Source: a virus
Direction: 5' to 3' (one strand)
DNA length: 51,046 nucleotides
Virus genome (UHGV): UHGV-1266211
Part shown: positions 1 through 51,046 of the stretch, piece by piece
How positions within the stretch are numbered: the stretch's first letter is position 1
How the letters are laid out: each line of letters opens with the position of its first letter
Notes under the pieces: generated by a model
The model's database searches: none
Told to the model about the DNA's origin: nothing
What the model saw: only the letters and a program-made list of their open reading frames with translations
Translations under genes and position numbers: made by a program

Positions 1-37
1 TGCAAAAACCGTGCCCTTAAATATTGAATCTCTATTC

Positions 38-54
38 AGAACACTTTCTTAAAT
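38..54. repeat. Putative attL core (17-bp direct repeat)
   Basis: agaacactttcttaaat identical to 50993-51009, 140 bp from the integrase start. Confidence 0.4.
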
Positions 55-194
55 TGTCATTTGGCATATTACGAACAATTCCGCGTAAAAACGTTCTGTT
101 ACGCTAAACCCTTATCCAGCAGGCTTTCAAGGATGTAAACCATAACACTCTGCGAACTAGTGTTACATTGCGTGTAGCTTTGAGTGGGCAACTT

Positions 195-233
195 TGTGTA
201 CACTTTTGTGTACCCAAAAACAAAAATGTGTAC
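195..233 (+). promoter_or_regulatory. Three direct TGTGTAC repeats just upstream of / overlapping the integrase start
   Basis: tgtgtac at 195-201, 207-213, 227-233; possible Int arm-type sites or int promoter operator. Confidence 0.3.
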
Positions 234-240
234 CCATTCA

Positions 241-1434
241 ATGATCACCGACACAAAGCTCAGGAAGGCGCTCGGCAAGAAAAGAGATGATATCGAGATT
301 ATTTCTGATTCGCACGGGCTCAACGCCAGAATCAGCCAGGCCGGAAAAATATCATTTTTCTATCGGTATCGCTGGGCCGGTAAAGCGGTAAAACTCAATG
401 TTGGTGATTATCCTGCAATGAGTATCACCCAGGCAAGAGAGCGTCGCCAACAATTCAGAAACTGGTTAACTGAGGGACTGGATCCGCGAGAGCAGGTGAA
501 GCTGGATAAGCAGACCCGACAGGAAGCGATGTCCGTTGCCGAAGCGTTCAATTACTGGATTGAAAGGCACTGTATCGCTAACGGGCTAGTTAAAGTCGAT
601 TACTATCGCCAGGTGTTTGAGAAACATATCGCCGAACCGATGAAGAATGTCAAAGTCGATAACACAGCGAAAATGCACTGGATCAACGTCTTCGATTCTA
701 TAGAAAGCAGGGTGATGGCTCATTACATGCTTTCGCTGTGCAAACGGGCGTTTAGGTTCTGCGTTAACAGAAGTGTGATCGCCTCAAACCCACTCGAGGG
801 ATTACTGCCATCTGATGTCGGGCAAAAGCCTAGAAAGAGAACTCGCAGGATGGACGATGACGATCTGCGCAAAATCTATCAGTGGTTGAAAAGCCATATG
901 TCGATAGAGTCCGTTTTCCTGGTGAAATTTATTATGCTTACCGGATGCCGTACGGCTGAGATTCGACTTAGTGAGAGATCATGGTTTCGATTGGATGATA
1001 ATGAGTGGGTCGTGCCTGCGGGCAGTTATAAAACTCGGGTACATATTAGAAGGGGACTCTCAGACGCCGCCGTTAACCTGGTCAGAAATCACCTCAAGAA
1101 AATAAACACCAATCACCTGGTGACTTCACAACGTAAAATTGATGGCGGGATCAAAGATTCGCCCGTTCATTCACCTGTGGCATCCAATTACGCCCGTTCT
1201 ATTTGGAATGGAACAGGTATGGCAGAGTGGTCGCTTCATGATATGAGGCGGACGATAGCCACAAATCTCTCTGAGTTAGGTTGCCCGCCGCACGTAATTG
1301 AAAAGCTGCTCGGGCATCAGATGGTGGGGGTTATGGCGCATTACAACCTTCATGACTATATCGATGATCAGAAACACTGGCTCCACGTTTGGCAGAGCCA
1401 TCTTGAAAACATCATCGGTGAGCCGTTCAGTTAA
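241..1434 (+). CDS. int: Tyrosine integrase, P4-like family
   Basis: N-terminal arm-binding-like region ([30 protein letters not shown]...ARERR), C-terminal HDMRRT...LGH...Y catalytic motifs; start may be 226 or 241 (ORF opens at GTG 184). Confidence 0.9.
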
Positions 1435-1630
1435 TTGGCTGTTTCACACCTTCCCACTCTTTGACTGACTCCGACTTCCAGCGGTTAGGATTACCGGGAA
1501 AGTCCGGGGCGGGGAACGGCTTCGCAAAACCCCGCGGCATCGTGTCTGTGCTTTGCCATGACCAAAGGGTTTTACGTGAGATTTTGTATCGACTGGTCAG
1601 GTCTGACGTCAGCAAAATATCATCCATCAT
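1427..1630 (-). CDS. AlpA-family excisionase/regulator-like small protein
   Basis: 67 aa; ...ISRKTLWSW...[12 protein letters not shown] resembles the AlpA/Xis DNA-binding family; convergent with int, overlapping by 8 bp. Confidence 0.5.
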
Positions 1631-1672
1631 TTTTCTCCAATGGCCCGAACTGGGCCATTTCCAAAAGTAATA

Positions 1673-1915
1673 TCAAGAAACCTGACCAGGCAACGCGCGC
1701 AACCGGCGCATACCTGTCATCGCCGTGGCCACGTAGCTAGCCTTACGGTTCACTACCTCCACCCAGACCTTCATACCTTCAACTCTCACCGTGTACGTCT
1801 CTTTCATCTTGCTGCGGCCATAGTCGCCGTAACGTTCTGCATGAGTGGCCAGTGCTATGTCGCATGCCTTACGCGCTAACGGGGATTGCTGGTTGCCTCG
1901 GTTAATCAGTCGCAT
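1673..1915 (-). CDS. Hypothetical early protein
   Basis: ORF in leftward early operon; start chosen at internal Met to limit overlap with next gene. Confidence 0.3.
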   Translation of the reverse strand: MRLINRGNQQSPLARKACDIALATHAERYGDYGRSKMKETYTVRVEGMKVWVEVVNRKASYVATAMTGMRRLRALPGQVS

Positions 1916-2105
1916 GGTCACCGCCTTCTGGATTGGATGGTTGACGGAAAACCGCTCGGGACGGCGACCAATCGCAATATGCATCGGTTTCGGTATGCCC
2001 GAAAATTGCCTTACAGCGACGGATATGGGCGCAGTCGCCGCAGGTCTTACCCTTCGGGAGTTGCATTTTATCGGGGTCTGCCGGGTTATAATTTAGCTCA
2101 GTCAT
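1902..2105 (-). CDS. Small Cys-rich early protein (Ral-like by size and position only)
   Basis: 67 aa with CGDC...C...C pattern, located beside the recombination genes. Confidence 0.3.
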   Translation of the reverse strand: MTELNYNPADPDKMQLPKGKTCGDCAHIRRCKAIFGHTETDAYCDWSPSRAVFRQPSNPEGGDHATD

Positions 2106-2454
2106 TCCAGGCCTCCAGCTCGTTCTGAATCTCTTCGTCTATTTCGTCGTTGCTGGCCTCTTCATTGAGGTAGCTCAGTGCTTCTTTCCTGTACTGCTCA
2201 CGACGGCTGCTGTCGTACCAAACTGAGAATTCTGGAGACCAGCCACGGTCATCGCCGTTTTCAGCAAAAAAATCATGCATTGCGTTGTTATAGGCCAGGC
2301 TCTCTACCATGCATTCAGCAGTTGTCAGGGCGCATTCCCGGATGTAACCGCGAAGGTGGTGTTTGCGCCACCAAGGACTTACTTTCGAATCGCAACGTCC
2401 TTTGAACTCAATTTCCCAGCGGCGGATGCAGCGTGCGTTTAAAGATTTACTCAT
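2098..2454 (-). CDS. Hypothetical early protein
   Basis: 118-aa ORF immediately downstream of the annealing protein, same strand. Confidence 0.45.
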   Translation of the reverse strand: MSKSLNARCIRRWEIEFKGRCDSKVSPWWRKHHLRGYIRECALTTAECMVESLAYNNAMHDFFAENGDDRGWSPEFSVWYDSSRREQYRKEALSYLNEEASNDEIDEEIQNELEAWND

Positions 2455-2488
2455 CTCGTTACCGGGAGGGTTCGCCCTCCCGCCTCCC

Positions 2489-3580
2489 TTAGGCCACGTA
2501 TTCCGGTTTCATATCCGCCAAGGTGATGCTGAACTGATCGTGCAGTTCGTCGCCCAGATGACGTTTCGCCGTTGCAAGAACTCGCTCAACTTCCCCAAAC
2601 CGTTCAGCTGCATCCGGTTCATCCGGAGACGGCAGGGAGTTGATCGCGGCTTCAACCTTGTTACGTGAATCAACCAGGTAGTAGCGCTTCACTGCCTTAT
2701 TCTTCAGCTCGGTGAACAGGGCAGATCCGAGCGTGGCCTTCGCGCTTTCGATATCAGCACGCAGTGCTTTGGCGCTATCAACATCCTGTGCTGCCTCGAT
2801 GCGCTCGCGGAAATCATCGGCAAGAGCGTCGATATTTACCGACGATTCGTGTGCGCTTTGCGTAGTTGTGACGGTGTCACCTGCGATTTCAGCAACGCTC
2901 ATTCGTTGGGCTGAGCCAGGGTTAATAACTTTTTCTTCTCGTTCTTCGACTTCATCGGCACTGTAAACACCAAGAATCACATCAGGGCAGTACAAGCGAG
3001 CCCAGCGCTTTACCGCGAGATAAGCGAGCTGCTGACGCGGATCACTTGCCCATAGTGTCGAATTACGAACCTGAGCCTGAGAAAGCATGAGTACCAGTTC
3101 GCGTGGCTCATCCTCGCCTTTCATCGTTGCCCACACACGAATTCCTACACCGGCCTCATCCTTTAAATCCCAACCGGGCGCGATGTACTTATTGCCTTTA
3201 GAACTGGTTCTCTCTACAAATCGACCAATGATGTTTTCCCATGGGCCAAACCAATCGTAATGAAGGCGATCTTTTGTAGGCGACATGTTGGTAACAACCG
3301 CATTAACCAGTTGAGCTTCGTAACCCAACACTCCGCTATTACCGACGATGTGGGTCTTCTGAGCTACGGCAAAGGGGTCCATACCCCATCGTGCGGCCTG
3401 CATGACCACAGCCATGCAGGCATCTGGTTTTCCGCGGAAGTGGTCAGGTACAAAAGCGCCACTATTTGCCATCACTGTCGACAAGGTGCGTAGGCGGTCG
3501 AAAAGTTCCCCATTAGTCAAAATTGAGATGTTATCGATCATTTGCGTCTTGTTTTCGTTGGTAGTAATTGCAGTAGACAT
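2489..3580 (-). CDS. Single-strand annealing protein, RecT/Red-beta superfamily
   Basis: 363 aa; ...NSTLWASDPRQQLAYLAVKRWARLYCP resembles the conserved W...P...R...A core of Bet/RecT proteins; sits downstream of the exonuclease as in recE-recT. Confidence 0.75.
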   Translation of the reverse strand: MSTAITTNENKTQMIDNISILTNGELFDRLRTLSTVMANSGAFVPDHFRGKPDACMAVVMQAARWGMDPFAVAQKTHIVGNSGVLGYEAQLVNAVVTNMSPTKDRLHYDWFGPWENIIGRFVERTSSKGNKYIAPGWDLKDEAGVGIRVWATMKGEDEPRELVLMLSQAQVRNSTLWASDPRQQLAYLAVKRWARLYCPDVILGVYSADEVEEREEKVINPGSAQRMSVAEIAGDTVTTTQSAHESSVNIDALADDFRERIEAAQDVDSAKALRADIESAKATLGSALFTELKNKAVKRYYLVDSRNKVEAAINSLPSPDEPDAAERFGEVERVLATAKRHLGDELHDQFSITLADMKPEYVA

Positions 3581-3592
3581 GTTCTTTTCCCC

Positions 3593-6403
3593 TTATGCCT
3601 GAGTACGCAGCGCTTCAAGGCGGCGCAGGTCGAAGTCGTTCAGTTCGTCGGTGTAATCAGCGGTGATCGGCGCTGGCCATTCGCCAGTGTCAAAGCCGGT
3701 AGCGATAGCGCGCATCGCCTTGCGGTACTCGAGCATGCCCAGCTCTAGCAGTTCAGCGGATGCCTCGATGATGGCGATCCAGTGGTAGTTCTCGTCTTTG
3801 TTGACGAAAATCCAGAAGAACTGGTCAAGTGCCGCGGTCTCGCAATACATGGCGGCGCTCAGGTGATAGTCACGGTCGATGATTTCCCGGTGCAGTTTGG
3901 CGCGCAGACCTTCCTGCTTAATGTTCCACATGCTGATGGTTTTAAGGTCGGCACCGATGCGTACCCCGTCCAAGTCGATCTCAAGGTCAGGACGCACGCG
4001 GACTTCAAGTCCGGTTTCGTCGTCAAAGCCAAAATAGCTCACCTCAACAGCGCGGCTCGGATGCTGAAGCAGCATCCCGGCGGTTGGGTGCTTTAGCAGG
4101 GCTTTCTGAATGGCCAGTGCGGTGCTCAGCTGCTGGCGGGTGACCAGCACTTTCCCATGCGGATTCTCGCGCCACGCATCCAACAACTCGTCGGCGAATA
4201 CGGCTTCCGGATTAACAGACTTCACGGCCTGAATCAGGTCTGATTTGGTACCGGACACTTTCAGTGGTTGGGGCTTCTGCGCCTCCTGTGCAACCAAGTC
4301 AGGATTGATGATTGCCAGCTGCTCGAGCAGCGCGTCACGGCTACCGCTGGTTTTCACCTGCGGCGGCAGGGTGGCGTTGTACTCTTTGATGCAGGCTTTC
4401 ATCGCCGCTGCGGTCTGCTTCTGGTCCGCTTCGATCCGCTGGTACTCTTCTGGCAGCGACATGTAGCTCTGGCCAGTTTCCTCGACTGAACCACCCAGTG
4501 GCACCTGAGCAGGCAGTGTGGCGTTGTATTCTTCCAACAACGCTTTGATGTCGTCGGCGCTCAATTGCGCTGGCAGGCTGGCGTTGTACTCATCGATAAA
4601 CGCGCGGATTGTTGCCGTTGTGGTGAACGCGCCTTCCGGGATCATCGGTTCAACGCTGAACTCTTCATCAAGCTGCTCTGGCTGCAACGCAAGGCCGTGC
4701 ACCAGGTTACCCATGTCCAGTACCGGAGAACGCTCTTTGGTGATCGTTTTGGCAACGTGGCGCGCATTGAAGTACATCAGCGATACACGCGCATCTTTCA
4801 CCTGGGTTGAGCTGATACCGTTCGCTGCGTGATAAACCTCGTTCGGCAACCCTTCATAGCGGCCTGGCTCAAAGTAAGCAGGGTAAACAACAGCCGGTTC
4901 GTCAGAATGAGATTCTGGCTCGGTTTGTGCCGCAACTGGTTCAGTTTGGTTTACAGAATCGCTGTTTTGGCTAACAGAATCCGCATTCTGGTTTACATCG
5001 GCCTGCTGGCCGGTATGTGACTCTTCACCAGTTTCCAGACTGCTTTCTCCTGACTGCACTTCATCACCAGCCTGTTCTTCATCACTGACAGTTTCTTCCA
5101 TCTGCACATTGCTGGTGGTTTCCTCATTAAGTGGTGAACGGTCATCTGTTTGTGTTTGTTGATCACCCATCAGGCCATCAATGGAGAATACGCCGTTGCC
5201 CATGTTGGCGATTTGTGGCTGTTTAGCAGCTGTTTTCTGCTCTGCAGCGACCTGCTCATTAAACTCATTTTCCCAACTGACGTCCGGCGCATGACCAGCA
5301 TCAGCCAGCGTTTCTTCTGAGGGGTTTGAGTGGTCATTTTCGGTTAGATTGGCATTGATATATGCCCGCAACCGCCCAGGAAAGTTAACCAATTCGGATG
5401 ATGTGCCGCGGATGAGTGCAAAGATGGCGGCGCGTGAATAGTCCAGGATGCCAGCGGTTTTGCGCAGCGCCTCAGACCATTCGCTGAACGGACTTTCTTT
5501 CTTGCTGACAATCTCTTTAGCGCGGCGGTAGACCCCACCAGGTATGTCGTAGATATTGAAATCCATTGGCAAGGTGGCCAGCGCAATTTCAACATCCAGA
5601 GTGTCCAGTGTGTGGACGTAGTCGGTATTGCGATCGGTCTTATTTCCACCGCCAGCATTGGTTTTGACGTCAGTGCGTTGAATCTGCACAACACGGTTGC
5701 CTTTCTGCCATTCCTTGACCAGCAGGCCACGGTCGATGTAATCAGTGTTGAACCACACCGTCAGGAACTGGATAACTGTTGCCAGTTCCGGTTTTTTACC
5801 GTCGACAGGGAAGGCTTTCTTAACGGCATTCACGACTTTATGGATATCGTGCTCAATGGCTTTTTTGAATGCTTCCACATTCTCAGCAGCCAGCAGCAGG
5901 TTTTGGGCGTACGCGTTATCAGTGTCCATCTCAAGGCGGACAATCTCGTTTTTCTGACCAGCGTCGACGTGATAGAGATATTCACCATCACCGATGAACT
6001 GAGCCAGTACGCGCTGACGGAATGGCAGGGTGGCAACGACGATCAGGTTCGGCTGCTCTGACTGCTGAGATTCTTCTGCGGTGCTGTCTTCAGTATCCGC
6101 GTCGTCGACAGACTCATCTTCAGCCTGTTGTTTAACATTCCAGGTGCGCTGGTCTTCAGCCAGTTCGTAACGATCGCACCATGTGAAATCAACTTCGCCT
6201 TCTTCTGGCAGGTCGTTGTACACCGGGAAATCAGTGCGAATAGGTTTGGCGTAGTCCTTACCACGGCCGGTTTCGATGCCTGCATCTTCCAGTGCAACAT
6301 CCAGCTGCAGGTTGGCGCGAGCCTCGGTTTTCGCAGTGAACCAGACCACTGCATCTTGTTTTCCGGATTTCTGAGTGGCTTTAACCACATTAAAGAATTC
6401 CAT
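3593..6403 (-). CDS. recE: RecE-like exonuclease VIII (large, C-terminal nuclease domain)
   Basis: 936 aa, acidic low-complexity N-terminal two-thirds and globular C-terminal domain, directly upstream of the annealing protein as in Rac recE-recT; contains three tandem ~20-aa repeats (EYNA[ST]LP[AP]Q). Confidence 0.7.
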   Translation of the reverse strand: MEFFNVVKATQKSGKQDAVVWFTAKTEARANLQLDVALEDAGIETGRGKDYAKPIRTDFPVYNDLPEEGEVDFTWCDRYELAEDQRTWNVKQQAEDESVDDADTEDSTAEESQQSEQPNLIVVATLPFRQRVLAQFIGDGEYLYHVDAGQKNEIVRLEMDTDNAYAQNLLLAAENVEAFKKAIEHDIHKVVNAVKKAFPVDGKKPELATVIQFLTVWFNTDYIDRGLLVKEWQKGNRVVQIQRTDVKTNAGGGNKTDRNTDYVHTLDTLDVEIALATLPMDFNIYDIPGGVYRRAKEIVSKKESPFSEWSEALRKTAGILDYSRAAIFALIRGTSSELVNFPGRLRAYINANLTENDHSNPSEETLADAGHAPDVSWENEFNEQVAAEQKTAAKQPQIANMGNGVFSIDGLMGDQQTQTDDRSPLNEETTSNVQMEETVSDEEQAGDEVQSGESSLETGEESHTGQQADVNQNADSVSQNSDSVNQTEPVAAQTEPESHSDEPAVVYPAYFEPGRYEGLPNEVYHAANGISSTQVKDARVSLMYFNARHVAKTITKERSPVLDMGNLVHGLALQPEQLDEEFSVEPMIPEGAFTTTATIRAFIDEYNASLPAQLSADDIKALLEEYNATLPAQVPLGGSVEETGQSYMSLPEEYQRIEADQKQTAAAMKACIKEYNATLPPQVKTSGSRDALLEQLAIINPDLVAQEAQKPQPLKVSGTKSDLIQAVKSVNPEAVFADELLDAWRENPHGKVLVTRQQLSTALAIQKALLKHPTAGMLLQHPSRAVEVSYFGFDDETGLEVRVRPDLEIDLDGVRIGADLKTISMWNIKQEGLRAKLHREIIDRDYHLSAAMYCETAALDQFFWIFVNKDENYHWIAIIEASAELLELGMLEYRKAMRAIATGFDTGEWPAPITADYTDELNDFDLRRLEALRTQA

Positions 6404-6542
6404 GTGAGATCCTCATTTTTGGGTGTTAGAATCCCCGGGCCATTGATAGCGCCCATTGGGTTAACTTTGGTTTTGATGTTGTTTCCGGTGTAACTTTGGT
6501 CGGTGCCACCGGACGTAGATCCCGCCTTGCGCGGGGTGTACG

Positions 6543-6704
6543 TTAGCCTTCGTGAGCCATCTGGTCGTGCGAAGCGCAACGTTTGGAGCAATACTCTTTC
6601 TCTTTGCGCGCCAGCAGTGAGCCGTTGCGATAGAGAAGGGTGCTTTTGATTACCTCTTCCGGTTTAACCGGTTTGCTGCAATAACCGCATTTCTTGTCTT
6701 GCAT
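6543..6704 (-). CDS. Small Zn-ribbon protein (YdaE-like by position)
   Basis: 53 aa, MQDKKCGYCSKPV...CSKRCASHD; GGAGAG RBS 6 nt upstream of ATG; not in ORF track (<60 aa). Confidence 0.4.
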   Translation of the reverse strand: MQDKKCGYCSKPVKPEEVIKSTLLYRNGSLLARKEKEYCSKRCASHDQMAHEG

Positions 6705-6715
6705 GACACTCTCCG

Positions 6716-7081
6716 TTAATGGCTGAGGCCATTCCCCAGACCGTTCAGATAAACTTCAACCAGCAAATCCCTGGTGTAAGTCATCTCAACGCCGCGATGC
6801 AGATACAAACGACCACGAGCATTGGCTGATGCCGTCCAGGTTGAATCCTTGTGTTTGACGAGCATCCCCGGCTGAACTGCGCCGCGGTTTACTGTCTGTG
6901 TACCGTAGTGCTGATGAACCATGATGTTCTCCACTATTGCTGAGTGAACTTCGCTGGTGGTGCCGTGGTGCTGATCTTCACAGTTGAGCGTTTTAACTCT
7001 GCAGTTCACCACCGCGAAACCCACTCTTATGTGCCTGTCTTTTATCCACTTCAGGCTCGGTGGTATGCTGGTAGTTCTCAC
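6716..7081 (-). CDS. Hypothetical early protein (start uncertain; GTG at 7081 or internal Met)
   Basis: ORF in leftward early operon; no recognisable motif. Confidence 0.4.
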   Translation of the reverse strand: MRTTSIPPSLKWIKDRHIRVGFAVVNCRVKTLNCEDQHHGTTSEVHSAIVENIMVHQHYGTQTVNRGAVQPGMLVKHKDSTWTASANARGRLYLHRGVEMTYTRDLLVEVYLNGLGNGLSH

Positions 7082-7101
7082 ACAGCCAGCAAGGAATAAC
7101 T

Positions 7102-7395
7102 ATGAAATCAGTAACTAAGCCATGTCCTATTTGTGGTGAAGATTCTTTGTCTTTTAACCAGACAAATCAGTTGGTTAACATCAAAGTAAAACCACCAACT
7201 ATTCGTGAAGTTCCATCAGTGGTTTACGTTTGCGATACTCACGGATGGTTTTCACTTTCAGAACAGATAAACAGACTCGTCACATCTAATGACGACCCTG
7301 CGGCTAAGCAAAAACTGGCTGTTATTGTCAAAGAGCGATATGTGCCGGAACAGGATCAGCCGTTAGCCCTGAAACCTATTGAGTCGCTCGCATAA
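7102..7395 (+). CDS. Zn-ribbon protein (CPxCG ... C.THG)
   Basis: 97 aa, AAGGA RBS 9 nt upstream; opposite strand to the surrounding early operon. Confidence 0.45.
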   Translation: MKSVTKPCPICGEDSLSFNQTNQLVNIKVKPPTIREVPSVVYVCDTHGWFSLSEQINRLVTSNDDPAAKQKLAVIVKERYVPEQDQPLALKPIESLA

Positions 7396-7645
7396 GGTCT
7401 TTTCGGCTCTCGCTGCGATATCCCAGGCGGTACATTTTCACGTAGGCTTTGCCGCGAGGAATGCCGCCTGTTTTGTTGAATCTCTGCTGGGCGCGGCGAT
7501 GGTGTTTTGCTTCAGGGCTGTTTGAACCTTTCCCGCCATTCGATCGAGAACTTGGGAGTTGCATTGGCTTTTGGCGTGAATAGAATTTACGTGCCCAGCA
7601 TGCTCCAAAGCCGATCATGCCTGTTTTCTTCGTATTACCTTTCAT
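7376..7645 (-). CDS. Putative first gene of the leftward early operon (N position); identity unsupported
   Basis: 89-aa basic, low-complexity ORF about 80 bp downstream of the OL-like operators; may be spurious. Confidence 0.25.
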   Translation of the reverse strand: MKGNTKKTGMIGFGACWARKFYSRQKPMQLPSSRSNGGKGSNSPEAKHHRRAQQRFNKTGGIPRGKAYVKMYRLGYRSESRKDLMRATQ

Positions 7646-7727
7646 CTCAATCCCCTCGTTTGCCCTTGTCGCCAGGCCAGCGGAACGTTTGAACTTGATG
7701 CGCTTAGTGTTTCTCGATGGGGTGATG

Positions 7728-7766
7728 ATAGCTAAGGCGATTTATTTTATCAATCGCTTAAACGAT
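7728..7766. promoter_or_regulatory. OL-like operators (two near-copies of ATCGC-N4-GCGAT)
   Basis: ATAGC-TAAG-GCGAT at 7728-7741 and ATCGC-TTAA-ACGAT at 7753-7766, same motif as the two perfect sites between cI and cro. Confidence 0.35.
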
Positions 7767-8094
7767 AATATTGTGATTTTGCCGATTATTATTTGATTTA
7801 TAAAGTGATTTATTTTTGTATGAGATGCGTGATATGCTCAAAAAAACACCAGGCGGGGATATTGATATGGGTTTAGGAATGGATATGTCACGTGATGAGC
7901 TGCTGGAAGATCGCGCTGCTTTCATGGCTGGCGAGATTGGCGGTGCAGTTGTCGAGTAGATAATCAACGGTGTGGTGATAAGTCGAGATGCGATAGTAGA
8001 TAGCTTGGAGACTAAGCGTCGCGCGGTTGGAAATGTGATTCACAAAGGAGTGTTGTGGGATGTCACTGCTATGGTGAGAAAAGGAATATGAAAA

Positions 8095-8109
8095 CCGGCA
8101 TAATGCCGG
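8095..8109 (-). terminator. Hairpin immediately after the stop of the cI-operon membrane protein
   Basis: ccggcat-a-atgccgg perfect palindrome; short T-run on minus strand. Confidence 0.4.
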
Positions 8110-8110
8110 T

Positions 8111-8743
8111 TTACTTTGATTTTTCCTGTTGGTGAAGTACTCGTGGAGTAGTTGGTTCTTGAGGTAATTGGATGATAACAGGTTGCTGCGCTACTGGTTG
8201 AACTACGGGCGGATCACTCTTCAAGGCAGAAACAAGACTAGGTAATGCAACGACAACCGCAATGATAACGCCAAAAATAGCAAGCCTAGTGGAAATACCT
8301 GATTGAATACCGCCAATCGCAGTGTTTATTCCTGTAATTTGCCCTTGTATACCTTCGAATTTGCCATTGATGGCTTTTACATCCCCATCAACGCTATCCA
8401 TTTTCCCTTCAATTTTAGAAGAAATAGAGCTAATAGATGAATTGAGCGATGCCAGCTGAACGTTCATATTCTCGCGTGACAAAGCCATTTCAGCTCTAAT
8501 CGAAGATGCAATGGACTCCATCTCCGCCTTATTGGCAGCTAGAAGTGCTTGCATTTCTTCACGGCTAACTGATGACATTTCATTTCCCCCATCAGTTTCA
8601 TTAGCTTCATCTGTTGATTTGATAAAGTTAGTATACATTTCTTCTTTATCGACGCGTAGTCTGTTTTGAACATTGGGGTACAGGTCATCTTTATCAATGC
8701 CAGAACCGCAGTCTGGGACAGCTTTGAGAGATGGGCCCATCAC
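8111..8743 (-). CDS. Coiled-coil protein with single C-terminal transmembrane helix (rexB/sieB-position gene)
   Basis: 210 aa; long heptad-like Ser/Ile-rich segment then IFGVIIAVVVALPSLVSAL; start overlaps upstream stop (ATGA). Confidence 0.7.
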   Translation of the reverse strand: MMGPSLKAVPDCGSGIDKDDLYPNVQNRLRVDKEEMYTNFIKSTDEANETDGGNEMSSVSREEMQALLAANKAEMESIASSIRAEMALSRENMNVQLASLNSSISSISSKIEGKMDSVDGDVKAINGKFEGIQGQITGINTAIGGIQSGISTRLAIFGVIIAVVVALPSLVSALKSDPPVVQPVAQQPVIIQLPQEPTTPRVLHQQEKSK

Positions 8744-9102
8744 TTCCCATCCTCTCCTTGATCTTCTTTTCTTTTATTAATCAGTGTCCTGGCTTTTTTA
8801 TAAGAAAAAAGCAGTACATGTGCGCAGTGATCACACGTGATTCGAAATAGTGGCATACCGCCAGGATATGTCACAGCACTATCAGTATCAGGTTTGTATT
8901 GTGCATAACTAAGTGTTTCGATCACATGATGTTTTGGCTGATTTTCTTCTACATCAAGATCAAAGGCACCAACTACAGACCATGACTGGTTCCCGCAGAT
9001 TTGGCAAGTTATTGGTTTTTTGAATGAATTTATGAAATCAATGAACTCATCCGCTGTGATAATCTCGGAGTTTGCTTCACTATGAAATAATTCCGATTTC
9101 AT
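8740..9102 (-). CDS. Zn-ribbon protein (rexA-position gene)
   Basis: 120 aa from Met with AAGGA RBS; CQIC ... CDHC pairs; immediately downstream of cI, same strand. Confidence 0.65.
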   Translation of the reverse strand: MKSELFHSEANSEIITADEFIDFINSFKKPITCQICGNQSWSVVGAFDLDVEENQPKHHVIETLSYAQYKPDTDSAVTYPGGMPLFRITCDHCAHVLLFSYKKARTLINKRKEDQGEDGK

Positions 9103-9146
9103 AATTATGATCCTTTTCTGGGCCAAAGTAGATAAAAAGTACAGTT

Positions 9147-9830
9147 TTACAATCGGTTATACTTTATTGATTCATGAATCAATGCCTTACCCATTACGTA
9201 GAGTTGATCCTGATTACCTTCGTTAATGTACCACTTCTCATAAGCTGAGTTATCAGACAAAACTGCCAACCTATCGCCCTGCATCTGCAAGCGCTTCACA
9301 TGGAAATGTTGTCCGAAAACGAACGCATAAACACCGTCGACCTTGAAGTTTCTTACAGAAATATCGAAAAACAATCTGTCACCAGACTGTATAGTTGGAC
9401 ACATGCTGTCGCCATCGACCGTCATTACTTTTACGTCTTCCTGAGAACGATTTCCGAAGAGTGAACGAGCGTGTTCGGTTGTGAACTCAATGGCGTGTAG
9501 AACCTCAACAAACTCAGAAATCATGAAAGAACCTGGCCCCGCGCTAAATGTCAGGTCAAGTACGTCAACTCTGAATATGTTTGAGTCTTTTTTTGTCGCG
9601 GTAATGGGAGGCGGTAGCTGGCCATCGTTACGCATCGGTCCGGATCCCGTGGAAAGCCATTCAGGGCGAACATTGAGAACAGAAGCTATCTCGACCGTTT
9701 TTCTTGAGCTTGATGCACCATTTAGCAGCTTGTTAACACTTGACTGTGCCATGCCAACTGCCTTAGCTAGCTTGCCCTGTGTATAACCCGCCTCATTCAT
9801 TGCGCGATCTAATCGCTCAGAAAAACTCAT
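9147..9830 (-). CDS. cI: CI-like prophage repressor (HTH-XRE N-terminus, S24 LexA-like peptidase C-terminus)
   Basis: N-terminal ...GYTQGKLAKAVGMAQSSVNKL HTH; C-terminal ...DGDSMCPTI...KR catalytic Ser/Lys pattern. Confidence 0.9.
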   Translation of the reverse strand: MSFSERLDRAMNEAGYTQGKLAKAVGMAQSSVNKLLNGASSSRKTVEIASVLNVRPEWLSTGSGPMRNDGQLPPPITATKKDSNIFRVDVLDLTFSAGPGSFMISEFVEVLHAIEFTTEHARSLFGNRSQEDVKVMTVDGDSMCPTIQSGDRLFFDISVRNFKVDGVYAFVFGQHFHVKRLQMQGDRLAVLSDNSAYEKWYINEGNQDQLYVMGKALIHESIKYNRL

Positions 9831-9863
9831 TAAAGATACCCCCTAATAACCTTCATAAATATT

Positions 9864-9904
9864 ATCGCCACAGCGATTAATAAGCAAAAAATCGCATAGG
9901 CGAT
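9864..9904. promoter_or_regulatory. OR operators: two perfect 14-bp palindromes ATCGC-N4-GCGAT
   Basis: ATCGCcacaGCGAT 9864-9877 and ATCGCatagGCGAT 9891-9904 in the cI-cro divergent intergenic region. Confidence 0.55.
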
Positions 9905-9959
9905 TGACATTCGTTAAAGCGATAAACATAATCAACCTAAATTGATAGAAGGAGCGATT

Positions 9960-10190
9960 ATGAAAAACCCTGCTGTAGAAAAAGCGATTGCAATCGCCGG
10001 TAGTCAGAAAGAGCTAGCGAAGCGATGTGGTAAGGCCCAATCCACGGTCTGTGACTGGTTAAATGGGAAAAAACAAATCTCCCCGATCCATGTTCCTGTT
10101 TTGGTAAAGGCAAGCGAAGGACAGATTCAAGCTCATGAATTCCGTCCCGACCTTCCTGAATTGTTTCCGCATCCACATTCAGCCGCCTGA
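9960..10190 (+). CDS. cro: Cro/YdaS-like HTH regulator
   Basis: 76 aa, AAGGAG RBS; ...GSQKELAKRCGKAQSTVCDWLNGKK HTH; divergent from cI. Confidence 0.75.
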   Translation: MKNPAVEKAIAIAGSQKELAKRCGKAQSTVCDWLNGKKQISPIHVPVLVKASEGQIQAHEFRPDLPELFPHPHSAA

Positions 10191-10221
10191 CCGGCGGCGC
10201 TAACCATCAAGGGAAAGCACT

Positions 10222-10761
10222 ATGCAATCACTTACGTTTTACCAGGATACAGGATTGCCGCAGCAGGCGGTGATAAATCGTGCTCAAGCGTGCAAGGGAC
10301 CTAGCCATGAAGATATTCGTGATGCCGTTCGCTCATGGGCGGGTGTAGATGGTCAGGATGTCGTTTCTGCTCTGATCATCGAAGAGTACCAGGCGCAGGG
10401 TGGTGATGACATCACTTTCCCTGATGATCTCTGCCGAAAGCGCCAGAAGCTGTTTCGCTTCCTGGACAACCACTTCAACAGCGAGCGTTACCGCGAGAAC
10501 GTCCGCCAGCTGACTCCGGCAATCCTCGCTGTCCTGCCGATTGAATACCGCAATCGTCTGCTACCAGAAGACAACGTAATGGCTCGTCTGGCAAGGCTGG
10601 AGAAGGAAACCAGCGAAGCGAAGATTGCTGTCGCAATGGATGCGCCACGTCATCAGAAGCTGAAAGAGTTGAGCGAGGGGATCGTGGAGATGTATCGCGT
10701 TGACCCTGGGTTAACCGGTCCGTTGATGGAAATAGTGCAGATTATGCTGGGGGCTATATGA
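10222..10761 (+). CDS. YdaT-like regulator (CII position)
   Basis: 179 aa; ...LTPAILAVLPIEYRNRL resembles the Rac YdaT family; follows the cro-like gene. Confidence 0.55.
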   Translation: MQSLTFYQDTGLPQQAVINRAQACKGPSHEDIRDAVRSWAGVDGQDVVSALIIEEYQAQGGDDITFPDDLCRKRQKLFRFLDNHFNSERYRENVRQLTPAILAVLPIEYRNRLLPEDNVMARLARLEKETSEAKIAVAMDAPRHQKLKELSEGIVEMYRVDPGLTGPLMEIVQIMLGAI

Positions 10762-10845
10762 CCGGTTCAAAAATGGCGAAAGCCGCGGTGCTCGAACACC
10801 AACGGCTTTCAGGTGCAAAAACAGTGCGTAATTGCGGAGAACAGT

Positions 10846-11754
10846 ATGTCAAACACCGCTGAAATAATCAATTTCCCAAATAAAACCGAACAACCGGGAG
10901 GTCGTATGACCGACCTGTCGAACGGGTATACCAAGGTCGCTAACGAGATCCAACAGCTTAAGCCTCGCCTGAGACTGTCAGGCCGGGAATGGCAATGTTT
11001 TGAGGCGGTGATCTGGCTTACCTACGGCTGGAACAAGAAACAGGACCGCGTGACAAATACGGTTATTGCCGAGCTTACGGGCCTGAGCGATACGCATGTA
11101 TCGGACGCGCTTAAGTCTCTCGCAGAACGCAAAATCATCTTTTCACAGAAGCAGGGCATGATGAAAATCGTCGGTGTAAACACTGACCTTTCAGCATGGA
11201 TTTTAGACAAACCGGAAACGGGAAGAAAATTCCCGAAAACGGGAAAATCCTTCCCGAAATCAGGAATAACCTTCCCGAAAACGGTAGACACCCAATACAA
11301 GAACAAGAACAGTATTAAAAGATCTTCGTCCGAGAATTCTGACGAATCCTCTGACGCACGTCTGAAGAAATTTTTATCAACTCATCCTGAAGCTGCGGTC
11401 TACACACCATCCGGTGCGAAGTGGGGCTCTGCTGAAGACCTCGAGACAGCTAAGTGGATTTCCTCCAGGGTGAAGCTGATTAACCCAACCTGCAAAGCCC
11501 CGGACATGACCTCCTGGTCTAACACTGTTCGCCTGATGCGCCAGATAGACAACCGGTCGCACCAGGACATCTGCGCGCTGTATGACTGGGCTAGCAAACA
11601 CCACTTCTGGCAGACCAACATCCTGAGTCCCGAAAGCCTGCGTAAGCAGTGGGACAAGCTGACAATGCAGCGTAACGCCGGAGGTGAGCAGCGCGCTGTC
11701 AAGCCAGATCTGGACTTCAACAACACTGACTGGGCCTATGGGGTGATCCGATGA
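10846..11754 (+). CDS. O: Replication initiator, lambda O-like (replisome organiser N-terminal domain)
   Basis: GGAG RBS then ATG 10846; ...LSGREWQCFEAVIWLTYGWNKK... N-domain; iterons inside the gene. Confidence 0.8.
   Translation: MSNTAEIINFPNKTEQPGGRMTDLSNGYTKVANEIQQLKPRLRLSGREWQCFEAVIWLTYGWNKKQDRVTNTVIAELTGLSDTHVSDALKSLAERKIIFSQKQGMMKIVGVNTDLSAWILDKPETGRKFPKTGKSFPKSGITFPKTVDTQYKNKNSIKRSSSENSDESSDARLKKFLSTHPEAAVYTPSGAKWGSAEDLETAKWISSRVKLINPTCKAPDMTSWSNTVRLMRQIDNRSHQDICALYDWASKHHFWQTNILSPESLRKQWDKLTMQRNAGGEQRAVKPDLDFNNTDWAYGVIR
11212..11287 (+). repeat. Origin iterons inside the O gene
   Basis: Four ~16-bp repeats (t)tcccgaaa(a/t)c(g/a)gg spaced ~20 bp. Confidence 0.55.
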
Positions 11755-12440
11755 AATCTCTTGCAGAGCAGATGCGTAACCACGACCGCGAGCAGATGAG
11801 CCGCATGGCCCATAACCTGCCAGAGCAGTACCAGGAGTGCGCGCCGGTCGAGCAGGTGGCGCAGGTATTCAACAAGCTGTTCAACGAGCTGCGCGCCGCG
11901 TTCCCGGCCAGCATGGCGAACTTCCGCACCCAGGAAGACCTGAACGAATTCCGCCGTCAGTGGCTGCTGGCGTTTCAGGAGAACGGGATCCACACCATGG
12001 CTCAGGTCGATGCCGGCATGCGCATTGCCCGCCGCCAGGAGCGCCCATTCCTGCCGTCGCCGGGCCAGTTCGTCGCCTGGTGCAAGCAGAGCGGCGGCGC
12101 GCTGGGCGTCAACGTTGACCAGGTGATCGCCGAATACTGGGACTGGCGTAACCGCTCGTTCGAATTCATCTCCAGCGAGCAATTTCCATGGTCGCAGCCG
12201 GTCATGTACCACATTTGCGTAGAATTGCGCCACCGCAGCACCGAGCGCCAGTTAACGCATGGTGAACTGGCACGCGAGGCAGGCGATCTGCTGGACATGT
12301 GGGAAAGGCGCGTCACCGAGGGTAAGCCAGTGCCGCCGGTACGCCGGGCTATTGCCGCACCAGCTGCCGAGCAAGGGCCGACGCCGATCCAGCTGCTGCT
12401 GGCCAAGTACAACCGCAACAAGTCGAACGGGATGGTGTGA
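11751..12440 (+). CDS. P: Replication protein P (helicase loader)
   Basis: Collinear similarity to lambda P: ...DREQM.R.A.N.PEQY ... RRQERPFLPSPGQFVAWC ...; ATGA overlap with O. Confidence 0.85.
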   Translation: MKSLAEQMRNHDREQMSRMAHNLPEQYQECAPVEQVAQVFNKLFNELRAAFPASMANFRTQEDLNEFRRQWLLAFQENGIHTMAQVDAGMRIARRQERPFLPSPGQFVAWCKQSGGALGVNVDQVIAEYWDWRNRSFEFISSEQFPWSQPVMYHICVELRHRSTERQLTHGELAREAGDLLDMWERRVTEGKPVPPVRRAIAAPAAEQGPTPIQLLLAKYNRNKSNGMV

Positions 12441-12786
12441 CATGAACATAACAATCCGTGAGCAGGTGCTGGCAGCCCTGCGCAACAACCCAGGGTTGAA
12501 CAACGCCAAACTGGCAGGGCTTATCGGCATGGACACCAAAAAGATATCCGGAACGGTGAGCACGCTGCTGGCAGACGGCCTGATCCGCTGCGAAGGAAAA
12601 TACGGCCAGCGCCTTTACAGCCTGACCAGCTACGGAATGCGCTTCGCCCCTGACACGATACCTGGCATGAAGCAGGGTAAGTCGAAGTTAATTCAGCGGA
12701 CGGACACAAACGTGATCTGCCAGGAGTGCCGCAACAGCGCGGCGATGAGAAGGGTATTGATGGTTTGGGGGAGGGTAGGGGTATGA
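12441..12786 (+). CDS. Hypothetical winged-helix-like protein
   Basis: 115 aa from ATG 12441 immediately after P. Confidence 0.45.
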
Positions 12787-12980
12787 AAATCGAAGATATC
12801 AAAAACGTCGCGGTGTTCTTCAATATGAACGGCAAGACAGTAGCGTTACGAATGGATGCTGAGCAGAAGCGGATCGTCGCATTAATGGCGCTTAACACGG
12901 CTGATGCTCGGGCAGAACTGATTGAAGTGCCGCACATGACTTTACCAGCAGACCCAGCCATGGAGGAGGCCGCCCAATGA
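12783..12980 (+). CDS. Hypothetical small protein
   Basis: 65 aa, coupled to neighbours. Confidence 0.4.
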   Translation: MKIEDIKNVAVFFNMNGKTVALRMDAEQKRIVALMALNTADARAELIEVPHMTLPADPAMEEAAQ

Positions 12981-13522
12981 GCAACATCGACAAACGTGGA
13001 TTACGGGAAGCAGCGGAGAAGGCGACGAAAGGCCGGTGGGCTGTTGAGTTCGACGATGAGATTTACTCCACTGACGGCGTGAACCATGAGCAAATAGCCA
13101 TGGTATTCAGTGAAAACGAAGCGCGTGATGCTGCATTTATCGCCGCAGCCAACCCCGCCACCGTGCTGGCGCTGCTGGATGAGCTGGAAGCCGCAGAGAA
13201 GCGCATAGCAGAACTGGAGGCGCGTTCATTCAATCCAGCAATTCTGGATGTGGTAGCCGAACGTCAGCGGCAACAGTCGGTTGAAGGATGGACTCCTGAA
13301 CATGACAACGCATATCAAAATAGCGAATTAGCAGATGCAGCGGCTTGTTACGCAATTCATGCGCACAACCAAGGTTTCTCCACTCCAGCACATTGGCCGT
13401 GGTCGCCTGATTGGTGGAAGCAATCAGGAGCACGCTGCGACTTGGTAAAAGCTGGCGCTCTTATTCTGGCAGAAATTGAACGCATTGACCGCGCCGCTGG
13501 CATTGGCGTGAAGGGGGAATGA
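12977..13522 (+). CDS. Ead/Ea22-like protein (tentative)
   Basis: 181 aa; ...KATKGRWAVEF... N-terminus and coiled-coil, nin-region position. Confidence 0.45.
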   Translation: MSNIDKRGLREAAEKATKGRWAVEFDDEIYSTDGVNHEQIAMVFSENEARDAAFIAAANPATVLALLDELEAAEKRIAELEARSFNPAILDVVAERQRQQSVEGWTPEHDNAYQNSELADAAACYAIHAHNQGFSTPAHWPWSPDWWKQSGARCDLVKAGALILAEIERIDRAAGIGVKGE

Positions 13523-13523
13523 G

Positions 13524-13901
13524 ATGGCACTGACGAAAAAACAGCGTGCAGAACTGCGCATGAAGTTTGGCGGTCGCTGTGCTTATTGCGGCTGTGAACT
13601 TGGCGATAAGTGGCATGCAGACCATGTAGAAGCGGTACGAAGAAATATCAGCAACGGCTACGCAATGGACAGGCCAGAAAATGACACGGTCAGCAACATG
13701 GTTCCAGCATGCATTCCATGCAACTTGTTCAAAATGTGCAGCACAGTAGAAGACTTTCGCAGCCGCATAGCCACTCAGGTTGATGTAACTCGCCGTGCGT
13801 CAAGAAGTTACCGCACAGCGGAATCATTTGGCCTGGTTAAACAGACTAACGCACCAGTTGTGTTCTGGTTCGAGCGGTATCAAGAGGGGGATAACTTGTG
13901 A
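13524..13901 (+). CDS. HNH endonuclease
   Basis: CAYCGC ... HADH ... CIPCN motif set. Confidence 0.8.
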   Translation: MALTKKQRAELRMKFGGRCAYCGCELGDKWHADHVEAVRRNISNGYAMDRPENDTVSNMVPACIPCNLFKMCSTVEDFRSRIATQVDVTRRASRSYRTAESFGLVKQTNAPVVFWFERYQEGDNL

Positions 13902-14116
13902 CCAAAATGTTCCTGAAGAATTATCCGCGCCAAAGCCGTGTTAAAGAGGCTCTATTTTTCCTTCTCTTTCTTATTTTAATGATTCCAATATCACCGATAG
14001 TCCTCATCTGGTTAGCAGGAGAACAGGCAGAAAAGATAGCTGAGTGGTATAGCTCCATCGTATGGGGGCCATTTAACAAACTGCACAACAAATTAAATCC
14101 GTACAGGGAGGACTAA
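13898..14116 (+). CDS. Small membrane protein
   Basis: 72 aa, hydrophobic FFLLFLILMIPISPIVLIWLAG segment. Confidence 0.45.
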   Translation: MTKMFLKNYPRQSRVKEALFFLLFLILMIPISPIVLIWLAGEQAEKIAEWYSSIVWGPFNKLHNKLNPYRED

Positions 14117-14119
14117 CCC

Positions 14120-14572
14120 ATGACAACTAACAACCACCCGGCGCACGGTCCTGTATCACTCGATCGCCTGCACCAGATAAGCGAAATACTCAGCAACGCA
14201 GCAGCACAAAGCGACGGCGGTAATCTCGGCTATGCAATGGCTGATGCTGTGAAGGTGATTGATGGAGTTCTGGAGTCGATGGCCCGTGAGCAAGTACGCC
14301 GTGAGCATGCTACATGGTCACAGGCTACTTTCGGCGATGTCGGTCCAGTTGGTCCGCTGAAGCACCTTTCCAAAGAAGCGCTCGAGGCGGCAGCTGAACC
14401 AAGTGACCTTACCGAATGGGCTGACATGCAATTCCTGTTATGGGATGCGCAACGTCGTGCCGGTATCAGTGATGAGCAGATTACCCTGGCGATGGTAGAA
14501 AAGTTGGCGGTTAACAAACAGCGCGAATGGCCTGAGCCGAAAGATGGTGAGCCGCGTCTGCACATCAAGTAG
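14120..14572 (+). CDS. DUF550-like protein (putative nucleotide pyrophosphohydrolase N-domain; tentative)
   Basis: 150 aa; ...EWADMQFLLWDA... recalled as typical of the family. Confidence 0.5.
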   Translation: MTTNNHPAHGPVSLDRLHQISEILSNAAAQSDGGNLGYAMADAVKVIDGVLESMAREQVRREHATWSQATFGDVGPVGPLKHLSKEALEAAAEPSDLTEWADMQFLLWDAQRRAGISDEQITLAMVEKLAVNKQREWPEPKDGEPRLHIK

Positions 14573-14625
14573 ACTCTTATGGATAATTGAACCCTAATTC
14601 ATTATGAACATAATAAGGAGTCCTT

Positions 14626-14946
14626 ATGTCTTACATAATGCCTGAAAAAGGCCAAATGAATGAATATGGAATTGAGGCTTTCGGGATCCCGCTTACCAGT
14701 AGGCATGGAGTTGCGATGGAACTGTCTCAAATGCTACGTTTTTCTTACTATGTAGCTTCAGTTGGGCTTGTAAAATGTATTGAAAGTGTCTTCTATGATT
14801 CAGGCTCTTGCTGCTGTAATTTTGAATTTATTCCCGGGTTTAATGAGTATTCGGAGGAGGCAGAAAAAATTAGACAGTGCGCGCTACGTTCGATTGGGCA
14901 ATTTGAATGGTTCGGTATGATTGAACACGGCGACATCAACGGCTAA
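14626..14946 (+). CDS. Hypothetical protein in AT-rich island
   Basis: 106 aa, AT-rich codon usage, followed by a terminator. Confidence 0.4.
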   Translation: MSYIMPEKGQMNEYGIEAFGIPLTSRHGVAMELSQMLRFSYYVASVGLVKCIESVFYDSGSCCCNFEFIPGFNEYSEEAEKIRQCALRSIGQFEWFGMIEHGDING

Positions 14947-14976
14947 GTGTTTAACTCCAATAGCAAACGAATAAAA

Positions 14977-14999
14977 GCCTCTAAGTTAGAGGTTTTTTA
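14977..14999 (+). terminator. Rho-independent terminator
   Basis: cctctaa-g-ttagagg hairpin plus T6. Confidence 0.6.
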
Positions 15000-15137
15000 T
15001 GTCTGAAAGGTAGCATTACCAAGTCTATGGTTGCCTAGCTCAGTCAGGCTTGTATTTGGTTGCTTAGCAATCAACTCATGCGACATGAGCGGGATCTTTC
15101 TAATCATCATTTTCGGTAAATGATTTTGGTTGCTTGG

Positions 15138-15168
15138 TTGACAAAATCGAGAAAATGCGAAAATATAT
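15138..15168 (+). promoter_or_regulatory. Sigma70-like promoter for the 15202-16936 operon
   Basis: TTGACA 15138-15143, 17-nt spacer, AAATAT/ATATAT -10; 11-bp palindrome TTGCT-T-AGCAA upstream at 15059-15069. Confidence 0.3.
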
Positions 15169-15201
15169 GGTTTACGAATTCCAAAAAAAGCGAAACTTGA
15201 A

Positions 15202-15852
15202 ATGAGCGACAACCAGTTAGCACCTTGTTGGGAATTTCAGCCTTACCTTGCTGAAAGCAATGTTCGTCAGTTGTTAGCGGAAATTGCTAATGTACTCGAG
15301 CAATTGTACTACCACAAACACACACTGGACAGTAACTGGTCCGAAGGTGTAAGGGCTTATGATTGGGTCAGAAATCATTTGATTCAAAGTGAAGGGACAC
15401 TGCCGGGTCTGGAAATGGTTTCGAAGGGACTGGATTATGTGGTTGCGTTAAATAAAGTGCCGCTGCAGTTCTCCAAAGATTGCATTAATAACCCGAAGAA
15501 GAAGCATCGCCTTCTTCGAAATAGGGTGGAGCATGAGCAACTTTCATTGTTCGGTGAAACTGAAGCCGAGCAAGATATTACATGGCGGATCATCGCCGAA
15601 CCATTTTTATCCGATGAAGAAGATGGCGAGCTGGAATCAACATTGCCTCGCTGGGAAGTGGCTTTAGTTGGGTTTAACGCATATGGTGCCCAGATCAGTA
15701 TGGTTTCACACCAATCTACTGCTTCAGCGCCGCTTATGTCTCTTGATACCAACACTCTTCCGGATGAAGCTGAGATTGGCAAAGCCTCTCTTCGCCGCCG
15801 TAAAAAAGATCAAGATTTGGATGTGAGCAGTAATGGAACATCAAGTGAATGA
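15202..15852 (+). CDS. Unknown acidic protein, upstream partner of the HTH-ImmA fusion
   Basis: 216 aa, no recognisable motif; 20-bp overlap with the downstream gene. Confidence 0.6.
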   Translation: MSDNQLAPCWEFQPYLAESNVRQLLAEIANVLEQLYYHKHTLDSNWSEGVRAYDWVRNHLIQSEGTLPGLEMVSKGLDYVVALNKVPLQFSKDCINNPKKKHRLLRNRVEHEQLSLFGETEAEQDITWRIIAEPFLSDEEDGELESTLPRWEVALVGFNAYGAQISMVSHQSTASAPLMSLDTNTLPDEAEIGKASLRRRKKDQDLDVSSNGTSSE

Positions 15853-16936
15853 CTTTGCTGAGTATCGTGGGGATAAGCTCAAATTAGCCAGAATGGCTGT
15901 TGGGCTCTCCTGCGAAGAGTTAGCGGAGAAAATTGGTAAAACAAAACAATTCGTTAGCAAATTGGAAAAAGGGTTTAAACCATCAGAACAGTTGTTAGAA
16001 TTAATCTCATCTGCGCTGATGATTAAATCTGATTTCCTATTTACTGAACGAAAATATGCTTTAGAAAGCGATGTTTGCCATTTTCGGAGTAAAAAATCGA
16101 GAACCCAAACATTAACCAATAGTGTTCTGGCAAGGGCGGAGATTCTTAACATTATAATCTCTGCCGTTGAGGGAGAAATCGAGTTTCCTGATGTTTGCAT
16201 ACCTGAGCACCCCGGTGCTGAATTGCTGACTCCAAATGATATTGAACGTGTAGCGGAAGACTGCAGAAGAGCATGGAACTTAGGGCTGGGACCTATATCC
16301 TCAATGGTCAAACTGGCTGAGAGTTTGGGGGTTATTGTTGCTCATGTGACAGGAGTGGATGACCGCGTAGATGCTTTTACTGTTCATAACAACAGGCCAG
16401 TAATCATCCGAAATAACGTCAAAAAGAGTATATGCAGATTCCGATCAGATTTAGGTCACGAATTGGGGCACTTGGTTATGCACGAAGGTATAACCACAGG
16501 AGATAAAGTGACTGAATCGCAAGCGGATCGTTTTTCAAGCGCGTTGCTAGTTCCTCGATTGTCCTTTATTAAAGAGTTTCCCCGTATACGAGGAAGACAG
16601 TTCGATTGGAACGCCCTAGTTGAGTTTAAGCTTCGGTGGAAGATTAGTCTTAAAATGTGCATTTACCGAGCAACAACTCTAGGCCTGCTGACGCAGGAGC
16701 AGGCAAGAACAGGTTATATGCATTTGAACTCTAAAGGATATACGAAAGTTGAACCAGGAGATGAATTTATTCGCCCGGAAGAACCGAGTATGTTAGCTGA
16801 GGCGATTGAAATGCTGGATGATGCAACATGGATGAGCATTCTCATGAAAACTGGTTTAAGCCAGGAGTTGGTTAGGGAGTTATTCTCGGTAAACCGCCCA
16901 CTGTCAAATCCAAGAAATCTACTTCAACTGGTTTGA
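15833..16936 (+). CDS. HTH-XRE + ImmA/IrrE-family (COG2856) Zn-metallopeptidase fusion protein
   Basis: N-terminal ...LSCEELAEKIGKTKQFVSKLEKG HTH; HELGHLVMHE (HExxH) and downstream E in the peptidase domain. Confidence 0.85.
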   Translation: MEHQVNDFAEYRGDKLKLARMAVGLSCEELAEKIGKTKQFVSKLEKGFKPSEQLLELISSALMIKSDFLFTERKYALESDVCHFRSKKSRTQTLTNSVLARAEILNIIISAVEGEIEFPDVCIPEHPGAELLTPNDIERVAEDCRRAWNLGLGPISSMVKLAESLGVIVAHVTGVDDRVDAFTVHNNRPVIIRNNVKKSICRFRSDLGHELGHLVMHEGITTGDKVTESQADRFSSALLVPRLSFIKEFPRIRGRQFDWNALVEFKLRWKISLKMCIYRATTLGLLTQEQARTGYMHLNSKGYTKVEPGDEFIRPEEPSMLAEAIEMLDDATWMSILMKTGLSQELVRELFSVNRPLSNPRNLLQLV

Positions 16937-16953
16937 CTCAAAGCTTGTAATAA

Positions 16954-16978
16954 ACCCGCTATATGCGGGTTTTTTCTT
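16954..16978 (+). terminator. Rho-independent terminator
   Basis: acccgc-tatat-gcgggt plus T-run. Confidence 0.65.
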
Positions 16979-17180
16979 TCTGGTAGCGCGCTGCGGTAAC
17001 GCGGTGCCACCGCCGTTCGCTGAAGCGCTGGTGCGTGCTAATTTGCCGGAACTATGCCAATCGAAACAAATAGCGGCTTAGAGTCTGAGTTTCAGGGCAG
17101 GACGTAACAAATCCTGCTACTTCAATGACGTAGATTTAAACTTGATATAATTGGGCTCCAATCGACAAAGGAGCTATAAA

Positions 17181-17417
17181 ATGCATCACTATATATTTCC
17201 ACGCAATAACGGCATAACACTGATTAAAACTGAGGAATTTATTCCTCAAGGCTCAATTTACGATATAGATGGTGGAGACCATTTGTGTATGCATGTGACG
17301 CTTAAAGATGGTACTTACGGGTATCTTCTACCTGTAGGAACCGCCTACAATCATCAATGGGTCATTGGACAAATAAACGCTGTTCGCCCAAATCCACTGG
17401 CATTTGATATCAACTAG
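17181..17417 (+). CDS. Hypothetical small protein
   Basis: AAGGAG RBS then ATG 17181; 78 aa. Confidence 0.4.
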   Translation: MHHYIFPRNNGITLIKTEEFIPQGSIYDIDGGDHLCMHVTLKDGTYGYLLPVGTAYNHQWVIGQINAVRPNPLAFDIN

Positions 17418-17449
17418 CCAGATATTGAGATGAATATTTGAAAACTACA

Positions 17450-17472
17450 AAACCGCTTCGGCGGTTTTTCTT
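17450..17472 (+). terminator. Rho-independent terminator
   Basis: accgc-ttcg-gcggt plus T5. Confidence 0.6.
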
Positions 17473-17509
17473 TGTATAATCCTTCTCAAAGCATTGAGGG
17501 GGATTCATC

Positions 17510-17767
17510 ATGTCTAGCCATAACATCGCAGCAAAATCAAAAGAAGAACAGGACAAGGTGAACGTTGACCTTGCTGCTTCTGGTGTGGCGTACAAAGAAC
17601 GCCTAAACATGCCAGTTATCGCTGAGCAGGTGGCCCGCGAGCAGCCAGAGAATCTTCGCGAATACTTCATGGAGCGCGTTCGTTACTACCGCGAGCAGAG
17701 CCTGACGCTGCCGAAAGCATCCGATTCGCGTTATCTGGATATGGCTGCGCAGAATGAGAAGAAGTAA
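17510..17767 (+). CDS. Hypothetical protein
   Basis: 85-aa ORF with RBS (GAGGGGGA). Confidence 0.45.
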
Positions 17768-18021
17768 TGGGCTGCCTCATTGTAAGCGGAATCAAGTTTT
17801 ACGTTCTGGCAGAAGGTGACTCATATCCCGATCCGCATAATGATAATCGGTATGTCGGTGCATATGCCGTATTCCCGTTTGAGGGAAAGTGGGTTGCTCA
17901 GAAGTATTTCAGGGGAGGACGCTGGAGTGATATCACCGAACGCCGATTTAACACTGAAAACGAGGCATTCAACTTCACATACGAATACGCGTTTCTCCCG
18001 GAAAACCGCTACAAATATTAA
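17767..18021 (+). CDS. Hypothetical protein
   Basis: 84-aa ORF coupled to the upstream gene. Confidence 0.45.
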   Translation: MGCLIVSGIKFYVLAEGDSYPDPHNDNRYVGAYAVFPFEGKWVAQKYFRGGRWSDITERRFNTENEAFNFTYEYAFLPENRYKY

Positions 18022-18122
18022 TCAGTTCAGCTAAAAGCAACATTTGATTTTCCATTATCAGCTGTACATAATGTCAGTGTCAGCCTGAACAACTGACAAC
18101 TTGATGCGCCACGGAGAGTACC

Positions 18123-18722
18123 ATGGCGCACGAACTACAACTCATTAAGCAATCATCAGGAATCCTGATCCCCGCTACGCCGGAGACCAGCGATATTCTG
18201 CAATCAAAAATCAAACTCGGCTCCGTACTGGTGGCTGAGTTCCGGCAGGTACGCAACCCGGCCTTTCACCGTCGTTTCTTCGCGTTACTCAATCTCGGTT
18301 TCGAATACTGGGAACCCACCGGCGGGGCGATCTCCTCCAACGAGCGCAAACTGGTAACCGGCTACGCCAAATTCCTTGCCTCATTCGCGGGAAGTGAAGC
18401 TGCACTCCTGGATGCAGCTGAGCAATATCTGGAGCGTATCGCTGATAAGCGCGCCGGTAGCATTAGCATCTGCAAATCCTATGATGCTTATCGTGCATGG
18501 GTGATCATCGAGTCTGGTCACTACGACGCCATTCAGCTTCCCGACGGCACCCTTCGCAAACACCCCCGCAGCATTGCCTTCGCCAACATGGACGAAACCG
18601 AGTTCCAGCAGCTGTACAAAGCCGCGCTCGATGTTCTGTGGCGCTGGGTATTGTCCCGGGCATTCAAAGACCAGCGTGAAGCGGAAAACGCCGCCTCGCA
18701 GCTCATGAGCTTTGCGGGGTGA
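18123..18722 (+). CDS. YbcN/DUF1367-like nin-region protein (tentative)
   Basis: 199 aa; position upstream of YbcO-like and rusA mirrors DLP12 ybcN-ninE-ybcO-rusA. Confidence 0.5.
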   Translation: MAHELQLIKQSSGILIPATPETSDILQSKIKLGSVLVAEFRQVRNPAFHRRFFALLNLGFEYWEPTGGAISSNERKLVTGYAKFLASFAGSEAALLDAAEQYLERIADKRAGSISICKSYDAYRAWVIIESGHYDAIQLPDGTLRKHPRSIAFANMDETEFQQLYKAALDVLWRWVLSRAFKDQREAENAASQLMSFAG

Positions 18723-18928
18723 TGGCGATGAAGCATACCTGGTTCCATCATACCGATTGCACAACCCAGCAGGCCGAAGAGCTCATGGAGGAATACCAGC
18801 GCCGCGGCGTAATGGTAGAGCGCAGCCTGAACTCCGATTATCTCACCTGGACCGTCAGCGCCCGGCTTCCTGAAGGCAATAAACCACCGCGTATAAATCG
18901 CCAGTGGCAAAACCGGATATGGGGGTGA
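18719..18928 (+). CDS. Hypothetical small protein (NinE position)
   Basis: 69 aa. Confidence 0.4.
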   Translation: MMAMKHTWFHHTDCTTQQAEELMEEYQRRGVMVERSLNSDYLTWTVSARLPEGNKPPRINRQWQNRIWG

Positions 18929-19212
18929 GCGTGGCTATTTATCGCAGCAAGAAATGGCTCGCCGCCGTCGGGCAGATCGAACGTTGTGTTCTTTGTGGCG
19001 CATGGGGAACGCAGGTGGCACACCGGAACGAAGGGAAAGGCATGGGATTAAAAACTGATGACTGTGCGACAGCTGCGCTCTGCGTTTGCTGTCATGACAG
19101 CATTGATAACGGGAATAAGCTGAACAGGGAAGAGCGCCGGCAGCTTATGGATCGCGCGATTGTTCTGACAGTGATTGAAGTTGCCCGCCGCGGGCTGGTG
19201 GTGCCCGCATGA
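18904..19212 (+). CDS. YbcO/DUF1364-like Cys-rich putative nuclease
   Basis: ...CVLCGAWGTQVAHRNEG...CATAALCVCCHDSID pattern. Confidence 0.6.
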   Translation: MAKPDMGVSVAIYRSKKWLAAVGQIERCVLCGAWGTQVAHRNEGKGMGLKTDDCATAALCVCCHDSIDNGNKLNREERRQLMDRAIVLTVIEVARRGLVVPA

Positions 19213-19565
19213 AAATTTACGAAATTACGCCGATTGGCAAGCCCAGGATGACTCAGCGTGACCGATGGCATAAACGGCCAGCAACGGCAGCGTACTGGGC
19301 TTACAAAGAACAGGTCAGGTTGCTCGGCATCCGTCTGCCTGAGTCCGGATATCACGTCACGTTCGTTATCCCCATGCCAAAGAGCTGGAGTAAGGCAAAG
19401 CGGGCGCAATATGTCGGCAAGCCACATCGACAAAAGCCGGACAAAGACAACCTGGAAAAAGCTTTGCTGGATGCAGTGTTTGACGAGGATAGCCATGTCT
19501 GGGACGGACGGGTTACCAAAATCTGGGGAGAAACCGGGCAAATCATTATTGAGGAGGCCAAATGA
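19209..19565 (+). CDS. rusA: Holliday junction resolvase RusA
   Basis: 118 aa; ...PIGKPRMTQRDRW ... KPDKDNLEKALLDA... conserved RusA core. Confidence 0.85.
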   Translation: MKIYEITPIGKPRMTQRDRWHKRPATAAYWAYKEQVRLLGIRLPESGYHVTFVIPMPKSWSKAKRAQYVGKPHRQKPDKDNLEKALLDAVFDEDSHVWDGRVTKIWGETGQIIIEEAK

Positions 19566-19699
19566 AGCCAGAAACGCTTGAGATACTCCGCGCGCGCTGG
19601 CAGCGCCTTCGCATTTATCGCTACCGGGGATCGGTGCTGGTGGATTATCGCATTCTTCGTAATTTTGTTCGTATCTATCATTCAGCAGGAGCAGCCTAA
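19562..19699 (+). CDS. Small protein (YlcG position)
   Basis: 45 aa between rusA and Q, as ylcG in DLP12. Confidence 0.35.
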   Translation: MKPETLEILRARWQRLRIYRYRGSVLVDYRILRNFVRIYHSAGAA

Positions 19700-20514
19700 T
19701 GAACCTCGAAAACACCGTGAAATATCACTTCGCCAAGTCGACGCTTATTAGCGACTCTCCGCGCGCCACTGGTTCAGATTCGCTGACCGGGACGGATGTC
19801 ATGGCGGCCATGGGCATGACCCAGGAACGTGCCGCCATGGGATACAGTGCCTTCCTCGGCAAGATGGGCATCAGTTACAACGATCGGGAGAGGGCGATTG
19901 AGTTGCTGTCTGAGTACGCGTTAACCAAATGCGATAAGGTTGCCGCGCTGCGCAAGCTGGACGATGCGGTTAAGCCACTGGTGATGCACCAGTTGGCCAC
20001 CTTCGCTTTTGAAGATTACTCCCGCAGCGCTGCGAGCGTTAAGCAGTGTGATTGTTGCAGCGGGCAGGGATTTATTGAGGCCGACGTGTTCACAATGAAA
20101 TCTCATTATTCAATGAGGATTCCTCAATGGGCGAAAGAGCTTGGTCAGTCACCGAGTGATTTCGAGGTTAAACGACAGGTTCGAGAGGTGGTTCGAGTGC
20201 TGTGCTCGAACTGCAAGGGGAAGAAGGTTGTCAGTTGTGCCTGCAATGATTGCCGGGGACGTGGGAAAGCCGTAGACCAGAAGGAAACGAAGAAACAGGG
20301 TGTGCCGGTTATGACTGACTGCAAGCGCTGCGGCGGGCGTGGATATGAACGCATTCCTTCAACTGAGGCCCACGCAGCTGTTTGCCAGATTACGGATGTA
20401 ATCAGCCTGGATACGTGGAAGAAGTCCGTTAAACCGTTCTATGATCAGCTGATTACGAAATTCGATATTGAAGAGGCATGGGCAGAAAACCAACTGAAAC
20501 AAATAACACGATAA
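19699..20514 (+). CDS. Late antiterminator Q-like protein
   Basis: 271 aa, multiple CxxC pairs (CDCCSG, CSNCKG, CACNDCRG, CKRCGGRG), directly upstream of the lysis genes. Confidence 0.75.
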   Translation: MNLENTVKYHFAKSTLISDSPRATGSDSLTGTDVMAAMGMTQERAAMGYSAFLGKMGISYNDRERAIELLSEYALTKCDKVAALRKLDDAVKPLVMHQLATFAFEDYSRSAASVKQCDCCSGQGFIEADVFTMKSHYSMRIPQWAKELGQSPSDFEVKRQVREVVRVLCSNCKGKKVVSCACNDCRGRGKAVDQKETKKQGVPVMTDCKRCGGRGYERIPSTEAHAAVCQITDVISLDTWKKSVKPFYDQLITKFDIEEAWAENQLKQITR

Positions 20515-20599
20515 CGGCTATGGAAGTTAATTCCAGCTATTTACTTTTCCCGAATCTGTGTTAATTTTATCCCAACGATGGGTTAATGCCTTCGTTTCA

Positions 20600-20632
20600 A
20601 GCCCCGCGGATAACACCGTGGGGCTTTTGCGT
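20600..20632 (+). terminator. tR'-like terminator of the short late leader
   Basis: agccccgcgg-ataaca-ccgtggggct plus T4. Confidence 0.5.
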
Positions 20633-20880
20633 TTCTGGAGGGTAAGAAAATGCACGGGTAGAACGGACAGACCGCAGTCGAAAGGCACTGCAGCAGTCAT
20701 GATGCTGCCCCGAGTCGCGTAATGGCGAGCCTGTGTAGTGATGGGTAAGGGTTCATAGATCAAAATAAGCTCCGGTAAAGCAGCGTGAATGCCAGATACG
20801 CACCGGTTATCAGCGGCGATGACGCGACAGCACCTCAAGGGCATGAGCGTGGCCACTCCGGGAAGTGGCAAAGAATTTAT

Positions 20881-20905
20881 AGCCTCGCTTATGCGGGGCT
20901 TTTCT
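20881..20905 (+). terminator. Terminator hairpin (copy 1 of a recurring motif)
   Basis: agcctcgc-ttat-gcggggct plus T4. Confidence 0.5.
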
Positions 20906-21018
20906 ATTTCAGGCCTCACGGGAATCATCCGCTACGTGCTTTGTTGATAAATCCAGCCCGTGAAGCCTGACCCTTTTCATACACACACAGCGCCATCCGA
21001 AGAATCGGAGGTGAGGCT

Positions 21019-21297
21019 ATGACCAGAATGAGCACCATTTACAGCAGACTTTCATATGGAACAGGCACCACGCTGACCGGCTGCGGTGTATCAGCGAAGG
21101 CATATGCCGAAACAGCAAAAACAGCAAAAGAGGTGTCCTGGATGTTGGCCGACAGAATTGCAGGGTTAAGCCTGAGCGACTGGGCAATTATTGTCGGTAT
21201 CGCATGCACGGTAATCACCTGTGCAGTGAACTGGTATTTCCGCTGGAAAGAACGGGAGGATCGGCGCAATGGCTATGTCTCTAAAGCTGAAGAATAA
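21019..21297 (+). CDS. Holin (S21/pinholin-like), dual-start motif
   Basis: Met1-Thr-Arg-Met4 dual start; TM segment; C-terminal ...YFRWKEREDRR like S21 ...YFKIREDRRK. Confidence 0.75.
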   Translation: MTRMSTIYSRLSYGTGTTLTGCGVSAKAYAETAKTAKEVSWMLADRIAGLSLSDWAIIVGIACTVITCAVNWYFRWKEREDRRNGYVSKAEE

Positions 21298-21817
21298 ATT
21301 GAGCGCAGCGGTCGTTGGTTTGATTCTTGCCGGGGCTTCCGCACCCGTGATTCTCGATCAGTTTCTGGATGAGAAAGAGGGTAACAGCTTGACAGCATAT
21401 CGCGACGGCGGCGGACTCTGGACCATTTGCCGTGGTGCAACAATGGTTGATGGCAAGCCAGTAGTACAGGGCATGAAGCTGTCAGCTGAGAAATGCGCCC
21501 AGGTAAACGCCATTGAACGCGACAAGGCGCTGGCGTGGGTTGACCGAAATATCAAAGTACCACTGACCGAACCACAGAAGGTGGGTATTGCATCCTTCTG
21601 CCCGTATAACATCGGCCCCGGTAAATGCTTCCCATCGACCTTCTATAAGCGCATCAACGCAGGTGACCGCATCGGTGCATGCGAGGCAATCCGCTGGTGG
21701 ATTAAAGACGGTGGCCGTGATTGCCGTCTAACCAAAGGCCAGAAGAATGGCTGCTATGGTCAGGTTGAGCGACGGGACCAGGAAAGCGCGCTGGCGTGCT
21801 GGGGGTTAGACCAATGA
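21269..21817 (+). CDS. SAR endolysin (phage lysozyme with N-terminal signal-anchor-release domain)
   Basis: Gly/Ala-rich weak TM N-terminus then collinear similarity to P21 R (...W.KD...GC.....W...GG). Confidence 0.85.
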
Positions 21818-22362
21818 TCAGCGAGTCTGTTAAGACCTGGTGGAAAGCCGCCACGGTTTCAGCGCTTCTCATTGCCTCATTCGCCGCAGGTAGTGTGTGG
21901 ACGGAACGAGCATGGGAAAAGAAATGGGCAGATCGTAATAGTGAGGAGTCCTCTCAGGCAGAGAACGCTCAAACGGTTGCCCGTATGATTGAACAAGGGC
22001 GTGTAATTGCTCGCGATGAGGCTGTTAAAAATGCACAAGAACAGGCTGCAAAAGCAGCTGCGAATGCTGCTGGTCTGTCTGCCACTGTTAGCCAGCTGCG
22101 CACCGAAGCAACAAAACTTGCCATCCACCTGGATGCCGCAAAGCACACCGCAGATCTTGCCGCTACCGTCCGAAGCAAAACAACCGACACCAACGCAGGA
22201 TTGCTTGCCGACATGCTCGGAGATATTGCAGCAGAAGCTAAACGATATGCTGGAATCGCTGACGAACGCTACCGGGCAGGAATGACGTGTGAGCGCGTTT
22301 ACGACTCGGTGAGAGAGTCAAATAACGGGATCTGGCAAAAAGCGGGGACGAATCCCCGCTAG
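21814..22362 (+). CDS. Rz-like i-spanin
   Basis: N-terminal TM, Ala/Gln-rich coiled-coil; ATGA overlap with the endolysin. Confidence 0.7.
22064..22285 (+). CDS. Rz1-like o-spanin lipoprotein embedded in Rz (+1 frame)
   Basis: [12 protein letters not shown] lipobox, Pro-rich. Confidence 0.6.
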
Positions 22363-22365
22363 CTG

Positions 22366-22581
22366 TTAGCCAACTTTGCGATAAGGGTAGCCAGCTTTTT
22401 TGATGTGGGCATCAAAATACTGGCCTTTTGACGACGCATTCATTAGTGCCGTGTACACGGTAGATGGAACCCGAGAGTATTGATAAATGCCACTGCTATG
22501 GAATGCAATTTCCAGCGTCGAAGTGGCCTGGTCATAACCTACTGATTGGAGATTTGAAGATGAAACAGGTTGACGAATCAA
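22366..22581 (-). CDS. KTSC-domain protein
   Basis: ...SSNLQSVGYDQATSTLEIAFHSSGIYQYSRVP..VYTALMNASSKGQYF... Confidence 0.6.
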   Translation of the reverse strand: MIRQPVSSSNLQSVGYDQATSTLEIAFHSSGIYQYSRVPSTVYTALMNASSKGQYFDAHIKKAGYPYRKVG

Positions 22582-22724
22582 AGCAGTTTCCTCGTTTGAA
22601 TGGGAAGAGTCCCGAGGAAATCGTAGAGCTATTCAAAAGTTATAACTTTGTCGATGATCATGGTCATCGACTGGATATGTGCCAGGACTTCAAAGATTTG
22701 GTTGAGCTTGCAAGCGATGCCTGA
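22560..22724 (+). CDS. Hypothetical small protein
   Basis: 54 aa from internal Met; followed by a terminator. Confidence 0.3.
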   Translation: MKQVDESKQFPRLNGKSPEEIVELFKSYNFVDDHGHRLDMCQDFKDLVELASDA

Positions 22725-22751
22725 TGGCGTTACCGAAGCAGAAAGAAAGCT

Positions 22752-22776
22752 AGCCTCGCATTAGCGGGGCTTTTTT
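22752..22776 (+). terminator. Terminator hairpin (copy 2 of recurring motif)
   Basis: agcctcgc-atta-gcggggc plus T6. Confidence 0.55.
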
Positions 22777-22803
22777 ACGACCAGAAGAAGCAGGAGAAGA
22801 AGT

Positions 22804-23004
22804 ATGTTAACAGTAAAAGTAATGTCGCCTGGTGGCGGCGAAGAGATTCATTGCGGTCTGAGTGTTGGCTTTAACCCTGACCAGCAGAGTATTGCTGTCT
22901 CGGGCATGGACCAGAACGTGTTTCTGAAACCCGGCGAGGTTGCTTATGTGATGAATGCTAACGGTAAGACCATTTCCCGTTACGAATGCCCCGCGCAGTT
23001 ATGA
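22804..23004 (+). CDS. Hypothetical small protein
   Basis: 66-aa ORF with GGAGAAGAAG RBS. Confidence 0.4.
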   Translation: MLTVKVMSPGGGEEIHCGLSVGFNPDQQSIAVSGMDQNVFLKPGEVAYVMNANGKTISRYECPAQL

Positions 23005-23064
23005 GCATTACAGAAGCCATTCCGAAGAGTGGCTTCGATAATGTGGCGTTAATATTACTGATTC

Positions 23065-23238
23065 TCAGTAGTCCGACTTAGCGAGAGAGGTTCCGCTGAA
23101 AAAACCTGATTTCCGTTCATCTTTTACGAACCATTCGCAATAGTACTGATCACGTTCATCATCAAAGTAGCTTACGGTCATCAGGGGGCCACCGGACTTC
23201 AATTGGACAACGGTTCCATCTTCCAATTTTTCAGACAT
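23065..23238 (-). CDS. DUF2158-like small protein
   Basis: 57 aa MSEKLEDGTVVQLKSGGPLMTVSYF...CEWF; GGAGGA RBS; not in ORF track. Confidence 0.5.
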   Translation of the reverse strand: MSEKLEDGTVVQLKSGGPLMTVSYFDDERDQYYCEWFVKDERKSGFFSGTSLAKSDY

Positions 23239-23364
23239 TTAATCCTCCATATCAAAAAAGAAATTGATCGTTTTAACTTGTAGATAGGGATGCCATGACG
23301 CTAGCGCCCTATTGATTTGCCTAACCAATATGTACTGACAACCTTATAAAGGCTAGAGATATTT

Positions 23365-24015
23365 ATGGCAAAAACGGCTTCGAGTGATCTTCCGCAACGC
23401 CCACTTCCACCAGTTAATTTCATTGGCCCCGATAACTGGCAGCCCTACACCAGATTAATCCCCGCCAATGAAGCGCATGAGTGGATAAGCCGACAAATCC
23501 TCAGCGATAGCGGAAGCATACATAATCCTGACCACGCCCATTTAATTGAAGCTGATTTGTGTTTTATGTGGGCTTCAGAATCGTTCGCGAAGAAAGGTCG
23601 CTATGTTCTCGGTCAGGCCGAGCAGGTAATGCTCCGCGCAGGTGGTTGGCAGAAAGCCAGAATGGAACAGCAGATGTATGAATGGTTTGGGCGCATCCCG
23701 AAGTTCATCATCACGTTGGCCTCCGATTATTGTTCACAATGCAGCGACCTCGAGTTCTGCGCACTGGTAGAGCATGAGCTTTACCACATTGCCCAGGCCA
23801 CCGATGAGTTTGGCGCTCCGAAGTTCAACAAAGAGACCGGGCAACCGGTACTGACATTGCGCGGCCACGACGTCGAAGAATTTGTCGGTGTTGTGCGTAG
23901 ATACGGGGCGAGCACTGAAGTGCAAGAACTGGTGGACGCAGCCAATCAACCTGCAGAGGTGGCAAAACTTAACATCGCCAGAGCGTGCGGGACGTGCATG
24001 CTGAGACTGGCGTGA
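23365..24015 (+). CDS. Putative Zn-metallopeptidase-like protein (HExxH)
   Basis: 216 aa with VEHELYHIAQ motif. Confidence 0.45.
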   Translation: MAKTASSDLPQRPLPPVNFIGPDNWQPYTRLIPANEAHEWISRQILSDSGSIHNPDHAHLIEADLCFMWASESFAKKGRYVLGQAEQVMLRAGGWQKARMEQQMYEWFGRIPKFIITLASDYCSQCSDLEFCALVEHELYHIAQATDEFGAPKFNKETGQPVLTLRGHDVEEFVGVVRRYGASTEVQELVDAANQPAEVAKLNIARACGTCMLRLA

Positions 24016-24046
24016 ATTTTTGACTGATTATGACAGGCGGTAAGCG

Positions 24047-24535
24047 ATGGCTGCATTAAAGGGAGAGGTGAAAGCGTTTATCGTTCAATCGCTTGCATGC
24101 TTCGACACGCCGTCGCAAGTGGTCGATGCCGTCAAAAAAGAATTTGGCATCACGATCCCCCGTCAGCAGGTTGAATCTCACGACCCGACGAAAGCAAACG
24201 GCAAAGGTCTGGCGAAAAAATGGGTCGAGATGTTCAACGAAACCCGCGAGCGCTTCCAGACGGAAATTGCAGAAATCCCGATCGCTAATAAGGCTTATCG
24301 GCTTCGCGTACTGCAACGAATGTCTGTGACCGCAGAGAACATGAAAAACCTCGGCATGACAGCTCAGCTTCTCGAACAGGCAGCAAAAGAAGTTGGGGAT
24401 GTCTACACCAACAAACAGAAGGTTGAGCAAAGCGTTGTTGCCACCCATAACGTTATGCCGGTCCCGTCCTGCGATAACGTCGACGACTGGGAAGCAGCAG
24501 CACAGAAACAGCAGAGCGAGGTTCTTGGTGGATGA
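24047..24535 (+). CDS. Putative terminase small subunit
   Basis: 162 aa, directly upstream of and overlapping the large terminase start. Confidence 0.5.
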   Translation: MAALKGEVKAFIVQSLACFDTPSQVVDAVKKEFGITIPRQQVESHDPTKANGKGLAKKWVEMFNETRERFQTEIAEIPIANKAYRLRVLQRMSVTAENMKNLGMTAQLLEQAAKEVGDVYTNKQKVEQSVVATHNVMPVPSCDNVDDWEAAAQKQQSEVLGG

Positions 24536-26103
24536 ATTACAAAGCCGTCTGGAAACCTTTGCCGGGATCGCAATCGCTCTCCCTGAGTTGCCCGTGTAAC
24601 GAAATCCTCTACGAAGGTACGCGAGGCCCCGGTAAAACCGCCGCGCAACTGGCGCGCTTTCGTCGCCTGGTTGGTCTGGGCTATGGCTCGTTCTGGCGTG
24701 GCGTCATTTTCGATACCGAGTATAAAAACCTCACCGACATCATTACCCAGTCAAAGCGTATGTATCGCCTGTTTAATGACGGTGCACGCTATCTGGCGTC
24801 AGCATCTGAATTGCGCTGGGTATGGCCGACTGGCGAAGAGTTGCTGTTCCGCTTTGGGAAGGAAGAGGGGGATTACTGGGATTACCACGGTCAGGAGTTC
24901 CCGTTCATCGGCTTTAACGAGCTGACAAAGCAGCAGTCTGCTGAGTTCTACGAAATGATGTTCTCCTGCCGGCGCTCATCGTTCCGGCCGGAGAACTACC
25001 CGCTGGCTAACGGCGGTCTGTTGAAGCCAATCCCGCTCGAAACATTCAGCACGACCAACCCATTCGGCATCGGCCACACCTGGGTGAAGAAACGCTTCAT
25101 CGAGCCAGCGCCCCGCGGCACCATCATTCGTGAAACGCAGCAGGTGTTTAACCCGCAAACTGAGCGCGAAGAGGATGTGACGCTGACGCGCGTGGCTATT
25201 CACGGCTCGTTCAAAGAGAACCCGTATCTGGATCCCCAGTACATCGCAACGCTGATGGCCATCAAAGACCCGAACCGCCGCAAAGCTTGGGTAGAGGGCT
25301 CCTGGGATGTCACCAGCGGTGGGCGCTTTGACCACCTGTGGAATGCATCGCTGCACGTCATTAAGCCGTTCCGCATCCCGGATAGCTGGACGGTTGACCG
25401 TTCCCATGACTGGGGTGAGTCGAAGCCGTTCTCTAACCTCTGGTGGGCGCGAGCCGACGGTACTGCCGCAGAACTGCCTGATGGTCGCCAGTTCTGCCCG
25501 CCTGCCGGGTCGCTGATCCTGATTGGCGAGTGGTATGGCTGTCCACCTGACGAGCTGAACAAAGGGCTCAATATGAGCTCGACAAACGTCGCCAAGGGTG
25601 TGGCCTGGATTGATAAGCGGCTGATGGGCGAAGAGCTGCCTGAACCTGAAGAGATAAAACTCAATGGGATAACTCAGGGGCAACTGAACATCATGCCCGG
25701 TATCTGCAAAAAGGTTGTGCCCGGACCTGCTGACGGGGCTATCTACAACACCGGTGATGACGAATTATCTATTGCCCAGAAAATGGAATCCCAGGGCGTT
25801 AAATGGGTGCCATCCAACAAGAAGCCGGGTTCACGCGTGAACGGCGCGGCACTGTTTGCTGACATGCTGGAGGCCGTCATTGAGGGCAAGAAGCTGGAAT
25901 CAGGTATGCCAGAGAAACCAGCATTCTACGTGTTTGACTACTGCCGGGGCTGGATTAGCCGTGTTCCGGTTCTCGTTCGCGACAGTAAGAACCCTGACGA
26001 TGTAGACACACAGCAGGAAGATCACGATTGGGATGGCACGCGCTATGCCGTCCTACATTCACCGCCGAAGAAAGTCGGCAAAGTCACCAGCCTGAGGCTC
26101 TAA
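24532..26103 (+). CDS. Terminase large subunit
   Basis: Walker-A-like EGTRGPGKT near N-terminus; size and position. Confidence 0.75.
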   Translation: MNYKAVWKPLPGSQSLSLSCPCNEILYEGTRGPGKTAAQLARFRRLVGLGYGSFWRGVIFDTEYKNLTDIITQSKRMYRLFNDGARYLASASELRWVWPTGEELLFRFGKEEGDYWDYHGQEFPFIGFNELTKQQSAEFYEMMFSCRRSSFRPENYPLANGGLLKPIPLETFSTTNPFGIGHTWVKKRFIEPAPRGTIIRETQQVFNPQTEREEDVTLTRVAIHGSFKENPYLDPQYIATLMAIKDPNRRKAWVEGSWDVTSGGRFDHLWNASLHVIKPFRIPDSWTVDRSHDWGESKPFSNLWWARADGTAAELPDGRQFCPPAGSLILIGEWYGCPPDELNKGLNMSSTNVAKGVAWIDKRLMGEELPEPEEIKLNGITQGQLNIMPGICKKVVPGPADGAIYNTGDDELSIAQKMESQGVKWVPSNKKPGSRVNGAALFADMLEAVIEGKKLESGMPEKPAFYVFDYCRGWISRVPVLVRDSKNPDDVDTQQEDHDWDGTRYAVLHSPPKKVGKVTSLRL

Positions 26104-26107
26104 ACCC

Positions 26108-27511
26108 ATGCCTGATATTTCAACCCCCAATCTGGACTATGGGAACATGGTGCAGGCGTGGGACATCAACGACGCCCTGATGGGCGGCACGCTCTATATG
26201 CGACAACTGGGCGAGGCATATCTCCCGCGCTGGCCGAAAGAAGACAAAGAGGACTATAAAAAACGCCTCTCTGTGGCCACGCTTTTGCCCGCCTACGAAG
26301 AGACCATCAACCAGAACGTTGGCCGCGTATTCGCTGAGCCGATCCAACTGGGCGAGAACGTCCCGGATGCGCTGCGCGAGTTCTCGAAGAACGTTGACCT
26401 GGAAGGCAGTCGCCTCGATGTCTGGTCGCAGGCGTTCTTCAGCCTGGCAATGCAGTATGGCCTTTCGCACGCTCTGGTGGATTATCCCCGGGTGGACGCC
26501 GAAAAGGTGAAGACCAAGGCGGATGAAAAGGCTATCGGCGCGCGGCCGTACGTCACCATGCTAAATCCCCGTCAGGTGATCGGCTGGAAGTCAAAGATAA
26601 CCGGCGGCAAGGTGGTGCTCACCGAACTGCGCATCAAAGAGGTGGTAGTCGAAGACGGCGATGATTTCGGGCAAACAAAGGTCGAGCAGATTCGACTGCT
26701 GACGCCCGGGCAGGTGCAGATTTACCGCAAGGCCACTGGTGCCGACGGCCAGGCGAACTGGACGCTGCACGAGGAATGGCAAACATCCCGCAGGGATATT
26801 ACCCTGGTTACGCTCTACACCAAGCGCACTGGGTTTATGTGCGGTTCTCCGCCGCTGTTGAACATGGCGCTGTTGAATGTGAAGCACTGGCAGAGCCAGA
26901 GCGAGCAGGACAACATTCTGCACGTCGCGCGCGTCCCTCTGCTCACGGTATTCGGGCTAGAGGATGGGCAGGAACTGGTAATTGGCTCTTCGTCTGCAAC
27001 TCAGTTCTCCGATCGACAGAAACAGGGATTGGAATATGTCGAGCATACTGGAACCTCAATTAGTGCCGGTAAAGAGTCGCTAACCGACCTGGTGGAGCAG
27101 ATGCGCCAGGCAGGCGCGAAACTGCTGCGCACTGACAACACCTCAACCAAGTCTGTTGACCAGACCTCAGAAGAGAAGATGCAGGAGCAGTCACCGCTCT
27201 ACACCATGGCAACCAGCCTAGAGGATGCGATCGACAATATCCTGCAGATTATGGCTGAGTACATCGGTGAATCCGAAGGTGGTAACGTCGATGTCCGCAC
27301 CGAGCTGGATGTCGAGTCGAAAGAGTTCAATCCTCCTGCTGCACTGGCCATTCAGTCGCTACGTCAGGGCGGTGACCTTCGCCGCATAGATGCGATTAAA
27401 GCGCTGCAGAAGCTTAACCTGATTGATGCAGACGCAGACCCAGAAAAGGTCCTGGACGAGTTATTGGCTGAATCCTCCTCGCTGGATACCAGAACGATAG
27501 GCGAGGTGTGA
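26108..27511 (+). CDS. Portal protein (putative)
   Basis: 467 aa between terminase and head-morphogenesis protein. Confidence 0.6.
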   Translation: MPDISTPNLDYGNMVQAWDINDALMGGTLYMRQLGEAYLPRWPKEDKEDYKKRLSVATLLPAYEETINQNVGRVFAEPIQLGENVPDALREFSKNVDLEGSRLDVWSQAFFSLAMQYGLSHALVDYPRVDAEKVKTKADEKAIGARPYVTMLNPRQVIGWKSKITGGKVVLTELRIKEVVVEDGDDFGQTKVEQIRLLTPGQVQIYRKATGADGQANWTLHEEWQTSRRDITLVTLYTKRTGFMCGSPPLLNMALLNVKHWQSQSEQDNILHVARVPLLTVFGLEDGQELVIGSSSATQFSDRQKQGLEYVEHTGTSISAGKESLTDLVEQMRQAGAKLLRTDNTSTKSVDQTSEEKMQEQSPLYTMATSLEDAIDNILQIMAEYIGESEGGNVDVRTELDVESKEFNPPAALAIQSLRQGGDLRRIDAIKALQKLNLIDADADPEKVLDELLAESSSLDTRTIGEV

Positions 27512-27512
27512 T

Positions 27513-28616
27513 ATGGCACGCACCGTCAATGACCGCCTGCAGGACGAGACCATAGCGCATGGCCTTTATGTGACGCGCTACGGCACCGGCGTCGCCCGGC
27601 GCATGGTCGCGTTGCTGAATAGGATGGATGCTGACCTGGCCGCAAAACTGCTGGTGCTGCTGGACGGAAAGCGCGCTGATACCTATAGCGCCCGTCGTCT
27701 GGCATCGCTGCTGGCTGGCGTGCGCGACCTGAATCAGCAGGCCTATGAACCGGTTAATGCTGCGCTGACGCGCGAACTGACGCGCTACGTTGAATATGAG
27801 ACCGGGTATCAGCTGGACCTGTTCAGCAGCATCATCCCTAAACAGATCCTCAAGCATGTGCCGCTCCAGAGCATTGCGGCAGAACAGGTTTACGCCTCAG
27901 CAGTGGCGCAGCCCTTTCAGGGGCGGTTGCTGAAAGAGTGGAGTCAGAAGCTTGAATTGGATCGGCTGGACAAAATCACCAACGCTGTACGCTCCGGTTT
28001 CCTCCAGGGCGAAACGGTAGAGCAGATTGTCCGGCGCGTAGCGGGTACGCCGCAGAGAAATCGCGAGGACGGGGTGATCAACACATCCCGTCGCGACCTG
28101 GCGGTGGTGACCCGCACCGCGGTGAATCACATGGCCGCCACGGCGCGTCAGGAATTCGCCCAGGCAAATAGCGATATCGTGAAGGCCAAACAGTGGTCCT
28201 CAACCCTGGATACGCATACCAGCCAGTGGTGCATCATCCGCGACCGCAAACTCTATACGCTCGATGGCAAGCCGCTGGGGCATGAAATTCCCTACCTACG
28301 CGGGCCGGGAAAAATCCATTTTCTATGCAGGTCCTGCGAAATCCTGCTCACGAAGTCGTGGGAAGAATTGCAGATAGCGTCAGGCGAGCTGAGTAGCGCC
28401 ACACGCGCCTCAATGGACGGCCAAGTACCAGCGCATACCAGCTACGCCGATTGGCTCACCCGGCAGCCATACGCGCGGCAGGAGCAGGTGCTGGGCGTTA
28501 CCCGCGCCATGATACTTCGGGACGGCAAAATCACCGTGCCGGAGATGTTCAACGATGCCGGGGAGTTCCTGACCCTGGACGAACTGCGCCGCGTGGATGC
28601 ATCGGCTTTTGAATAA
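27513..28616 (+). CDS. Head morphogenesis protein (Mu gpF / SPP1 gp7 family)
   Basis: ...TSQWCIIRD ... HFLCRSCE... characteristic C-terminal Cys pattern. Confidence 0.8.
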   Translation: MARTVNDRLQDETIAHGLYVTRYGTGVARRMVALLNRMDADLAAKLLVLLDGKRADTYSARRLASLLAGVRDLNQQAYEPVNAALTRELTRYVEYETGYQLDLFSSIIPKQILKHVPLQSIAAEQVYASAVAQPFQGRLLKEWSQKLELDRLDKITNAVRSGFLQGETVEQIVRRVAGTPQRNREDGVINTSRRDLAVVTRTAVNHMAATARQEFAQANSDIVKAKQWSSTLDTHTSQWCIIRDRKLYTLDGKPLGHEIPYLRGPGKIHFLCRSCEILLTKSWEELQIASGELSSATRASMDGQVPAHTSYADWLTRQPYARQEQVLGVTRAMILRDGKITVPEMFNDAGEFLTLDELRRVDASAFE

Positions 28617-28636
28617 CTGAATAAGGTAATAAAACA

Positions 28637-29101
28637 ATGACTCAACATATTGGCGTGAAGCTCATCAATGCTTACCCGATGACCCGTCTGGCATATAACG
28701 ACTTTCGTGGTTGGGAGTTACCAAGTGACGAAAACGGAAGTGATGAAGGTTATCTCGTCGAGTATCTGGATGGCGGAAAGCCAAATACCGATCGCTTCAA
28801 CGGGTATGTGAGCTGGAGTCCGAAAGATGTGTTCGACAAAGCCTACCGACCAGTGGCGGGGCTTAGCTTCGGACTGGCTGTCGAAGCCCTGAAATCAGGC
28901 AAGCGTGTCACCCGCGCAGGCTGGAACGGCAAGGGCCTGTGGCTTGAGCTGGTCCAGCAGTCGCCATCTGTGGACCTGCCGTACATTCGTTTAATTTATC
29001 CGGTGCCGGGCAATGGTGCTATGCCATACCCAAATGGCGCTCGCGTGCCTTGGGCACCAAGCCAAACCGACGTCTTGGCTGATGACTGGCAAATTCTCTA
29101 A
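28637..29101 (+). CDS. DUF2829-like protein (Tad2-like candidate)
   Basis: ...GLSFGLAVEALKSGKRVTRAGWNGKGLWLEL... resembles the DUF2829 core motif. Confidence 0.5.
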   Translation: MTQHIGVKLINAYPMTRLAYNDFRGWELPSDENGSDEGYLVEYLDGGKPNTDRFNGYVSWSPKDVFDKAYRPVAGLSFGLAVEALKSGKRVTRAGWNGKGLWLELVQQSPSVDLPYIRLIYPVPGNGAMPYPNGARVPWAPSQTDVLADDWQIL

Positions 29102-29124
29102 ACCAGTTGCTTGGGGGGTGGTCT

Positions 29125-29334
29125 ATGCGAGATGACGATTTTCACCATGTGGGCGATGGCCGCGGTAAGCGCCGAGTGTTCGTTAACGGCAACGAGGTCA
29201 AACGCTGCATATGGGCGGATGTTAAGCGAGGAATCGCATGCTTCTATCCATATCCACTCCGGGTCCACAAGCGCAAGCGGGATGAGGTCTATTCCCGCAA
29301 GCTACGCGGCGTAGTAACCGTCGAATTTATCTAA
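29125..29334 (+). CDS. Hypothetical small basic protein
   Basis: 69 aa. Confidence 0.4.
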   Translation: MRDDDFHHVGDGRGKRRVFVNGNEVKRCIWADVKRGIACFYPYPLRVHKRKRDEVYSRKLRGVVTVEFI

Positions 29335-29442
29335 CAGGCTTCCTCCGGGTGGCCTTTTTTATGCCTGCCGCTGAGCGGATGCGACGCGGTGCCCGGGTCG
29401 GATGACCCATTACGTATGGCCGGAAGGCTGGAGCAAAAAACA

Positions 29443-30195
29443 ATGAAACTGAAACTTGATGCTAACGGAAATGTGGTCGTTGAAAACGGTATGCCTGTGT
29501 ACATCCATGATGATGGCAAAGAGATCCCGTTCGATGCGGTCGCAGCGATGACCAAAATCACCTCACTGAATGGCGAGGCGAAAACTCACCGCGAAGCGAA
29601 GGAAGCGGCGGAAGCCAATCTCGCGAAATTCTCGGGCATCACCGACCCGGCCAAGGCGCTCGAAGCCCTGGAGATGATGACCAAAATCGACCAGAAAAAA
29701 CTGATCGATGCTGGTGCCGTTGACCAGGTAAAGGCGGAGATCACCAAAGTTTTCCAACAGCAGCTGGACGAAGCGAACAGCAAGACCCAGCAGCTGGAAA
29801 CTCAACTCTACGACGAGATGATCGGCGGCCGCTTCGGTGGTTCGAAATTCATCTCCGAGAAGATGGCGATCCCGGCTGAGTTCGTGCGCTCCCACTTCGG
29901 GCAGAACTTCAAAATCGAAGATGGCAAGGTCGTGGCTTACGACGGGCAGGGCAATAAGGTGTTCTCCCGTACCAAACCCGGTGAACTGGCTGGCTTCGAT
30001 GAAGCGCTGGAATCTCTGGTCGAGTTGCATCCGCAGAAAGACTACATCCTCAAAGCGTCCGGCAACAGCGGCGGTGGTTCTCACCAGTCGCAGCACCAGG
30101 CCGGGCAAAAAACCATGAAACGCGATGCGTTTGATTCCCTGGATAACGCTGGCAAGCAAGCAGCGCTGAAAGACGGCGTCAGCATCGTCGATTAA
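29443..30195 (+). CDS. Scaffolding protein (putative)
   Basis: Alpha-helical, charged, directly upstream of the coat protein. Confidence 0.55.
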   Translation: MKLKLDANGNVVVENGMPVYIHDDGKEIPFDAVAAMTKITSLNGEAKTHREAKEAAEANLAKFSGITDPAKALEALEMMTKIDQKKLIDAGAVDQVKAEITKVFQQQLDEANSKTQQLETQLYDEMIGGRFGGSKFISEKMAIPAEFVRSHFGQNFKIEDGKVVAYDGQGNKVFSRTKPGELAGFDEALESLVELHPQKDYILKASGNSGGGSHQSQHQAGQKTMKRDAFDSLDNAGKQAALKDGVSIVD

Positions 30196-30212
30196 ATCGA
30201 AAGGAGCCATAA

Positions 30213-31352
30213 ATGGCAGGCAATACCCTTACTGGTCTGATCCCGACCATCTATACCGCGCTGGACGTAGTGTCCCGCGAGCAAACTGGTTTTATTCCTG
30301 CGGTGGCGCGTGACGCGAAAGCGGATGCTGCTGCAAAAGACCAGACCGTACGTGCGCCAGTCGCACCTGCAGCCACTACTGAAGATATTGTCCCTGGTCC
30401 GTCAGCACCTAATTCTGGCGACCAGACCATCGGTGGTGTGGATGTCAAAATCACCAAATCCAAGATGGCCCCGGTCAAATGGAATGGTGAAGAGCAATTG
30501 GCTTTGGGCCCGGCTGGTACCTACAACACCATCCTGGCTGACCAGTTCAAGCAGGCTTTCCGAGCGCTGGCGAATGAAGTGGATGCAGACCTCGCTGCGC
30601 TGTACCTCAACTCCTCCCGCGCTGTTGGCGTGCCGAAGAATACCCCGTTCAGCATCAAAGACGATCTGACTGATGCTGCGTTGGCGCGTCAAATCCTGAC
30701 CGATAACGGTGCGCCGACTACTGATTTGCGTATGGTGCTGGGTGGCGAAGCGATGGCATCCATCCGTGGTAAACAGGCTGTACTCTTCAAAGCGAACGAA
30801 GCGGGAACCGACCAGCTGCTGCGTGAAGGTGTTATCGGTCGCATCATGGGCTTCAACCTCCACGAATCCTTCAGCATCAAGCGTACCGCGAAAAGCGCTG
30901 CTGCTGGCTATAAGGTCAATGGCGAGAAGAAAGAGGGCGATATCATCATCGCTATCTCTGCCGGCACCGGCGGTATTGCTGCAGGTACTGCGGTGAAGTT
31001 CGCTGGTGATGACAATCAGTATCTGGTTGTTGCGGCTACGTCTTCCACTATCACCATCAGCGCGCCGGGGCTCCGTCAGGATCTGGCAGACCAGGCTGAT
31101 GTCACTGTGTTGAGCGAATTTGTACCGAACATGGCGTTTGACCGCGGGGCATTCCTGCTGGCCAGCCGTACCCCGGCGATGCCTGAAGGTGGCGATACTG
31201 CTGATGACGTCATGAATGTGACCGACCCGGTATCTGGCATCACCTTCCAGGTGGCGCTGTACCGCCAGTACCGTCAGGTGCGTTATGAAGTGGGCCTAGC
31301 ATGGGGTGTGGCTGCTGTGGCGCCACGTCATTCCGCCATCATCATGGGTTAA
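30213..31352 (+). CDS. Major capsid protein (P22 coat-protein-like)
   Basis: 379 aa, AAGGAG RBS, position after scaffold, followed by a strong terminator. Confidence 0.8.
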   Translation: MAGNTLTGLIPTIYTALDVVSREQTGFIPAVARDAKADAAAKDQTVRAPVAPAATTEDIVPGPSAPNSGDQTIGGVDVKITKSKMAPVKWNGEEQLALGPAGTYNTILADQFKQAFRALANEVDADLAALYLNSSRAVGVPKNTPFSIKDDLTDAALARQILTDNGAPTTDLRMVLGGEAMASIRGKQAVLFKANEAGTDQLLREGVIGRIMGFNLHESFSIKRTAKSAAAGYKVNGEKKEGDIIIAISAGTGGIAAGTAVKFAGDDNQYLVVAATSSTITISAPGLRQDLADQADVTVLSEFVPNMAFDRGAFLLASRTPAMPEGGDTADDVMNVTDPVSGITFQVALYRQYRQVRYEVGLAWGVAAVAPRHSAIIMG

Positions 31353-31356
31353 CCCA

Positions 31357-31379
31357 GGGGGCTTCGGCCCCTTTGTTTT
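31357..31379 (+). terminator. Rho-independent terminator after the coat gene
   Basis: ggggc-ttcg-gcccc plus TTTGTTTT. Confidence 0.6.
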
Positions 31380-31390
31380 CAGGAGGCCCA

Positions 31391-31591
31391 ATGGCCGGAT
31401 TAACCAAAGAGCAGCGCGCGCAGCGTGAGGCTGAAAAGCTTGCCGCGCAGAACGGCGCTGAACAAACAGGTATTGAGCTGGTGGCTATGATGCGAGATAC
31501 CCCGGAGTTCCCCGGCGGTCCGCTGAGCGCTGAGGTTCACCCTGACGAAGTCGATAACTGGCTGGCGCTGGACTGGCGACTGGAGGAGTAA
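31391..31591 (+). CDS. Hypothetical small head protein
   Basis: AGGAGG RBS, 66 aa. Confidence 0.45.
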   Translation: MAGLTKEQRAQREAEKLAAQNGAEQTGIELVAMMRDTPEFPGGPLSAEVHPDEVDNWLALDWRLEE

Positions 31592-31593
31592 CT

Positions 31594-31905
31594 GTGAGCG
31601 ATAAAGATATTGAGCAGGAAATTCAGGCCAAAGGCTTGAACGCGCCGCGCGTTACGCTGGGCGAGTTGAAGGCGAATATTAAGCATGCCGAGATCGTGAA
31701 GCACGTATCCGTCACCGGGCAGGTGCTTCGCTGGGCGGTCATCACCACTCAAAACGGATTCGCAGTAACAGGGAATCCGTCGTGCTCAGTTTCCTCCGCT
31801 AACGACAACGCTGAAATTGGCGAGAAAATTGCTATTGAGAACGCCGAAAGCGAGTTGTGGGCGTTGATGGGATATGCGTTAAAGCAGAAGCTTTTCGAAG
31901 CCTGA
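31594..31905 (+). CDS. Gp49-like small structural protein (tentative)
   Basis: GTG start; ...VLRWAVITTQNGFAVTG...AEIGEKIAIENA... Confidence 0.45.
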   Translation: MSDKDIEQEIQAKGLNAPRVTLGELKANIKHAEIVKHVSVTGQVLRWAVITTQNGFAVTGNPSCSVSSANDNAEIGEKIAIENAESELWALMGYALKQKLFEA

Positions 31906-31918
31906 GAGGAGCTCTGAG

Positions 31919-32401
31919 ATGATTAATGCCGATCCCCATTCGTCTGACTTCAACAGCTATGCCAGCGTTGGTGATCTGCGCGCGTTCGCTGCGGGGCGCG
32001 GATACACCATCCCTGCTGAAGATGGCGAATGCAGCCAGATGCTGATGCAGGCAATGGACTTTCTGGAAGGGAAGGCCTGGCGCGGTCAGCGTTCCAGCGC
32101 ATCACAGCCTCTATCCTGGCCGCGTTCCGGCGTGCGCTTCGATGGTGTTGACCTGTCGAATGATGCGATTCCACAGCGCCTGATTGATGCTCAATGTCGC
32201 CTGGCCATCGAATCGCAGGAGATTGACCTCACCCCGTCGGTCGCTGGCGGTGGGGCGGTTACGATGGAGCGCGTCGAGGGTGCGGTAACAGTCCAGTATG
32301 AGCCGGGAACGAATAAAGCTTCTCCGTCATTCCCATGGTTCTATTCCGCACTGCGCGGGCTTGTAGTGGGCGGCAACCAGGTCCGGGTCGAAAGGGGGTA
32401 G
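31919..32401 (+). CDS. Head-tail connector / head completion protein (putative)
   Basis: Position in head-tail joining block. Confidence 0.45.
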   Translation: MINADPHSSDFNSYASVGDLRAFAAGRGYTIPAEDGECSQMLMQAMDFLEGKAWRGQRSSASQPLSWPRSGVRFDGVDLSNDAIPQRLIDAQCRLAIESQEIDLTPSVAGGGAVTMERVEGAVTVQYEPGTNKASPSFPWFYSALRGLVVGGNQVRVERG

Positions 32402-32402
32402 C

Positions 32403-32756
32403 ATGGCAATCGACTATCGCCGCATGCGCGCGACCGCGACCCGACTGCTGACCGAGAACGGGAAGGCATATCAGCTTACCCGCGGCGGCGGCACCATCCG
32501 TGACCAGTTCGGCAAAGAGGTCACCACCCCGGCCATTACCGCGACCGTAACCGGTGTTATCACCGAATACTCCTCCCGCGAAATCGACGGTTCCCTGATC
32601 GCCACCGGCGACAAGAAGCTGGCGGCCACTTTCGAGACGGAAGTGCGCATCGATGACCGCATCGAAATCGACGGCAAAAAATGGCGCGTGGTGCAGCCGA
32701 ATCCGGTTAAGCCTGCCGATGTGCTGATTTCCTACAACATCCAACTGAGGGCGTAA
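32403..32756 (+). CDS. Head-tail joining protein (putative)
   Basis: 117 aa, position. Confidence 0.45.
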   Translation: MAIDYRRMRATATRLLTENGKAYQLTRGGGTIRDQFGKEVTTPAITATVTGVITEYSSREIDGSLIATGDKKLAATFETEVRIDDRIEIDGKKWRVVQPNPVKPADVLISYNIQLRA

Positions 32757-32758
32757 CT

Positions 32759-33358
32759 ATGGCAAGTTCTGCTAATCAGCCGTTCCTGGCTGCTATTCAG
32801 CTGTTCGTTGATGGCTCAAAGCAGGAGATTGACGAGGCGGTGCGCCGGACGGGTATCAAAATCCTCGCTCAACTGGTTGAGATGTCCCCGGTGGGCCAAC
32901 CGGATATCTGGCAGGTCAACCAGACCGCGACGGCGTACAACACTGCGGTGCGGGAGCATAACGCGACCCTGCGTGATGACCCGGCTAATCTGACCAAATC
33001 AGGACGACTTAAGCGCGGCCTGCGCGTCAACGACTCGATGGACATCAAAAAGCCTGAGGGCTATGTCGGCGGGCGGTTTAAAAACAACTGGTATGTGGGC
33101 TTTGACAGCCAGCCAAGCCAATCCAACGACACCCCCGACGCTTCCGGCCAGGGTTCCAACTCCCGCGGTCTGGCAGTGCTCGAGGTGTTCCGGGTAGGGC
33201 AGGTCAGCTCGATTTTCTTCACCAATAATCTGCCATATGCGGCAGCACTGGAGAACGGGCATTCCGGCCAGGCACCCGGCGGCATGGTGGGCATCACTGC
33301 GCTGGATGCCGCGCAGTTGTTCCGTGAGGCAATGAGCGAGGTGCGCAATGGCCAGTGA
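32759..33358 (+). CDS. Tail completion protein (HK97 gp10-like, putative)
   Basis: 199 aa, position. Confidence 0.45.
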   Translation: MASSANQPFLAAIQLFVDGSKQEIDEAVRRTGIKILAQLVEMSPVGQPDIWQVNQTATAYNTAVREHNATLRDDPANLTKSGRLKRGLRVNDSMDIKKPEGYVGGRFKNNWYVGFDSQPSQSNDTPDASGQGSNSRGLAVLEVFRVGQVSSIFFTNNLPYAAALENGHSGQAPGGMVGITALDAAQLFREAMSEVRNGQ

Positions 33359-33797
33359 CCAGTCAATGCGAATTGCTGAACTACTGGAGAGCCGCATTGC
33401 GGTTATCTGCTTATCGCTTGGGCTGCCCGTAGCCTGGCCGAACATACCGTTTACTCCCCCGGATAGCTCACCATACGGGCGTGTTTATGTTCTGCCGGCA
33501 CAGACGGTGGGGCAAGACCTGGAAGGTCAATTGCGAACCTATCAGGGCATCCTGCAGCTCAACATCATTGCGCCAGCAGGCAGCGGCGTGACGCAGGCCA
33601 GAGGGCTGGCTAAATCTGTCGCTGATGCGTTTCCTGAAGGGCTTGCGCTGGTGGATGGTGACCTGACTGTTTATATCAATGGGCCGCCGCAGGTGAGACA
33701 ACCCATCCAGGACCGGCCAACCTCGGCGTCCAACGGGTCCAGTGGCTCCATAACCTACACCATTCCCGTCAGCATGCAGTACCGCGCTGACTACTGA
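33348..33797 (+). CDS. Tail terminator protein (putative)
   Basis: 149 aa immediately upstream of the major tail protein. Confidence 0.5.
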   Translation: MASDQSMRIAELLESRIAVICLSLGLPVAWPNIPFTPPDSSPYGRVYVLPAQTVGQDLEGQLRTYQGILQLNIIAPAGSGVTQARGLAKSVADAFPEGLALVDGDLTVYINGPPQVRQPIQDRPTSASNGSSGSITYTIPVSMQYRADY

Positions 33798-33820
33798 CCC
33801 GCCAGATGGCGGGTTTTTTA
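33798..33820 (+). terminator. Rho-independent terminator
   Basis: cccgcc-agat-ggcggg plus T6. Confidence 0.6.
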
Positions 33821-33843
33821 TTACCTAAATTCAGGAGAGTGCT

Positions 33844-34776
33844 ATGACATTCGCAATCCCTAACGGCTCGCGTGTTAACGTGGCCAAGGCCTATCAGGCT
33901 CCCATCACCTTTACCGCTGCCTCTAACGCTACTGAATGCGAACTGACTGTTGCATCTGCCGCTGGCATCCTGGCGGGCGACGTAGTGCAGGTGAGCTCCG
34001 GCTGGCTAAAACTCGATAATATGGTGCTGCGCGTTAAATCCGTAGCCGGTACCAAAATCGTGCTGGATTCGTTCGATACCTCTGACACCACCAAATTCCC
34101 GGCAGGCACTGGCGCGGGCACGCTGCGTAAAATCGACACGTGGATCACGATGCCGCAGGTGATGACCCTCTCCACAGAGGGTGGTGACCAGCAGACCATC
34201 AGCGTGCAGTTCCTTGAAGACGATAAGGCCCGTACCATCCCGACCTTCAAAAACGCCGTGGTGCAGGTCTACACCTTCGCGCACGATCCGCTGCTGGCAA
34301 TTTACAAGCGTCTGAGTGAACTTGACGAATCCAGCGACACCACTGCTGTGTGGTTCCATAACCCGCGCGGCAAAGCGGACCGTTATTACTCTGCCAAAGT
34401 GTCTTTCCAGAAGGTGCCTAAGACCGAAATCAACGCCGTGGAAAGCAACGAAGCGCGCATGAACTTCGAATCGGATATGCAGATTTACCCGATCGCCGAT
34501 TCATCCGTTACGCCGCTGGCGTTCCTGACTGATCTGCCATCAACCAAAGCAGTTAGTGTTGGAGATGCGCTCGATTTAGCCGTCGTTATGCAAGGCGGCT
34601 CAGCCCCTTACACCTACGTGTGGAAGAAAGGAAGCTCCGCAATTCCGGGCAAAACCGCCTCGACGTTCAACATTCCATCTGTGGCATCCGGTGATGCTGG
34701 CTCTTACACCTGCGAAGTCACTGACGCGGCGGGCAAAACTATCACCTCTGCTGCTTGCACCGTCACGGTCAGCTAA
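33844..34776 (+). CDS. Major tail protein with C-terminal Ig-like domain
   Basis: 310 aa; C-terminal ...YTYVWKKGSS...GSYTCEVTDAAG... Ig-like pattern. Confidence 0.75.
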   Translation: MTFAIPNGSRVNVAKAYQAPITFTAASNATECELTVASAAGILAGDVVQVSSGWLKLDNMVLRVKSVAGTKIVLDSFDTSDTTKFPAGTGAGTLRKIDTWITMPQVMTLSTEGGDQQTISVQFLEDDKARTIPTFKNAVVQVYTFAHDPLLAIYKRLSELDESSDTTAVWFHNPRGKADRYYSAKVSFQKVPKTEINAVESNEARMNFESDMQIYPIADSSVTPLAFLTDLPSTKAVSVGDALDLAVVMQGGSAPYTYVWKKGSSAIPGKTASTFNIPSVASGDAGSYTCEVTDAAGKTITSAACTVTVS

Positions 34777-34783
34777 CCACTCG

Positions 34784-34806
34784 AGCCCGGTACGCCGGGC
34801 TTTCTT
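34784..34806 (+). terminator. Rho-independent terminator after the major tail gene
   Basis: agcccgg-tacg-ccgggct plus T-run. Confidence 0.6.
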
Positions 34807-34841
34807 CGCTACTGAAACCAAAGTCTTTCTTAGGAATCGAA

Positions 34842-35180
34842 ATGACCAAATTTTCCCTGATCCCCAACCCAACTTTTTCTGTGACCGCGAGCATTCCGCG
34901 CGCTGGCGCCGAAGACGGCAAGCTGACGTTCACTTTCCGCCATAAGACGCTGGGAGAGCTGCGCTCCATGGACGAGAAGCTGCAAAAGGCCGCCGAAGGT
35001 AAAAAGGATGCTATCGAGCCACAGGCCGACTACCTCATGGAAATTGTCGAGGGGTGGGCGCTTCCCGATGAGTTCAACCGCGAAAACGTTATTGTCCTTC
35101 TGCGGAACTATCCACGCGCGTTCGACAGCATCGGTCTGGCATACACCAAAGAGCTGATGGGTATCCGCGAAAAAAACTGA
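34842..35180 (+). CDS. Tail assembly chaperone G
   Basis: 112 aa ending at the slippery site; position before the tape measure gene. Confidence 0.7.
   Translation: MTKFSLIPNPTFSVTASIPRAGAEDGKLTFTFRHKTLGELRSMDEKLQKAAEGKKDAIEPQADYLMEIVEGWALPDEFNRENVIVLLRNYPRAFDSIGLAYTKELMGIREKN
35171..35177 (+). promoter_or_regulatory. Programmed -1 ribosomal frameshift slippery heptamer A_AAA_AAC (G to G-T)
   Basis: Heptamer in G zero frame two codons before the G stop; -1 frame stays open to 35485. Confidence 0.6.
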
Positions 35181-35485
35181 GGCAGGTCGCCGCAGCATTG
35201 TATACGCCGGGACCGACGCTCGCGGAGCTGAGCGCTTTTGGTTTGACGCCTGAGGACGTGGAGGAAGAGGTGGGGATCCTGCCCTCGGTGTGGAGGTCCT
35301 TCACCATCTTCTCTTCCCTGGCGACCCAGTGGCGAGTCGGCGCGAGCGGGGCGACCGGCCTTGATTACAACGTTCTCCCCTGGATGTTCGAGTTACACGG
35401 GGTTGAGGATGCGGCGGCCTGCATGGCTGACCTTCAAATTATGGAAAGCGAGGCTCTCAAGGTAATGCATAAGGAGACGAAATAA
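35177..35485 (+). CDS. T extension of the G-T frameshift product
   Basis: -1 frame open from slippery site; ends with ATGA overlap at the tape measure start. Confidence 0.6.
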   Translation: MRQVAAALYTPGPTLAELSAFGLTPEDVEEEVGILPSVWRSFTIFSSLATQWRVGASGATGLDYNVLPWMFELHGVEDAAACMADLQIMESEALKVMHKETK

Positions 35486-38400
35486 TGACAGACCAGATCG
35501 CCTCGATTACTTTGCGGGCCGATGTTTCTGACCTGAAAACAGCCAGCAACGAACTGGATAAACTCGGCCAGGCGGCGGCCGGTGCTGTAGATAAAGCGGA
35601 TGATTTAAATAGCGTGTTCCGCGCTGGGGCTGAATCTGCGAAGCAAGGCAGCGAAGGACTCAAGGAGCAGCAGAACGCGCTCAAAGGGCTGCTGGAGAAT
35701 ATCGACCCGGTTACCAAGGCCTTAAACCGCCTGGATGAGCAGCAAGAATCGCTGCGGAAATTCCAGGCCAAAGGTTTCCTGGATACCGATACCTTTCAGG
35801 CATACAACAAAATCCTGGATGACACCCGCCTCAAGCTGACCGACACCGGAGAAGCCGCGGCGCGTGCTCAGGCCGAATTAGCCGCTACCCAGGCGGCAGA
35901 GAAGCAGTCCGCAGCGTTAAAGAACCTTCTTGGATCCATCGACCCGACTATCCGCGCGTTCAATTCGTTGGATGAACAGCACGCACAGCTGGTGGAACAT
36001 TTCGAAGCTGGGCGCATTAACGGTGCTCAGTTCGAGCACTTCAACACAATCCTTAACCAGACGCGTGAGCGCCTCTCTGGTGTCGCTGACGTACTACCAG
36101 AGGCGCTATCCCGGCAGGAAGCTGCTGCCCGGCGCGCTGGAATCTCCGTTGGTCAGTACAGCGCAGCAATGCGCACGCTTCCGGCGCAATTCACCGATAT
36201 CGCCACGCAGCTGGCTGGCGGTCAGTCGCCGTTCCTGATTCTGCTGCAACAGGGCGGGCAGATTAAAGACCAGTTCGGCTCGGTTCAGGGGGCGCTGTCC
36301 GGCGTCGGCGAATACATCCGCAGCATGGCTGGGATGATTAACCCTACCACAATCGCACTTGGTGGGCTGATTGGCACGATCGGCCTGCTGGCTGCCGCAG
36401 CGTATAACTCCTCGGAGCAATTTGAGCAGGTGGCACGCTCTGTCATCATGATGGGTGGGGCTGGCTTCTCCTCAATGCAGCAGCTCAACCAGGCCGCTGA
36501 GGAAGTGGCTGGCAAGACGAATACATCGATTAGCTCCACCGTCGATACGCTGGTTACGTTGAACGATACTGGCAAATATACCGCAAGCCAGATGAAGCAG
36601 GTCGCAACGACCATCACCCTCATGGGTAAGGCCGGAAATGATACCAAAGCGGCAATAAGCGACTTCGGAAAGATTGTCAGCGATCCGGTTAAAGGGCTTG
36701 CCAGCCTCAATGAACAATATGGTTTCGTTGATGAAGCCATGATCAAGCACATTATCCAGCTACGTAAGCAGAAGGGTGAGCAGGCGGCTGTTACCGAAGC
36801 TATTGAGCTGTTTGCAGGCGTCATGGCAAAGCGCGCAGAGGAGACCAACAAAGCGACCGATAATATCGGTCAAACGTGGGAAAACCTTAAAAAGAGCGCT
36901 TCTGACACCTTTGGCGATATAGGTATTACCGTGCGCGCATGGGGAAACCAGATCATTGATATTTTCGAACTGGTTAAATCCTCGATCAAAGACTTGTTCC
37001 TCAATATCACCTCTCTGGACGCCAAGTTCACCAGCACCATCGCTGGCTGGGCAGACAAAATCCCGGGTGGCGGTGCGCTGGCTAATTTCCTCGGCATGGA
37101 CGTTGAGGCAATGAAAAAGGCTGGAGCGGAGGCGGACAAAGAGATTGAGGCGAACAAAAAACGCTATAACGAGCTTTGGAAGCGCGTCACTGCGCCTAAC
37201 GCACAGGCAAACTATGAGGCTGAAGCGCGAGGGTCTAACGTAAAAGGTGATGGAGGAACAAGTCGAGAATCAAGAGACGCAGTCTCGAAGCTTGCACAAG
37301 ACTCAGCCAAAAAGACCAAAGAGGCAAAAGCCACGCTGGATGCTGGCGATCGCACTCTTGAGAACTACCGCGCCCAGGCCAGAACGTTAACTGAAACACT
37401 CGAAACGTTGCGCAAGACTGGGGAGACTCAGGTCAGATATACCGAGTTCAGCAAACAGCAATCCCATTTTGCCGAGCTGGACGAGGCTGCTAAGACCCGC
37501 GCGCTGACCGCACAGGAGAAATCTCTTCTATCGAACCGAGAGGCCATCCTCAACGCCGCCAAAGTTGTGGATCAGAAAAATAAGGAAGTCGAGGCCCAGC
37601 AGAAGATTAACGGCCTGGCGCAGCAGGCAAATAAGTATGTTACGCAGATGACTGAAAAGTCTGAGGCATTGCGTAGCGGGGCTGGGTTAAGTAGTCGCAT
37701 GGCCCAGCGAATGACCGAAGAGGCGCAGCTTCGGCAGGGCTGGCTAAATGGCGGTGGTAATCTAGAGGATGCTGGCTACGAGAAAGAGCTGGCAGCTCTT
37801 CGTAACTACTACGCCGAAGAGGATAAGCTACGGGGTGACTGGAAAGCAGGGGCAGTTAGTGGCTGGAATGAATATCTTGAGGCCGCCACGAATACCTATG
37901 ACGCCGTGAAGAACGTCGCCAGCTCCACGCTGACCGGCTTGAGCGACATGCTGACTGAGCTGATGATCACTGGCAAAGCATCAGTTAAAGAATTCGGTAA
38001 ATCCATGCTCAAGATGATCCTGGATGTTACGAACCGCCTCATGGTTGCCTACGCAGTGCAGGCCGCAATGGGATGGGTAAACGGAGGGGCAGGAGGTGGC
38101 AACACACCCGGTGGAGCATACGCGAACGCTGCTGCAGGCGTAACGTTCAACGCTAAAGGCGGAGTCTATGAATCGCCGGGCCTAAGCAAGTATGTGAATG
38201 GCGTCTACGATTCTCCTCAGTACTTCACGTTCCAGGGGGCATCTAAGTTTGCGAAAGGGGGGGTCTTTGGAGAGGCAGGGCCGGAAGCTATTATGCCGTT
38301 AGCTAAAGATTCAGCAGGGCGGTTGGGTGTACGCGCCCAAGGAGGTGGAAGTATTGCTCCTGTAATTAATACCGTCATTAATGTTGAGGCTAATGGTAAT

Positions 38401-38538
38401 GTATCAACCAGCACATCGTCGGATGGTGATGCAATGGCGCGTGCTTTAGCCAAGCAGATCAATGATCAGGCAAAAATGATAGTGCTCAATGAGCTTAAGC
38501 CTTCTGGCGCTATCTACAACTACATTAACAAGCGATAA
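35485..38538 (+). CDS. Tail tape measure protein
   Basis: 1017 aa, coiled-coil N-terminus, Gly-rich hydrophobic middle, position after G/G-T. Confidence 0.9.
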   Translation: MTDQIASITLRADVSDLKTASNELDKLGQAAAGAVDKADDLNSVFRAGAESAKQGSEGLKEQQNALKGLLENIDPVTKALNRLDEQQESLRKFQAKGFLDTDTFQAYNKILDDTRLKLTDTGEAAARAQAELAATQAAEKQSAALKNLLGSIDPTIRAFNSLDEQHAQLVEHFEAGRINGAQFEHFNTILNQTRERLSGVADVLPEALSRQEAAARRAGISVGQYSAAMRTLPAQFTDIATQLAGGQSPFLILLQQGGQIKDQFGSVQGALSGVGEYIRSMAGMINPTTIALGGLIGTIGLLAAAAYNSSEQFEQVARSVIMMGGAGFSSMQQLNQAAEEVAGKTNTSISSTVDTLVTLNDTGKYTASQMKQVATTITLMGKAGNDTKAAISDFGKIVSDPVKGLASLNEQYGFVDEAMIKHIIQLRKQKGEQAAVTEAIELFAGVMAKRAEETNKATDNIGQTWENLKKSASDTFGDIGITVRAWGNQIIDIFELVKSSIKDLFLNITSLDAKFTSTIAGWADKIPGGGALANFLGMDVEAMKKAGAEADKEIEANKKRYNELWKRVTAPNAQANYEAEARGSNVKGDGGTSRESRDAVSKLAQDSAKKTKEAKATLDAGDRTLENYRAQARTLTETLETLRKTGETQVRYTEFSKQQSHFAELDEAAKTRALTAQEKSLLSNREAILNAAKVVDQKNKEVEAQQKINGLAQQANKYVTQMTEKSEALRSGAGLSSRMAQRMTEEAQLRQGWLNGGGNLEDAGYEKELAALRNYYAEEDKLRGDWKAGAVSGWNEYLEAATNTYDAVKNVASSTLTGLSDMLTELMITGKASVKEFGKSMLKMILDVTNRLMVAYAVQAAMGWVNGGAGGGNTPGGAYANAAAGVTFNAKGGVYESPGLSKYVNGVYDSPQYFTFQGASKFAKGGVFGEAGPEAIMPLAKDSAGRLGVRAQGGGSIAPVINTVINVEANGNVSTSTSSDGDAMARALAKQINDQAKMIVLNELKPSGAIYNYINKR

Positions 38539-38551
38539 TTGAGAGGTTTTA

Positions 38552-38764
38552 ATGGACTTAAAAGTTGACGGCATCAATGTTTATGATGATGAGGAAGGAA
38601 AGATTGTTTCAGTAACCGTGCATGTAATGAGGGATGAATATCGAAGTCATGCAACGACATACGTTGAGCTCCCGTATTCTGATGCGCTGACAATCCATGA
38701 AATTCACACGCAGGCGCTCAATGCCGCCAAAGAGAAACTTAAGCTGATCGCAAGCAGCATCTGA
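38552..38764 (+). CDS. Hypothetical small protein (moron)
   Basis: 70 aa inserted between tape measure and M. Confidence 0.45.
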   Translation: MDLKVDGINVYDDEEGKIVSVTVHVMRDEYRSHATTYVELPYSDALTIHEIHTQALNAAKEKLKLIASSI

Positions 38765-38819
38765 TCGTTACATTCTGACATCCCCTGGTTAATATGTAAA
38801 AAACCATATTGTTCAGGGG

Positions 38820-39248
38820 ATGATAATGAAATTACTCTTCATTAGCGTTGTTGCGTTGTGTTTGGCCGGTTGTGCTACTGAAGCCGTTTTACCAAGCCAG
38901 GCGAAACAAGCACCCAAAGAACGATTGCTCAAGTTCCAGTCGCCAGGTGTAGGGGAACAGGCGAAGCTAATTGTGGTGCGCGATAAAGGATTTCTTGGAA
39001 GCGGTTGTTTCGTCGGCGTGTACCTAAACCAAGAGAAGGCAGCTATTTTGGATCCAGGTGAGAAGGCCGAATTTTACCTCAAACCGGGAGAATGGAATGT
39101 TGCTTTAATGGGGGAAGGAAAGATGTGCATCGCTGACAAGATACCTGCTGGAAGAGACTTTGTGCTCACTGCGAACACTACAAAAGCCGTCCGTTTATTT
39201 GCAGATCCGAGCGGAAACACTGACGTCAAAACACTGCCGAACCAATAG
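38820..39248 (+). CDS. Lipoprotein (moron in tail cluster)
   Basis: Signal peptide plus lipobox LAGC. Confidence 0.65.
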   Translation: MIMKLLFISVVALCLAGCATEAVLPSQAKQAPKERLLKFQSPGVGEQAKLIVVRDKGFLGSGCFVGVYLNQEKAAILDPGEKAEFYLKPGEWNVALMGEGKMCIADKIPAGRDFVLTANTTKAVRLFADPSGNTDVKTLPNQ

Positions 39249-39267
39249 CCCCCAATACCTAATAACC

Positions 39268-39291
39268 AGCCTCGTATCCGCGGGGCTTTTT
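39268..39291 (+). terminator. Terminator hairpin (copy 3 of recurring motif)
   Basis: agcctcg-tatccg-cggggct plus T5. Confidence 0.55.
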
Positions 39292-39709
39292 GTTGTTGCA
39301 GGTGGGCGGGGTGGTTAAAAAGTGAGCACCACATTCAAGGGGGCCGAAATATTACAGCAATCTTTGTTGTCGTGCATTCCAACCAAGTCATGTATTTTGT
39401 GCAAAAAGTGCTATTTATGGCCTTCTTGAACTCTTCAACCGGATCATAGGCCCAGCCTATCTCCTGAGAACGTGACAATAGTTTACTATTACCTGAGGGG
39501 TAACTTCTGCGAAAGTGTGGCTAACTTGCAAAGTGGCCGCGATAAAATTCGTCGAACATGCATCTATCTTCAGACATAGGCCCATTGCTCAAATATGACG
39601 AATGGTATTAAATTGTCCTCAACCACTTGAAGTGGTCATTAATTCTTTGGATGTGTTTACATCCTACAATTTGAGAAAGCACTGCCAAACGTGCATGAGG
39701 GTGATAATC

Positions 39710-39889
39710 ATGGGTCACGCATTAAAAAAGGCAGATCGCTTGTACATTCCGCCTCGTGACAAATCCACGGTGGCGAAACCTCGTGCAGCGATCAGCGAAG
39801 CATGTTCACACACTGGTCAAGTTAAAAATGCCTTTGAGTTTGGGTTTGCTCGTTATGAGAAGGCGATGGAAGAACTTTCAAAGGTCTGA
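39710..39889 (+). CDS. Small protein upstream of Doc (candidate antitoxin)
   Basis: 59-aa ORF ending 10 bp before the Doc start; no recognisable Phd motif. Confidence 0.3.
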   Translation: MGHALKKADRLYIPPRDKSTVAKPRAAISEACSHTGQVKNAFEFGFARYEKAMEELSKV

Positions 39890-39899
39890 GTAGAAACGG

Positions 39900-40397
39900 A
39901 TGACGATAGAGTATGTTGAAGGAGTCAATTATCTTTCCATTGACGATATCGTTTACATCAATAGGTCTCTGATCGAGACTCAGACGCCAAATGAGCCAAT
40001 AGGCGTACTGAATCCGAACAACCTCAGTTCTTCACAGTCCAGACCAAGTACGATTCGATATTATGAGCAGACAGACGATATGTTTCGCCTGTCTGCTGTT
40101 CTTATTGAAAGCCTGATCCAGAATCATCCATTCGCAAATGCAAACAAACGCACCGCTATGATGGCTGGATACGTATTCCTGTTGCTGAATGGATATGAGC
40201 TTACAGCACCCAGTGATGAGGTCGTAACCATCGCAGAGGGTTTGGCTCGTAAGGATTACTCAGTGGAAGACCTGGAAAATTGGTTATGCCACTGGTCCCG
40301 AGAGTACGATTCCAGAACGTTATGTGCAACAGGCGGAAATTCGCTTCAGGCTCTCGTGGCGACTTCACACTACATCCGAATCATATCGAATAACTGA
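39900..40397 (+). CDS. Fic/Doc-family toxin (death-on-curing-like)
   Basis: HPFANANKRTAMMAGYVFLLLNGY matches the Fic/Doc HxFx(D/N)(A/G)NKR motif. Confidence 0.8.
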   Translation: MTIEYVEGVNYLSIDDIVYINRSLIETQTPNEPIGVLNPNNLSSSQSRPSTIRYYEQTDDMFRLSAVLIESLIQNHPFANANKRTAMMAGYVFLLLNGYELTAPSDEVVTIAEGLARKDYSVEDLENWLCHWSREYDSRTLCATGGNSLQALVATSHYIRIISNN

Positions 40398-40443
40398 ATC
40401 CGCTAAGAGGCGGTTTTTTTGCCGACCAATACTGAATTATATA

Positions 40444-40465
40444 ACCCGCTTCGGCGGGTTTTTTT
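40444..40465 (+). terminator. Strong rho-independent terminator 12 bp upstream of tail gene M
   Basis: acccgc-ttcg-gcgggt plus T7; weaker hairpin at 40400-40420. Confidence 0.65.
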
Positions 40466-40476
40466 ATGGAGCAAAT

Positions 40477-40827
40477 ATGGCCGTTGAAACATACAACTGG
40501 CGATCTCAGCTCGGGGCTGGCGCGATTGAATATAGTCAAACGGTGCGTGCTGCGCAGTTTGGCGATGGCTACGAACAGGTGGCCGAGAACGGCATCAACT
40601 CCACGGCGATCCAGGTGCCAATGAAACACGTTGGCAGTGAGTCTGAGGTAAACGCAGTGCGCGACTTCCTCCTGGCTCATACCGTTAAAGCTTTTATCAT
40701 CACGCCGCCCGGCGAAGCGAAGGGGCTTTATCGGGTAGTCGCCGATTCCGTACGGAAAAATCAGATCAGCAGCAAGTTTGCTGAGCTGACGTTCACCATC
40801 AAACGGGCTTACGGAGTGTATGCATAA
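40477..40827 (+). CDS. Minor tail protein M
   Basis: ...VRAAQFGDGYEQ... similar to lambda M FGDGYSQ region. Confidence 0.8.
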   Translation: MAVETYNWRSQLGAGAIEYSQTVRAAQFGDGYEQVAENGINSTAIQVPMKHVGSESEVNAVRDFLLAHTVKAFIITPPGEAKGLYRVVADSVRKNQISSKFAELTFTIKRAYGVYA

Positions 40828-41597
40828 TGGCATTAGTCGATCAGGCGGCGATGCTGGCACCGGGTGGCAGAGTTCGCCTGGTTGAAGTTGACGCCTCAGA
40901 GTTCAGTGGCGGTATTCACCGTTTCCACTACGCACCTTTCCCCCATACACCGGAAGAGATCGACGCTGCCAATGGTGATGAAGAAAAGCTCGGACCAAAG
41001 CCAATCGTATTCGGTGGCAATACCTACGATTTTTGGCCGTTTCAGGTAGCAGGCCTGGAGCTTTCAACAGACCAGGCCGCAGAGCCGACACTCAGCGTTT
41101 CCAACCTCGACGGTCATATCACGGCGCTATGCCTGCAATTTAAAGACATGGTTAATGCCAAAGTGAGCATTATCGACACCTATTCGGTTTACCTCGATGC
41201 CGTGAATTACCCTGGTGGGGTGAACCCGACCGCAGACCCGTCGATGTTCACGCTTCAGACCTTCTGGCTTGACACGAAAACCTCCGAAGACGACGAAGTG
41301 GTTTCATGGTCACTCAGTAGCCCCGCAGACTTGCAGGGGCTTGTTATCCCAACCAGACAAATCACCTCGCTCTGTGAATGGGCGCTACGCGGGCAGTACC
41401 GGAGCGGCGATGGATGCACCTATAACGGTACGGCATATTTCGACGCGAAGGGGAACCAGGTTTCAGATCCTGCCCTTGATGTATGTGGTGGATGCTTCAG
41501 TGACTGCCGTAAACGATTTGGCGCCGGCCTGGCAGATCCTAACGCGGCAATTCTCGACTTTGGCGGCTTTCCGGCAACCGTTCTCTTCACCCGATAA
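40827..41597 (+). CDS. Minor tail protein L
   Basis: ...PTLSVSNLDGHITAL ... YLDAVNYPGG ... collinear with lambda L. Confidence 0.85.
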   Translation: MALVDQAAMLAPGGRVRLVEVDASEFSGGIHRFHYAPFPHTPEEIDAANGDEEKLGPKPIVFGGNTYDFWPFQVAGLELSTDQAAEPTLSVSNLDGHITALCLQFKDMVNAKVSIIDTYSVYLDAVNYPGGVNPTADPSMFTLQTFWLDTKTSEDDEVVSWSLSSPADLQGLVIPTRQITSLCEWALRGQYRSGDGCTYNGTAYFDAKGNQVSDPALDVCGGCFSDCRKRFGAGLADPNAAILDFGGFPATVLFTR

Positions 41598-41609
41598 CCG
41601 GACATAGCA

Positions 41610-42341
41610 ATGAATAAAACCATATTGGCAGCTATCCGTGCTCATGCGCTGGAGGAATCCCCGCGCGAGAGCTGCGGATTCGTTATTCAGTCTGGCCGTC
41701 GCCAGCGCTATATTCCTGTACCAAACACTCACGAAAATCCAACAGAGCATTTCCGCATCGATGGCGAGCATTGGGCGAACGCCGAAGATATCGGGACGAT
41801 TGTGCGCGTCATCCATTCCCATCCTGGCGATGGAGCAAGGCCGATTCCATCCGATCTGGACCGCCAGCAATGCAACAACTCCGGCGTGGTCTGGGGTATT
41901 TACGCGCCGGATAGCGACGAATACGCTGAGATAATGCCGGAGGCGGTACCCCTTATCGGGCGTCCGTTTATTCTGGGCTCAAATGACTGCTGGGGGCTGG
42001 TAATGGATTGGCATGCCACCCAAGGCGTGAAGCTGAACGATTTTCGCGTCGATTACCCGTGGTGGGAAAGCCAGTACCCGGACAATCTCTATTTCGAAAA
42101 CTGGGAGCGGGAAGGGTTTGTCGAATGCGATCCGGCACCAGGCTGTATGGTCATCATGCAGGTTGAATCCAGTAAGTGGAACCACGCGGGGATCATTACC
42201 GAGGAAGGTGAACTGCTTCACCATCTGTATGGGCAGCCATCCTGCATCACGCCGTATGCGCGTGGTTATTTCAAAGACAGGACGATGATCTGCGTCCGTC
42301 ACAAGGACCTGCCACAGGAGATAAAGCCATGGCGCGTTTAA
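41610..42341 (+). CDS. Tail assembly protein K (JAB/MPN + NlpC/P60)
   Basis: HSHPGD (JAMM-like) and later Cys/His pattern; position. Confidence 0.85.
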   Translation: MNKTILAAIRAHALEESPRESCGFVIQSGRRQRYIPVPNTHENPTEHFRIDGEHWANAEDIGTIVRVIHSHPGDGARPIPSDLDRQQCNNSGVVWGIYAPDSDEYAEIMPEAVPLIGRPFILGSNDCWGLVMDWHATQGVKLNDFRVDYPWWESQYPDNLYFENWEREGFVECDPAPGCMVIMQVESSKWNHAGIITEEGELLHHLYGQPSCITPYARGYFKDRTMICVRHKDLPQEIKPWRV

Positions 42342-42928
42342 CCACTATTCGTCTGTATGGCGCACTGGGCGCCCGGTTCGGGCGCGTGCATAAACTGGCA
42401 GTGCAGACATCTGCCGAAGCGGTCAAAGCCCTGTGTATCAACTTCGACGGACTGGAAGACTATCTAATGAATGCAAAAAAAAATGGCATGACCTTCGCGG
42501 TGTTTCGCGGTAAGCGCAACATAGGCGTGCAGGACTTCCAGGAGCTGGCAGGCGATAGCGATATTCGCATAGCGCCGGTTATGGAGGGGGCGAAGAAGGC
42601 GGGTATGTTCCAGACCATCTTGGGGGCAGTGATGGTGGTCGCCGGTATTATCGTCGGCGTGGCGACCGGCTGGACCGGTGTAGGTCTCACCTTTGGTGCC
42701 GGACTTATCATGTCGGGCGCGTCAATGATGGCTGGTGGAATTTACCAGATGCTTTCGCCCCAGCCCAAAGGACTACAGGGGCGAGACGATCCTGACAATA
42801 AACCATCATATGCCTTCGGTGGCTCGGTGAATACCCTTGCGATGGGTAACCCGGTCGCGCTTCTTTATGGTGAGCGCGAGATTGGCGGCGCCATCATCAG
42901 GGCCGGCATAGTCGCAGAAGACATCTAA
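42329..42928 (+). CDS. Tail assembly protein I
   Basis: N-terminal ubiquitin-like part, Gly-rich hydrophobic C-terminus; position. Confidence 0.8.
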   Translation: MARLTTIRLYGALGARFGRVHKLAVQTSAEAVKALCINFDGLEDYLMNAKKNGMTFAVFRGKRNIGVQDFQELAGDSDIRIAPVMEGAKKAGMFQTILGAVMVVAGIIVGVATGWTGVGLTFGAGLIMSGASMMAGGIYQMLSPQPKGLQGRDDPDNKPSYAFGGSVNTLAMGNPVALLYGEREIGGAIIRAGIVAEDI

Positions 42929-42947
42929 AACTCCTTTCTGAATATCA

Positions 42948-42971
42948 AGCACCCAATTGGGTGCTTTTTTT
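42948..42971 (+). terminator. Rho-independent terminator between I and J
   Basis: agcaccc-aatt-gggtgct plus T7. Confidence 0.6.
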
Positions 42972-42982
42972 ATGGATGTAAT

Positions 42983-45900
42983 ATGGAAGCGATCACTGGT
43001 GCAAAGGGTGGCAGCCAGAAGCAGCACACACCTGTAGAACAGCCCGATTCGGCTCAGTCAATGGCGCGCTGCCGCATGCTGCTGGCGCTCGGGGAGGGGG
43101 AGTTTGCTGGTGGCCTGGATGCGACCCGGATATTCCTGGACGGTACGCCGTTGGGAAACCCCGACGGAACGATGAATTTTGAAAATGTGTCATGGGATTT
43201 CCGGCCTGGCACACAGACCCAGACACCAATACCGGGATTCCCTGCAGTCGAGAATGAAACTACGGTTGGGGTATCGCTGACAAAGGCCACACCATGGACC
43301 CGCGCACTGAGTAACACCCAGATTGACGCGGTGCTGGTTCGTATTGGCATCCCTGGGTTACAGCAGCAGGAAAACGATGGGGATATTGTCGGCACTACGG
43401 TTCAGTACCATATTGATCTGGCGGTGGACGGTGGCGCTTACTCGACAGTCATGACGAAAACCGTCACAGAGAAGCTCAGCTCGCTCTATGAACTAACCCA
43501 CCGTATTAATCTTCCCAAAGCCAGCACTGGCTGGCAAATTCGAGTGGTGCGTGACACCGATGACAGCACCAGCCAGATGCTGCAGAACAAAACGCAGGTG
43601 CAAGCGATTACTGAAGTGATCGATGCTCGCCTGCGATATCCACACACAGCGCTGCTGTACGTGTCCTTTAACGCAAAGTCATTCAACAACATCCCTAAGA
43701 TTTCCTGCATGCCGAAGGGGCGCATCATCCGAATCCCTTCGAACTATGATCCAATAGCGCGGACTTATAGCGGAACATGGGACGGGACGTTTAAATGGGG
43801 CTGGACGAATAACCCGGCGTGGATTTGGTTCGATGTTCTGACTGAGCCGCGCTTCGGCCTTGGGCGCCGCGTGACGCCAGAAATGCTCGATAAGTGGGAG
43901 CTCTATCGCATCGCCCAGCGCTGCGACCAGAAGGTACCCGACGGGAAAGGCGGAAGCGGTACCGAGCCACGCTTCATGTTTGACGTTTACATCCAGTCCC
44001 AGGCTGATGCCTGGCAGGTGATTAAAGATATTGCCGCGGGCTTCAACGGAATGACTTTCTGGGGCAACAACATGTTCAATGTTGTCTCTGACATGCCGGC
44101 GGACACTACGAAGTTGCAGATCCTCACTCGCGCATCAGTGGTGGGTAAGCCGGTGTACTCGAGTGGCAGTGAGAAAAACCGATTCTCCAGCGCGCTGATT
44201 AACTTCAGCGATCCGGATAACCACTACCAGGACCGCACCACGGCAGTGATGTTTCCGGAACTGGTAAGGCAGTTCAAGTTTAAGCAGACACAAATCACTG
44301 CGATCGGTTGTACGCGTGAGAGCGAGGCGCAGCGGCGTGGCGGGTGGGCGGTGTATTCCAACTCCCTTGACCGCATTATCACGCTTCAGACTGGACTTGA
44401 TGGCTTTGTATTCGTGCCGGGCACCGTATTTGCGTTTGCAGATGAACGCCTGTCAGGGCGCGTTTACGGCGGGCGTATCACCGGGTATAACGCTGGTCTT
44501 AAGGCCGTGACCATTGACCGGGGCACCAGTGCGGTGGCGGGCGATACGCTGATGATTCGCACCCAGGGCGGTACCGTTGAAAGCCGGGTGATACAGGCCG
44601 TAAATGGCACGCAGCTGATCCTGTCCACGCCGTTCACGGCGGCGCCATTACCTAATGCCGTATTCGTCATTGATGCTGGTCAGCTGCGCCTGCAGTATTT
44701 CCGGGTAACGAACCTAAAATTTGATGATGAGGAAAACACCTTCACCATTACCGGTGCGGAGTATAACGCGTCGAAATACGACGCCGTTGATAACAATGCT
44801 CGCCTCGATACTCCTCCGATAAGCCTGATTCCGACCGGGCTAGTTAACCAGCCGACCAACATCGTGGTATCGAGCTATGATGCGGTTCGCCAGGGGCAAC
44901 GCGTGGCCACGCTAACCGCCTCGTGGGATGCGCCAATTGATAAAGACGGCAAACTGCAGTCGGACGTAATAGCGTACCGGGCACAGTGGAAGCGCGGAAA
45001 TAACGAATGGGTAAACGTGCCTGAAACCGGGTTACGAAATATCGAAGTGCCTGGCATTTTCGAGGGCGATTACCTTGTGCGCGTCCGTGCGATTAACTCT
45101 GGGGGAGCGTCCAGCCTTTGGGCCACGTCTGCGTTGACCCATCTTACCGGCCGCACCGGTGAAGTGCCCAAACCTGTCGGACTAACAGCAACAGAGGATG
45201 TTGTATTTGGGATCAACATTACATGGGGTTTCCCCGCAGATACCGCCGACACCCTGAGCACGGAACTGCAATACAGCGCTTCAGTCGATGGGGCAAATCC
45301 AATGCTTTTGGCGTCGGTGCCGTATCCTCAGAAACTCTATCAGCAGATGGGGCTGAAGGCAGGGCAGGAATTCTGGTACCGGGCACGGCTGGTTGACCGC
45401 ATCGGGAATCAGAGCGACTGGACAGACTGGGTGCGCGGGCAGGCCAGCATCGATGTTTCCGATATCACCGATGCAATCCTGGAGGACATGAAAGGCTCCG
45501 ATACGTTCAAAGACCTGATCGAGAACGCGGTGGACAGCAATGAAAAAATTGCTGGCATGGCTGACGAAATTAAAAACCATGCCGACGAACTCGAGCAGCA
45601 GGCGAAAGACATCCTGGAGAACGCTGACGGGCTGGCTCAGGCCGAAGTGAAGATCGACGAGATTTCTGTGTCGATGGACGGCATGACGGGAGGAGTGAAG
45701 AACTCGGCAATCGCGATTATTCAGAATGGGCTGGCGCAGGTGGTAAGCCGTCGCTCGCAGACCGCCACGAACGCCGGGAACAGTGCCAGTATAGACAGAG
45801 TGGATACTACGATTGCCGATACCAGCCAGGCGGTCGCACGCGCGCTGGTCACACTGGATGCAGAAGCTGGTGGCAATATCTCTAACTCAACGGACCTGAC

Positions 45901-46462
45901 AGAAACTCTTGCTGATTTCACCCAGGCTTCGGCAACAAAAATCAACACTCTGACTGTTAAATCAGGCGAAAACAGTGCAGCGATAAACGTCAACGCACAG
46001 GCTATAGCAGATGTAAACGGTAACCTCAGCGCGATGTATAACATCAAGGTGGGGGTGTCCAGTAACGGGCAGTATTACGCTGCCGGGATGGGTATTGGGG
46101 TTCAAAATACACCCTCCGGCATGCAGTCACAGGTAATCTTCCTGGCAGACCGTTTCGCCGTGACTACTATGGTCGGCGGGACTGTAACACTGCCGTTCGT
46201 TATCCAGAATGGCCAGGCCATTATCAGGGATACAGTCATTGGCGACGGGACCATAAGCAATGCAAAAATTGGCAATTACATCCAGTCGAACAATTATGTT
46301 GCCGGCTCTGTTGGCTGGAAACTGGATAAGTCCGGGACGTTTGAGAACTACGGTTCGACAGCTGGGGAGGGAGCCATGAAGCAGACCAACCAGACAATCA
46401 GCGTCAAGGATGGCAACAACGTTCTGAGAGTGCAGGTTGGCCGATTAACGGGGGTGTTCTGA
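42983..46462 (+). CDS. Host specificity protein J (central tail fiber / tip)
   Basis: 1159 aa, position after I, fibronectin-like middle region. Confidence 0.9.
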   Translation: MEAITGAKGGSQKQHTPVEQPDSAQSMARCRMLLALGEGEFAGGLDATRIFLDGTPLGNPDGTMNFENVSWDFRPGTQTQTPIPGFPAVENETTVGVSLTKATPWTRALSNTQIDAVLVRIGIPGLQQQENDGDIVGTTVQYHIDLAVDGGAYSTVMTKTVTEKLSSLYELTHRINLPKASTGWQIRVVRDTDDSTSQMLQNKTQVQAITEVIDARLRYPHTALLYVSFNAKSFNNIPKISCMPKGRIIRIPSNYDPIARTYSGTWDGTFKWGWTNNPAWIWFDVLTEPRFGLGRRVTPEMLDKWELYRIAQRCDQKVPDGKGGSGTEPRFMFDVYIQSQADAWQVIKDIAAGFNGMTFWGNNMFNVVSDMPADTTKLQILTRASVVGKPVYSSGSEKNRFSSALINFSDPDNHYQDRTTAVMFPELVRQFKFKQTQITAIGCTRESEAQRRGGWAVYSNSLDRIITLQTGLDGFVFVPGTVFAFADERLSGRVYGGRITGYNAGLKAVTIDRGTSAVAGDTLMIRTQGGTVESRVIQAVNGTQLILSTPFTAAPLPNAVFVIDAGQLRLQYFRVTNLKFDDEENTFTITGAEYNASKYDAVDNNARLDTPPISLIPTGLVNQPTNIVVSSYDAVRQGQRVATLTASWDAPIDKDGKLQSDVIAYRAQWKRGNNEWVNVPETGLRNIEVPGIFEGDYLVRVRAINSGGASSLWATSALTHLTGRTGEVPKPVGLTATEDVVFGINITWGFPADTADTLSTELQYSASVDGANPMLLASVPYPQKLYQQMGLKAGQEFWYRARLVDRIGNQSDWTDWVRGQASIDVSDITDAILEDMKGSDTFKDLIENAVDSNEKIAGMADEIKNHADELEQQAKDILENADGLAQAEVKIDEISVSMDGMTGGVKNSAIAIIQNGLAQVVSRRSQTATNAGNSASIDRVDTTIADTSQAVARALVTLDAEAGGNISNSTDLTETLADFTQASATKINTLTVKSGENSAAINVNAQAIADVNGNLSAMYNIKVGVSSNGQYYAAGMGIGVQNTPSGMQSQVIFLADRFAVTTMVGGTVTLPFVIQNGQAIIRDTVIGDGTISNAKIGNYIQSNNYVAGSVGWKLDKSGTFENYGSTAGEGAMKQTNQTISVKDGNNVLRVQVGRLTGVF

Positions 46463-46463
46463 T

Positions 46464-46766
46464 ATGGCTTATGGAATACAGACCTGGGATGCTTCGGGAA
46501 ACCCCAACAACTACGGAATCAAGCCCGTTTCCGTTGTTGGACGTATACAACTTGCCGCCGGACAAAACTCCGGCAGCTGGTCTTTCACTGTACCCTCAGG
46601 AATGAAGGTCGGTTTTGCGCTCTCACTTGATGAAGGAGGTAACAGCGTAGGGAGGAGCATTGTCGCGTCAGGGAACACAATAACCGTAACCGCAGCCTCT
46701 TCTGTGGGCCTGGGTAATTACCCGGCCTCTAAATGTGAGGTGGTCGTTTTCATGGAGAAAGCATAA
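46464..46766 (+). CDS. Hypothetical tail-associated protein
   Basis: 100 aa coupled to J; shares WDASG / SGSW motifs with the next gene. Confidence 0.5.
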   Translation: MAYGIQTWDASGNPNNYGIKPVSVVGRIQLAAGQNSGSWSFTVPSGMKVGFALSLDEGGNSVGRSIVASGNTITVTAASSVGLGNYPASKCEVVVFMEKA

Positions 46767-47440
46767 TGGCCGAATTTGGCGCGATGATATTAATGGATAA
46801 CGGGAATCCCTTTGTAACGCCACAATCAACGCCTTTCTGTCTTTACGGGAAGTATACCTTCAATTCATCCGCGAATGGCAGTTCTCAGCAGGTTGCTCAA
46901 AATATCGCTTTAAACGCTGATTACCCAGTGATGGTTTTTATCAAAACCACCAATACAGCACAGCCCACTCCGGTTATGTCTTACAGGAACGGCGGTAATG
47001 TGTATGTTGCTGGTGTTAATCCCTACAACCAAAGTTTCACTTTAACGGCGTACGTTTTTGCCATATTCCCGCAGATATTACCGAAATGGGGTTTGGCAAT
47101 ATGGGATGCGAGCGGAAAGCTTGTGTTAACTAATGAGTCCCGTGTGCTATCAGACCTGCAGACGGTTGGCACGCCTGGTGCAAACGGCGGGATAAATATT
47201 GACCAGACGCTGAGCGGGTCATGGGCCGTTGCACCTGCTCAGTTGGGTCAGACCATCATTGTGAATAATTCAACCCAGCCTCCGACTATCTACACGATAA
47301 ATGCTTATTCTTCATGCAGGTTTGACGGGGCCAATACGAGGATAAACGCAGGGGGGACCTCCACTGGGGCAGGTTCACCTGGAGGGGGAACGAATACTGG
47401 CATTTCATTAACCGCCATAAATACAGCGGCCTATGATTGA
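46766..47440 (+). CDS. Hypothetical tail-associated protein
   Basis: 224 aa; ATGA-type coupling. Confidence 0.5.
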   Translation: MAEFGAMILMDNGNPFVTPQSTPFCLYGKYTFNSSANGSSQQVAQNIALNADYPVMVFIKTTNTAQPTPVMSYRNGGNVYVAGVNPYNQSFTLTAYVFAIFPQILPKWGLAIWDASGKLVLTNESRVLSDLQTVGTPGANGGINIDQTLSGSWAVAPAQLGQTIIVNNSTQPPTIYTINAYSSCRFDGANTRINAGGTSTGAGSPGGGTNTGISLTAINTAAYD

Positions 47441-47551
47441 TTGATCGTTTTTAGCGATCAATAACATAATATTGATCTATCCAATCAATTATACCCACCA
47501 GAATTGTATTGGTATCGTCTAAGATACTGAATTCCTCTGGATACTATCAAA

Positions 47552-47785
47552 ATGAGAAAACTGATTATCTGCATGGCAGGCGCTGTCATGCTTACAGGAT
47601 GCGCTGGCGTAATTGAGAAACAGGAACCAGTTTGCAGCGGCACTGCAATCGTTGGCGGTCAGGAAACTACGGTTCAGATTTACGGTGTGCGTAAACAAAA
47701 CAACCAGACGCAGTACCGGGCTGGATATCCTTTCAGCTGGCGCTGGGTAAGTGCGAATACATTTACCGAAACAACCTGCAAATAA
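47552..47785 (+). CDS. Small lipoprotein (Cor/Llp-like candidate)
   Basis: 77 aa, signal peptide plus lipobox LTGC; between J-region genes and the tail fiber. Confidence 0.6.
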   Translation: MRKLIICMAGAVMLTGCAGVIEKQEPVCSGTAIVGGQETTVQIYGVRKQNNQTQYRAGYPFSWRWVSANTFTETTCK

Positions 47786-47806
47786 CCCACTACGCTTAAA
47801 CATAAA

Positions 47807-47829
47807 CCTCGCTCCGGCGGGGTTTTTTT
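47807..47829 (+). terminator. Rho-independent terminator
   Basis: cctcgc-tccg-gcgggg plus T7. Confidence 0.55.
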
Positions 47830-47845
47830 ATTGCCTGGAGAAAAT

Positions 47846-49432
47846 ATGCTTTATAACACCGGCACCATCGCCATTAATGGAAATACCGCCACCGGGACGG
47901 GTACAAACTGGACGGCACCGGCCAGCCAGGTCCGCGCTGGCCAGACGATCATCGTCATGTCTAACCCGGTGCAGATGTTCCAGATTTCATCTGTGAACAG
48001 CGCCACGTCAATGACGGTTACGCCTGCTGCTTCCCCGGCGCTGAGCGGCCAGAAGTATGGAATCCTGGTGTCCGATAACATCTCTGTCGACGGACTGGCG
48101 CAGGCGATGTCGCAGCTCATCAAAGAGTATGACGAGAACATTGGCGCGTGGGAGACATTCGCCACTACCTCAGCAAACCAGACCATCACCGTTACCATCA
48201 ACGGAACCTCCGTTAATATTCCAAGTATTGGCGCGCTTGCCAGAAAGGGGTCCAACAACGATATCACCGAGCTGAAAGGGCTCACAACTGCGCTTTCTGT
48301 TGCACAGGGCGGGACTGGGGCAAAGACCGAAGCTGACGCTCGCACAAACCTCGGTTTAGGAAGTAGCGCGACGAAGGACGTCGGAACGGCGGCCGGAACC
48401 GTGGCAGCCGGGGATGATTCGCGGTTGAATACTGTCGATAAAAAAACAGGGGGAAATGTTACCGGCAGTTTGATGGTAACTCAGGGAAATAGTATTGGAG
48501 TATCCACGCAGGAAGGTGGTGATAAGGCTGTTAAGCTATACAACATTACAGGGGATGGGACTGTCGGAAGTTATGTAAACGCTGTGGGAGGAGCTTGGTA
48601 TAATGGGAACTGGTCTCTTGGCGGCGTTCGGGGGAGTGGGACTAATTTAGACAGAGCGCAGTTAAATGTAAATAGCGGAACTGGTACGGCGGGTTCATTT
48701 TTATTTTACCCTGATGAGAGATTCAAATCATCTTCGTGTGGAGCAAATGGAGCTGGATATGGTGGCTCCTGGTCAGACATTAATACATGGCAAAGAAATA
48801 TATCTTTTTTTAGGGGTAATGTTGCAGTTAATAATGATGCTGGTTTCATTCCCTTTGCCCGCTGGCATAGTCAATGCAGTGGCGGATATTCTTCAACGGT
48901 AGGGCTTGGTTCTATAGCTACCGGGCCTAGTCCGTGGGCGGATGTGGCAATAACAACACTTGGGGATGGTGGCTCTGCCGGTCAGCGTATATTTCAATTC
49001 ACGACAGCAAACGGTGATATATATGCCAACGCTGGTGGGAATCTTTCCGGGAACTATATTTTCCAGAAGCAGCCTAACTGTGACATTACGCTGAAGCACG
49101 ATATTAAATATGATGATGGTTATCAGTCATACGAGAATATCAGGAAATTCCTGCCAGCAACTTACGTCTACAACGATGACCCTCGTGAGAGAGTTCGCCG
49201 AGGTGTAATCGCTCAGGACGTCATGAAGATTGATAGTGAGTACGTAAAGCTGGTCCCTGCTGCGCCAAAGTTTGATAGTGAAGGAAACAGGGTTGATGCT
49301 GATGATACGTTGGCACTGGATAACAACGTCATCATGCTTGATACCGTGCTGGCATTGAACTACGTCATTAAACAGCTGGAGACAACACAGAAAGAGCTCC
49401 AGGAGCTTAAGCTAAAAATAGCGGCATCATGA
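47846..49432 (+). CDS. Side tail fiber protein (C-terminal part inside the invertible segment; C-terminal intramolecular chaperone-like domain)
   Basis: GGAG RBS, ATG 47846; constant N-terminal part to ~48408; C-terminal ...NCDITLKHDIKYDDG... chaperone-like tail. Confidence 0.8.
   Translation: MLYNTGTIAINGNTATGTGTNWTAPASQVRAGQTIIVMSNPVQMFQISSVNSATSMTVTPAASPALSGQKYGILVSDNISVDGLAQAMSQLIKEYDENIGAWETFATTSANQTITVTINGTSVNIPSIGALARKGSNNDITELKGLTTALSVAQGGTGAKTEADARTNLGLGSSATKDVGTAAGTVAAGDDSRLNTVDKKTGGNVTGSLMVTQGNSIGVSTQEGGDKAVKLYNITGDGTVGSYVNAVGGAWYNGNWSLGGVRGSGTNLDRAQLNVNSGTGTAGSFLFYPDERFKSSSCGANGAGYGGSWSDINTWQRNISFFRGNVAVNNDAGFIPFARWHSQCSGGYSSTVGLGSIATGPSPWADVAITTLGDGGSAGQRIFQFTTANGDIYANAGGNLSGNYIFQKQPNCDITLKHDIKYDDGYQSYENIRKFLPATYVYNDDPRERVRRGVIAQDVMKIDSEYVKLVPAAPKFDSEGNRVDADDTLALDNNVIMLDTVLALNYVIKQLETTQKELQELKLKIAAS
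48378..48408. repeat. Left inverted repeat / inversion crossover site
   Basis: acgtcggaacggcggccggaaccgtggcagc, exact reverse complement of 50189-50219; encodes ...GTVAA in both fiber frames. Confidence 0.65.
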
Positions 49433-49448
49433 ATCCTGAGCATTCAAC

Positions 49449-49479
49449 TGCAGCCCGTTCCGGCAAATTACGGGCTGCA
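49449..49479. terminator. Palindromic hairpin between the two convergent fiber cassettes
   Basis: tgcagcccg-N13-cgggctgca, 9-bp perfect stem. Confidence 0.45.
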
Positions 49480-49485
49480 AATTAT

Positions 49486-50188
49486 TCAGCTTCCTTGTTC
49501 CAGTTTTTCCACCTTACTCGTCAAATTATCGACCCTAACCATTAGGGCCAGAATTGCCTCATGGTGCAAAGCTGCAGCAACCCCGTAAGTATCGACAGTT
49601 TTCACATCAGGAATAACTGTTCCGTCCTCCAGAGTAATATCATAGCCACCTTTAACAGCTTCGGGAAATACTTGCTCAACGTCCTGTGCAATAAAGCCGT
49701 AACCCGTAGTTTCATTGTCTATACGCTCCCAAAAGCAGCCTTTAATGGCTTTCATCTTTATGAGAGGATCGGATATGCGCGCGATGTCTTTTTTTATACG
49801 CGCATCTGAGAGCGATACCCATTGACCACCAGTGCCACGACCATCAGGGTAAAACATAAACGATGCGGCTGCCCCACCAGATTCCGCTATCACATTTAAC
49901 TGAACACGATCAAGTGGAGTCGAGCCGCTCCGTATTGCACCTAGCGCCCATGAACCGCTATACCACTTACCAACTATCTGGTTTACATAATTGCCCTGAG
50001 ATGAATCATTTGTCGTATTATTCATCTCAATGGAGTTATCACCGCCACTTCCCTTTCTGACCCCTAAACCACCGCCGGCATTTGTATGCCAGTCAGTTGC
50101 TCCGCCACCAACACCGTTGATCGTCACAGCAGATGAAATCGTCCCCCCCGTTTTACCGTTAACGCTTCCAAGCCGTGAATCGTCGCCA
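49486..50188 (-). other. Silent alternative tail-fiber C-terminal cassette (no own start; expressed only after inversion)
   Basis: Frame continuous with the right inverted repeat; shares ...GDDSRL..., ...W Y.G.W.LG..R.G.T.LDR.QLNV... with the active C-terminus; ends with ...SLSDARIKKDI... chaperone motif. Confidence 0.7.
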
Positions 50189-50219
50189 GCTGCCACGGTT
50201 CCGGCCGCCGTTCCGACGT
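50189..50219. repeat. Right inverted repeat / inversion crossover site
   Basis: Exact reverse complement of 48378-48408. Confidence 0.65.
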
Positions 50220-50314
50220 TCCTTGTGGCGCTGTCTCCTAAACCGACGTTTTATAGATTGCTCTCGAGCGGCCTGGCCGATAACTTCACCTGATTTTTTT
50301 GCAGAAATAACTGG

Positions 50315-50872
50315 GTGAAAAATATGCAAATTGGCTATGTCAGAGTGTCAACAAATGACCAAAATACAGATCTCCAGCGCCAAGCTCTCGAACGCGCAGG
50401 ATGTGAACAGGTTTTTGAAGAAAAAATGAGCGGGACGGTAGCGAACCGGCCAGCGCTCAAAAAGCTTCTGCGGACTCTGAATGCGGGCGATACACTGGTG
50501 GTGTGGAAGCTGGACAGGATAGGCCGCAACGTTCTGCATGCGCTGTTGATGTTCCAGCAGTTACAGGAAAAGGGTATCAACTTCCGCAGTATTACCGATG
50601 GCGTGGATCTCAAAACAGCCAGCGGCCGCTATAACTTTCGTAACATCCTTTCCGCAGCACAATATGAATCTGATCTTAATAGCGAACGTACCTTAGCAGG
50701 GCTGGCCGTAGCCAGGGCAAAATGGCGAGTTGGTGGTCGCAGGCCTAAGTTCACGGATGAGCAATGGCGGGAAATGGGGGAGCGGATGGCAACCGGTGAA
50801 TCACGACAAAGCGTATCAAAAACGTATGGAGTAGGGCTCTCAACTCTGTATAAAAAGTTTCCAGCTAGCTGA
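50315..50872 (+). CDS. pin: Serine recombinase, DNA invertase of the Hin/Gin/Cin/Pin family
   Basis: MQIGYVRVSTNDQNTDLQ...TLVVWKLDRIGRN... catalytic Ser, C-terminal HTH ...GLSTLYKKFPA; collinear with Pin/Hin. Confidence 0.9.
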   Translation: MKNMQIGYVRVSTNDQNTDLQRQALERAGCEQVFEEKMSGTVANRPALKKLLRTLNAGDTLVVWKLDRIGRNVLHALLMFQQLQEKGINFRSITDGVDLKTASGRYNFRNILSAAQYESDLNSERTLAGLAVARAKWRVGGRRPKFTDEQWREMGERMATGESRQSVSKTYGVGLSTLYKKFPAS

Positions 50873-50992
50873 TAACGGGAAAGAAACAGAGAAGGGCACA
50901 AATATTGTGTACTTTAATGTGCCCTTTAATTTATTGATTGGTGGTTGAATTGTCAGTAACTTTTTGATTTAAGTGAAAAATTCTAATAAATT

Positions 50993-51009
50993 AGAACACT
51001 TTCTTAAAT
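50993..51009. repeat. Putative attR core (17-bp direct repeat)
   Basis: Identical to 38-54. Confidence 0.4.
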
Positions 51010-51046
51010 GGTTTCACTGAAACGTGTTCATAGACTCCTGCCGCTA

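Follow-up and report, generated by a model that had tools for sequence, protein, structure and literature searches.

A probable prophage-borne RosmerTA cassette of Escherichia coli and a candidate clamp-binding motif in its putative toxin

Introduction

What is the function of the small AT-rich island in the nin region of an Escherichia coli lambdoid prophage, and by which route would the first of its two proteins be toxic? The window, i.e., the whole stretch of DNA that was analyzed, is the UHGV virus genome UHGV-1266211 (51,046 nt), in which the island is situated among early and nin genes. A preliminary description had read the locus as a self-contained two-gene moron, in which a 216-aa protein matching nothing, maybe an undescribed toxin, is coupled to a fusion of an HTH-XRE and an ImmA/IrrE (COG2856) peptidase domain, and had pointed to Rosmer-type defense systems as an analogy. 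Moron and analogy are borne out, the second protein being matched by the PADLOC RmrA model PDLC03943 (E 8.2e-107). The supposed lack of relatives was overturned by profile search, in which the upstream protein matched the PADLOC RmrT model PDLC03929 (E 2.4e-26) and PHROG 5786 (E 7e-82). Because the upstream protein thus matches an RmrT model and the downstream protein an RmrA model, the locus is very probably a moron that encodes a toxin-antitoxin and anti-phage system of the RosmerTA type (RmrT/RmrA).

The locus itself is ordinary, one more prophage-borne RosmerTA module of the kind recognized by PADLOC-style tools, and standard defense finders would already label the 216-aa protein a Rosmer toxin. 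Its value is a lead on the mechanism of killing by Rosmer toxins and of neutralization by their HTH-peptidases: a canonical QLSLF motif is conserved in a toxin family whose members are down to about 20% identical, and is mirrored in the verified RmrT of E. coli.

Organization of the cassette

Both genes are located on the forward strand, the first, rmrT (15202-15852), encoding the putative toxin of 216 aa and the second, rmrA (15833-16936), the putative antitoxin and regulator of 367 aa. The reading frames overlap by 20 nt, as originally described, and both CDSs are annotated by RefSeq in an identical prophage of E. coli MSB1_9D. The island has a GC content of 0.43, compared with 0.52 for the window; it extends from approximately 14573 to 17150 and also contains an unrelated ORF of 106 aa.

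The two rho-independent-type terminators of the preliminary description were recovered, likewise on the forward strand. The upstream one (14973-15000), a hairpin (14973-14997) followed by a T-run, was also found in the palindrome scan and folds with -11.1 kcal/mol (z -4.9), a value equaled by none of 200 shuffles; it closes the orf106 unit on its 5' side, from which the cassette is thereby insulated. The downstream one (16952-16978; hairpin 16952-16972 plus T-run) reads AAACCCGC-TATAT-GCGGGTTT, was matched in the scan with eight base pairs, five of them G-C, and folds with -12.8 kcal/mol (z -5.2). An Rfam scan of the window yielded no RNA family.

The two proteins

RmrT is aligned over residues 7-207 with positions 5-193 of the 198 positions of model PDLC03929, and no Pfam family was matched. 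The protein is acidic, as stated in the preliminary description (pI 4.9; 34 D+E versus 21 K+R). Its hydropathy shows no transmembrane-like segment, the maximum Kyte-Doolittle value over 19 residues being 0.84, for which reason a membrane toxin by analogy with the RmrT of phage Kita was rejected. A search of 1.84 billion representatives returned 88 relatives at E<=1e-3, with a divergence that reaches about 20% identity. Neither megablast with the cassette nor tblastn with the toxin found it in 50,697 GenBank phage records; the cassette was encountered solely as prophage or island cargo.

RmrA corresponds over residues 11-349 to positions 2-341 of the 370 positions of PDLC03943 and also matches 13 further PADLOC RmrA models. 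Its fusion architecture is as had been claimed: the N-terminal Xre HTH (approximately 15869-16042; Pfam HTH_3, residues 16-62, E 3e-9) resembles those of 434 repressor and SinR, and the M78/ImmA-IrrE Zn-peptidase (approximately 16310-16681; Pfam Peptidase_M78, residues 176-280, E 1.4e-10) carries the HExxH motif as HELGH at residues 209-213 (nt 16457-16471). A further C-terminal domain is present beyond HTH and peptidase. The verified RmrA of E. coli OLC-716 is 29% identical over 301 aa (E 3e-35).

Conservation and genomic setting

The rmrT-rmrA pair has a prevalence of about 4% among complete E. coli genomes (240 of 5426). An 80%-identical variant is located in a Rac-like prophage with unrelated flanks. 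Beyond the window, 11 further distinct loci were compared, 10 of which likewise have an HTH-M78 gene directly 3' of the toxin gene, so that the pair is strongly conserved as a unit elsewhere; these loci include Serratia, Xenorhabdus, Yersinia, Limnobaculum, Vibrio, Spartinivicinus, Endozoicomonas and two metagenomic loci, and the overlap of the two genes is mostly 11-35 nt. The sites occupied vary (after replication genes, after Q, near tail-fiber genes, and also in non-phage islands). The block of promoter and two genes (15135-16936, about 1.8 kb) moves as a unit between prophage positions and genera.

Promoter and candidate operator

A perfect -35 hexamer, TTGACA, is located at 15138-15143 (forward strand), 5' of rmrT, and recurs at the equivalent position in all homologous Enterobacterales loci. 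This part of the promoter first proposed stands; the -10 candidate at N17 spacing, AAATAT (15161-15166), is weak, with three of six positions matched, and because of it the consensus promoter scan did not call the promoter. It is conservation, and conservation only, that speaks for this putative promoter.

The same region holds two copies, both on the forward strand, of a bipartite element, TTGAC-N13-GCGAAA. Repeat R1 (15136-15162; GGTTGACAAAATCGAGAAAATGCGAAA) contains the -35 hexamer, and the -10 candidate begins at its 3' end and runs just beyond it; repeat R2 (15169-15195; GGTTTACGAATTCCAAAAAAAGCGAAA) follows 33 bp, or three helical turns, downstream and covers the likely transcription start and the 5' leader. 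The 33-nt units that begin with R1 and R2 are identical at 23 of 33 positions. In the whole 51-kb window the pattern occurs twice, with zero occurrences expected, each time at the cassette's own promoter. The two-copy layout, with a spacing of 31-34 bp, is seen in 9-10 of 11 RmrA-linked loci and is missing from the single locus that has no RmrA. R1 is therefore a candidate RmrA operator as well as part of the putative promoter, and R2 a candidate second operator site. For Xre dimers, direct repeats would be an uncommon kind of operator.

The operator proposed in the preliminary description was a palindrome, TTGCT-T-AGCAA. It exists, at 15060-15070 (one base from where it had been placed), and was rejected in this role since it occurs at chance level and outside the conserved cassette. 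Its arms measure 5 bp, several similar palindromes are found within the same 230 nt, and with one mismatch allowed the observed two matches were reached by 34 of 100 shuffles (mean 1.31). Homology between cassettes starts at 15135/15136, at GGTTGACA, and 5' of this point the 80%-identical E. coli variant has unrelated sequence, as do the loci of Serratia, Yersinia, Limnobaculum and Xenorhabdus. The tandem, promoter-overlapping elements are the better candidates and replace the palindrome by a concrete one.

A conserved candidate clamp-binding motif in RmrT

Residues Q113-L-S-L-F117 of RmrT (codons at 15538-15552, forward strand) match QL(S/D)LF, the consensus of motifs that bind the beta sliding clamp (PMC9690074). 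In the AF2 model of the protein (pLDDT 83, pTM 0.73) the motif is placed where a helix (108-114) ends and a flexible loop (115-126) of variable length starts, Q113 and L114 being modeled at the helix end, and the pLDDT falls to approximately 64 over residues 111-120. The hydrophobic residues of the motif might pack into the fold instead of being exposed. Foldseek found no match below E 0.09 in the PDB, and the modeled fold appears weakly PD-(D/E)XK-like.

Among 13 homologues, down to 51% identity, Q113, L116, F117 and G118 are invariant. Regarding the more distant relatives (17-30% identity), QLxLF or QLxLxL/F occurs at the aligned site in 66 of 85, a count that measures conservation among homologous members and not 66 independent events, compared with 1.2% in shuffles; at approximately 17,000 other positions the pattern was matched 18 times. 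Most of the 19 relatives that miss it have near-variants. The pentamer and hexamer forms interchange at this site (QLSLF, QLTLF, QFSLF, QLSLPL, QLSLDL, QLALAL), flanks and loop length vary, and an acidic loop of variable length follows. This degeneracy between QLxLF and QLxLxL is reportedly established for clamp-binding motifs, in work ascribed to Dalrymple in 2001. The conserved motif suggests a new lead, namely that the toxin might poison DNA replication; searching the literature turned up no description of a clamp motif in a Rosmer toxin.

Proposed mechanism and its alternatives

In the lysogen, the operon would be transcribed from its own promoter and RmrA would hold RmrT harmless. RmrA probably represses the operon, its Xre HTH binding the tandem TTGAC-N13-GCGAAA elements over the -35/-10 region and the transcription start, and neutralization probably requires the Zn-peptidase and, as in other Rosmer systems, the host ClpX/ClpP; bacteria that carry Rosmer-type systems come to need clpP or clpX for viability. 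A plausible route is that the motif-bearing loop of RmrT is cleaved or sequestered. Failure of RmrA, be it through phage infection, loss of the element or overload of ClpXP, would release RmrT, which could then dock via QLSLF onto the beta sliding clamp (DnaN), in its hydrophobic cleft, and compete with Pol III and other clamp clients, so that replication of host and phage DNA would be arrested, with abortive infection or addiction as the outcome.

Because the motif is conserved and published genetics connect RipA with DnaN and Rosmer toxicity with ClpX/ClpP, action through DnaN appears to be the most likely route of toxicity, and we rate DnaN as the target of RmrT at about even chances. The statement as a whole, Rosmer identity together with the proposed mechanism through DnaN, we place slightly on the probable side.

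Two other readings of the toxin are unlikely and deserve weighing. RmrT could be a clamp-tethered nuclease, which QLSLF recruits to clamps on fork DNA and whose PD-(D/E)XK-like core cuts, toxicity then resulting from cleavage and not from occupation of the clamp; we give this rather low probability. The catalytic signature of such nucleases (D...(D/E)xK, strands 2 and 3) was sought in the RmrT family and not found: D78 is kept in 33 of 85 members, and the consensus of strand 3, V-P-x-R-F-x-[RK], has no conserved acidic residue.

The other is that the ExxQLxLF segment is a structural element, or a site of recognition or cleavage by RmrA or ClpX, and that RmrT poisons another target. The motif does start within a predicted helix (108-114); Rosmer toxins are diverse, the RmrT of phage Kita acting on the membrane; and hhalign found no significant relation between the two RmrT families in which the motif is seen, so that its sharing could be coincidence. 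On the other hand, alternation of pentamer and hexamer at one site is the very degeneracy known from clamp motifs, the loop that follows is acidic and variable in length and its equivalent in the verified family is disordered (pLDDT <50), RmrT has no transmembrane segment, and for another Rosmer toxin genetics has pinned down DnaN as the target. On balance this alternative, too, seems improbable.

The assignment of toxin and antitoxin could also be reversed as in PD-lambda-2, the HTH-peptidase fusion being the toxic effector and the upstream 216-aa protein its neutralizer or regulator. The Xre-peptidase of PD-lambda-2 is indeed toxic alone and rescued by the upstream HigB-like protein (PMC9519451), but in Rosmer-type pairs the partner that cannot be deleted is the peptidase gene (rmrA; vmi470 unless vmi480 is absent; ripB, essential only with ripA), and the models matched by the two proteins are those of RmrT and RmrA and not of PD-lambda-2, which makes such a reversal very unlikely. 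Equally unlikely is that the pair serves neither defense nor as a toxin-antitoxin module but as a regulatory switch of the prophage, comparable to ImmR/ImmA or DdrO/IrrE, with a protease-repressor that governs prophage genes or induction and the 216-aa protein as an accessory: the M78/ImmA-IrrE family is best known from repressor-cleaving switches and the location among early and nin genes would suit one, but a LexA-type repressor and a Cro-like module are already present elsewhere in the prophage (9.1-10.2 kb), the candidate operator does not occur in the window outside the promoter of the cassette itself, the positions of the cassette are varied and include non-phage islands, and RmrA-linked toxicity is documented in relatives.

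Returning to docking of RmrT on DnaN, a broader proposal may be put forward tentatively, with less confidence than the mechanism for this locus. The 'common-fold' Rosmer toxins would all bind the clamp, a trait not remarked on before, and a large part of Rosmer would then be a system of abortive infection directed at DnaN, the protease antitoxin with the help of ClpXP neutralizing the toxin by cleaving or masking the motif loop. It is put forward because QLxLF/QLxLxL is seen in two RmrT families that have no detectable sequence similarity, each time in one and the same flexible loop of a scaffold that appears PD-(D/E)XK-like, and because RipA genetically targets the DnaN cleft. The motif in RmrT, if borne out as a clamp-binding site, could join in one model the genetics of RipA and DnaN, the dependence of strains with Rosmer systems on ClpX/ClpP, and anti-phage abortive infection.

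Comparison with known systems

RosmerTA of E. coli OLC-716 is an experimentally verified defense system (Millman et al. 2022), in which the rmrA deletion construct could not be transformed (Millman preprint). Phage resistance has been shown for this system and for that of Gordonia phage Kita, the RmrT of which depolarizes membranes, so that Rosmer toxins do not have a single common target. The OLC-716 toxin belongs to a different RmrT cluster than the window toxin (cluster PDLC03929), and no sequence similarity between the two was detectable (BLASTP E 0.93; hhalign probability <1%); neither the window toxin by itself nor alignments A1 and A2 scored significantly, by BLASTP or profile comparison, against the verified RmrT or the family around it (A4). 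In the models, however, the OLC-716 family appears alike in its fold hit and in the order of its secondary-structure elements, and its equivalent loop, modeled as disordered, contains QLKLDL, or NLDLF in Vibrio-type members.

Closer in layout is the pair from the Vibrio mimicus element MGIVmi1, where Vmi480 (198 aa) kills E. coli unless its partner Vmi470 (362 aa, HTH plus Zn-peptidase) comes to the rescue, and where vmi470 can be deleted only when vmi480 is absent (Luo et al. 2015, PMC4671572). A relative of this pair, E101_02645/02644 of an E. coli E101 prophage, makes clpP essential (Rousset et al. 2021). As in the window, the toxin of about 200 aa comes first and is followed by an HTH/Zn-peptidase of about 362 aa, and the matched model PDLC03929 has 198 positions, the length of Vmi480. 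The V. fluvialis member of the RmrT family (P0037) repeats the Vmi locus layout, with proteins of 199 and 361 aa, a 5-bp gap and an upstream resolvase on the opposite strand. By this analogy, we infer that Vmi480 and the E101 toxin belong to the same sequence family as the window toxin, which would thus probably include an experimentally lethal member. The window toxin is approximately 26% identical to the Vibrio member, and its gene overlaps the next by 20 nt, in contrast to the 5-bp gap of the Vmi layout.

The functional precedent for the proposed mechanism is a Streptococcus pneumoniae pair that is classed with Rosmer, RipA/RipB (Spr1630/Spr1629; Maziero et al. 2025, PMC12795458), because RipA acts on the hydrophobic cleft of DnaN and is ClpX-dependent. 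RipA binds DnaN and is suppressed by mutations in the DnaN cleft, and ripB is essential only when ripA is present (PMC12795458). Here, too, the toxin is encoded upstream of an Xre-HTH/ImmA-like antitoxin; unlike the window pair, RipA/RipB is chromosomal, Gram-positive and has a competence-induction phenotype. The family searches for the window toxin returned no Streptococcus relative, and the word 'motif' is absent from the text of the RipA/RipB paper (PMC12795458).

In SocAB of Caulobacter crescentus, a system tied to ClpXP, the toxin SocB blocks replication by binding the beta-clamp cleft through a clamp-binding motif (PMC9690074). SocAB differs from the window pair in having no homology to it, in gene order and regulation, and in SocA being a ClpXP adaptor, not an HTH-metallopeptidase. 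The chemistry of an Xre HTH plus an M78/ImmA-IrrE peptidase is common to the window RmrA, PD-lambda-2 (Vassallo et al. 2022), ImmR/ImmA and DdrO/IrrE. PD-lambda-2 differs by its three genes, its HigB-like first gene and its reversed toxicity, whereas in ImmR/ImmA and DdrO/IrrE repressor and protease are separate and control transcription programs, not a toxin; in RmrA, HTH and peptidase are fused within 367 aa.

Locus and genomic setting

The locus comprises two genes that form a Rosmer-type cassette, whose pairing and promoter region are both conserved. The toxin gene rmrT (15202-15852) encodes an acidic protein of 216 aa (pI 4.9), the sequence of which contains no hydrophobic segment, and the antitoxin and regulator gene rmrA (15833-16936) encodes a protein of 367 aa with HTH_3 (residues 16-62) and Peptidase_M78 (176-280) domains and the motif HELGH (209-213). 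The coordinates and lengths of the two genes and their 20 nt overlap agree with the preliminary description. The window represents an entire lambdoid E. coli prophage; the cassette region is 100% identical to that of E. coli MSB1_9D (NZ_LR890349), in which it is flanked by O/P-type replication genes on one side and by NinB/DUF1367, RusA and Q on the other. The terminators proposed on either side were confirmed, as the upstream (-11.1 kcal/mol) and downstream (-12.8 kcal/mol) hairpins both fold far better than shuffled sequences (z about -5), and so was the AT-rich island (GC 0.43 vs 0.52 in the window), which extends over ~14573-17150 and includes an unrelated ORF of 106 aa.

This ORF (14626-14946; phrog_29216, no known function) lies within 14573-14999 of the island, has its own terminator and promoter-like sites (14559-14614) and shows no link to the Rosmer pair at other loci. 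Just 5' of the island a dATP/dGTP pyrophosphohydrolase is encoded (14120-14572; PF04447, DUF550-type; E 9e-42). Directly 3' of the rmrA terminator, the RefSeq annotation shows a pseudogene fragment of a DNA methyltransferase that lacks its N-terminus (16985-17083), probably a scar formed when the island displaced the greater part of a methyltransferase gene of the nin region. At 17510-17767, ~570 bp downstream of the toxin for which binding to the Pol III sliding clamp is predicted, lies a homologue of DNA polymerase III theta (HolE/Hot-like; PF06440, E 5e-35); the proximity may be a coincidence, because nin regions often carry genes of this kind.

Classification of the gene pair

No Pfam family was matched by the 216-aa protein, but it matched the PADLOC RmrT model PDLC03929 over nearly its full length (E 2.4e-26) and PHROG 5786 (E 7e-82). 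RmrA matched the PADLOC model PDLC03943 (E 8e-107), thirteen other RmrA models and PHROG 2439. The Rosmer analogy drawn for the HTH-peptidase partner in the preliminary description is therefore right, whereas its reading of the upstream protein as an undescribed effector is unsupported. By definition, RosmerTA joins an antitoxin that is a Zn-peptidase to a toxin without known function, and a Delta-rmrA construct was not transformable (Millman et al.). The cassette is a known kind of system, of which it is a new member with a distinct toxin cluster; its role in defence is predicted.

Conservation and mobility

Of 5426 complete E. coli genomes, 240 carry the cassette; five copies are near-identical and 231 share 80-90% identity. 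Homology to the 80% variant is limited to 15135-16936; there the cassette follows hokD in a Rac-like prophage, and its flanking sequences are unrelated. In Serratia, Xenorhabdus, Yersinia and Limnobaculum (toxin identity 51-68%), the homologous toxin gene is in every case followed directly by the HTH-M78 gene, with overlaps of 14-35 nt; the positions of these homologues vary (after Q and before the holin, after replication genes, or beside tail-fibre/invertase genes). When 1.84 billion representatives were searched with a profile, 88 toxin relatives of ~200 aa were found; those with names are all from Proteobacteria and annotated 'hypothetical'. An HTH-M78 protein also follows distant toxins in a metagenome, an NCBI genome assembly, Vibrio fluvialis, Spartinivicinus and Endozoicomonas, the exception being one distant locus with a UvrD-like helicase after the toxin. 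At this locus (L016, 4001-6797) the toxin relative P0085 (233 aa, with QLSLAL at the motif site) precedes a helicase of 690 aa, possibly an alternative partner of this toxin-like domain, and the TTGAC tandem elements are missing upstream.

ParE/Phd, HicAB and HEPN RiboL-PSP genes cluster near the Rosmer pair in Xenorhabdus (L009, 8449-10355) and Spartinivicinus (L014, 5871-6743); these prophage regions appear to accumulate toxin-antitoxin and defence cargo.

Regulatory region

When six Enterobacterales loci were aligned, conservation was found to begin abruptly at GGTTGACA (15136) and to run to the ATG. This block contains a bipartite element twice in tandem, as R1 (GGTTGACAAAATCGAGAAAATGCGAAA, 15136-15162) and, 33 bp from it, R2 (GGTTTACGAATTCCAAAAAAAGCGAAA, 15169-15195), a pattern that occurs nowhere else in the window (0 expected). 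R1 includes the -35 and extends to the start of a weak -10, and R2 spans the likely start site. The arrangement in two copies (TTGAC-N13-14-GC(R)A, at a spacing of 31-34 bp) recurs ahead of toxins that share just 20-30% identity with RmrT and is missing at the one locus without RmrA. From these sequences we infer that R1 and R2 are candidate operators of the RmrA HTH domain. The palindrome TTGCTTAGCAA (15060-15070), earlier proposed for that role, was rejected: it lies upstream of the conservation boundary, is missing at the other loci and is at chance level.

Toxin fold and predicted clamp-binding motif

An AF2 model of RmrT built from 85 sequences was confident (pLDDT 83, pTM 0.73) and comprises a pair of long helices followed by three strands, the helix 101-114, a flexible loop at 115-126, a further three strands and a disordered tail. 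Residues 113-117 read QLSLF, which corresponds to the beta-clamp-binding consensus pentapeptide QL(S/D)LF (PMC9690074). Q113, L116, F117 and G118 are invariant in 13 homologues with identities down to 51%. Among 85 relatives (17-30% identity), 66 have QLxLF or QLxLxL/F at the aligned site (forms include QLSLF, QLTLF, QFSLF, QLSLPL, QLSLDL and QLALAL), Q being retained in 76 and L116 in 67, with variable flanks and loop length; the pattern occurs in 1.2% of shuffled windows and just 18 times in ~17,000 other positions. The equivalent loop of the verified RmrT family, modelled as disordered, contains QLKLDL (QLNLDL, QMDLGL and similar) or, in Vibrio-type members, NLDLF. The RmrT family has a conserved QLxLF-type site, and clamp binding is predicted from this motif; no report of a clamp motif in Rosmer toxins was found in the literature. 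The moderate interest of the cassette comes from this lead.

RmrA would repress the operon at R1/R2 and neutralize RmrT, probably by its peptidase and with the help of ClpXP; where neutralization fails, RmrT would dock in the DnaN cleft and replication would stop. Toxicity may come from plain competition for the clamp or from a clamp-tethered nuclease activity; competition is favoured, because the canonical catalytic signature D...(D/E)xK is not conserved in the family of the window toxin.

Comparison with known systems

Published work fits the clamp-motif reading of RmrT. RipA, a pneumococcal Rosmer toxin, binds DnaN and makes clpX essential, and substitutions within the hydrophobic pocket of DnaN suppress it (PMC12795458); a Rosmer-type prophage pair of E. 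coli E101 makes clpP essential, clpX is essential only in the Rosmer-carrying strains of Pectobacteriaceae, and SocB is a precedent for a toxin with a clamp motif.

The V. fluvialis locus (199-aa toxin, 5-bp gap, 361-aa partner, resolvase upstream on the opposite strand) mirrors the published layout of Vmi480/Vmi470 (198 and 362 aa, 5-bp gap, res2), in which Vmi480 kills E. coli cells and Vmi470 rescues them (PMC4671572); by analogy of layout, Vmi480 may be linked to the family of the window toxin. Next to the same V. fluvialis pair are a resolvase and a pair formed by a reverse transcriptase (RVT_1) and an SMC/AAA ATPase (L013, 2804-8600); the arrangement resembles a defence island carried by a mobilisable genomic island akin to MGIVmi1.

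Compared with the verified RosmerTA of E. coli OLC-716, RmrA shows 29% identity over 301 residues (E 3e-35), whereas similarity between the RmrT sequences is not detectable, in agreement with the known diversity of the RmrT toxins that pair with a single antitoxin type.

What the first reader, a model, noticed from the sequence alone, without database searches (positions are those of the whole stretch)
22366..24015. Moron cluster between lysis cassette and terminase: KTSC protein, DUF2158 protein and HExxH protein on mixed strands
Between Rz and the small terminase are five short genes on both strands (KTSC-domain protein and DUF2158-like protein on the minus strand; a 216-aa HExxH protein on the plus strand), with an internal terminator. 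The mixed orientation and AT-richness indicate independently acquired cargo rather than phage core functions; none has an obvious role.
Basis: partly seen in the sequence, partly recalled or inferred. Interest (0 to 1): 0.45.

Follow-up and report, generated by a model that had tools for sequence, protein, structure and literature searches.

The report
Accessory gene slot plus terminase-linked metallopeptidase
Between the lysis and DNA-packaging genes of this E. coli prophage lie three small swappable accessory gene cassettes of unknown role, but the largest gene, a zinc-protease-like protein, is not cargo: in 173 of the 174 phage and prophage stretches examined it sits directly in front of one type of small terminase gene.

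Summary
Five genes lie at the stated coordinates on mixed strands: KTSC (-), a 54-aa ORF (+), a 66-aa ORF (+), DUF2158/YodC-like (-) and a 216-aa HExxH protein (+). There is an intrinsic terminator at 22752-22777.

The "moron cluster" interpretation holds for only part of the interval.

- **Accessory cassettes (22327-23400).** This stretch is a mosaic of three independently exchanged cassettes: A (KTSC/ORF55), B (ORF66) and C (DUF2158). A and C have lower GC. A has a terminator on each strand. Each cassette is absent from near-identical relatives.
- **Promoters.** No convincing promoter was found for any of the small genes.
- **ORF66.** It is conserved in about 250 phage records, mostly virulent T5-like phages, so it is unlikely to be a lysogen-only gene.
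- **The HExxH protein (Pfam PF18894).** It has the GC content of the late genes. In 173 of 174 loci it lies immediately upstream of a DUF2280-type small terminase, across Enterobacterales, Pseudomonas, Acinetobacter, Vibrio, Burkholderia and Rhizobium phages, whatever the large terminase or portal type. Its confident model has a zincin core most like minigluzincins and SprT/Wss1.
- **Best reading.** It is the first gene of the packaging module, a probably latent zinc peptidase that acts with or near the small terminase. Its substrate is unknown.

The finding is ordinary as a moron slot. The protease-terminase pairing is modestly interesting because it is testable and I found no description of it.

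The parts
21796..22362 (+). Rz-like spanin (DUF2514). This is the last gene of the lysis cassette and the left border of the slot (context).
   Evidence: PF10721, E 1.6e-43; phrog_312 Rz-like spanin. Homology with phage Fraca ends at 22326, so the last ~36 nt belong to cassette A.
22333..22359 (-). Intrinsic terminator on the minus strand, immediately after the KTSC stop codon. It lies inside the 3' end of Rz.
   Evidence: Stem GCGGGGA/TCCCCGC, loop TTCG, then TTTTT. RNAfold gives -19.2 kcal/mol for 22320-22372 on the minus strand. The consensus scan missed it.
22366..22581 (-). KTSC-domain protein, 71 aa, TTG start, pI 9.6. Part of cassette A.
   Evidence: PF13619, E 4.6e-25. Full-length matches to solved KTSC proteins 7x8c (E 8e-17) and 4rgi, and to the C-terminus of Paenibacillus HerA 8wiv. 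Found in 44 phage records from very diverse hosts.
22560..22724 (+). ORF55, 54 aa, acidic (pI 4.7). It is divergent from KTSC and overlaps its 5' end by 22 nt. Part of cassette A.
   Evidence: phrog_18255, E 2e-36. The exact protein is on 613 contigs. The KTSC/ORF55 pair is kept in the same divergent, overlapping layout in Providencia phage PSTNGR2lys, again between the lysis and terminase genes.
22752..22777 (+). Intrinsic terminator downstream of ORF55 and upstream of ORF66.
   Evidence: 8-bp stem with 6 GC pairs, then TTTTTT. A 27-nt stretch is 85% identical to the terminator at 20880-20906, downstream of the Q-like gene.
22804..23004 (+). ORF66, 66 aa, a small all-beta protein. Cassette B.
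23005..23044 (.). Long hairpin without a U-run, between the convergent ORF66 and DUF2158 genes.
   Evidence: RNAfold gives -25.0 kcal/mol on the plus strand and -19.0 on the minus strand. It travels with ORF66 in L075 and L077.
23065..23238 (-). DUF2158/YodC-family protein, 57 aa, acidic. Cassette C.
   Evidence: PF09926, E 1.2e-11. Only 4 phage records hold a homologue. In 5426 complete E. coli genomes the cassette DNA matches only 4 loci annotated as YodC-family genes, at 76% identity over about 90 nt. Cassette limits 22986-23400 come from comparison with H5.
23239..23364 (.). AT-rich spacer (35.7% GC) between the divergent DUF2158 and metallopeptidase genes.
   Evidence: Only weak promoter-like matches: CTGACA-17-GATATT ending 1 nt before the ATG at 23365, and TTGATA-18-AAAAAT overlapping the DUF2158 start.
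23365..24015 (+). PF18894 zinc-metallopeptidase-like protein (MP), 216 aa. It is the first gene of the packaging module. Codons 1-12 belong to cassette C.
24047..24535 (+). DUF2280 protein, the presumed small terminase. It is the constant partner of MP (context).
   Evidence: PF10045, E 1.8e-52. It overlaps the large terminase start (ATGA). Its C-terminus matches phrog_5334 'terminase small subunit' (E 3.4e-7) and the annotated small terminase of phage HK639 (52% over residues 98-162).
24532..26103 (+). Large terminase subunit (context).
   Evidence: Annotated 'terminase' in the 97-99% identical H5 prophage. Pfam terminase hits are weak and below threshold.

Best explanation
The interval holds two different things.

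**1. An accessory-gene slot, about 22327-23400.** It lies in the late operon of a lambdoid E. coli prophage, between the spanin gene and the packaging genes, and holds three cassettes that are exchanged independently by recombination.

- Cassette A: a divergent, 5'-overlapping pair, KTSC (a small basic protein with a predicted nucleic-acid-binding domain) and ORF55 (acidic). Each gene is followed by its own intrinsic terminator.
- Cassette B: ORF66, a small beta-sandwich protein. It is also conserved in virulent T5-like phages, so it most likely acts during lytic growth.
- Cassette C: a YodC/DUF2158-like small protein on the minus strand. Its recombination joints lie inside the 3' end of ORF66 and inside codon 12 of the next gene.

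None of the three is needed for the phage core, because near-identical prophages lack each one. The Q-modified late transcript must read through all of them, including the terminator at 22752, to reach the terminase, head and tail genes (inferred). Whether the minus-strand genes are expressed in the lysogen, as lambda bor is, is not shown.

**2. The 216-aa HExxH gene (23365-24015).** This is not cargo. It is the first gene of the packaging module and the constant upstream partner of DUF2280-type small terminase genes.

- Shown: it has a zincin core resembling the minigluzincin and SprT/Wss1 folds, with HExxH, H168 and C208 invariant, C211 in at least 90% of sequences, and an H57/H59 pair that is nearly invariant.
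- Inferred: it is a zinc endopeptidase, probably latent (a cysteine switch or a second His2Cys2 site), made late in infection. It acts on or with the small terminase or DNA-bound proteins at the start of packaging. The substrate is unknown.
For: **Slot and cassettes**

- The mosaic breakpoints against relatives fall at 22326/22327, about 22739, 22985/23043 and 23400.
- Prophage H5/H6 is 97-98% identical on both sides but has a different gene in place of DUF2158. EC09 lacks cassette A.
- 198 ORF clusters occur upstream of MP in 74 loci.
- GC is 46.5%, 48.4% and 42.9% for cassettes A, B and C, against 52.7-55% in the flanks.
- Terminators are present on both strands.
- The KTSC/ORF55 pair is conserved as a unit, in the same slot, in a Providencia phage that has a different terminase.
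- ORF66 occurs in 253 phage records, mostly T5-like, where it sits in the tRNA-rich region.

**Metallopeptidase**

- 173 of 174 loci with MP have DUF2280 directly downstream on the same strand, with a median gap of 38 nt (some contigs were fetched twice).
- Annotated examples are Pseudomonas JBD44, Acinetobacter Acba_3, Vibrio PP270, Rhizobium RHph_N28_2 and Pectobacterium ZF40.
- Genus counts of MP and DUF2280 in the phage database match almost one to one: Acinetobacter 62/62, Pseudomonas 44/44, Vibrio 8/8, Burkholderia 7/7.
- The pair persists with different large terminase and portal families.
- MP has the GC content of the late genes.
- The candidate metal ligands are conserved across 151 sequences.
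- A subset of homologues carries an N-terminal helix-turn-helix domain and is still followed by DUF2280, a large terminase gene and a portal gene.
- Wss1 and Spartan are described as minigluzincin-like, latent, cysteine-switch proteases activated by DNA (PMC4559962).
Against: - No convincing sigma-70 promoter was found for any small gene. Independent transcription is therefore unproven.
- DUF2158 has no canonical terminator.
- 181 Salinibacter phage records have DUF2280 but gave no MP match at E<=1e-5. In the one record inspected, the upstream gene encodes a membrane protein. DUF2280 terminases can therefore work without MP.
- One Azospirillum locus has MP followed by a DUF5681 protein instead of DUF2280.
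- MP is acidic (pI 5.5), unlike typical DNA-binding proteases.
- Nothing here shows protease activity, a substrate, or an interaction with the terminase.
- Synteny could instead reflect a cis-acting site or shared regulation.
Confidence: 0.72

Rival explanations
1. One reading: all five genes, including the HExxH protein, are independently acquired morons. They would be cargo expressed from the repressed prophage, with no role in the lytic core.
For: - Mixed strands, an internal terminator and lower GC across the small-gene part.
- A Burkholderia phage paper also lists the PF18894 gene among 'accessory genes' of unknown role (PMC12860723).
Against: - MP has the GC content of the late genes (52.8%).
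- MP is linked to DUF2280 in 173 of 174 loci, across several bacterial classes.
- It keeps 44-87% protein identity from Acinetobacter to Salmonella phages.
- ORF66 is conserved in virulent T5-like phages.
- No promoters were found.
Confidence: 0.08
2. MP is linked to the small terminase gene for a cis or regulatory reason only. For example, the pac site or the late-operon start might lie in or next to it. Its protein function would then be unrelated to packaging, for instance a late-expressed protease that destroys a host defence or housekeeping protein.
For: - MP stays with the N-terminal, presumed DNA-recognition part of DUF2280, while the C-terminus and the large terminase vary.
- MP subtype and DUF2280 subtype recombine freely: MP at 88-89% identity pairs with DUF2280 at either 64% or 77%.
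- Salinibacter DUF2280 phages lack MP.
Against: - No patch of unusually conserved third-codon positions was found in MP or in the spacer across 78 distinct sequences. The dips coincide with Met-, Trp- and His-rich stretches.
- No PADLOC family matched meaningfully.
- A function unrelated to packaging would not be expected to keep this exact position in such different genomes (lambdoid, JBD44-like, Acinetobacter, Rhizobium).
Confidence: 0.2
3. The KTSC/ORF55 divergent pair is a two-component conflict module. It could be a toxin-antitoxin pair, or an inhibitor or decoy of a HerA-type defence, rather than a passive moron.
For: - The pair is conserved as a unit, with overlapping 5' ends, across genera.
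- One partner is basic (pI 9.6) and the other acidic (pI 4.7).
- The KTSC domain is also the C-terminus of the HerA subunit of the SIR2-HerA defence system (8wiv, E 5.6e-12).
- KTSC genes are reported next to HerA-like ATPases (PMC9503650).
Against: - No PADLOC hit.
- No known toxin or antitoxin domain.
- KTSC occurs alone in most of the 44 phage records.
- The idea rests on domain sharing only.
Confidence: 0.12
4. MP is a head or virion maturation protease that merely happens to be encoded before the terminase genes.
For: - The head module has a P22-type coat protein, a Mu-F-like protein and a DUF6651 protein, with no recognisable prohead protease.
- Phage morphogenesis often uses proteases.
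Against: - MP and DUF2280 co-occur with different large terminase, portal and head gene sets, so MP does not track any capsid type.
- P22-type heads assemble without a protease (established knowledge).
Confidence: 0.06

Closest known systems
Lambdoid morons in the Rz-to-terminase slot (for example lambda bor, on the opposite strand just downstream of Rz; moron concept of Hendrix and colleagues). From my own knowledge, not tested here.
   Same: - Same genomic slot.
- Small genes present or absent between otherwise near-identical phages.
- Some lie on the strand opposite to the late operon.
- They have lower GC and, for cassette A, their own terminators.
   Different: - No promoter was identified and expression in the lysogen is unknown.
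- None of the products resembles bor, lom or any known conversion factor.
- ORF66 also belongs to virulent T5-like phages.
Minigluzincins (projannalysin, proabylysin, selecase) and the SprT/Wss1 (Spartan) DNA-protein-crosslink proteases
   Same: - A small zincin core with HExxH on a helix and a downstream His.
- MP has an invariant Cys near the C-terminus. Wss1 is described as latent with a cysteine switch (PMC4559962).
   Different: - No sequence-level relationship: no PDB hit with the family profile and no significant Foldseek hit.
- Only about 90 of 216 residues align.
- MP has an extra N-terminal region with a conserved DHxH motif and is acidic.
- It is encoded by phages next to a terminase gene, with no SHP, VIM or ubiquitin-related modules.
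HNH endonuclease-terminase pairs of HK97-like phages: an accessory enzyme encoded next to the terminase and needed for packaging. From my own knowledge.
   Same: A small metal-dependent enzyme gene is kept immediately beside the terminase genes in many unrelated phage genomes. Some Acinetobacter phages have an endonuclease gene directly upstream of MP as well.
   Different: MP has a peptidase fold, not a nuclease fold. No functional link to packaging has been demonstrated. DUF2280 terminases exist without it (Salinibacter phages).
KTSC domain (PF13619): standalone proteins 7x8c and 4rgi, and the C-terminal domain of HerA in the SIR2-HerA defence system
   Same: Full-length sequence match (E 8e-17 and 9e-14). 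The same domain occupies residues 628-689 of HerA 8wiv.
   Different: Here it is a standalone 71-aa protein in a prophage, paired with a 54-aa acidic ORF. No ATPase or SIR2 partner lies nearby.
YodC (DUF2158), a small chromosomal protein of enterobacteria listed among sigma-S-controlled small proteins in Salmonella (PMC5437024)
   Same: Pfam DUF2158 match. There is about 76% DNA identity over about 90 nt to E. coli loci annotated as YodC-family genes.
   Different: Here the gene is phage-borne, on the antisense strand of the late operon. Phage copies are rare, with only 4 records.

Membership tests
Moron (independent accessory transcription unit in a prophage operon) | Inserted between genes that are adjacent, or differently separated, in closely related phages | tested here: met
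   Cassettes A, B and C are each absent from near-identical relatives. For the HExxH gene the feature is not met: it is present in every relative.
Moron (independent accessory transcription unit in a prophage operon) | Own promoter | tested here: inconclusive
   The consensus scan found two promoter-like sites against 4.2 expected by chance, and neither is well placed. A relaxed scan gave at best 8 of 12 matches upstream of KTSC, ORF55 or DUF2158.
Moron (independent accessory transcription unit in a prophage operon) | Own terminator | tested here: met
   KTSC has a minus-strand hairpin plus TTTTT at 22333-22359. ORF55 has 22752-22777. ORF66 and DUF2158 share only a hairpin without a U-run.
Moron (independent accessory transcription unit in a prophage operon) | Base composition different from the surrounding phage genes | tested here: met
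   GC is 46.5% for A and 42.9% for C, against 52.7-55% in the flanks. It is 48.4% for B and 52.8% for the HExxH gene, which is not different from its neighbours.
Moron (independent accessory transcription unit in a prophage operon) | Expressed from the repressed prophage | not testable with these tools
   This needs RNA-seq or 5' end mapping in the lysogen.
PF18894 PhageMetallopep | Score above the Pfam gathering threshold, with the HExxH motif conserved | tested here: met
   147.9 bits against a cut-off of 23.7. H137, E138 and H141 are invariant in 74 homologues.
Zincin metallopeptidases of the minigluzincin / SprT-Wss1 type | Zincin catalytic fold with HExxH and a third zinc ligand | tested here: inconclusive
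Zincin metallopeptidases of the minigluzincin / SprT-Wss1 type | Latency (C-terminal tail or cysteine switch) and activation by DNA | not testable with these tools
   C208 is invariant and C211 is mostly conserved. Their distance to the zinc site could not be measured.
Small terminase subunit (for the DUF2280 neighbour) | Encoded directly upstream of, or overlapping, the large terminase gene, with a C-terminal region related to known small terminases | tested here: met
   Overlap at 24532-24535. phrog_5334 'terminase small subunit', E 3.4e-7, on residues 110-159. 52% identity to the annotated small terminase of HK639 over residues 98-162. DNA binding and ring assembly were not tested.
KTSC domain PF13619 | Pfam score above threshold and full-length match to solved KTSC proteins | tested here: met
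   87.6 bits against a cut-off of 25. 7x8c, E 8e-17.
DUF2158 / YodC PF09926 | Pfam score above threshold | tested here: met
   44.6 bits against a cut-off of 22.3.
Known anti-phage defence systems (PADLOC) | Match to any PADLOC protein model | tested here: not met
   None of the four small proteins matched. MP gave one meaningless weak hit (E 0.006 to a GlgB model).

The most novel reading that the evidence does not exclude
The PF18894 protein is a dedicated partner of DUF2280-type small terminases. It would be a latent SprT/Wss1-like zinc protease, unlocked at the packaging initiation complex, that either processes the small terminase or strips proteins from the DNA about to be packaged. This would be a proteolytic step in phage DNA packaging that I know of no precedent for.
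Probability: 0.2. Interest if true: 0.7.

Novelty: new member of a known kind. Interest (0 to 1): 0.38.

Why it matters
**As a moron slot, this is ordinary.** Lambdoid phages are known to collect small accessory genes between the lysis and packaging genes.

**Two points are still useful.**

- *Annotation.* PHROGs and many GenBank records label the PF18894 gene "transposase". One paper treats it as an accessory gene. The data here show that it is a constant member of one type of packaging module, in temperate phages of several important pathogens (Pseudomonas aeruginosa, Acinetobacter baumannii, Klebsiella, Vibrio, Burkholderia).
- *A testable question.* A conserved protease-like gene beside the small terminase raises the question of what a peptidase does at the start of DNA packaging. 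Model phages with genetics are available to answer it, for example JBD44 and ZF40.

The small genes (KTSC/ORF55, and ORF66 shared with T5-like phages) are candidates for host-interaction or anti-defence functions. Nothing here proves such a role.

Tried and rejected
- **PADLOC scan of the five proteins:** nothing meaningful.
- **NCBIfam scan:** nothing.
- **Rfam scan of 20400-24200 at E<=1:** nothing.
- **Profile search of PDB sequences with the MP alignment:** no hit.
- **Foldseek of the MP model against the PDB:** no significant hit.
- **afdb50 fold library:** not available.
- **Search for a cis element (pac-like) in MP and DUF2280.** I measured third-codon entropy over 78 distinct sequences. 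The only dips coincide with Met-, Trp- and His-rich stretches, so there is no evidence for one.
- **Promoter search with strict and relaxed consensus:** no convincing site for any small gene.
- **Scans of genome contigs with alignments A1-A3:** A single distant query returned one Azospirillum locus.
- **Natural MP-DUF2280 fusion P0015:** it reads through the stop codon and spacer, and it is a single case. I treated it as a probable sequencing or mutational artefact, not as evidence.
- **A correction to my own reading.** I first took to mean that about 40% of E. coli genomes carry the MP-terminase unit. This was wrong, because those matches were mostly to Rz. With MP alone the figure is 52 of 5426 genomes.
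Full report
**What is there**

The window is a lambdoid prophage with its late genes on the plus strand. In order these are:

- a Q-type antiterminator gene (19699-20514);
- a promoter/terminator region;
- a holin gene (21019-21297);
- a lysozyme gene (21269-21817);
- a DUF2514 Rz-like spanin gene (21796-22362);
- the interval in question;
- a DUF2280 gene (24047-24535) that overlaps the large terminase gene (24532-26103);
- a DUF4055 portal gene, a Mu-F-like protein gene and a P22-type coat gene.

An identical 3.6-kb stretch occurs in E. coli assembly GCA_014663975.1 and in a metagenome contig.

| Gene | Coordinates (strand) | Best match |
|---|---|---|
| KTSC | 22366-22581 (-) | PF13619, E 4.6e-25 |
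| ORF55 | 22560-22724 (+) | phrog_18255 |
| ORF66 | 22804-23004 (+) | phrog_3909 |
| DUF2158 | 23065-23238 (-) | PF09926, E 1.2e-11 |
| HExxH protein | 23365-24015 (+) | PF18894, E 2.3e-43 |

The internal terminator at 22752-22777 is a strong hairpin followed by a T-run. I found two further hairpins:

- a minus-strand intrinsic terminator directly after the KTSC stop codon (22333-22359, inside the last codons of Rz);
- a long hairpin without a U-run between the convergent ORF66 and DUF2158 genes (23005-23044).

**The small genes are a mosaic of three cassettes**

I compared 21000-24600 with the related loci I had fetched.

- The prophage of E. coli H5/H6 is 98% identical up to 22985 and 97% identical from 23401 onwards. 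In between it carries a 123-aa plus-strand gene instead of DUF2158.
- Strain EC09 has ORF66 but lacks KTSC and ORF55.
- Locus L016 has KTSC and ORF55 but lacks ORF66 and DUF2158.
- Phage Fraca shares ORF66 and its upstream terminator, but its Rz homology stops at 22326.

This defines three cassettes:

- A, about 22327-22739 (KTSC and ORF55);
- B, about 22740-22985 or 23043 (the terminator and ORF66);
- C, 22986-23400 (DUF2158).

The joints of cassette C lie inside coding sequence. Cassette C supplies the last six codons of ORF66 and the first twelve codons of the HExxH gene. Both regions are variable in the respective protein alignments.

GC content is 46.5% for A, 48.4% for B and 42.9% for C. 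The spacer at 23239-23364 has 35.7%. The flanking late genes have 52.7-55%.

Among 74 relatives, the 1.8 kb upstream of the HExxH gene contains 198 different ORF clusters (raw ORFs, so some are spurious). This slot is therefore hypervariable.

**What the small genes are**

*KTSC*

- It matches solved standalone KTSC proteins over its full length (7x8c, 4rgi).
- It also matches the C-terminal domain of the HerA subunit of the Paenibacillus SIR2-HerA defence system (8wiv, residues 628-689, E 5.6e-12).
- The Aravind group describes KTSC as a nucleic-acid-binding domain and notes KTSC genes next to HerA-like ATPases (PMC9503650, PMC7824862).
- It occurs sporadically, in 44 phage records from very diverse hosts.

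*The KTSC/ORF55 pair*

- Together with ORF55 it forms a divergent pair with overlapping 5' ends.
- The same layout is kept in Providencia phage PSTNGR2lys, again between the lysis and terminase genes. That phage has neither the HExxH gene nor DUF2280.
- One partner is basic (pI 9.6) and the other acidic (pI 4.7).

*ORF66*

- It is very well conserved, with 23 of 66 positions invariant.
- Its model is confident (pLDDT 95.3) and shows a six-stranded beta protein. No significant structural relative was found.
- Its family is present in 253 phage records, most of them virulent T5-like phages of Klebsiella, Salmonella and Escherichia. There it sits among the tRNA genes.
- A gene kept by phages that never lysogenise is unlikely to be a lysogen-only conversion gene.

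*DUF2158*

- It belongs to the YodC family. Chromosomal YodC is listed among sigma-S-controlled small proteins in Salmonella (PMC5437024).
- Phage copies are rare, with 4 records.
- The cassette DNA is essentially absent from 5426 complete E. coli genomes.

*Scans that found nothing*

- PADLOC and NCBIfam matched none of the four small proteins.
- Rfam found nothing in the region.
- No convincing sigma-70 promoter was found for any of them. Transcription independent of the late operon, the essential point of the moron idea, therefore remains open.

**The HExxH protein is not cargo**

*Composition and distribution*

- Its GC content (52.8%) matches the late genes.
- A tblastn search found it in 144 phage records: Acinetobacter 62, Pseudomonas 44, Klebsiella 8, Vibrio 8, Burkholderia 7, plus Salmonella, Pectobacterium, Cronobacter, Rhizobium and others. 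Protein identity is 44-87%.
- It is often the last gene of a linear record. That is what one expects when authors start the record at the small terminase gene.

*Synteny*

- In annotated phages the order is always metallopeptidase, DUF2280, large terminase, portal. Examples are Pseudomonas JBD44 (gp16-gp20), Acinetobacter Acba_3, Vibrio PP270, Rhizobium RHph_N28_2 and Pectobacterium ZF40.
- I built HMMs for both proteins and scanned all 176 loci then held. Of 174 loci with the metallopeptidase, 173 have DUF2280 directly downstream on the same strand, with a median gap of 38 nt. Some contigs were fetched in two scans, so the number of independent loci is somewhat lower.
- The one exception is an Azospirillum chromosome, which has a DUF5681 protein in that position.
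- Genus counts for DUF2280 in the phage database mirror those of the metallopeptidase almost exactly.
- The pair persists while the large terminase and portal change family. Only about 10 of 86 loci have the window's large terminase type, and locus L090 has a Terminase_6N gene and a Phage_portal gene.
- Only the first ~129 residues of DUF2280 are conserved with the pair.

*Limits of the link*

- 181 Salinibacter phage records have DUF2280 but gave no metallopeptidase match. In the one record inspected, the upstream gene encodes a membrane protein with no similarity to the metallopeptidase.
- The metallopeptidase is rare in E. coli, at 52 of 5426 complete genomes. My earlier reading as about 40% was wrong, because those matches were mostly to Rz.

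**What kind of protein it is**

- *Conserved residues.* In an alignment of 74 diverse homologues, H137, E138, H141, H168, G181, C208 and G209 are invariant. H57, H59, D169 and E171 are nearly so. Over 151 sequences the pattern H57 H59 H137 E138 H141 H168 D169 E171 C208 C211 is complete in 90. HExxH plus H168 is kept in every sequence that covers those positions.
- *Distance from solved structures.* Foldseek and a profile search of PDB sequences find nothing significant. The core is a minimal zincin and the rest has no solved relative.
- *A possible latency mechanism.* Wss1 and Spartan have been described as minigluzincin-like, latent proteases with a cysteine switch that DNA binding releases (PMC4559962). 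The invariant C208 suggests comparable latency. Alternatively, C208 and C211 could form a second His2Cys2 metal site with H57 and H59. I could not inspect the model coordinates, so both are inferences.
- *The "transposase" label.* A subset of homologues (257-327 aa) carries an N-terminal helix-turn-helix with weak HTH_Tnp_1 and HTH_28 matches. This probably explains the widespread label "transposase" (phrog_513 and several GenBank records). These variants too are followed by DUF2280, a large terminase gene and a portal gene.
- *Charge.* The protein is acidic (pI 5.5), which argues against direct DNA binding by the common form.

**How it most likely works**

Shown:

- the slot is mosaic, and the cassettes are dispensable for the phage core;
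- terminators flank cassette A;
- the metallopeptidase is a conserved partner of DUF2280 and has an intact zincin site.

Inferred:

- late transcription from the Q-modified polymerase reads through the cassettes, including the terminator at 22752, because the terminase, head and tail genes lie downstream on the same strand and I found no other promoter;
- the minus-strand genes may be expressed in the lysogen, as lambda bor is in the same position (own knowledge);
- the metallopeptidase is made with the late genes and acts with, or close to, the small terminase.

I rate the composite explanation at 0.72. I rate the specific mechanism, a protease acting at packaging initiation, at about 0.2.

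The main rival, at about 0.2, is that the linkage is cis-acting or regulatory and that the protease targets a host protein. A scan for unusually conserved third-codon positions across 78 sequences found no candidate cis element, but this is weak negative evidence.

**Comparison with what is known, and novelty**

- The slot behaves like the classical moron slot of lambdoid phages.
- The individual families (KTSC, DUF2158, PF18894, DUF2280) are all catalogued, and all lack a demonstrated function in phages.
- In the searchable literature PF18894 is mentioned once, as an accessory gene of unknown role, and DUF2280 once, in a gene table. I found no description of their pairing.
- The finding as submitted is therefore a new member of a known kind.
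- The pairing of a zincin with a small terminase is a modest new observation with an inexpensive experimental test.

**Limits**

- There are no expression data, no coordinates for the models and no interaction prediction.
- The locus sets are biased towards relatives of the queries.
- Some contigs were counted twice in the 174.

Noticed in passing
window 28637-29101 (+): A 154-aa gene lies between the Mu-F-like minor head protein gene and the DUF6651 gene. It matches Pfam PF11195 'Tad2-like, Thoeris anti-defense 2-like domain' (E 4.6e-20). RefSeq calls the homologue DUF2829. This looks like an anti-defence-type gene embedded in the head module.
   Followed up: no
window 20880-20906 and 22751-22777: The terminator after ORF55 is an 85% identical 27-nt copy of a terminator in the region downstream of the Q-like antiterminator gene. 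A second terminator lies at 20599-20626. The roughly 400-nt stretch 20627-21018, between these terminators and the holin gene, has no assigned gene.
   Followed up: no
window 22333-22359 (-): The minus-strand terminator of KTSC lies inside the last codons of the Rz gene, and homology with phage Fraca's Rz ends at 22326. The cassette therefore seems to have replaced the C-terminal ~12 codons of the spanin.
   Followed up: partly
window 22804-23004; L178 2501-2695: The ORF66 family is shared between temperate lambdoid prophages and virulent T5-like phages (Demerecviridae). In the T5-like phages it sits among the tRNA genes. The confident beta-sandwich model has no significant PDB relative.
   Followed up: partly
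PDB 8wiv chain A, residues 628-689, versus window 22366-22581: The HerA subunit of the Paenibacillus SIR2-HerA anti-phage system ends in a KTSC domain that aligns with the phage KTSC protein (E 5.6e-12). A standalone phage copy could in principle interfere with such systems. This was not tested.
   Followed up: no
L093 (Salinibacter phage 4_20) 2932-3980: 181 Salinibacter phage records carry a DUF2280 gene upstream of the presumed large terminase and gave no metallopeptidase match. In the one record inspected, the upstream gene encodes a 172-aa multi-pass membrane protein.
   Followed up: partly
P0015 (374 aa, metagenome): One database protein reads through from the metallopeptidase into DUF2280 across the translated spacer. 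It is probably a stop-codon mutation or a sequencing error, but it is a natural fusion that could be used in experiments.
   Followed up: partly
phrog_513 and GenBank records (e.g. JBD44 gp16, ZF40 gp39, ENT47670, VBM1): The PF18894 protein is widely annotated as 'transposase'. This probably comes from a weak HTH_Tnp_1-like N-terminal extension in some homologues. The label appears to be wrong.
   Followed up: partly

What the first reader, a model, noticed from the sequence alone, without database searches (positions are those of the whole stretch)
28637..29101. DUF2829-like (Tad2-like) protein embedded in the head-morphogenesis module
Between the Mu-F-like head protein and the scaffold gene sits a 154-aa protein whose second half (…AVEALKSGKRVTRAGWNGKGLWLEL…) matches my recollection of the DUF2829 core. 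That domain is found in Tad2, a phage sponge that sequesters the gcADPR signal of Thoeris. Such genes are often tucked into structural operons. The ~60-aa N-terminal extension is not accounted for.
Basis: inference. Interest (0 to 1): 0.55.

Follow-up and report, generated by a model that had tools for sequence, protein, structure and literature searches.

The report
Two-domain Tad2-family sponge gene in prophage
This prophage gene very probably makes a Tad2-type "sponge" that soaks up the alarm molecule of the bacterial Thoeris defence; that is an already known kind of protein, but its front half is an unnamed module that keeps turning up fused to six different phage sponge families.

Summary
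ORF 28637-29101 (+, 154 aa) lies between the MuF-like head gene and the scaffold gene. Residues 77-154 are a full-length Tad2-like/DUF2829 domain (Pfam 72 bits against a cutoff of 25; SPO1 Tad2 structure E 5e-11; Foldseek probability 1.0). The main gcADPR-contact residues of SPO1 Tad2 are conserved (W96, N97, W139, D145, S142, T144). The gene is a moron: its closest relative, phage HK639, has only a 134-bp spacer where this prophage has a 735-bp insert placed just before a retained terminator.

The unexplained N-terminal part (aa 1-73) has no Pfam, NCBIfam or PDB match. It is a widespread mobile module (1,498 cluster representatives) fused to Tad2, Sequestin, Acb4, Acb2/Tad1, Lockin and RyR-Tad sponge domains. 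Phage N4 gp49 has the same architecture. In RyR Tad (2026 preprint) a divergent copy is a domain-swapped dimerisation domain with no anti-Thoeris activity of its own.

A second sponge-family gene (Acb4/PF13876, 31594-31905) is also inserted in the head module.

Verdict: a new member of a known kind, already annotated DUF2829 in RefSeq. Function and ligand are inferred, not tested. The N-module is the only open lead.

The parts
28637..29101 (+). Complete ORF, 154 aa plus stop: a two-domain protein (N-module + Tad2-like domain) with the same architecture as phage N4 gp49
   Evidence: ORF list; phrog_872 full length, E 2e-60; 4,928 homologs at E<=1e-5, named 'DUF2829 domain-containing protein' in Enterobacter, Citrobacter, Klebsiella, Raoultella and E. 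coli; N4 gp49 = N-module + PF11195
28637..28855 (+). N-terminal module (aa 1-73): a compact beta-alpha-beta-beta-alpha domain with no family model, recurrently fused to phage sponge domains
   Evidence: No Pfam, NCBIfam or PDB sequence hit. AF2 pLDDT 90. 1,498 cluster representatives at E<=1e-3. Partners among the top 150: Tad2 52, Sequestin 36, Acb4 20, Acb2/Tad1 hairpin 1. The module HMM hits the RyR Tad N-domain and a Lockin fusion. 27 invariant positions in the close family
28865..29098 (+). Tad2-like (DUF2829, PF11195) domain, aa 77-154
   Evidence: Pfam E 4.6e-20; PDB phmmer hit to SPO1 Tad2, E 5e-11; Foldseek probability 1.00, TM 0.8 to Tad2 chains 8v3e, 8wje and 8smf
28922..28927 (+). 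Codons for W96-N97 (GWNGKG motif), equivalent to SPO1 Tad2 W25/N26, which contact gcADPR
   Evidence: Alignments; contact residues from Yirmiya et al.; invariant in the family alignment A1
29051..29071 (+). Codons for W139...S142-Q143-T144-D145 (PWAPSQTD motif), equivalent to SPO1 Tad2 W73, S76, T78 and D79
   Evidence: W139 and D145 invariant, S142/Q143/T144 at least 90% conserved
28955..29044 (+). Hypervariable central loop of the Tad2 domain (aa 107-136)
   Evidence: Mean identity to the window protein 0.36, against 0.73-0.79 for the rest. Loop length is 21-49 aa among close relatives. P0020 is 100% identical in the N-module but 7% in the loop
28613..29347 (+). 735-bp accessory ('moron') insert relative to phage HK639, carrying the Tad2-like gene and a small ORF
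   Evidence: blastn of the window against HK639: window 26001-28612 matches HK639 2167-4775 and window 29348-31592 matches 4910-7138, so 735 bp replace 134 bp. GC is 0.533 against 0.596 (MuF) and 0.546-0.568 (scaffold, capsid)
29125..29334 (+). Co-inserted small ORF (69 aa from the ATG; 75 aa from TTG at 29107), function unknown
   Evidence: phrog_3540 E 3.5e-33 over aa 7-75; no Pfam or NCBIfam hit
29336..29360 (+). Intrinsic terminator (GC-rich hairpin + T6) retained from the HK639-type backbone, immediately downstream of the insert
   Evidence: Aligns with the terminator annotated in HK639 at 4901-4922; hairpin predicted at 29336-29355 followed by a U-run
31594..31905 (+). Second inserted counter-defence candidate: a 103-aa protein of the Acb4 sponge family (PF13876)
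   Evidence: PF13876 E 6e-15. PF13876 is the Acb4 family. Window 31593-31926 replaces 9 bp of HK639. N4 carries the same pair as adjacent genes gp48 (Acb4) and gp49

Best explanation
The ORF encodes a phage counter-defence protein of the Tad2 family. Its C-terminal DUF2829 domain (aa 77-154) most likely assembles into the Tad2-type homo-oligomer and sequesters a TIR-made ADP-ribose-derived alarm nucleotide. The most probable ligand is 3'cADPR (1''-3' gcADPR) of type I Thoeris, so that the ThsA effector is never activated and the phage escapes abortive infection. The N-terminal 73-aa module is a separate, mobile, sponge-associated domain. By homology to the N-domain of RyR Tad (Pectobacterium phage CB1 gp68), it most likely acts as a domain-swapped dimerisation or assembly unit rather than as the ligand binder. 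The gene is an accessory cassette dropped between the MuF gene and a terminator in the late operon of an HK639-like lambdoid prophage. It would therefore be made together with the capsid proteins, alongside a second inserted sponge gene of the Acb4 family. Shown here: domain identity, fold, conservation of the contact residues, the insertion, and the module's distribution and fusions. Inferred: oligomeric state, the ligand, the anti-Thoeris effect, the role of the N-module and the timing of expression.
For: Tad2 domain: PF11195 at 72.4 bits against a cutoff of 25, full profile coverage. Sequence matches to SPO1 Tad2, ModTad2, SptTad2 and HgmTad2 structures. AF2 model with pLDDT 84.9 whose C-domain matches Tad2 structures at probability 1.00 and TM up to 0.82.

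Binding site: the SPO1 Tad2 contacts W25, N26, W73 and D79 (+S76, T78) correspond to W96, N97, W139 and D145 (+S142, T144). These are invariant or at least 90% conserved in 36 family members.

Specificity: the C-domain is 41-42% identical to Tad2_82, Tad2_71 and SPO1 Tad2. All five tested homologs with an SQTD motif and unambiguous assay rows inhibit type I Thoeris, whereas the type-II-specific MoTad2, Tad2_76 and Tad2_68 have SVSD, SSSD and SIGD.

Fusions work: the Acb4-Tad2 fusion of Pasteurella phage Pm86, which is also a tblastn hit of this protein, inhibits both Thoeris I and CBASS.

N-module: an HMM built from 150 representatives aligns end-to-end with RyR Tad aa 5-69 (conditional E 3e-8). 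In the RyR Tad crystal structure that domain is a beta1-swapped dimer, and on its own it has no anti-Thoeris-I activity.

Moron status: absent from HK639, inserted upstream of a retained terminator. Homologs sit at other accessory sites: between Rz and TerS in the P22-like phages Kapi1 and Louie, and in the N4 anti-signalling hotspot.
Against: Nothing has been tested biochemically or genetically for this protein or for any protein carrying this N-module together with Tad2. The published Tad2 screens used almost only single-domain proteins of 60-108 aa and deliberately excluded some fusions. About half of the Tad2 homologs tested showed no activity against the tested systems, including some with GWNGKG (Tad2_73, Tad2_78). 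The water-coordinating H71 and D67 of SPO1 Tad2 are not conserved in the alignment. Tad2 proteins can instead or additionally bind His-ADPR, N7-cADPR, cUMP/cCMP or cyclic dinucleotides. The match between the N-module and RyR Tad is distant (about 34% identity, 21.7 bits), and the strongly conserved polar and aromatic loop residues of this subfamily (YNxxRGWxLPxDEN, DGGxxN) are missing from RyR Tad, so a function beyond dimerisation is possible. No sigma-70-like promoter was found in 28300-29700, so expression timing rests only on operon position.
Confidence: 0.7

Rival explanations
1. It is a Tad2-family sponge, but its relevant ligand is not, or not only, 3'cADPR. It might be His-ADPR (type II Thoeris), N7-cADPR (type IV Thoeris), cUMP/cCMP (Pycsar) or a still unknown signal, with the hypervariable central loop tuning a second pocket.
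For: Tad2 homologs inhibit types I, II and IV Thoeris and Pycsar in various combinations. Tad2_71, one of the closest tested relatives (41% identity and a similar short loop 'IELQ...PYI...RVPW'), inhibits all three Thoeris types. The central loop varies from 21 to 49 aa and is swapped between otherwise near-identical proteins, and in HgmTad2 this region forms a second, cyclic-dinucleotide pocket.
Against: The SQTD and GWNGKG motifs match the homologs that are active against type I. The W-to-W spacing is 43 residues, against 48 in SPO1 Tad2 and 66 in HgmTad2 (sequences), so the 35-41-aa insertion needed for the HgmTad2-type cyclic-dinucleotide pocket is absent.
Confidence: 0.3
2. The N-module is itself an active counter-defence unit: a further signal-binding sponge, a direct inhibitor of a defence protein, or a guard against sponge-sensing systems. 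On this reading the protein is a dual-function fusion like Acb4-Tad2 or Acb4-Sequestin.
For: The module is fused to at least six sponge families. This is the same guilt-by-fusion signal that led to the discovery of Sequestin. It is more conserved than its partner domains (27 invariant positions; 0.79 against 0.36-0.75 identity). Because the same subfamily pairs with unrelated folds, its conserved surface cannot be a partner-specific interface. It also occurs alone (12 of 150). RyR Tad's N-domain was tested only against type I Thoeris.
Confidence: 0.2
3. It is an AcrIIA7-like anti-CRISPR that inhibits type II CRISPR-Cas9, as some phage records annotate homologs.
For: DUF2829 was first reported in AcrIIA7. 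Homologs in phages Louie, Huey and Mimir124 are annotated 'anti-CRISPR protein', and PDB entries 8kbi and 9kzr are named AcrIIA7.
Against: Li et al. could not reproduce any Cas9 inhibition by HgmTad2/AcrIIA7 or other Tad2 homologs, either in vitro or in vivo. Yirmiya et al. argue that the family is anti-Thoeris. From general knowledge, E. coli and its relatives do not normally carry type II CRISPR-Cas.
Confidence: 0.03
4. It is a structural or head-assembly protein, or a capsid-packaged cargo protein, as its position in the head-morphogenesis module might suggest.
For: It lies between the MuF-like gene and the scaffold gene and would be co-transcribed with them.
Against: HK639 builds the same head without it: the flanking genes are 83% identical and the gene is absent. 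Homologs lie outside structural modules in N4-like and P22-like phages. In phage CB1 the module-bearing gp68 is not among the proteins annotated as MS-confirmed virion components.
Confidence: 0.04

Closest known systems
SPO1 Tad2 (Gp34.65; PDB 8SME/8SMF/8SMG), founder of the Tad2/DUF2829 sponge family
   Same: The same domain over its full length (about 42% identity, E 5e-11), the same predicted fold, the same gcADPR-contact residues (W, N, W, D, S, T), and a short beta2-beta3 loop.
   Different: SPO1 Tad2 is a single 89-aa domain from a lytic Bacillus myovirus. The window protein has an extra 73-aa N-module, a loop 5 residues shorter, lacks the H71/D67 equivalents, and is a moron in an enterobacterial lambdoid prophage.
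Escherichia phage N4 gp49 (YP_950527, 160 aa) and G7C/N4-like homologs
   Same: Identical two-domain architecture: N-module (HMM E 1e-29) plus PF11195 (E 8e-24). N4 also carries an Acb4-family gene (gp48), the same pair as in this prophage.
   Different: About 43-50% identity. In N4 the two genes are adjacent in the early/middle anti-signalling hotspot next to the vRNAP gene. Here they are split between two insertion sites in the late head module. I found no functional test of N4 gp49.
RyR Tad (Pectobacterium phage CB1 gp68; bioRxiv 10.64898/2026.06.04.730250)
   Same: It carries a divergent copy of the same N-module in front of a gcADPR sponge domain. It is the only member with experimental data on the module: a domain-swapped dimer that is inactive alone against type I Thoeris.
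   Different: Its sponge domain is an all-helical RyR Repeat12-like fold, not Tad2. Its N-module lacks the YNxxRGWxLPxDEN and DGGxxN segments that are conserved in the window's subfamily.
Tad2_71 and Tad2_82 (Hadary et al. 2025 screen)
   Same: The closest experimentally tested relatives of the C-domain (41% identity). Tad2_71 shares the short loop and the RVPW..SQTD ending.
   Different: They are single-domain metagenomic proteins. Tad2_71 inhibits Thoeris types I, II and IV, and Tad2_82 inhibits type I. Whether the window protein shares the broad profile is unknown.
HgmTad2 / AcrIIA7 (PDB 8KBI-8KBM, 8WJC)
   Same: DUF2829 domain with a gcADPR pocket; the full-length protein also has an N-terminal extension.
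   Different: Its extension is helical and unrelated to the N-module (no HMM hit). It has a 41-aa insertion that forms a cGG/cGAMP pocket, which the window protein lacks (W-to-W spacing 66 against 43).
Sponge-sponge fusions (Acb4-Tad2 of phage Pm86; Acb4-Sequestin of YH6/Ab09; Tad2-Sequestin)
   Same: Modular, multi-domain counter-defence proteins in which a Tad2 or other sponge domain works while fused to another small domain. The N-module occurs inside such fusions, e.g. N-module+Acb4+Sequestin in phage inbricus and N-module+Tad2+Sequestin in P0123 and P0177.
   Different: In those fusions both parts are proven sponges. Here the second part is a module with no demonstrated ligand.

Membership tests
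Tad2 / DUF2829 (Pfam PF11195) sponge family | Significant match to the PF11195 profile over the whole domain | tested here: met
   72.4 bits against a gathering cutoff of 25, E 4.6e-20, aa 77-154 covering profile positions 2-73 of 73
Tad2 / DUF2829 (Pfam PF11195) sponge family | Tad2 fold: N-terminal helix alpha1, antiparallel beta-sheet, short C-terminal helix before the last strand | tested here: met
   AF2 model: H78-86, E91-93, E102-106, E116-120, E136-138, H143-147, E151-153. Foldseek probability 1.00, TM 0.74-0.82 to 8v3e, 8wje and 8smf
Tad2 / DUF2829 (Pfam PF11195) sponge family | gcADPR-contact residues of SPO1 Tad2 (W25, N26, W73, D79; also S76, T78; water ligands D67, H71) | tested here: met
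   W96, N97, W139, D145, S142 and T144 are present, and invariant or at least 90% conserved in the family. The H71 and D67 equivalents are not conserved in the alignment (gap/P138, G134), which counts as a minor deviation
Tad2 / DUF2829 (Pfam PF11195) sponge family | Homotetramer with ligand pockets at protomer interfaces | not testable with these tools
   Only monomer prediction was available. The alpha1 helix that mediates tetramerisation is conserved (SFGLAVEALKSGK against SFGEALEVLKQGM)
Tad2 / DUF2829 (Pfam PF11195) sponge family | Binds and sequesters a Thoeris signal and rescues phage from Thoeris | not testable with these tools
   Requires binding assays and plaque assays. No tested homolog carries this architecture
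HgmTad2-type dual sponge (Tad2 with a cyclic-dinucleotide pocket) | 35-41-aa insertion between beta2 and the following core strand, forming the CDN pocket | tested here: not met
   The distance between the two pocket tryptophans is 43 aa here, against 48 in SPO1 Tad2 (no CDN binding) and 66 in HgmTad2 (sequences; criterion)
AcrIIA7 anti-CRISPR | Inhibition of Cas9 | not testable with these tools
   It shares the DUF2829 domain, but the activity itself was not reproducible for the founder protein
Sponge-associated N-module (unnamed; RyR Tad N-domain / N4 gp49 N-domain) | Sequence-profile match to the module (core motifs IGxK, PMT, GYLVxY, GYxSWSPxxVFxxAY) | tested here: met
   The window's aa 1-75 were the query that retrieved 1,498 representatives. 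An HMM built from 150 of them hits N4 gp49 (E 1e-29), Sequestin fusions (E 2e-36), a Lockin fusion (E 4e-7) and RyR Tad (conditional E 3e-8)
Sponge-associated N-module (unnamed; RyR Tad N-domain / N4 gp49 N-domain) | Domain-swapped dimer in which beta1 completes a five-stranded sheet of the partner | not testable with these tools
   Reported for RyR Tad. The monomer model here leaves aa 1-9, with the conserved I5-G6-x-K8, unpaired outside the core, which is compatible with a swapped strand but is not a test
Phage moron (accessory gene cassette in a late operon) | Present or absent between otherwise collinear close relatives; inserted between a gene and a terminator | tested here: met
   735 bp replace 134 bp of HK639, with the flanks 83% identical. 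The HK639 terminator is retained right after the insert
Phage moron (accessory gene cassette in a late operon) | Own promoter allowing expression from the repressed prophage | tested here: not met
   No sigma-70-like site in 28300-29700 (0 found, 1.0 expected). This is a consensus scan only, so weak or atypical promoters are not excluded

The most novel reading that the evidence does not exclude
The 73-aa N-module is not just a dimerisation handle. It would be an independent anti-defence unit that phages bolt onto many different sponges: a seventh or eighth signal-binding family, a direct inhibitor of a defence protein, or a device that shields sponge-carrying phages from sponge-sensing systems such as Panoptes. 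That would make N4 gp49-type proteins, including this one, dual-function inhibitors. The evidence does not exclude this. The module is fused to six sponge families, it is more conserved than its partners, it also occurs alone, and the only experiment on it tested one divergent copy against one defence system.
Probability: 0.2. Interest if true: 0.75.

Novelty: new member of a known kind. Interest (0 to 1): 0.4.

Why it matters
On its own the gene adds one more predicted Tad2 sponge to a family of thousands. RefSeq already labels it DUF2829 in 12 complete E. coli genomes. Three things give it some value.

(1) It shows that a temperate lambdoid prophage carries two different sponge-family genes (Tad2-like and Acb4-like) as separate morons inside the head module, next to the capsid genes. 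Proteins of that class are reported triggers or escape loci for Thoeris and CBASS sensing. The same prophage also carries a Rosmer defence system.

(2) It is a convenient E. coli representative of the N4 gp49 architecture, which has not been tested and which published sponge screens largely bypassed.

(3) The N-module is an unmodelled domain with about 1,500 cluster representatives, and its fusion pattern marks it as part of the phage anti-signalling toolkit. Working out what it does, whether assembly, avidity or a new activity, would fill a gap left open in three recent papers.

Tried and rejected
Anti-CRISPR (AcrIIA7) reading: rejected, because the founding activity was not reproducible.

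HgmTad2-like cyclic-dinucleotide pocket: rejected, because the loop is too short.

Structural or packaged head protein: rejected on comparative grounds.

N-module = Lockin, Acb5, Sequestin or TadIV-1: rejected from the published descriptions and sequences.

N-module = Tad3-Tad8 (direct ThsB/ThsA binders): could not be tested, because Yirmiya et al., Cell 2025, is not held. The indirect evidence against it is the absence of any PDB hit, and the fact that the 2026 preprint, which annotates Tad3 in the same hotspot, calls the RyR Tad N-domain a fold of unknown function.

Other limits. The afdb50 fold library was unavailable. The RyR Tad structure is not in the PDB copy. The promoter scan found nothing. 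Some rows of Table S2 of Hadary et al. (transformation 'n', then 'y') are ambiguous, so I used only unambiguous 'y y y' rows for the motif-phenotype correlation.
Full report
**1. The observation.** Its neighbours are as described:
- Upstream is a MuF-like head-morphogenesis gene at 27513..28616 (PF04233; phrog_241 E 4e-155).
- Downstream is a scaffold-like gene at 29389..30195 (DUF6651 E 4e-66; phrog_206 'head scaffolding').
- The major capsid gene follows at 30213..31352.

Two details need correcting. The N-terminal extension is 73-76 aa, not about 60. A further small ORF (29107/29125..29334, phrog_3540) and a terminator lie between this gene and the scaffold gene.

**2. The C-terminal half is a bona fide Tad2/DUF2829 domain.**
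- Pfam PF11195 'Tad2-like' matches aa 77-154 across the whole profile (positions 2-73 of 73) at 72.4 bits against a cutoff of 25, E 4.6e-20.
- phmmer against PDB sequences finds SPO1 Tad2 (8sme, E 5e-11), ModTad2 (9eib), SptTad2 (8wjd) and HgmTad2/AcrIIA7 (8kbi, 9kzr).
- An AlphaFold2 model built on 36 family sequences has mean pLDDT 84.9, and its secondary structure follows the Tad2 order.
- Foldseek against the PDB returns only Tad2 structures at the top (probability 1.00, TM normalised to target 0.74-0.82).

**3. Binding site and likely ligand.** Yirmiya et al. (bioRxiv 10.1101/2023.05.01.538930) report that SPO1 Tad2 holds 1''-3' gcADPR with W25, W73, N26 and D79, helped by T78, S76, H71, D67, I63 and T65. 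In the alignments these correspond to W96, N97, W139, D145, T144 and S142 of the window protein. In 36 relatives, W96, N97, W139 and D145 are invariant and S142, Q143 and T144 are at least 90% conserved. The H71 and D67 equivalents are not conserved.

Against the experimentally tested set of Hadary et al. (bioRxiv 10.1101/2025.08.24.671296, Table S2), the C-domain is closest to Tad2_82 (type I Thoeris), Tad2_71 (types I, II and IV) and SPO1 Tad2 (type I), at 41-42% identity. All five tested proteins with an SQTD motif and unambiguous assay rows inhibit type I Thoeris. The type-II-specific proteins have SVSD, SSSD or SIGD. The window protein reads PSQTDVLADDW.

The spacing between the two pocket tryptophans is 43 aa, against 48 in SPO1 Tad2 and 66 in HgmTad2. 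The 35-41-aa insertion that makes the cyclic-dinucleotide pocket of HgmTad2 and SptTad2 (Li et al., bioRxiv 10.1101/2023.11.15.567273) is therefore absent.

3'cADPR is thus the best guess, but the family also binds His-ADPR, N7-cADPR and cUMP/cCMP. About half of the tested homologs were inactive in the assays used. The ligand call is an inference from small numbers.

**4. The gene is an accessory insertion.** The closest phage record is HK639 (84% nucleotide identity over the head genes). Pairwise blastn shows three collinear blocks: window 26001-28612 with HK639 2167-4775, window 29348-31592 with 4910-7138, and window 31927-32998 with 7148-8219. Two segments are therefore insertions:
- Window 28613-29347 (735 bp: this gene plus the small ORF) replaces 134 bp of HK639 spacer.
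- Window 31593-31926 replaces 9 bp.

The terminator that HK639 annotates at 4901-4922 is retained in the window at about 29336-29360, directly after the insert. The cassette therefore sits between the MuF stop codon and that terminator. The insert is slightly less GC-rich than its flanks (0.533 against 0.596 for MuF). No sigma-70-like promoter was found in 28300-29700, so the simplest reading is co-transcription with the Q-antiterminated late operon; the Q gene is at 19699..20514.

The same locus occurs as a prophage in 12 of 5,426 complete E. coli genomes at 98-99% identity, already annotated 'DUF2829 domain-containing protein'. Near-identical proteins occur in Enterobacter, Citrobacter, Klebsiella and Raoultella. 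In the P22-like phages Kapi1 and Louie the two-domain gene occupies a different late-operon moron site, between Rz and the small terminase.

**5. The N-terminal 73 residues are a distinct, mobile, unmodelled module.**

*No family assignment.* The module has no hit in Pfam (also at E<=10 on 25 diverse copies), in NCBIfam, or in PDB sequences by phmmer or by profile. PHROG 9467 already hinted at modularity: its N-part matches aa 1-73 of this protein, and its C-part matches the window's PF13876 protein.

*Distribution.* An exhaustive phmmer search with aa 1-75 against 1.84 billion cluster representatives found 1,498 proteins at E<=1e-3 and 843 at E<=1e-10. Among the best 150, the module is N-terminal in 110, C-terminal in 14, internal in 14 and essentially alone in 12.

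*Partners.* Pfam on those 150 gives Tad2-like in 52, PF21825 in 36, PF13876 in 20, and Acb2/Tad1 hairpin, WDGH and AP2+HNH in one each. Example architectures:
- N-module+Tad2+PF21825 (P0123, P0177).
- PF13876+N-module (P0136, P0139).
- PF13876+N-module+PF21825 (P0194).
- N-module+PF13876+PF21825 in Pseudomonas phage inbricus.

*What the partners are.* The literature identifies them. PF13876 is the Acb4 anti-CBASS sponge family (Chang et al., bioRxiv 10.1101/2024.12.30.630793). PF21825 is the Sequestin 3'cADPR sponge family, which Tal et al. discovered precisely because it is fused to Tad2 and Acb4 (bioRxiv 10.1101/2025.07.12.664507). In the supplementary tables of Tal et al. the module's motifs occur about 90 times in the stored part of the Sequestin homolog table, and a divergent copy heads two Lockin homologs. 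The text never mentions it, and none of their tested candidates carries it. Hadary et al. removed Tad2 proteins fused to PF21825 from their set, and their tested Tad2 proteins lack the module.

**6. What the module probably does.** A 2026 preprint (bioRxiv 10.64898/2026.06.04.730250) describes gp68 of Pectobacterium phage CB1, 'RyR Tad'. [quoted passage not shown] The N fragment (1-86) had no activity against type I Thoeris and the C fragment was sufficient. In the crystal the N-domain forms a domain-swapped dimer, with beta1 completing a five-stranded sheet in the partner.

I translated gp68 and tested it against an HMM built from the 150 representative modules. It aligns end-to-end (HMM positions 2-73 with aa 5-69, 21.7 bits, conditional E 3e-8). 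With the same HMM:
- N4 gp49 scores E 1e-29.
- A Lockin fusion scores E 4e-7.
- The helical N-extension of HgmTad2 does not match.

The most economical explanation is therefore that the module is a dimerisation or assembly domain shared by many sponges. My monomer models (pLDDT 90-96 over the module) give E10-16, H17-24, E37-43, E57-62 and H63-69, and leave the conserved I5-G6-x-K8 segment outside the core. That is compatible with a swapped first strand but is not a test.

Two things keep a more interesting reading alive.
- In the window's subfamily the module is more conserved than the Tad2 domain (0.79 mean identity; 27 invariant positions). The conserved positions include polar and aromatic loop residues (YNxxRGWxLPxDEN, DGGxxN) that RyR Tad lacks.
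- The same subfamily is attached to structurally unrelated partners, so those conserved surfaces cannot be partner-specific interfaces. They must serve self-association or a common external ligand or partner (inference).

**7. A further feature: a hypervariable loop.** Within the close family the Tad2 core flanks are 73-75% identical to the window protein, but aa 107-136 average 36% identity and the loop varies from 21 to 49 residues. P0020 is 100% identical in the N-module and 7% in the loop. This mosaic pattern points to recombination that swaps the loop. In HgmTad2 the corresponding region forms a second ligand pocket. Whether the loop tunes specificity here is unknown.

**8. Context and parallels.** The window is a complete lambdoid prophage (integrase, RecE/RecT, Q, lysis, head and tail genes, invertase). 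It also encodes a Rosmer defence pair (RmrT 15202..15852, RmrA 15833..16936). The second head-module insertion is a 103-aa Acb4-family protein (31594..31905; PF13876 E 6e-15). Phage N4 has the same pair as adjacent genes: gp48 is Acb4-family (E 9e-35) and gp49 is N-module+Tad2 (E 8e-24), in the anti-signalling hotspot next to the vRNAP gene. Placing sponge genes among capsid genes is at least consistent with reports that capsid and tail proteins trigger these systems or allow escape from them (capsid vertex protein for type IV Thoeris; tail fibre for type II Thoeris). This link is my inference.

**9. Rivals.**
- The anti-CRISPR label on some homologs traces back to AcrIIA7, whose activity could not be reproduced.
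- A structural role is contradicted by HK639 lacking the gene, and by homologs lying outside structural modules.
- Alternative ligands remain possible, as does an active N-module.
- I could not compare the module with Tad3-Tad8, because the paper is not held.

**10. Verdict.** It is nonetheless a new member of a well-known family that RefSeq already annotates as DUF2829, and its function is inferred. The added value is the characterisation of the N-terminal extension as a widespread, unnamed, sponge-associated module with the N4 gp49 architecture. Interest 0.4.

Noticed in passing
window 31594-31905 (+): A 103-aa protein of Pfam PF13876, which is the Acb4 anti-CBASS sponge family. It is a second insertion relative to HK639 (window 31593-31926 replaces 9 bp), between a small ORF after the capsid gene and the head-tail adaptor gene. 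Phage N4 has the same pair (gp48 Acb4-family, gp49 N-module+Tad2) as adjacent genes.
   Followed up: partly
window 15202-16936 (+): A prophage-encoded Rosmer defence pair: RmrT (15202..15852, PADLOC E 2e-26) and RmrA (15833..16936, HTH + M78 peptidase, PADLOC E 8e-107). The same prophage therefore carries both a defence system and predicted counter-defence genes.
   Followed up: no
window 29107/29125-29334 (+): A small ORF (69-75 aa, phrog_3540 E 3.5e-33, no Pfam or NCBIfam match) co-inserted with the Tad2-like gene inside the same 735-bp cassette. Function unknown; a candidate further accessory or anti-defence gene.
   Followed up: partly
window 28955-29044 (aa 107-136 of the ORF); alignment A1: The central loop of the Tad2 domain is hypervariable and appears to be exchanged by recombination. 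Relatives with a 100% identical N-module have an unrelated loop (P0020), and loop length ranges from 21 to 49 aa. In HgmTad2 the equivalent region forms a second ligand pocket.
   Followed up: partly
window 29336-29360 (+): An intrinsic terminator (hairpin + T6) conserved with the one annotated in HK639. The simple terminator scan missed it because the stem has an internal mismatch.
   Followed up: yes
L007 2501-3046 (Rhodoferax phage P26218 gene 06) and representatives such as P0135, P0192: The N-module is fused to partner regions of about 100-200 aa that have no Pfam match. By the fusion logic that uncovered Sequestin, these partners are candidates for still-undescribed sponge or anti-defence domains.
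   Followed up: no
[not shown]
   Followed up: partly
window 50315-50872 (+) and 47831-50196: A DNA invertase (resolvase family) lies next to two oppositely oriented tail-fibre genes with endosialidase-chaperone domains. This suggests an invertible host-range switch at the prophage end.
   Followed up: no

What the first reader, a model, noticed from the sequence alone, without database searches (positions are those of the whole stretch)
38552..39291. Lipoprotein moron between tape-measure and M
A 142-aa lipoprotein (lipobox LAGC) and a 70-aa protein are inserted into the tail operon and end in a terminator of the recurring agcctcg…cggggct type. Prophage lipoproteins beside tail or receptor-binding genes (Cor, Llp) typically block the receptor used by the phage itself, giving superinfection exclusion.
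Basis: inference. Interest (0 to 1): 0.5.

Follow-up and report, generated by a model that had tools for sequence, protein, structure and literature searches.

The report
Prophage lipoprotein cassette in tail operon
A prophage carries, between two tail genes, a self-contained add-on gene for a small outer-membrane-anchored protein from a large uncharacterised phage family; it most likely helps the lysogen keep out other phages, but this is ordinary in kind and untested.

Summary
Between the tape-measure gene (35485-38538) and tail gene M (40477-40827) lie a 70-aa ORF, a lipoprotein ORF (lipobox LAGC; probable start 38826, 140 aa) and an intrinsic terminator (39268-39297). The insert is larger than reported. 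It runs to 40476 and also holds a ~320-nt conserved non-coding stretch and an antitoxin/Doc toxin pair.

These are separate modules. Relatives carry the lipoprotein without the 70-aa gene or Doc, and the reverse. GC is 0.41-0.50 against 0.53-0.56 in the tail genes, which fits a moron.

The lipoprotein belongs to PHROG 890 (E 8e-41), about 1,300 clusters at 50% identity. It has no Pfam, NCBIfam, PADLOC or PDB match and a generic beta-sandwich fold. It is not homologous to Cor, Llp, Rtp45 or the mEp021 exclusion lipoprotein.

Family members sit in three tail-tip slots (H-M, K-I, I-J), after cI in Vibrio phages, after Q, beside Abi/toxin genes, and as a retained remnant in Serratia. pN/pS is 0.03-0.13.

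In relatives, the post-tape-measure slot swaps at least five families of exported proteins behind one conserved leader hairpin that covers the ribosome-binding site.

Envelope-level superinfection exclusion is the best reading (about 0.5). It rests on context only, and I found no strict co-variation with the J receptor-binding end.

The parts
35485..38538 (+). Tape-measure gene H (left border of the accessory slot)
   Evidence: PF06791 TMP_2 1e-52 and PF09718 2e-19
38552..38764 (+). 70-aa cytoplasmic ORF (p70), PHROG 2891, function unknown. It is a module independent of the lipoprotein.
   Evidence: phrog_2891 1.5e-26. It always lies 13 nt after the tape-measure stop and is followed by different cargo in L043, L045, L058, L093. 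It is absent from L014 and L057, which carry the same lipoprotein. No signal peptide is visible in the sequence.
38767..38795 (+). Candidate sigma-70 promoter: -35 GTTACA (38767-38772), 17-nt spacer, -10 TAATAT (38790-38795). The -10 lies in the 5' arm of the leader hairpin.
   Evidence: Read. It matches 8 of 12 positions, below the scanner's threshold (one search reports nothing here). Seven of the other 12 distinct leaders have GTTACA-N17-TATCAT or TATTAT (8-9 of 12). Hypothesis only.
38779..38822 (+). Leader hairpin whose 3' arm covers the Shine-Dalgarno sequence (CAGGGG) of the lipoprotein gene
   Evidence: -24.6 kcal/mol, z -4.1, 0 of 200 shuffles fold as well. The same hairpin precedes five different cargo families in 13 distinct leaders. 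90% of cells pair against 27-52% in slid registers. 2 of 15 pairs show compensatory change, but shuffles are not significant.
38826..39248 (+). Lipoprotein gene (140 aa; alternative start 38820 gives 142 aa). PHROG 890, beta-sandwich, lipobox LAGC with Cys16, +2 residue Ala, conserved Cys61 and Cys101.
   Evidence: phrog_890 7.8e-41. Invariant C16, C61 and C101 in 31 homologues. AlphaFold2 pLDDT 83.4 with eight strands. pN/pS 0.03-0.13 against close relatives.
39268..39297 (+). Intrinsic terminator at the 3' end of the lipoprotein cassette
   Evidence: 8-bp stem with 5 GC pairs, then TTTTTGTTGTT. Conserved in L014 and L026 and in most element-X loci.
39290..39612 (.). Element X: a conserved non-coding stretch that precedes variable cargo in many prophages
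   Evidence: 77% identical to HK639 and 93% to SW-37. An exact 21-mer occurs in 49 IMG/VR contigs. No conserved ORF or codon periodicity. No supported RNA structure on either strand.
39710..39889 (+). Antitoxin-like gene (59 aa; the longest ORF starts at 39602)
   Evidence: phrog_2208 5e-37 over residues 37-95 of the long ORF. It lies directly upstream of Doc.
39900..40397 (+). Doc (death-on-curing) family toxin
   Evidence: PF02661 Fic 2e-12. TIGR01550 DOC_P1 1.3e-41. phrog_577 Doc-like toxin 4e-49. Motif HPFANANKRT is visible in the translation.
40400..40470 (+). Two tandem terminators that close the accessory block
   Evidence: 40400-40413 and 40443-40460, each followed by a T-run. The second is identical to the terminator before J in L021.
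40477..40827 (+). Minor tail protein M (right border)
   Evidence: PF05939 1.8e-19

Best explanation
The gap between the tape-measure gene and gene M of this Q-antiterminated lambdoid prophage is a composite accessory-gene hotspot. The unit made of leader hairpin, lipoprotein gene (38826-39248) and terminator is a self-contained, horizontally exchanged cassette, i.e. a moron. It encodes a lipoprotein of about 13 kDa. [quoted passage not shown] The most likely function is envelope-level exclusion of incoming phages. Either it binds the periplasmic face of an outer-membrane receptor and makes it unusable, as Llp does with FhuA and Rtp45 with LptDE. Or it blocks passage of the tail tip or tape measure through the periplasm. 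Either way it would protect the lysogen, and possibly keep progeny from being wasted on cell debris. Shown here: the gene, the lipobox, cassette mobility, the terminator, the composition shift, purifying selection, the family's distribution and its neighbours. Inferred: outer-membrane location, expression from the prophage, the target, and the exclusion phenotype.
For: Cassette behaviour: the 98-99% identical gene occurs without p70 and without Doc in E. roggenkampii L014, behind a different first gene in E. hormaechei L026, and in L057. The family (phrog_890) occupies the H-M slot (window, L014, L026, HK639), the K-I slot (mEp390, E. coli, phiAH14a, P0079, P0180) and the I-J slot (L021, L022, the second copy in L014). 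A terminator follows it in each slot. Positions typical of lysogeny-expressed genes: directly after the cI repressor in Vibrio H20-like phages, beside a repressor in SSU5, and after antiterminator Q in Rodentibacter. Retention after prophage decay: a K fragment, the intact lipoprotein and an I fragment sit among Serratia chromosomal genes. Defence neighbours: Doc in the window, YafO in HK639, AbiTii plus T5orf172, HEPN_AbiU2, and a weak Lit-like U49 hit. In 22 of 27 occupied H-M slots the first cargo is a small exported protein, drawn from at least 5 interchangeable families behind one conserved leader. That pattern is what a competition-driven hotspot would look like. Purifying selection gives pN/pS 0.03-0.13. 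GC is 0.41-0.50 against 0.53-0.56. Q is present, so late transcription can read through the terminators. Precedent from the literature: lipoproteins inside the structural gene cluster of mEpimmI phages exclude cognate phages, and their types track the receptor (PMC11893012). [quoted passage not shown] Exclusion genes are linked to receptor-binding-protein loci (PMC8594841).
Confidence: 0.5

Rival explanations
1. It is a host-fitness or virulence lipoprotein in the manner of lambda Bor/Iss. It would change envelope properties such as serum or stress resistance or adhesion, without acting on phages.
For: It is predicted to be an outer-membrane lipoprotein carried as a moron. An intact copy is retained in a decayed Serratia prophage remnant. 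Homologues occur in non-phage chromosomal contexts in Pseudomonas and Acinetobacter. Selection is purifying rather than diversifying. There is no co-variation with J.
Against: No Bor (or any other) Pfam or NCBIfam match. The family repeatedly sits next to Abi and toxin-antitoxin genes and inside tail-tip clusters. It shares a slot with at least 5 interchangeable exported protein families, which looks like phage-phage competition.
Confidence: 0.2
2. It is a late, lytic-cycle factor rather than a lysogenic-conversion gene. It would be made with the tail proteins, either to mask receptors on lysing cells and debris so that progeny are not lost, or to remodel the envelope at release.
For: The gene lies inside the late tail operon. 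It is tightly packed in the K-I slot, about 30 nt after K. No strong promoter was found. The K-I position is conserved down to about 30-35% identity. Q-modified polymerase would read through the terminators. The literature states that exclusion factors also prevent adsorption to cell fragments (PMC12685063).
Against: The leader hairpin sequesters the ribosome-binding site on any read-through transcript. Family members also sit after cI and beside repressors, positions expressed in lysogens. The gene survives without any phage in Serratia. The phage has its own lysis cassette elsewhere, at 21019-22362.
Confidence: 0.12
3. It interferes with another envelope machine rather than with phage entry. 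Examples are a decoy of the type VI secretion lipoprotein TssJ, or a conjugation surface-exclusion factor.
Confidence: 0.05
4. It is a hitch-hiking ORF with no present function.
For: No function can be assigned by homology.
Against: pN/pS is 0.03-0.13. The lipobox and two further cysteines are invariant across 31 homologues. About 1,309 clusters exist. The structure prediction is confident.
Confidence: 0.03

Closest known systems
Morons of lambdoid tail operons (HK97 gene 15 as prototype; PMC3594210)
   Same: An extra gene inside the tail operon next to the tape-measure gene. It has its own terminator and a deviant GC content, is absent from close relatives, and encodes an envelope protein. 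HK97 gp15 is a proven exclusion factor.
   Different: HK97 gp15 is an inner-membrane protein located between the chaperone and tape-measure genes. Here the product is a predicted outer-membrane lipoprotein located after the tape-measure gene. No sequence relationship was tested or expected. The promoter here is only a weak candidate.
T5 Llp and Rtp45: small periplasm-facing lipoproteins that bind FhuA or LptDE from inside and abolish receptor-binding-protein attachment (PMC9586334, PMC12685063)
   Same: A phage-encoded lipoprotein with predicted inner-leaflet outer-membrane anchoring, facing the periplasm. The proposed mode of action is the same.
   Different: Llp and Rtp45 are about 6 kDa and are encoded next to the receptor-binding-protein gene. 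The window protein is about 13 kDa, a beta-sandwich, and about 3.7 kb upstream of J. No PDB sequence or fold match was found.
Cor (phrog_1119) and the mEpimmI Lpp exclusion lipoproteins (Pfam PF24052; PMC11893012)
   Same: Lipoproteins of temperate coliphages encoded within or beside the tail gene cluster. Their types correlate with the receptor, and they exclude cognate phages when expressed.
   Different: They are different families. mEp021 Lpp021 is 72 aa and hits PF24052 at 5.6e-31. The window protein hits neither PF24052 nor phrog_1119. Co-variation with the J C-terminus was not seen.
PHROG 890 'lipoprotein' / remote DUF2846 (PF11008)
   Same: The window protein is a clear member of phrog_890 (7.8e-41). 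An identical nr entry is named DUF2846. The Vibrio and SSU5 relatives give sub-threshold DUF2846 hits.
   Different: Neither family has any assigned function. The window protein itself gives no DUF2846 hit even at E = 10.
Ltp of Streptococcus phage TP-J34 (PMC3952083)
   Same: A prophage lipoprotein that mediates exclusion at the cell envelope. This is the alternative mechanism considered here.
   Different: Gram-positive host, surface-exposed, unrelated in sequence, and encoded in the lysogeny module.

Membership tests
Moron (Hendrix/Juhala sense) | Extra gene present at a junction where close relatives lack it or carry something else | tested here: met
   The H-M gap is 7-40 nt in 10 loci and 490-4950 nt with varied content in 27. 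L014 has the lipoprotein alone.
Moron (Hendrix/Juhala sense) | Own transcription terminator downstream | tested here: met
   39268-39297. Terminators also follow the gene in the K-I slot (L003) and the I-J slot (L021).
Moron (Hendrix/Juhala sense) | Own promoter upstream | tested here: inconclusive
   The scanner finds none on the + strand at 38600-38820. By eye there is GTTACA-N17-TAATAT (8 of 12). Relatives have 8-9 of 12. L021 has a 9 of 12 site with TG.
Moron (Hendrix/Juhala sense) | Base composition differs from flanking genes | tested here: met
   GC is 0.41-0.50 across 38300-40400 against 0.53-0.56 in H and in M-K.
Moron (Hendrix/Juhala sense) | Expressed from the repressed prophage | not testable with these tools
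   Needs RNA-seq or 5'-RACE of a lysogen.
PHROG 890 lipoprotein family | Profile match over the full length | tested here: met
   E 7.8e-41, residues 3-138 against profile 1-133 of 136.
Bacterial lipoprotein (Lgt/Lsp/Lol pathway) | n-region, hydrophobic h-region, lipobox [LVI][ASTVI][GAS]C; residue +2 not Asp implies outer-membrane sorting | tested here: met
   MKLLFISVVALCLAG|CAT read directly. Cys16 is invariant and +2 Ala is conserved in 31 homologues. Actual lipidation and localisation cannot be tested here.
Cor superinfection exclusion protein (phrog_1119) | Sequence membership | tested here: not met
   The only PHROG hit at E <= 0.01 is phrog_890.
Pfam PF24052 Phage_lipoprotein (contains the mEp021 exclusion lipoprotein Lpp021) | Sequence membership | tested here: not met
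   No Pfam hit at E <= 10. The positive control Lpp021 hits at 5.6e-31.
Receptor-linked exclusion lipoproteins (Llp, Rtp45, Cor type) | Encoded next to the receptor-binding determinant, with alleles that co-vary with it | tested here: not met
   The gene ends 3.7 kb before J starts. Lipoprotein identity against identity of the last 200 aa of J is discordant in several lineages. The sample is small.
Receptor-linked exclusion lipoproteins (Llp, Rtp45, Cor type) | Expression blocks adsorption or infection by cognate phage | not testable with these tools
   Needs plating and adsorption assays.
DUF2846 (PF11008) | Pfam profile match above the gathering score | tested here: not met
   No hit for the window protein. 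Relatives VaK_0031 and SSU5_122 score 20-21 bits against a cut-off of 34.3. Remote homology is possible.
Lambda Bor/Iss lipoprotein | Sequence membership | tested here: not met
   No Pfam or NCBIfam hit of any kind apart from a signal-peptide-level 0.36 hit to YgdI/YgdR.
Doc/Fic type II toxin (neighbouring gene 39900-40397) | Fic/Doc domain with the motif HxFx(D/N)(A/G)NKR, preceded by a small antitoxin gene | tested here: met
   PF02661 2e-12, TIGR01550 1.3e-41, and HPFANANKRT in the translation. The upstream 59-aa gene is phrog_2208. It is not a recognisable Phd.

The most novel reading that the evidence does not exclude
PHROG 890 could be a large, unrecognised family (about 1,300 clusters) of exclusion lipoproteins, structurally unlike Llp, Cor or Rtp45. 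The tape-measure/M junction could be a dedicated cassette-exchange hotspot with two compartments: envelope proteins first, then toxin-antitoxin or Abi-like cargo behind the conserved element X. In that hotspot a promoter embedded in the 5' arm of the leader hairpin would make prophage-initiated transcripts translatable. The long late transcript would keep the ribosome-binding site sequestered.
Probability: 0.2. Interest if true: 0.65.

Novelty: new member of a known kind. Interest (0 to 1): 0.4.

Why it matters
If the lipoprotein is an exclusion factor, it would define a new and widespread structural class of such proteins, and it would point to the receptor or entry step used by a large group of lambdoid prophages of Enterobacteriaceae. 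The slot architecture gives a practical rule for finding envelope-acting and abortive-infection genes in prophage tail operons. That architecture is one conserved leader and one conserved ~320-nt spacer with interchangeable cargo. If the lipoprotein is only a host-fitness gene, the finding is a routine moron.

Tried and rejected
- **Family libraries.** Pfam at E <= 10, NCBIfam and PADLOC gave nothing for the lipoprotein or p70.
- **PDB by sequence.** Neither the single sequence nor the 31-sequence profile gave a hit.
- **p70.** tblastn of p70 against 50,697 phage records found no match. Only 3 close homologues exist in the word-indexed database.
- **Element X as a gene.** There is no conserved ORF and no 3-nt periodicity.
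- **Element X as a structured RNA.** RNAalifold gave -5.2 kcal/mol on the + strand and -3.1 on the - strand with negligible covariation. z-scores were -1.2 and -0.5. Rfam gave only two sub-threshold terminator-like hits and nothing at gathering score in the whole window.
- **Hairpin covariation.** The stem is kept, but the shuffle control is not significant, so I do not claim covariation support.
- **Lipoprotein against J C-terminus.** The comparison is discordant and the sample is small.
- **Virion structural lipoprotein.** Rejected because of the export signal, the positions after cI and after Q, and the Serratia remnant.
- **Literature.** I found no experimental work on this family. The DUF2846 papers concern an unrelated Bdellovibrio protein. 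The Vibrio H20-like phage paper does not contain the word lipoprotein.

Full report
**1. What is in the sequence**

The window is a lambdoid prophage. It has a Q antiterminator at 19699-20514 (PF03589, 4e-46) and a lambda-type tail module:
- chaperones G and T,
- tape-measure protein H at 35485-38538,
- M at 40477-40827,
- then L, K, I, and J at 42983-46462.

Between H and M lie 1.9 kb that are not tail genes:
- a 70-aa ORF (38552-38764), starting 13 nt after the H stop codon;
- a lipoprotein ORF (38820/38826-39248);
- a terminator (39268-39297);
- about 320 nt with no ORF;
- a 59-aa antitoxin-like gene (39710-39889);
- a Doc toxin (39900-40397), with the HPFANANKRT motif visible in the translation;
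- two more terminators (40400-40423 and 40443-40470).

The AGCCYC...GRGGCT terminator type occurs four times against 0.08 expected. One copy (20881) lies about 370 nt after Q, and one (22752) follows the lysis genes. The GGGG of the ribosome-binding site abuts the ATG at 38820 and lies 6 nt before the ATG at 38826. Most homologues are 140 aa. I therefore take 38826 as the start.

**2. The block is made of independent modules**

- E. roggenkampii locus L014 carries a 98.6% identical lipoprotein directly between H and M, with neither the 70-aa gene nor Doc.
- E. hormaechei L026 has a different exported protein first, then the lipoprotein, then unrelated cargo.
- The 70-aa gene (phrog_2891, unknown function, no signal peptide) always follows H by 13 nt. 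In L043 and L045 a different gene follows it.
- GC across 38300-40400 is 0.41-0.50 against 0.53-0.56 in the flanking tail genes.

This is the classical moron picture. Q-modified polymerase would be expected to read through the internal terminators. That expectation rests on established lambda biology, not on a test here.

**3. The protein**

- It matches PHROG 890 'lipoprotein' at 7.8e-41. It matches nothing in Pfam even at E = 10, nor in NCBIfam, PADLOC or PDB sequences.
- An identical nr entry is labelled DUF2846. The Vibrio and SSU5 relatives give sub-threshold DUF2846 hits of 20-21 bits against a cut-off of 34.3. The link to DUF2846 is remote at best, and that family has no known function.
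- Across 31 homologues the lipobox cysteine, Ala at +2 and two further cysteines (C61, C101) are invariant.
- From this I infer Lol-dependent sorting to the outer membrane and a periplasmic disulfide.
- AlphaFold2 gives an eight-stranded beta-sandwich (pLDDT 83.4, pTM 0.77).
- A profile search of 1.84 billion representatives finds 1,309 clusters at E <= 1e-3 and 557 at E <= 1e-10. Nearly all are stand-alone proteins of about 140 aa.
- Against close relatives pN/pS is 0.03-0.13. The gene is under purifying selection.

**4. Where the family lives**

- H-M slot: the window, L014, L026, and HK639 with a 31% identical member.
- K-I slot: mEp390, E. coli prophages, Atlantibacter, Pseudomonas phage phiAH14a, and the distant representatives P0079 and P0180.
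- I-J slot: L021, L022, and a second paralogue in L014.
- A terminator follows the gene in each slot.
- Outside tail clusters it lies:
  - 15 nt after the cI repressor gene in Vibrio anguillarum H20-like phages,
  - next to a repressor in the phage-plasmid SSU5,
  - after antiterminator Q in a Rodentibacter prophage,
  - in ordinary chromosomal surroundings in Pseudomonas and Acinetobacter.
- In Serratia, a K fragment, an intact lipoprotein gene and an I fragment are all that remains of a prophage among chromosomal genes.
- I picked five distant representatives by round id numbers:
  - two were in K-I slots;
  - one was next to AbiTii and T5orf172;
  - one was next to HEPN_AbiU2;
  - one was in a phage-like stretch with a weak Lit-peptidase hit.

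**5. The slot as a hotspot**

I examined 37 loci that hold both H and M.
- The H-M gap is empty (7-40 nt) in 10 and occupied in 27.
- In 22 of the 27, the first cargo (or the first after p70) is a small exported protein from one of at least five interchangeable families:
  - the window type and the HK639 type of phrog_890;
  - an 'ACKPS' lipoprotein (phrog_2320);
  - a signal-anchored 'MKALKIGL' protein;
  - a membrane-anchored protein (phrog_35526);
  - others.
- All of these families are of unknown function.
- They share one leader: a hairpin (window 38779-38822; -24.6 kcal/mol, z -4.1) whose 3' arm contains the Shine-Dalgarno sequence, followed by GGGGATGATAATG.
- In 13 distinct leaders, 90% of cells pair against 27-52% in slid registers, and two pairs change on both sides. 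The shuffle control is not significant, so the stem may be kept simply because the sequence is kept.
- K-I-slot copies have a shorter hairpin that also covers the Shine-Dalgarno sequence. I-J-slot, HK639 and Vibrio copies do not.
- In 8 of the 13 leaders (the window included), a -35-like GTTACA lies exactly 17 nt before a -10-like TAWYAT located in the 5' arm (the window version matches 8 of 12).
- This suggests a hypothesis I could not test. A transcript starting there would lack the 5' arm and be translatable. The read-through late transcript would fold and hide the ribosome-binding site.
- These loci were recovered through the lipoprotein, p70 or element X. They are not a random sample.

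**6. The second compartment**

- The roughly 320 nt after the terminator (element X, 39290-39612) are 77% identical to HK639 and 93% to Salmonella phage SW-37.
- An exact 21-mer from X occurs in 49 viral contigs.
- X sits in H-M or K-I slots or elsewhere. About half the time the same antitoxin/Doc pair follows it. Otherwise other cargo follows, for example YafO in HK639.
- X has no conserved ORF, no codon periodicity and no supported RNA structure on either strand.
- Its 3' end carries a promoter-like TTGCTY-N15/16-TATWAA.
- I read X as a shared promoter or leader region, or a recombination linker for swapping cargo. Its role remains open.

**7. Function**

Homology assigns no function, so the argument rests on context.

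*Points in favour of envelope-level phage exclusion*
- The predicted topology matches that of proven exclusion lipoproteins.
- The family appears in lysogeny-type positions (after cI, after Q) and survives in a phage-less remnant.
- It sits next to toxin-antitoxin and Abi genes.
- It shares its slot with several alternative exported proteins.
- There is literature precedent:
  - Lipoproteins inside the structural cluster of mEpimmI phages exclude cognate phages, and their types track the receptor (PMC11893012).
  - Exclusion genes are linked to receptor-binding loci in small siphophages (PMC8594841).
  - HK97 gp15 is a tail-operon moron with exclusion activity (PMC3594210).

*Points against*
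- The protein belongs to none of those families. The mEp021 Lpp021 control hits PF24052 at 5.6e-31 and the window protein does not.
- It is about twice their size.
- It is not adjacent to the receptor-binding end of J.
- Its divergence does not track divergence of the J C-terminus.
- Selection is purifying rather than diversifying.
- Some relatives are plainly chromosomal.

I put exclusion at about 0.5. Within that, receptor masking is somewhat more likely than a block of tail-tip or tape-measure passage. The rivals are:
- a Bor-like host-fitness role, about 0.2;
- a purely late lytic role, about 0.12;
- interference with another envelope machine, about 0.05;
- no function, about 0.03.

**8. 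Verdict**

The feature is real and correctly described, but it is larger and more modular than reported. It is a typical moron carrying a member of a large, catalogued but uncharacterised phage lipoprotein family. It is a new member of a known kind. Interest is moderate. It comes from the breadth of the family, its habitual residence in tail-tip clusters, and the two-compartment cassette slot with its conserved leader.

Noticed in passing
window 39290-39612: Element X is a ~320-nt conserved non-coding stretch between the lipoprotein terminator and the Doc module. Its exact 21-mer TTTTGTGCAAAAAGTGCTATT (39395) occurs in 49 IMG/VR contigs, in H-M or K-I slots or elsewhere, ahead of Doc or other cargo. 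It has no conserved ORF and no supported RNA structure on either strand. Its 3' end is promoter-like.
   Followed up: partly
window 38767-38822: A leader hairpin covers the lipoprotein's ribosome-binding site. A -10-like TAATAT lies in its 5' arm and a -35-like GTTACA lies 17 nt upstream. The same leader precedes five unrelated exported-protein families in relatives. It may give transcript-specific control of translation.
   Followed up: partly
window 39710-40397: An antitoxin-like gene (phrog_2208) and a Doc toxin (TIGR01550 1.3e-41) form a pair inside the tail operon, closed by two terminators. The same pair follows element X in about 25 other viral contigs, in both H-M and K-I slots.
   Followed up: partly
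window 38552-38764: The 70-aa ORF (phrog_2891) always lies 13 nt after the tape-measure stop in the few relatives that have it. Different cargo follows it in each. It has no signal peptide and its function is unknown.
   Followed up: partly
L014:9015-9413: The E. roggenkampii prophage carries a second, divergent phrog_890 lipoprotein (E 4.5e-8) in the I-J slot, in addition to the H-M copy. That makes two paralogues in one tail-tip cluster.
   Followed up: no
L015:5685-6657 (also L016, L017): Serratia chromosomes keep only a K fragment, an intact lipoprotein gene and an I fragment, set among ordinary chromosomal genes. This is a domesticated remnant of a K-I-slot cassette.
   Followed up: partly
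L042:4314-5414 (Vibrio phage VaK): A family member (36% identity over 62% of the query) lies 15 nt downstream of the cI repressor gene on the same strand. The arrangement recurs in the other Vibrio anguillarum phage records that matched (25 Vibrio records in all).
   Followed up: no
window 46464-47440: Two genes directly after J match phrog_557 'outer membrane protein' and phrog_425 'membrane associated protein' (moron category), like N15 gp22/gp23. They are further envelope-directed accessory genes in the same tail module.
   Followed up: no
window 40443-40470 and L021:10466-10493: The identical terminator-plus-junction AACCCGCTTCGGCGGGTTTTTTTATGGA closes the accessory block before M in the window and before J in L021. 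The same 3' junction is therefore reused in different slots.
   Followed up: no
window 20881-20900 and 22752-22771: Two more terminators of the AGCCTCG...CGGGGCT type are present. The first lies about 370 nt after the Q antiterminator gene (19699-20514), where tR' would be expected. The second follows the lysis genes.
   Followed up: no
L099:1389-2915 and L100:501-1103: Distant family members sit immediately upstream of AbiTii plus T5orf172 and of HEPN_AbiU2 genes on short metagenomic contigs.
   Followed up: no
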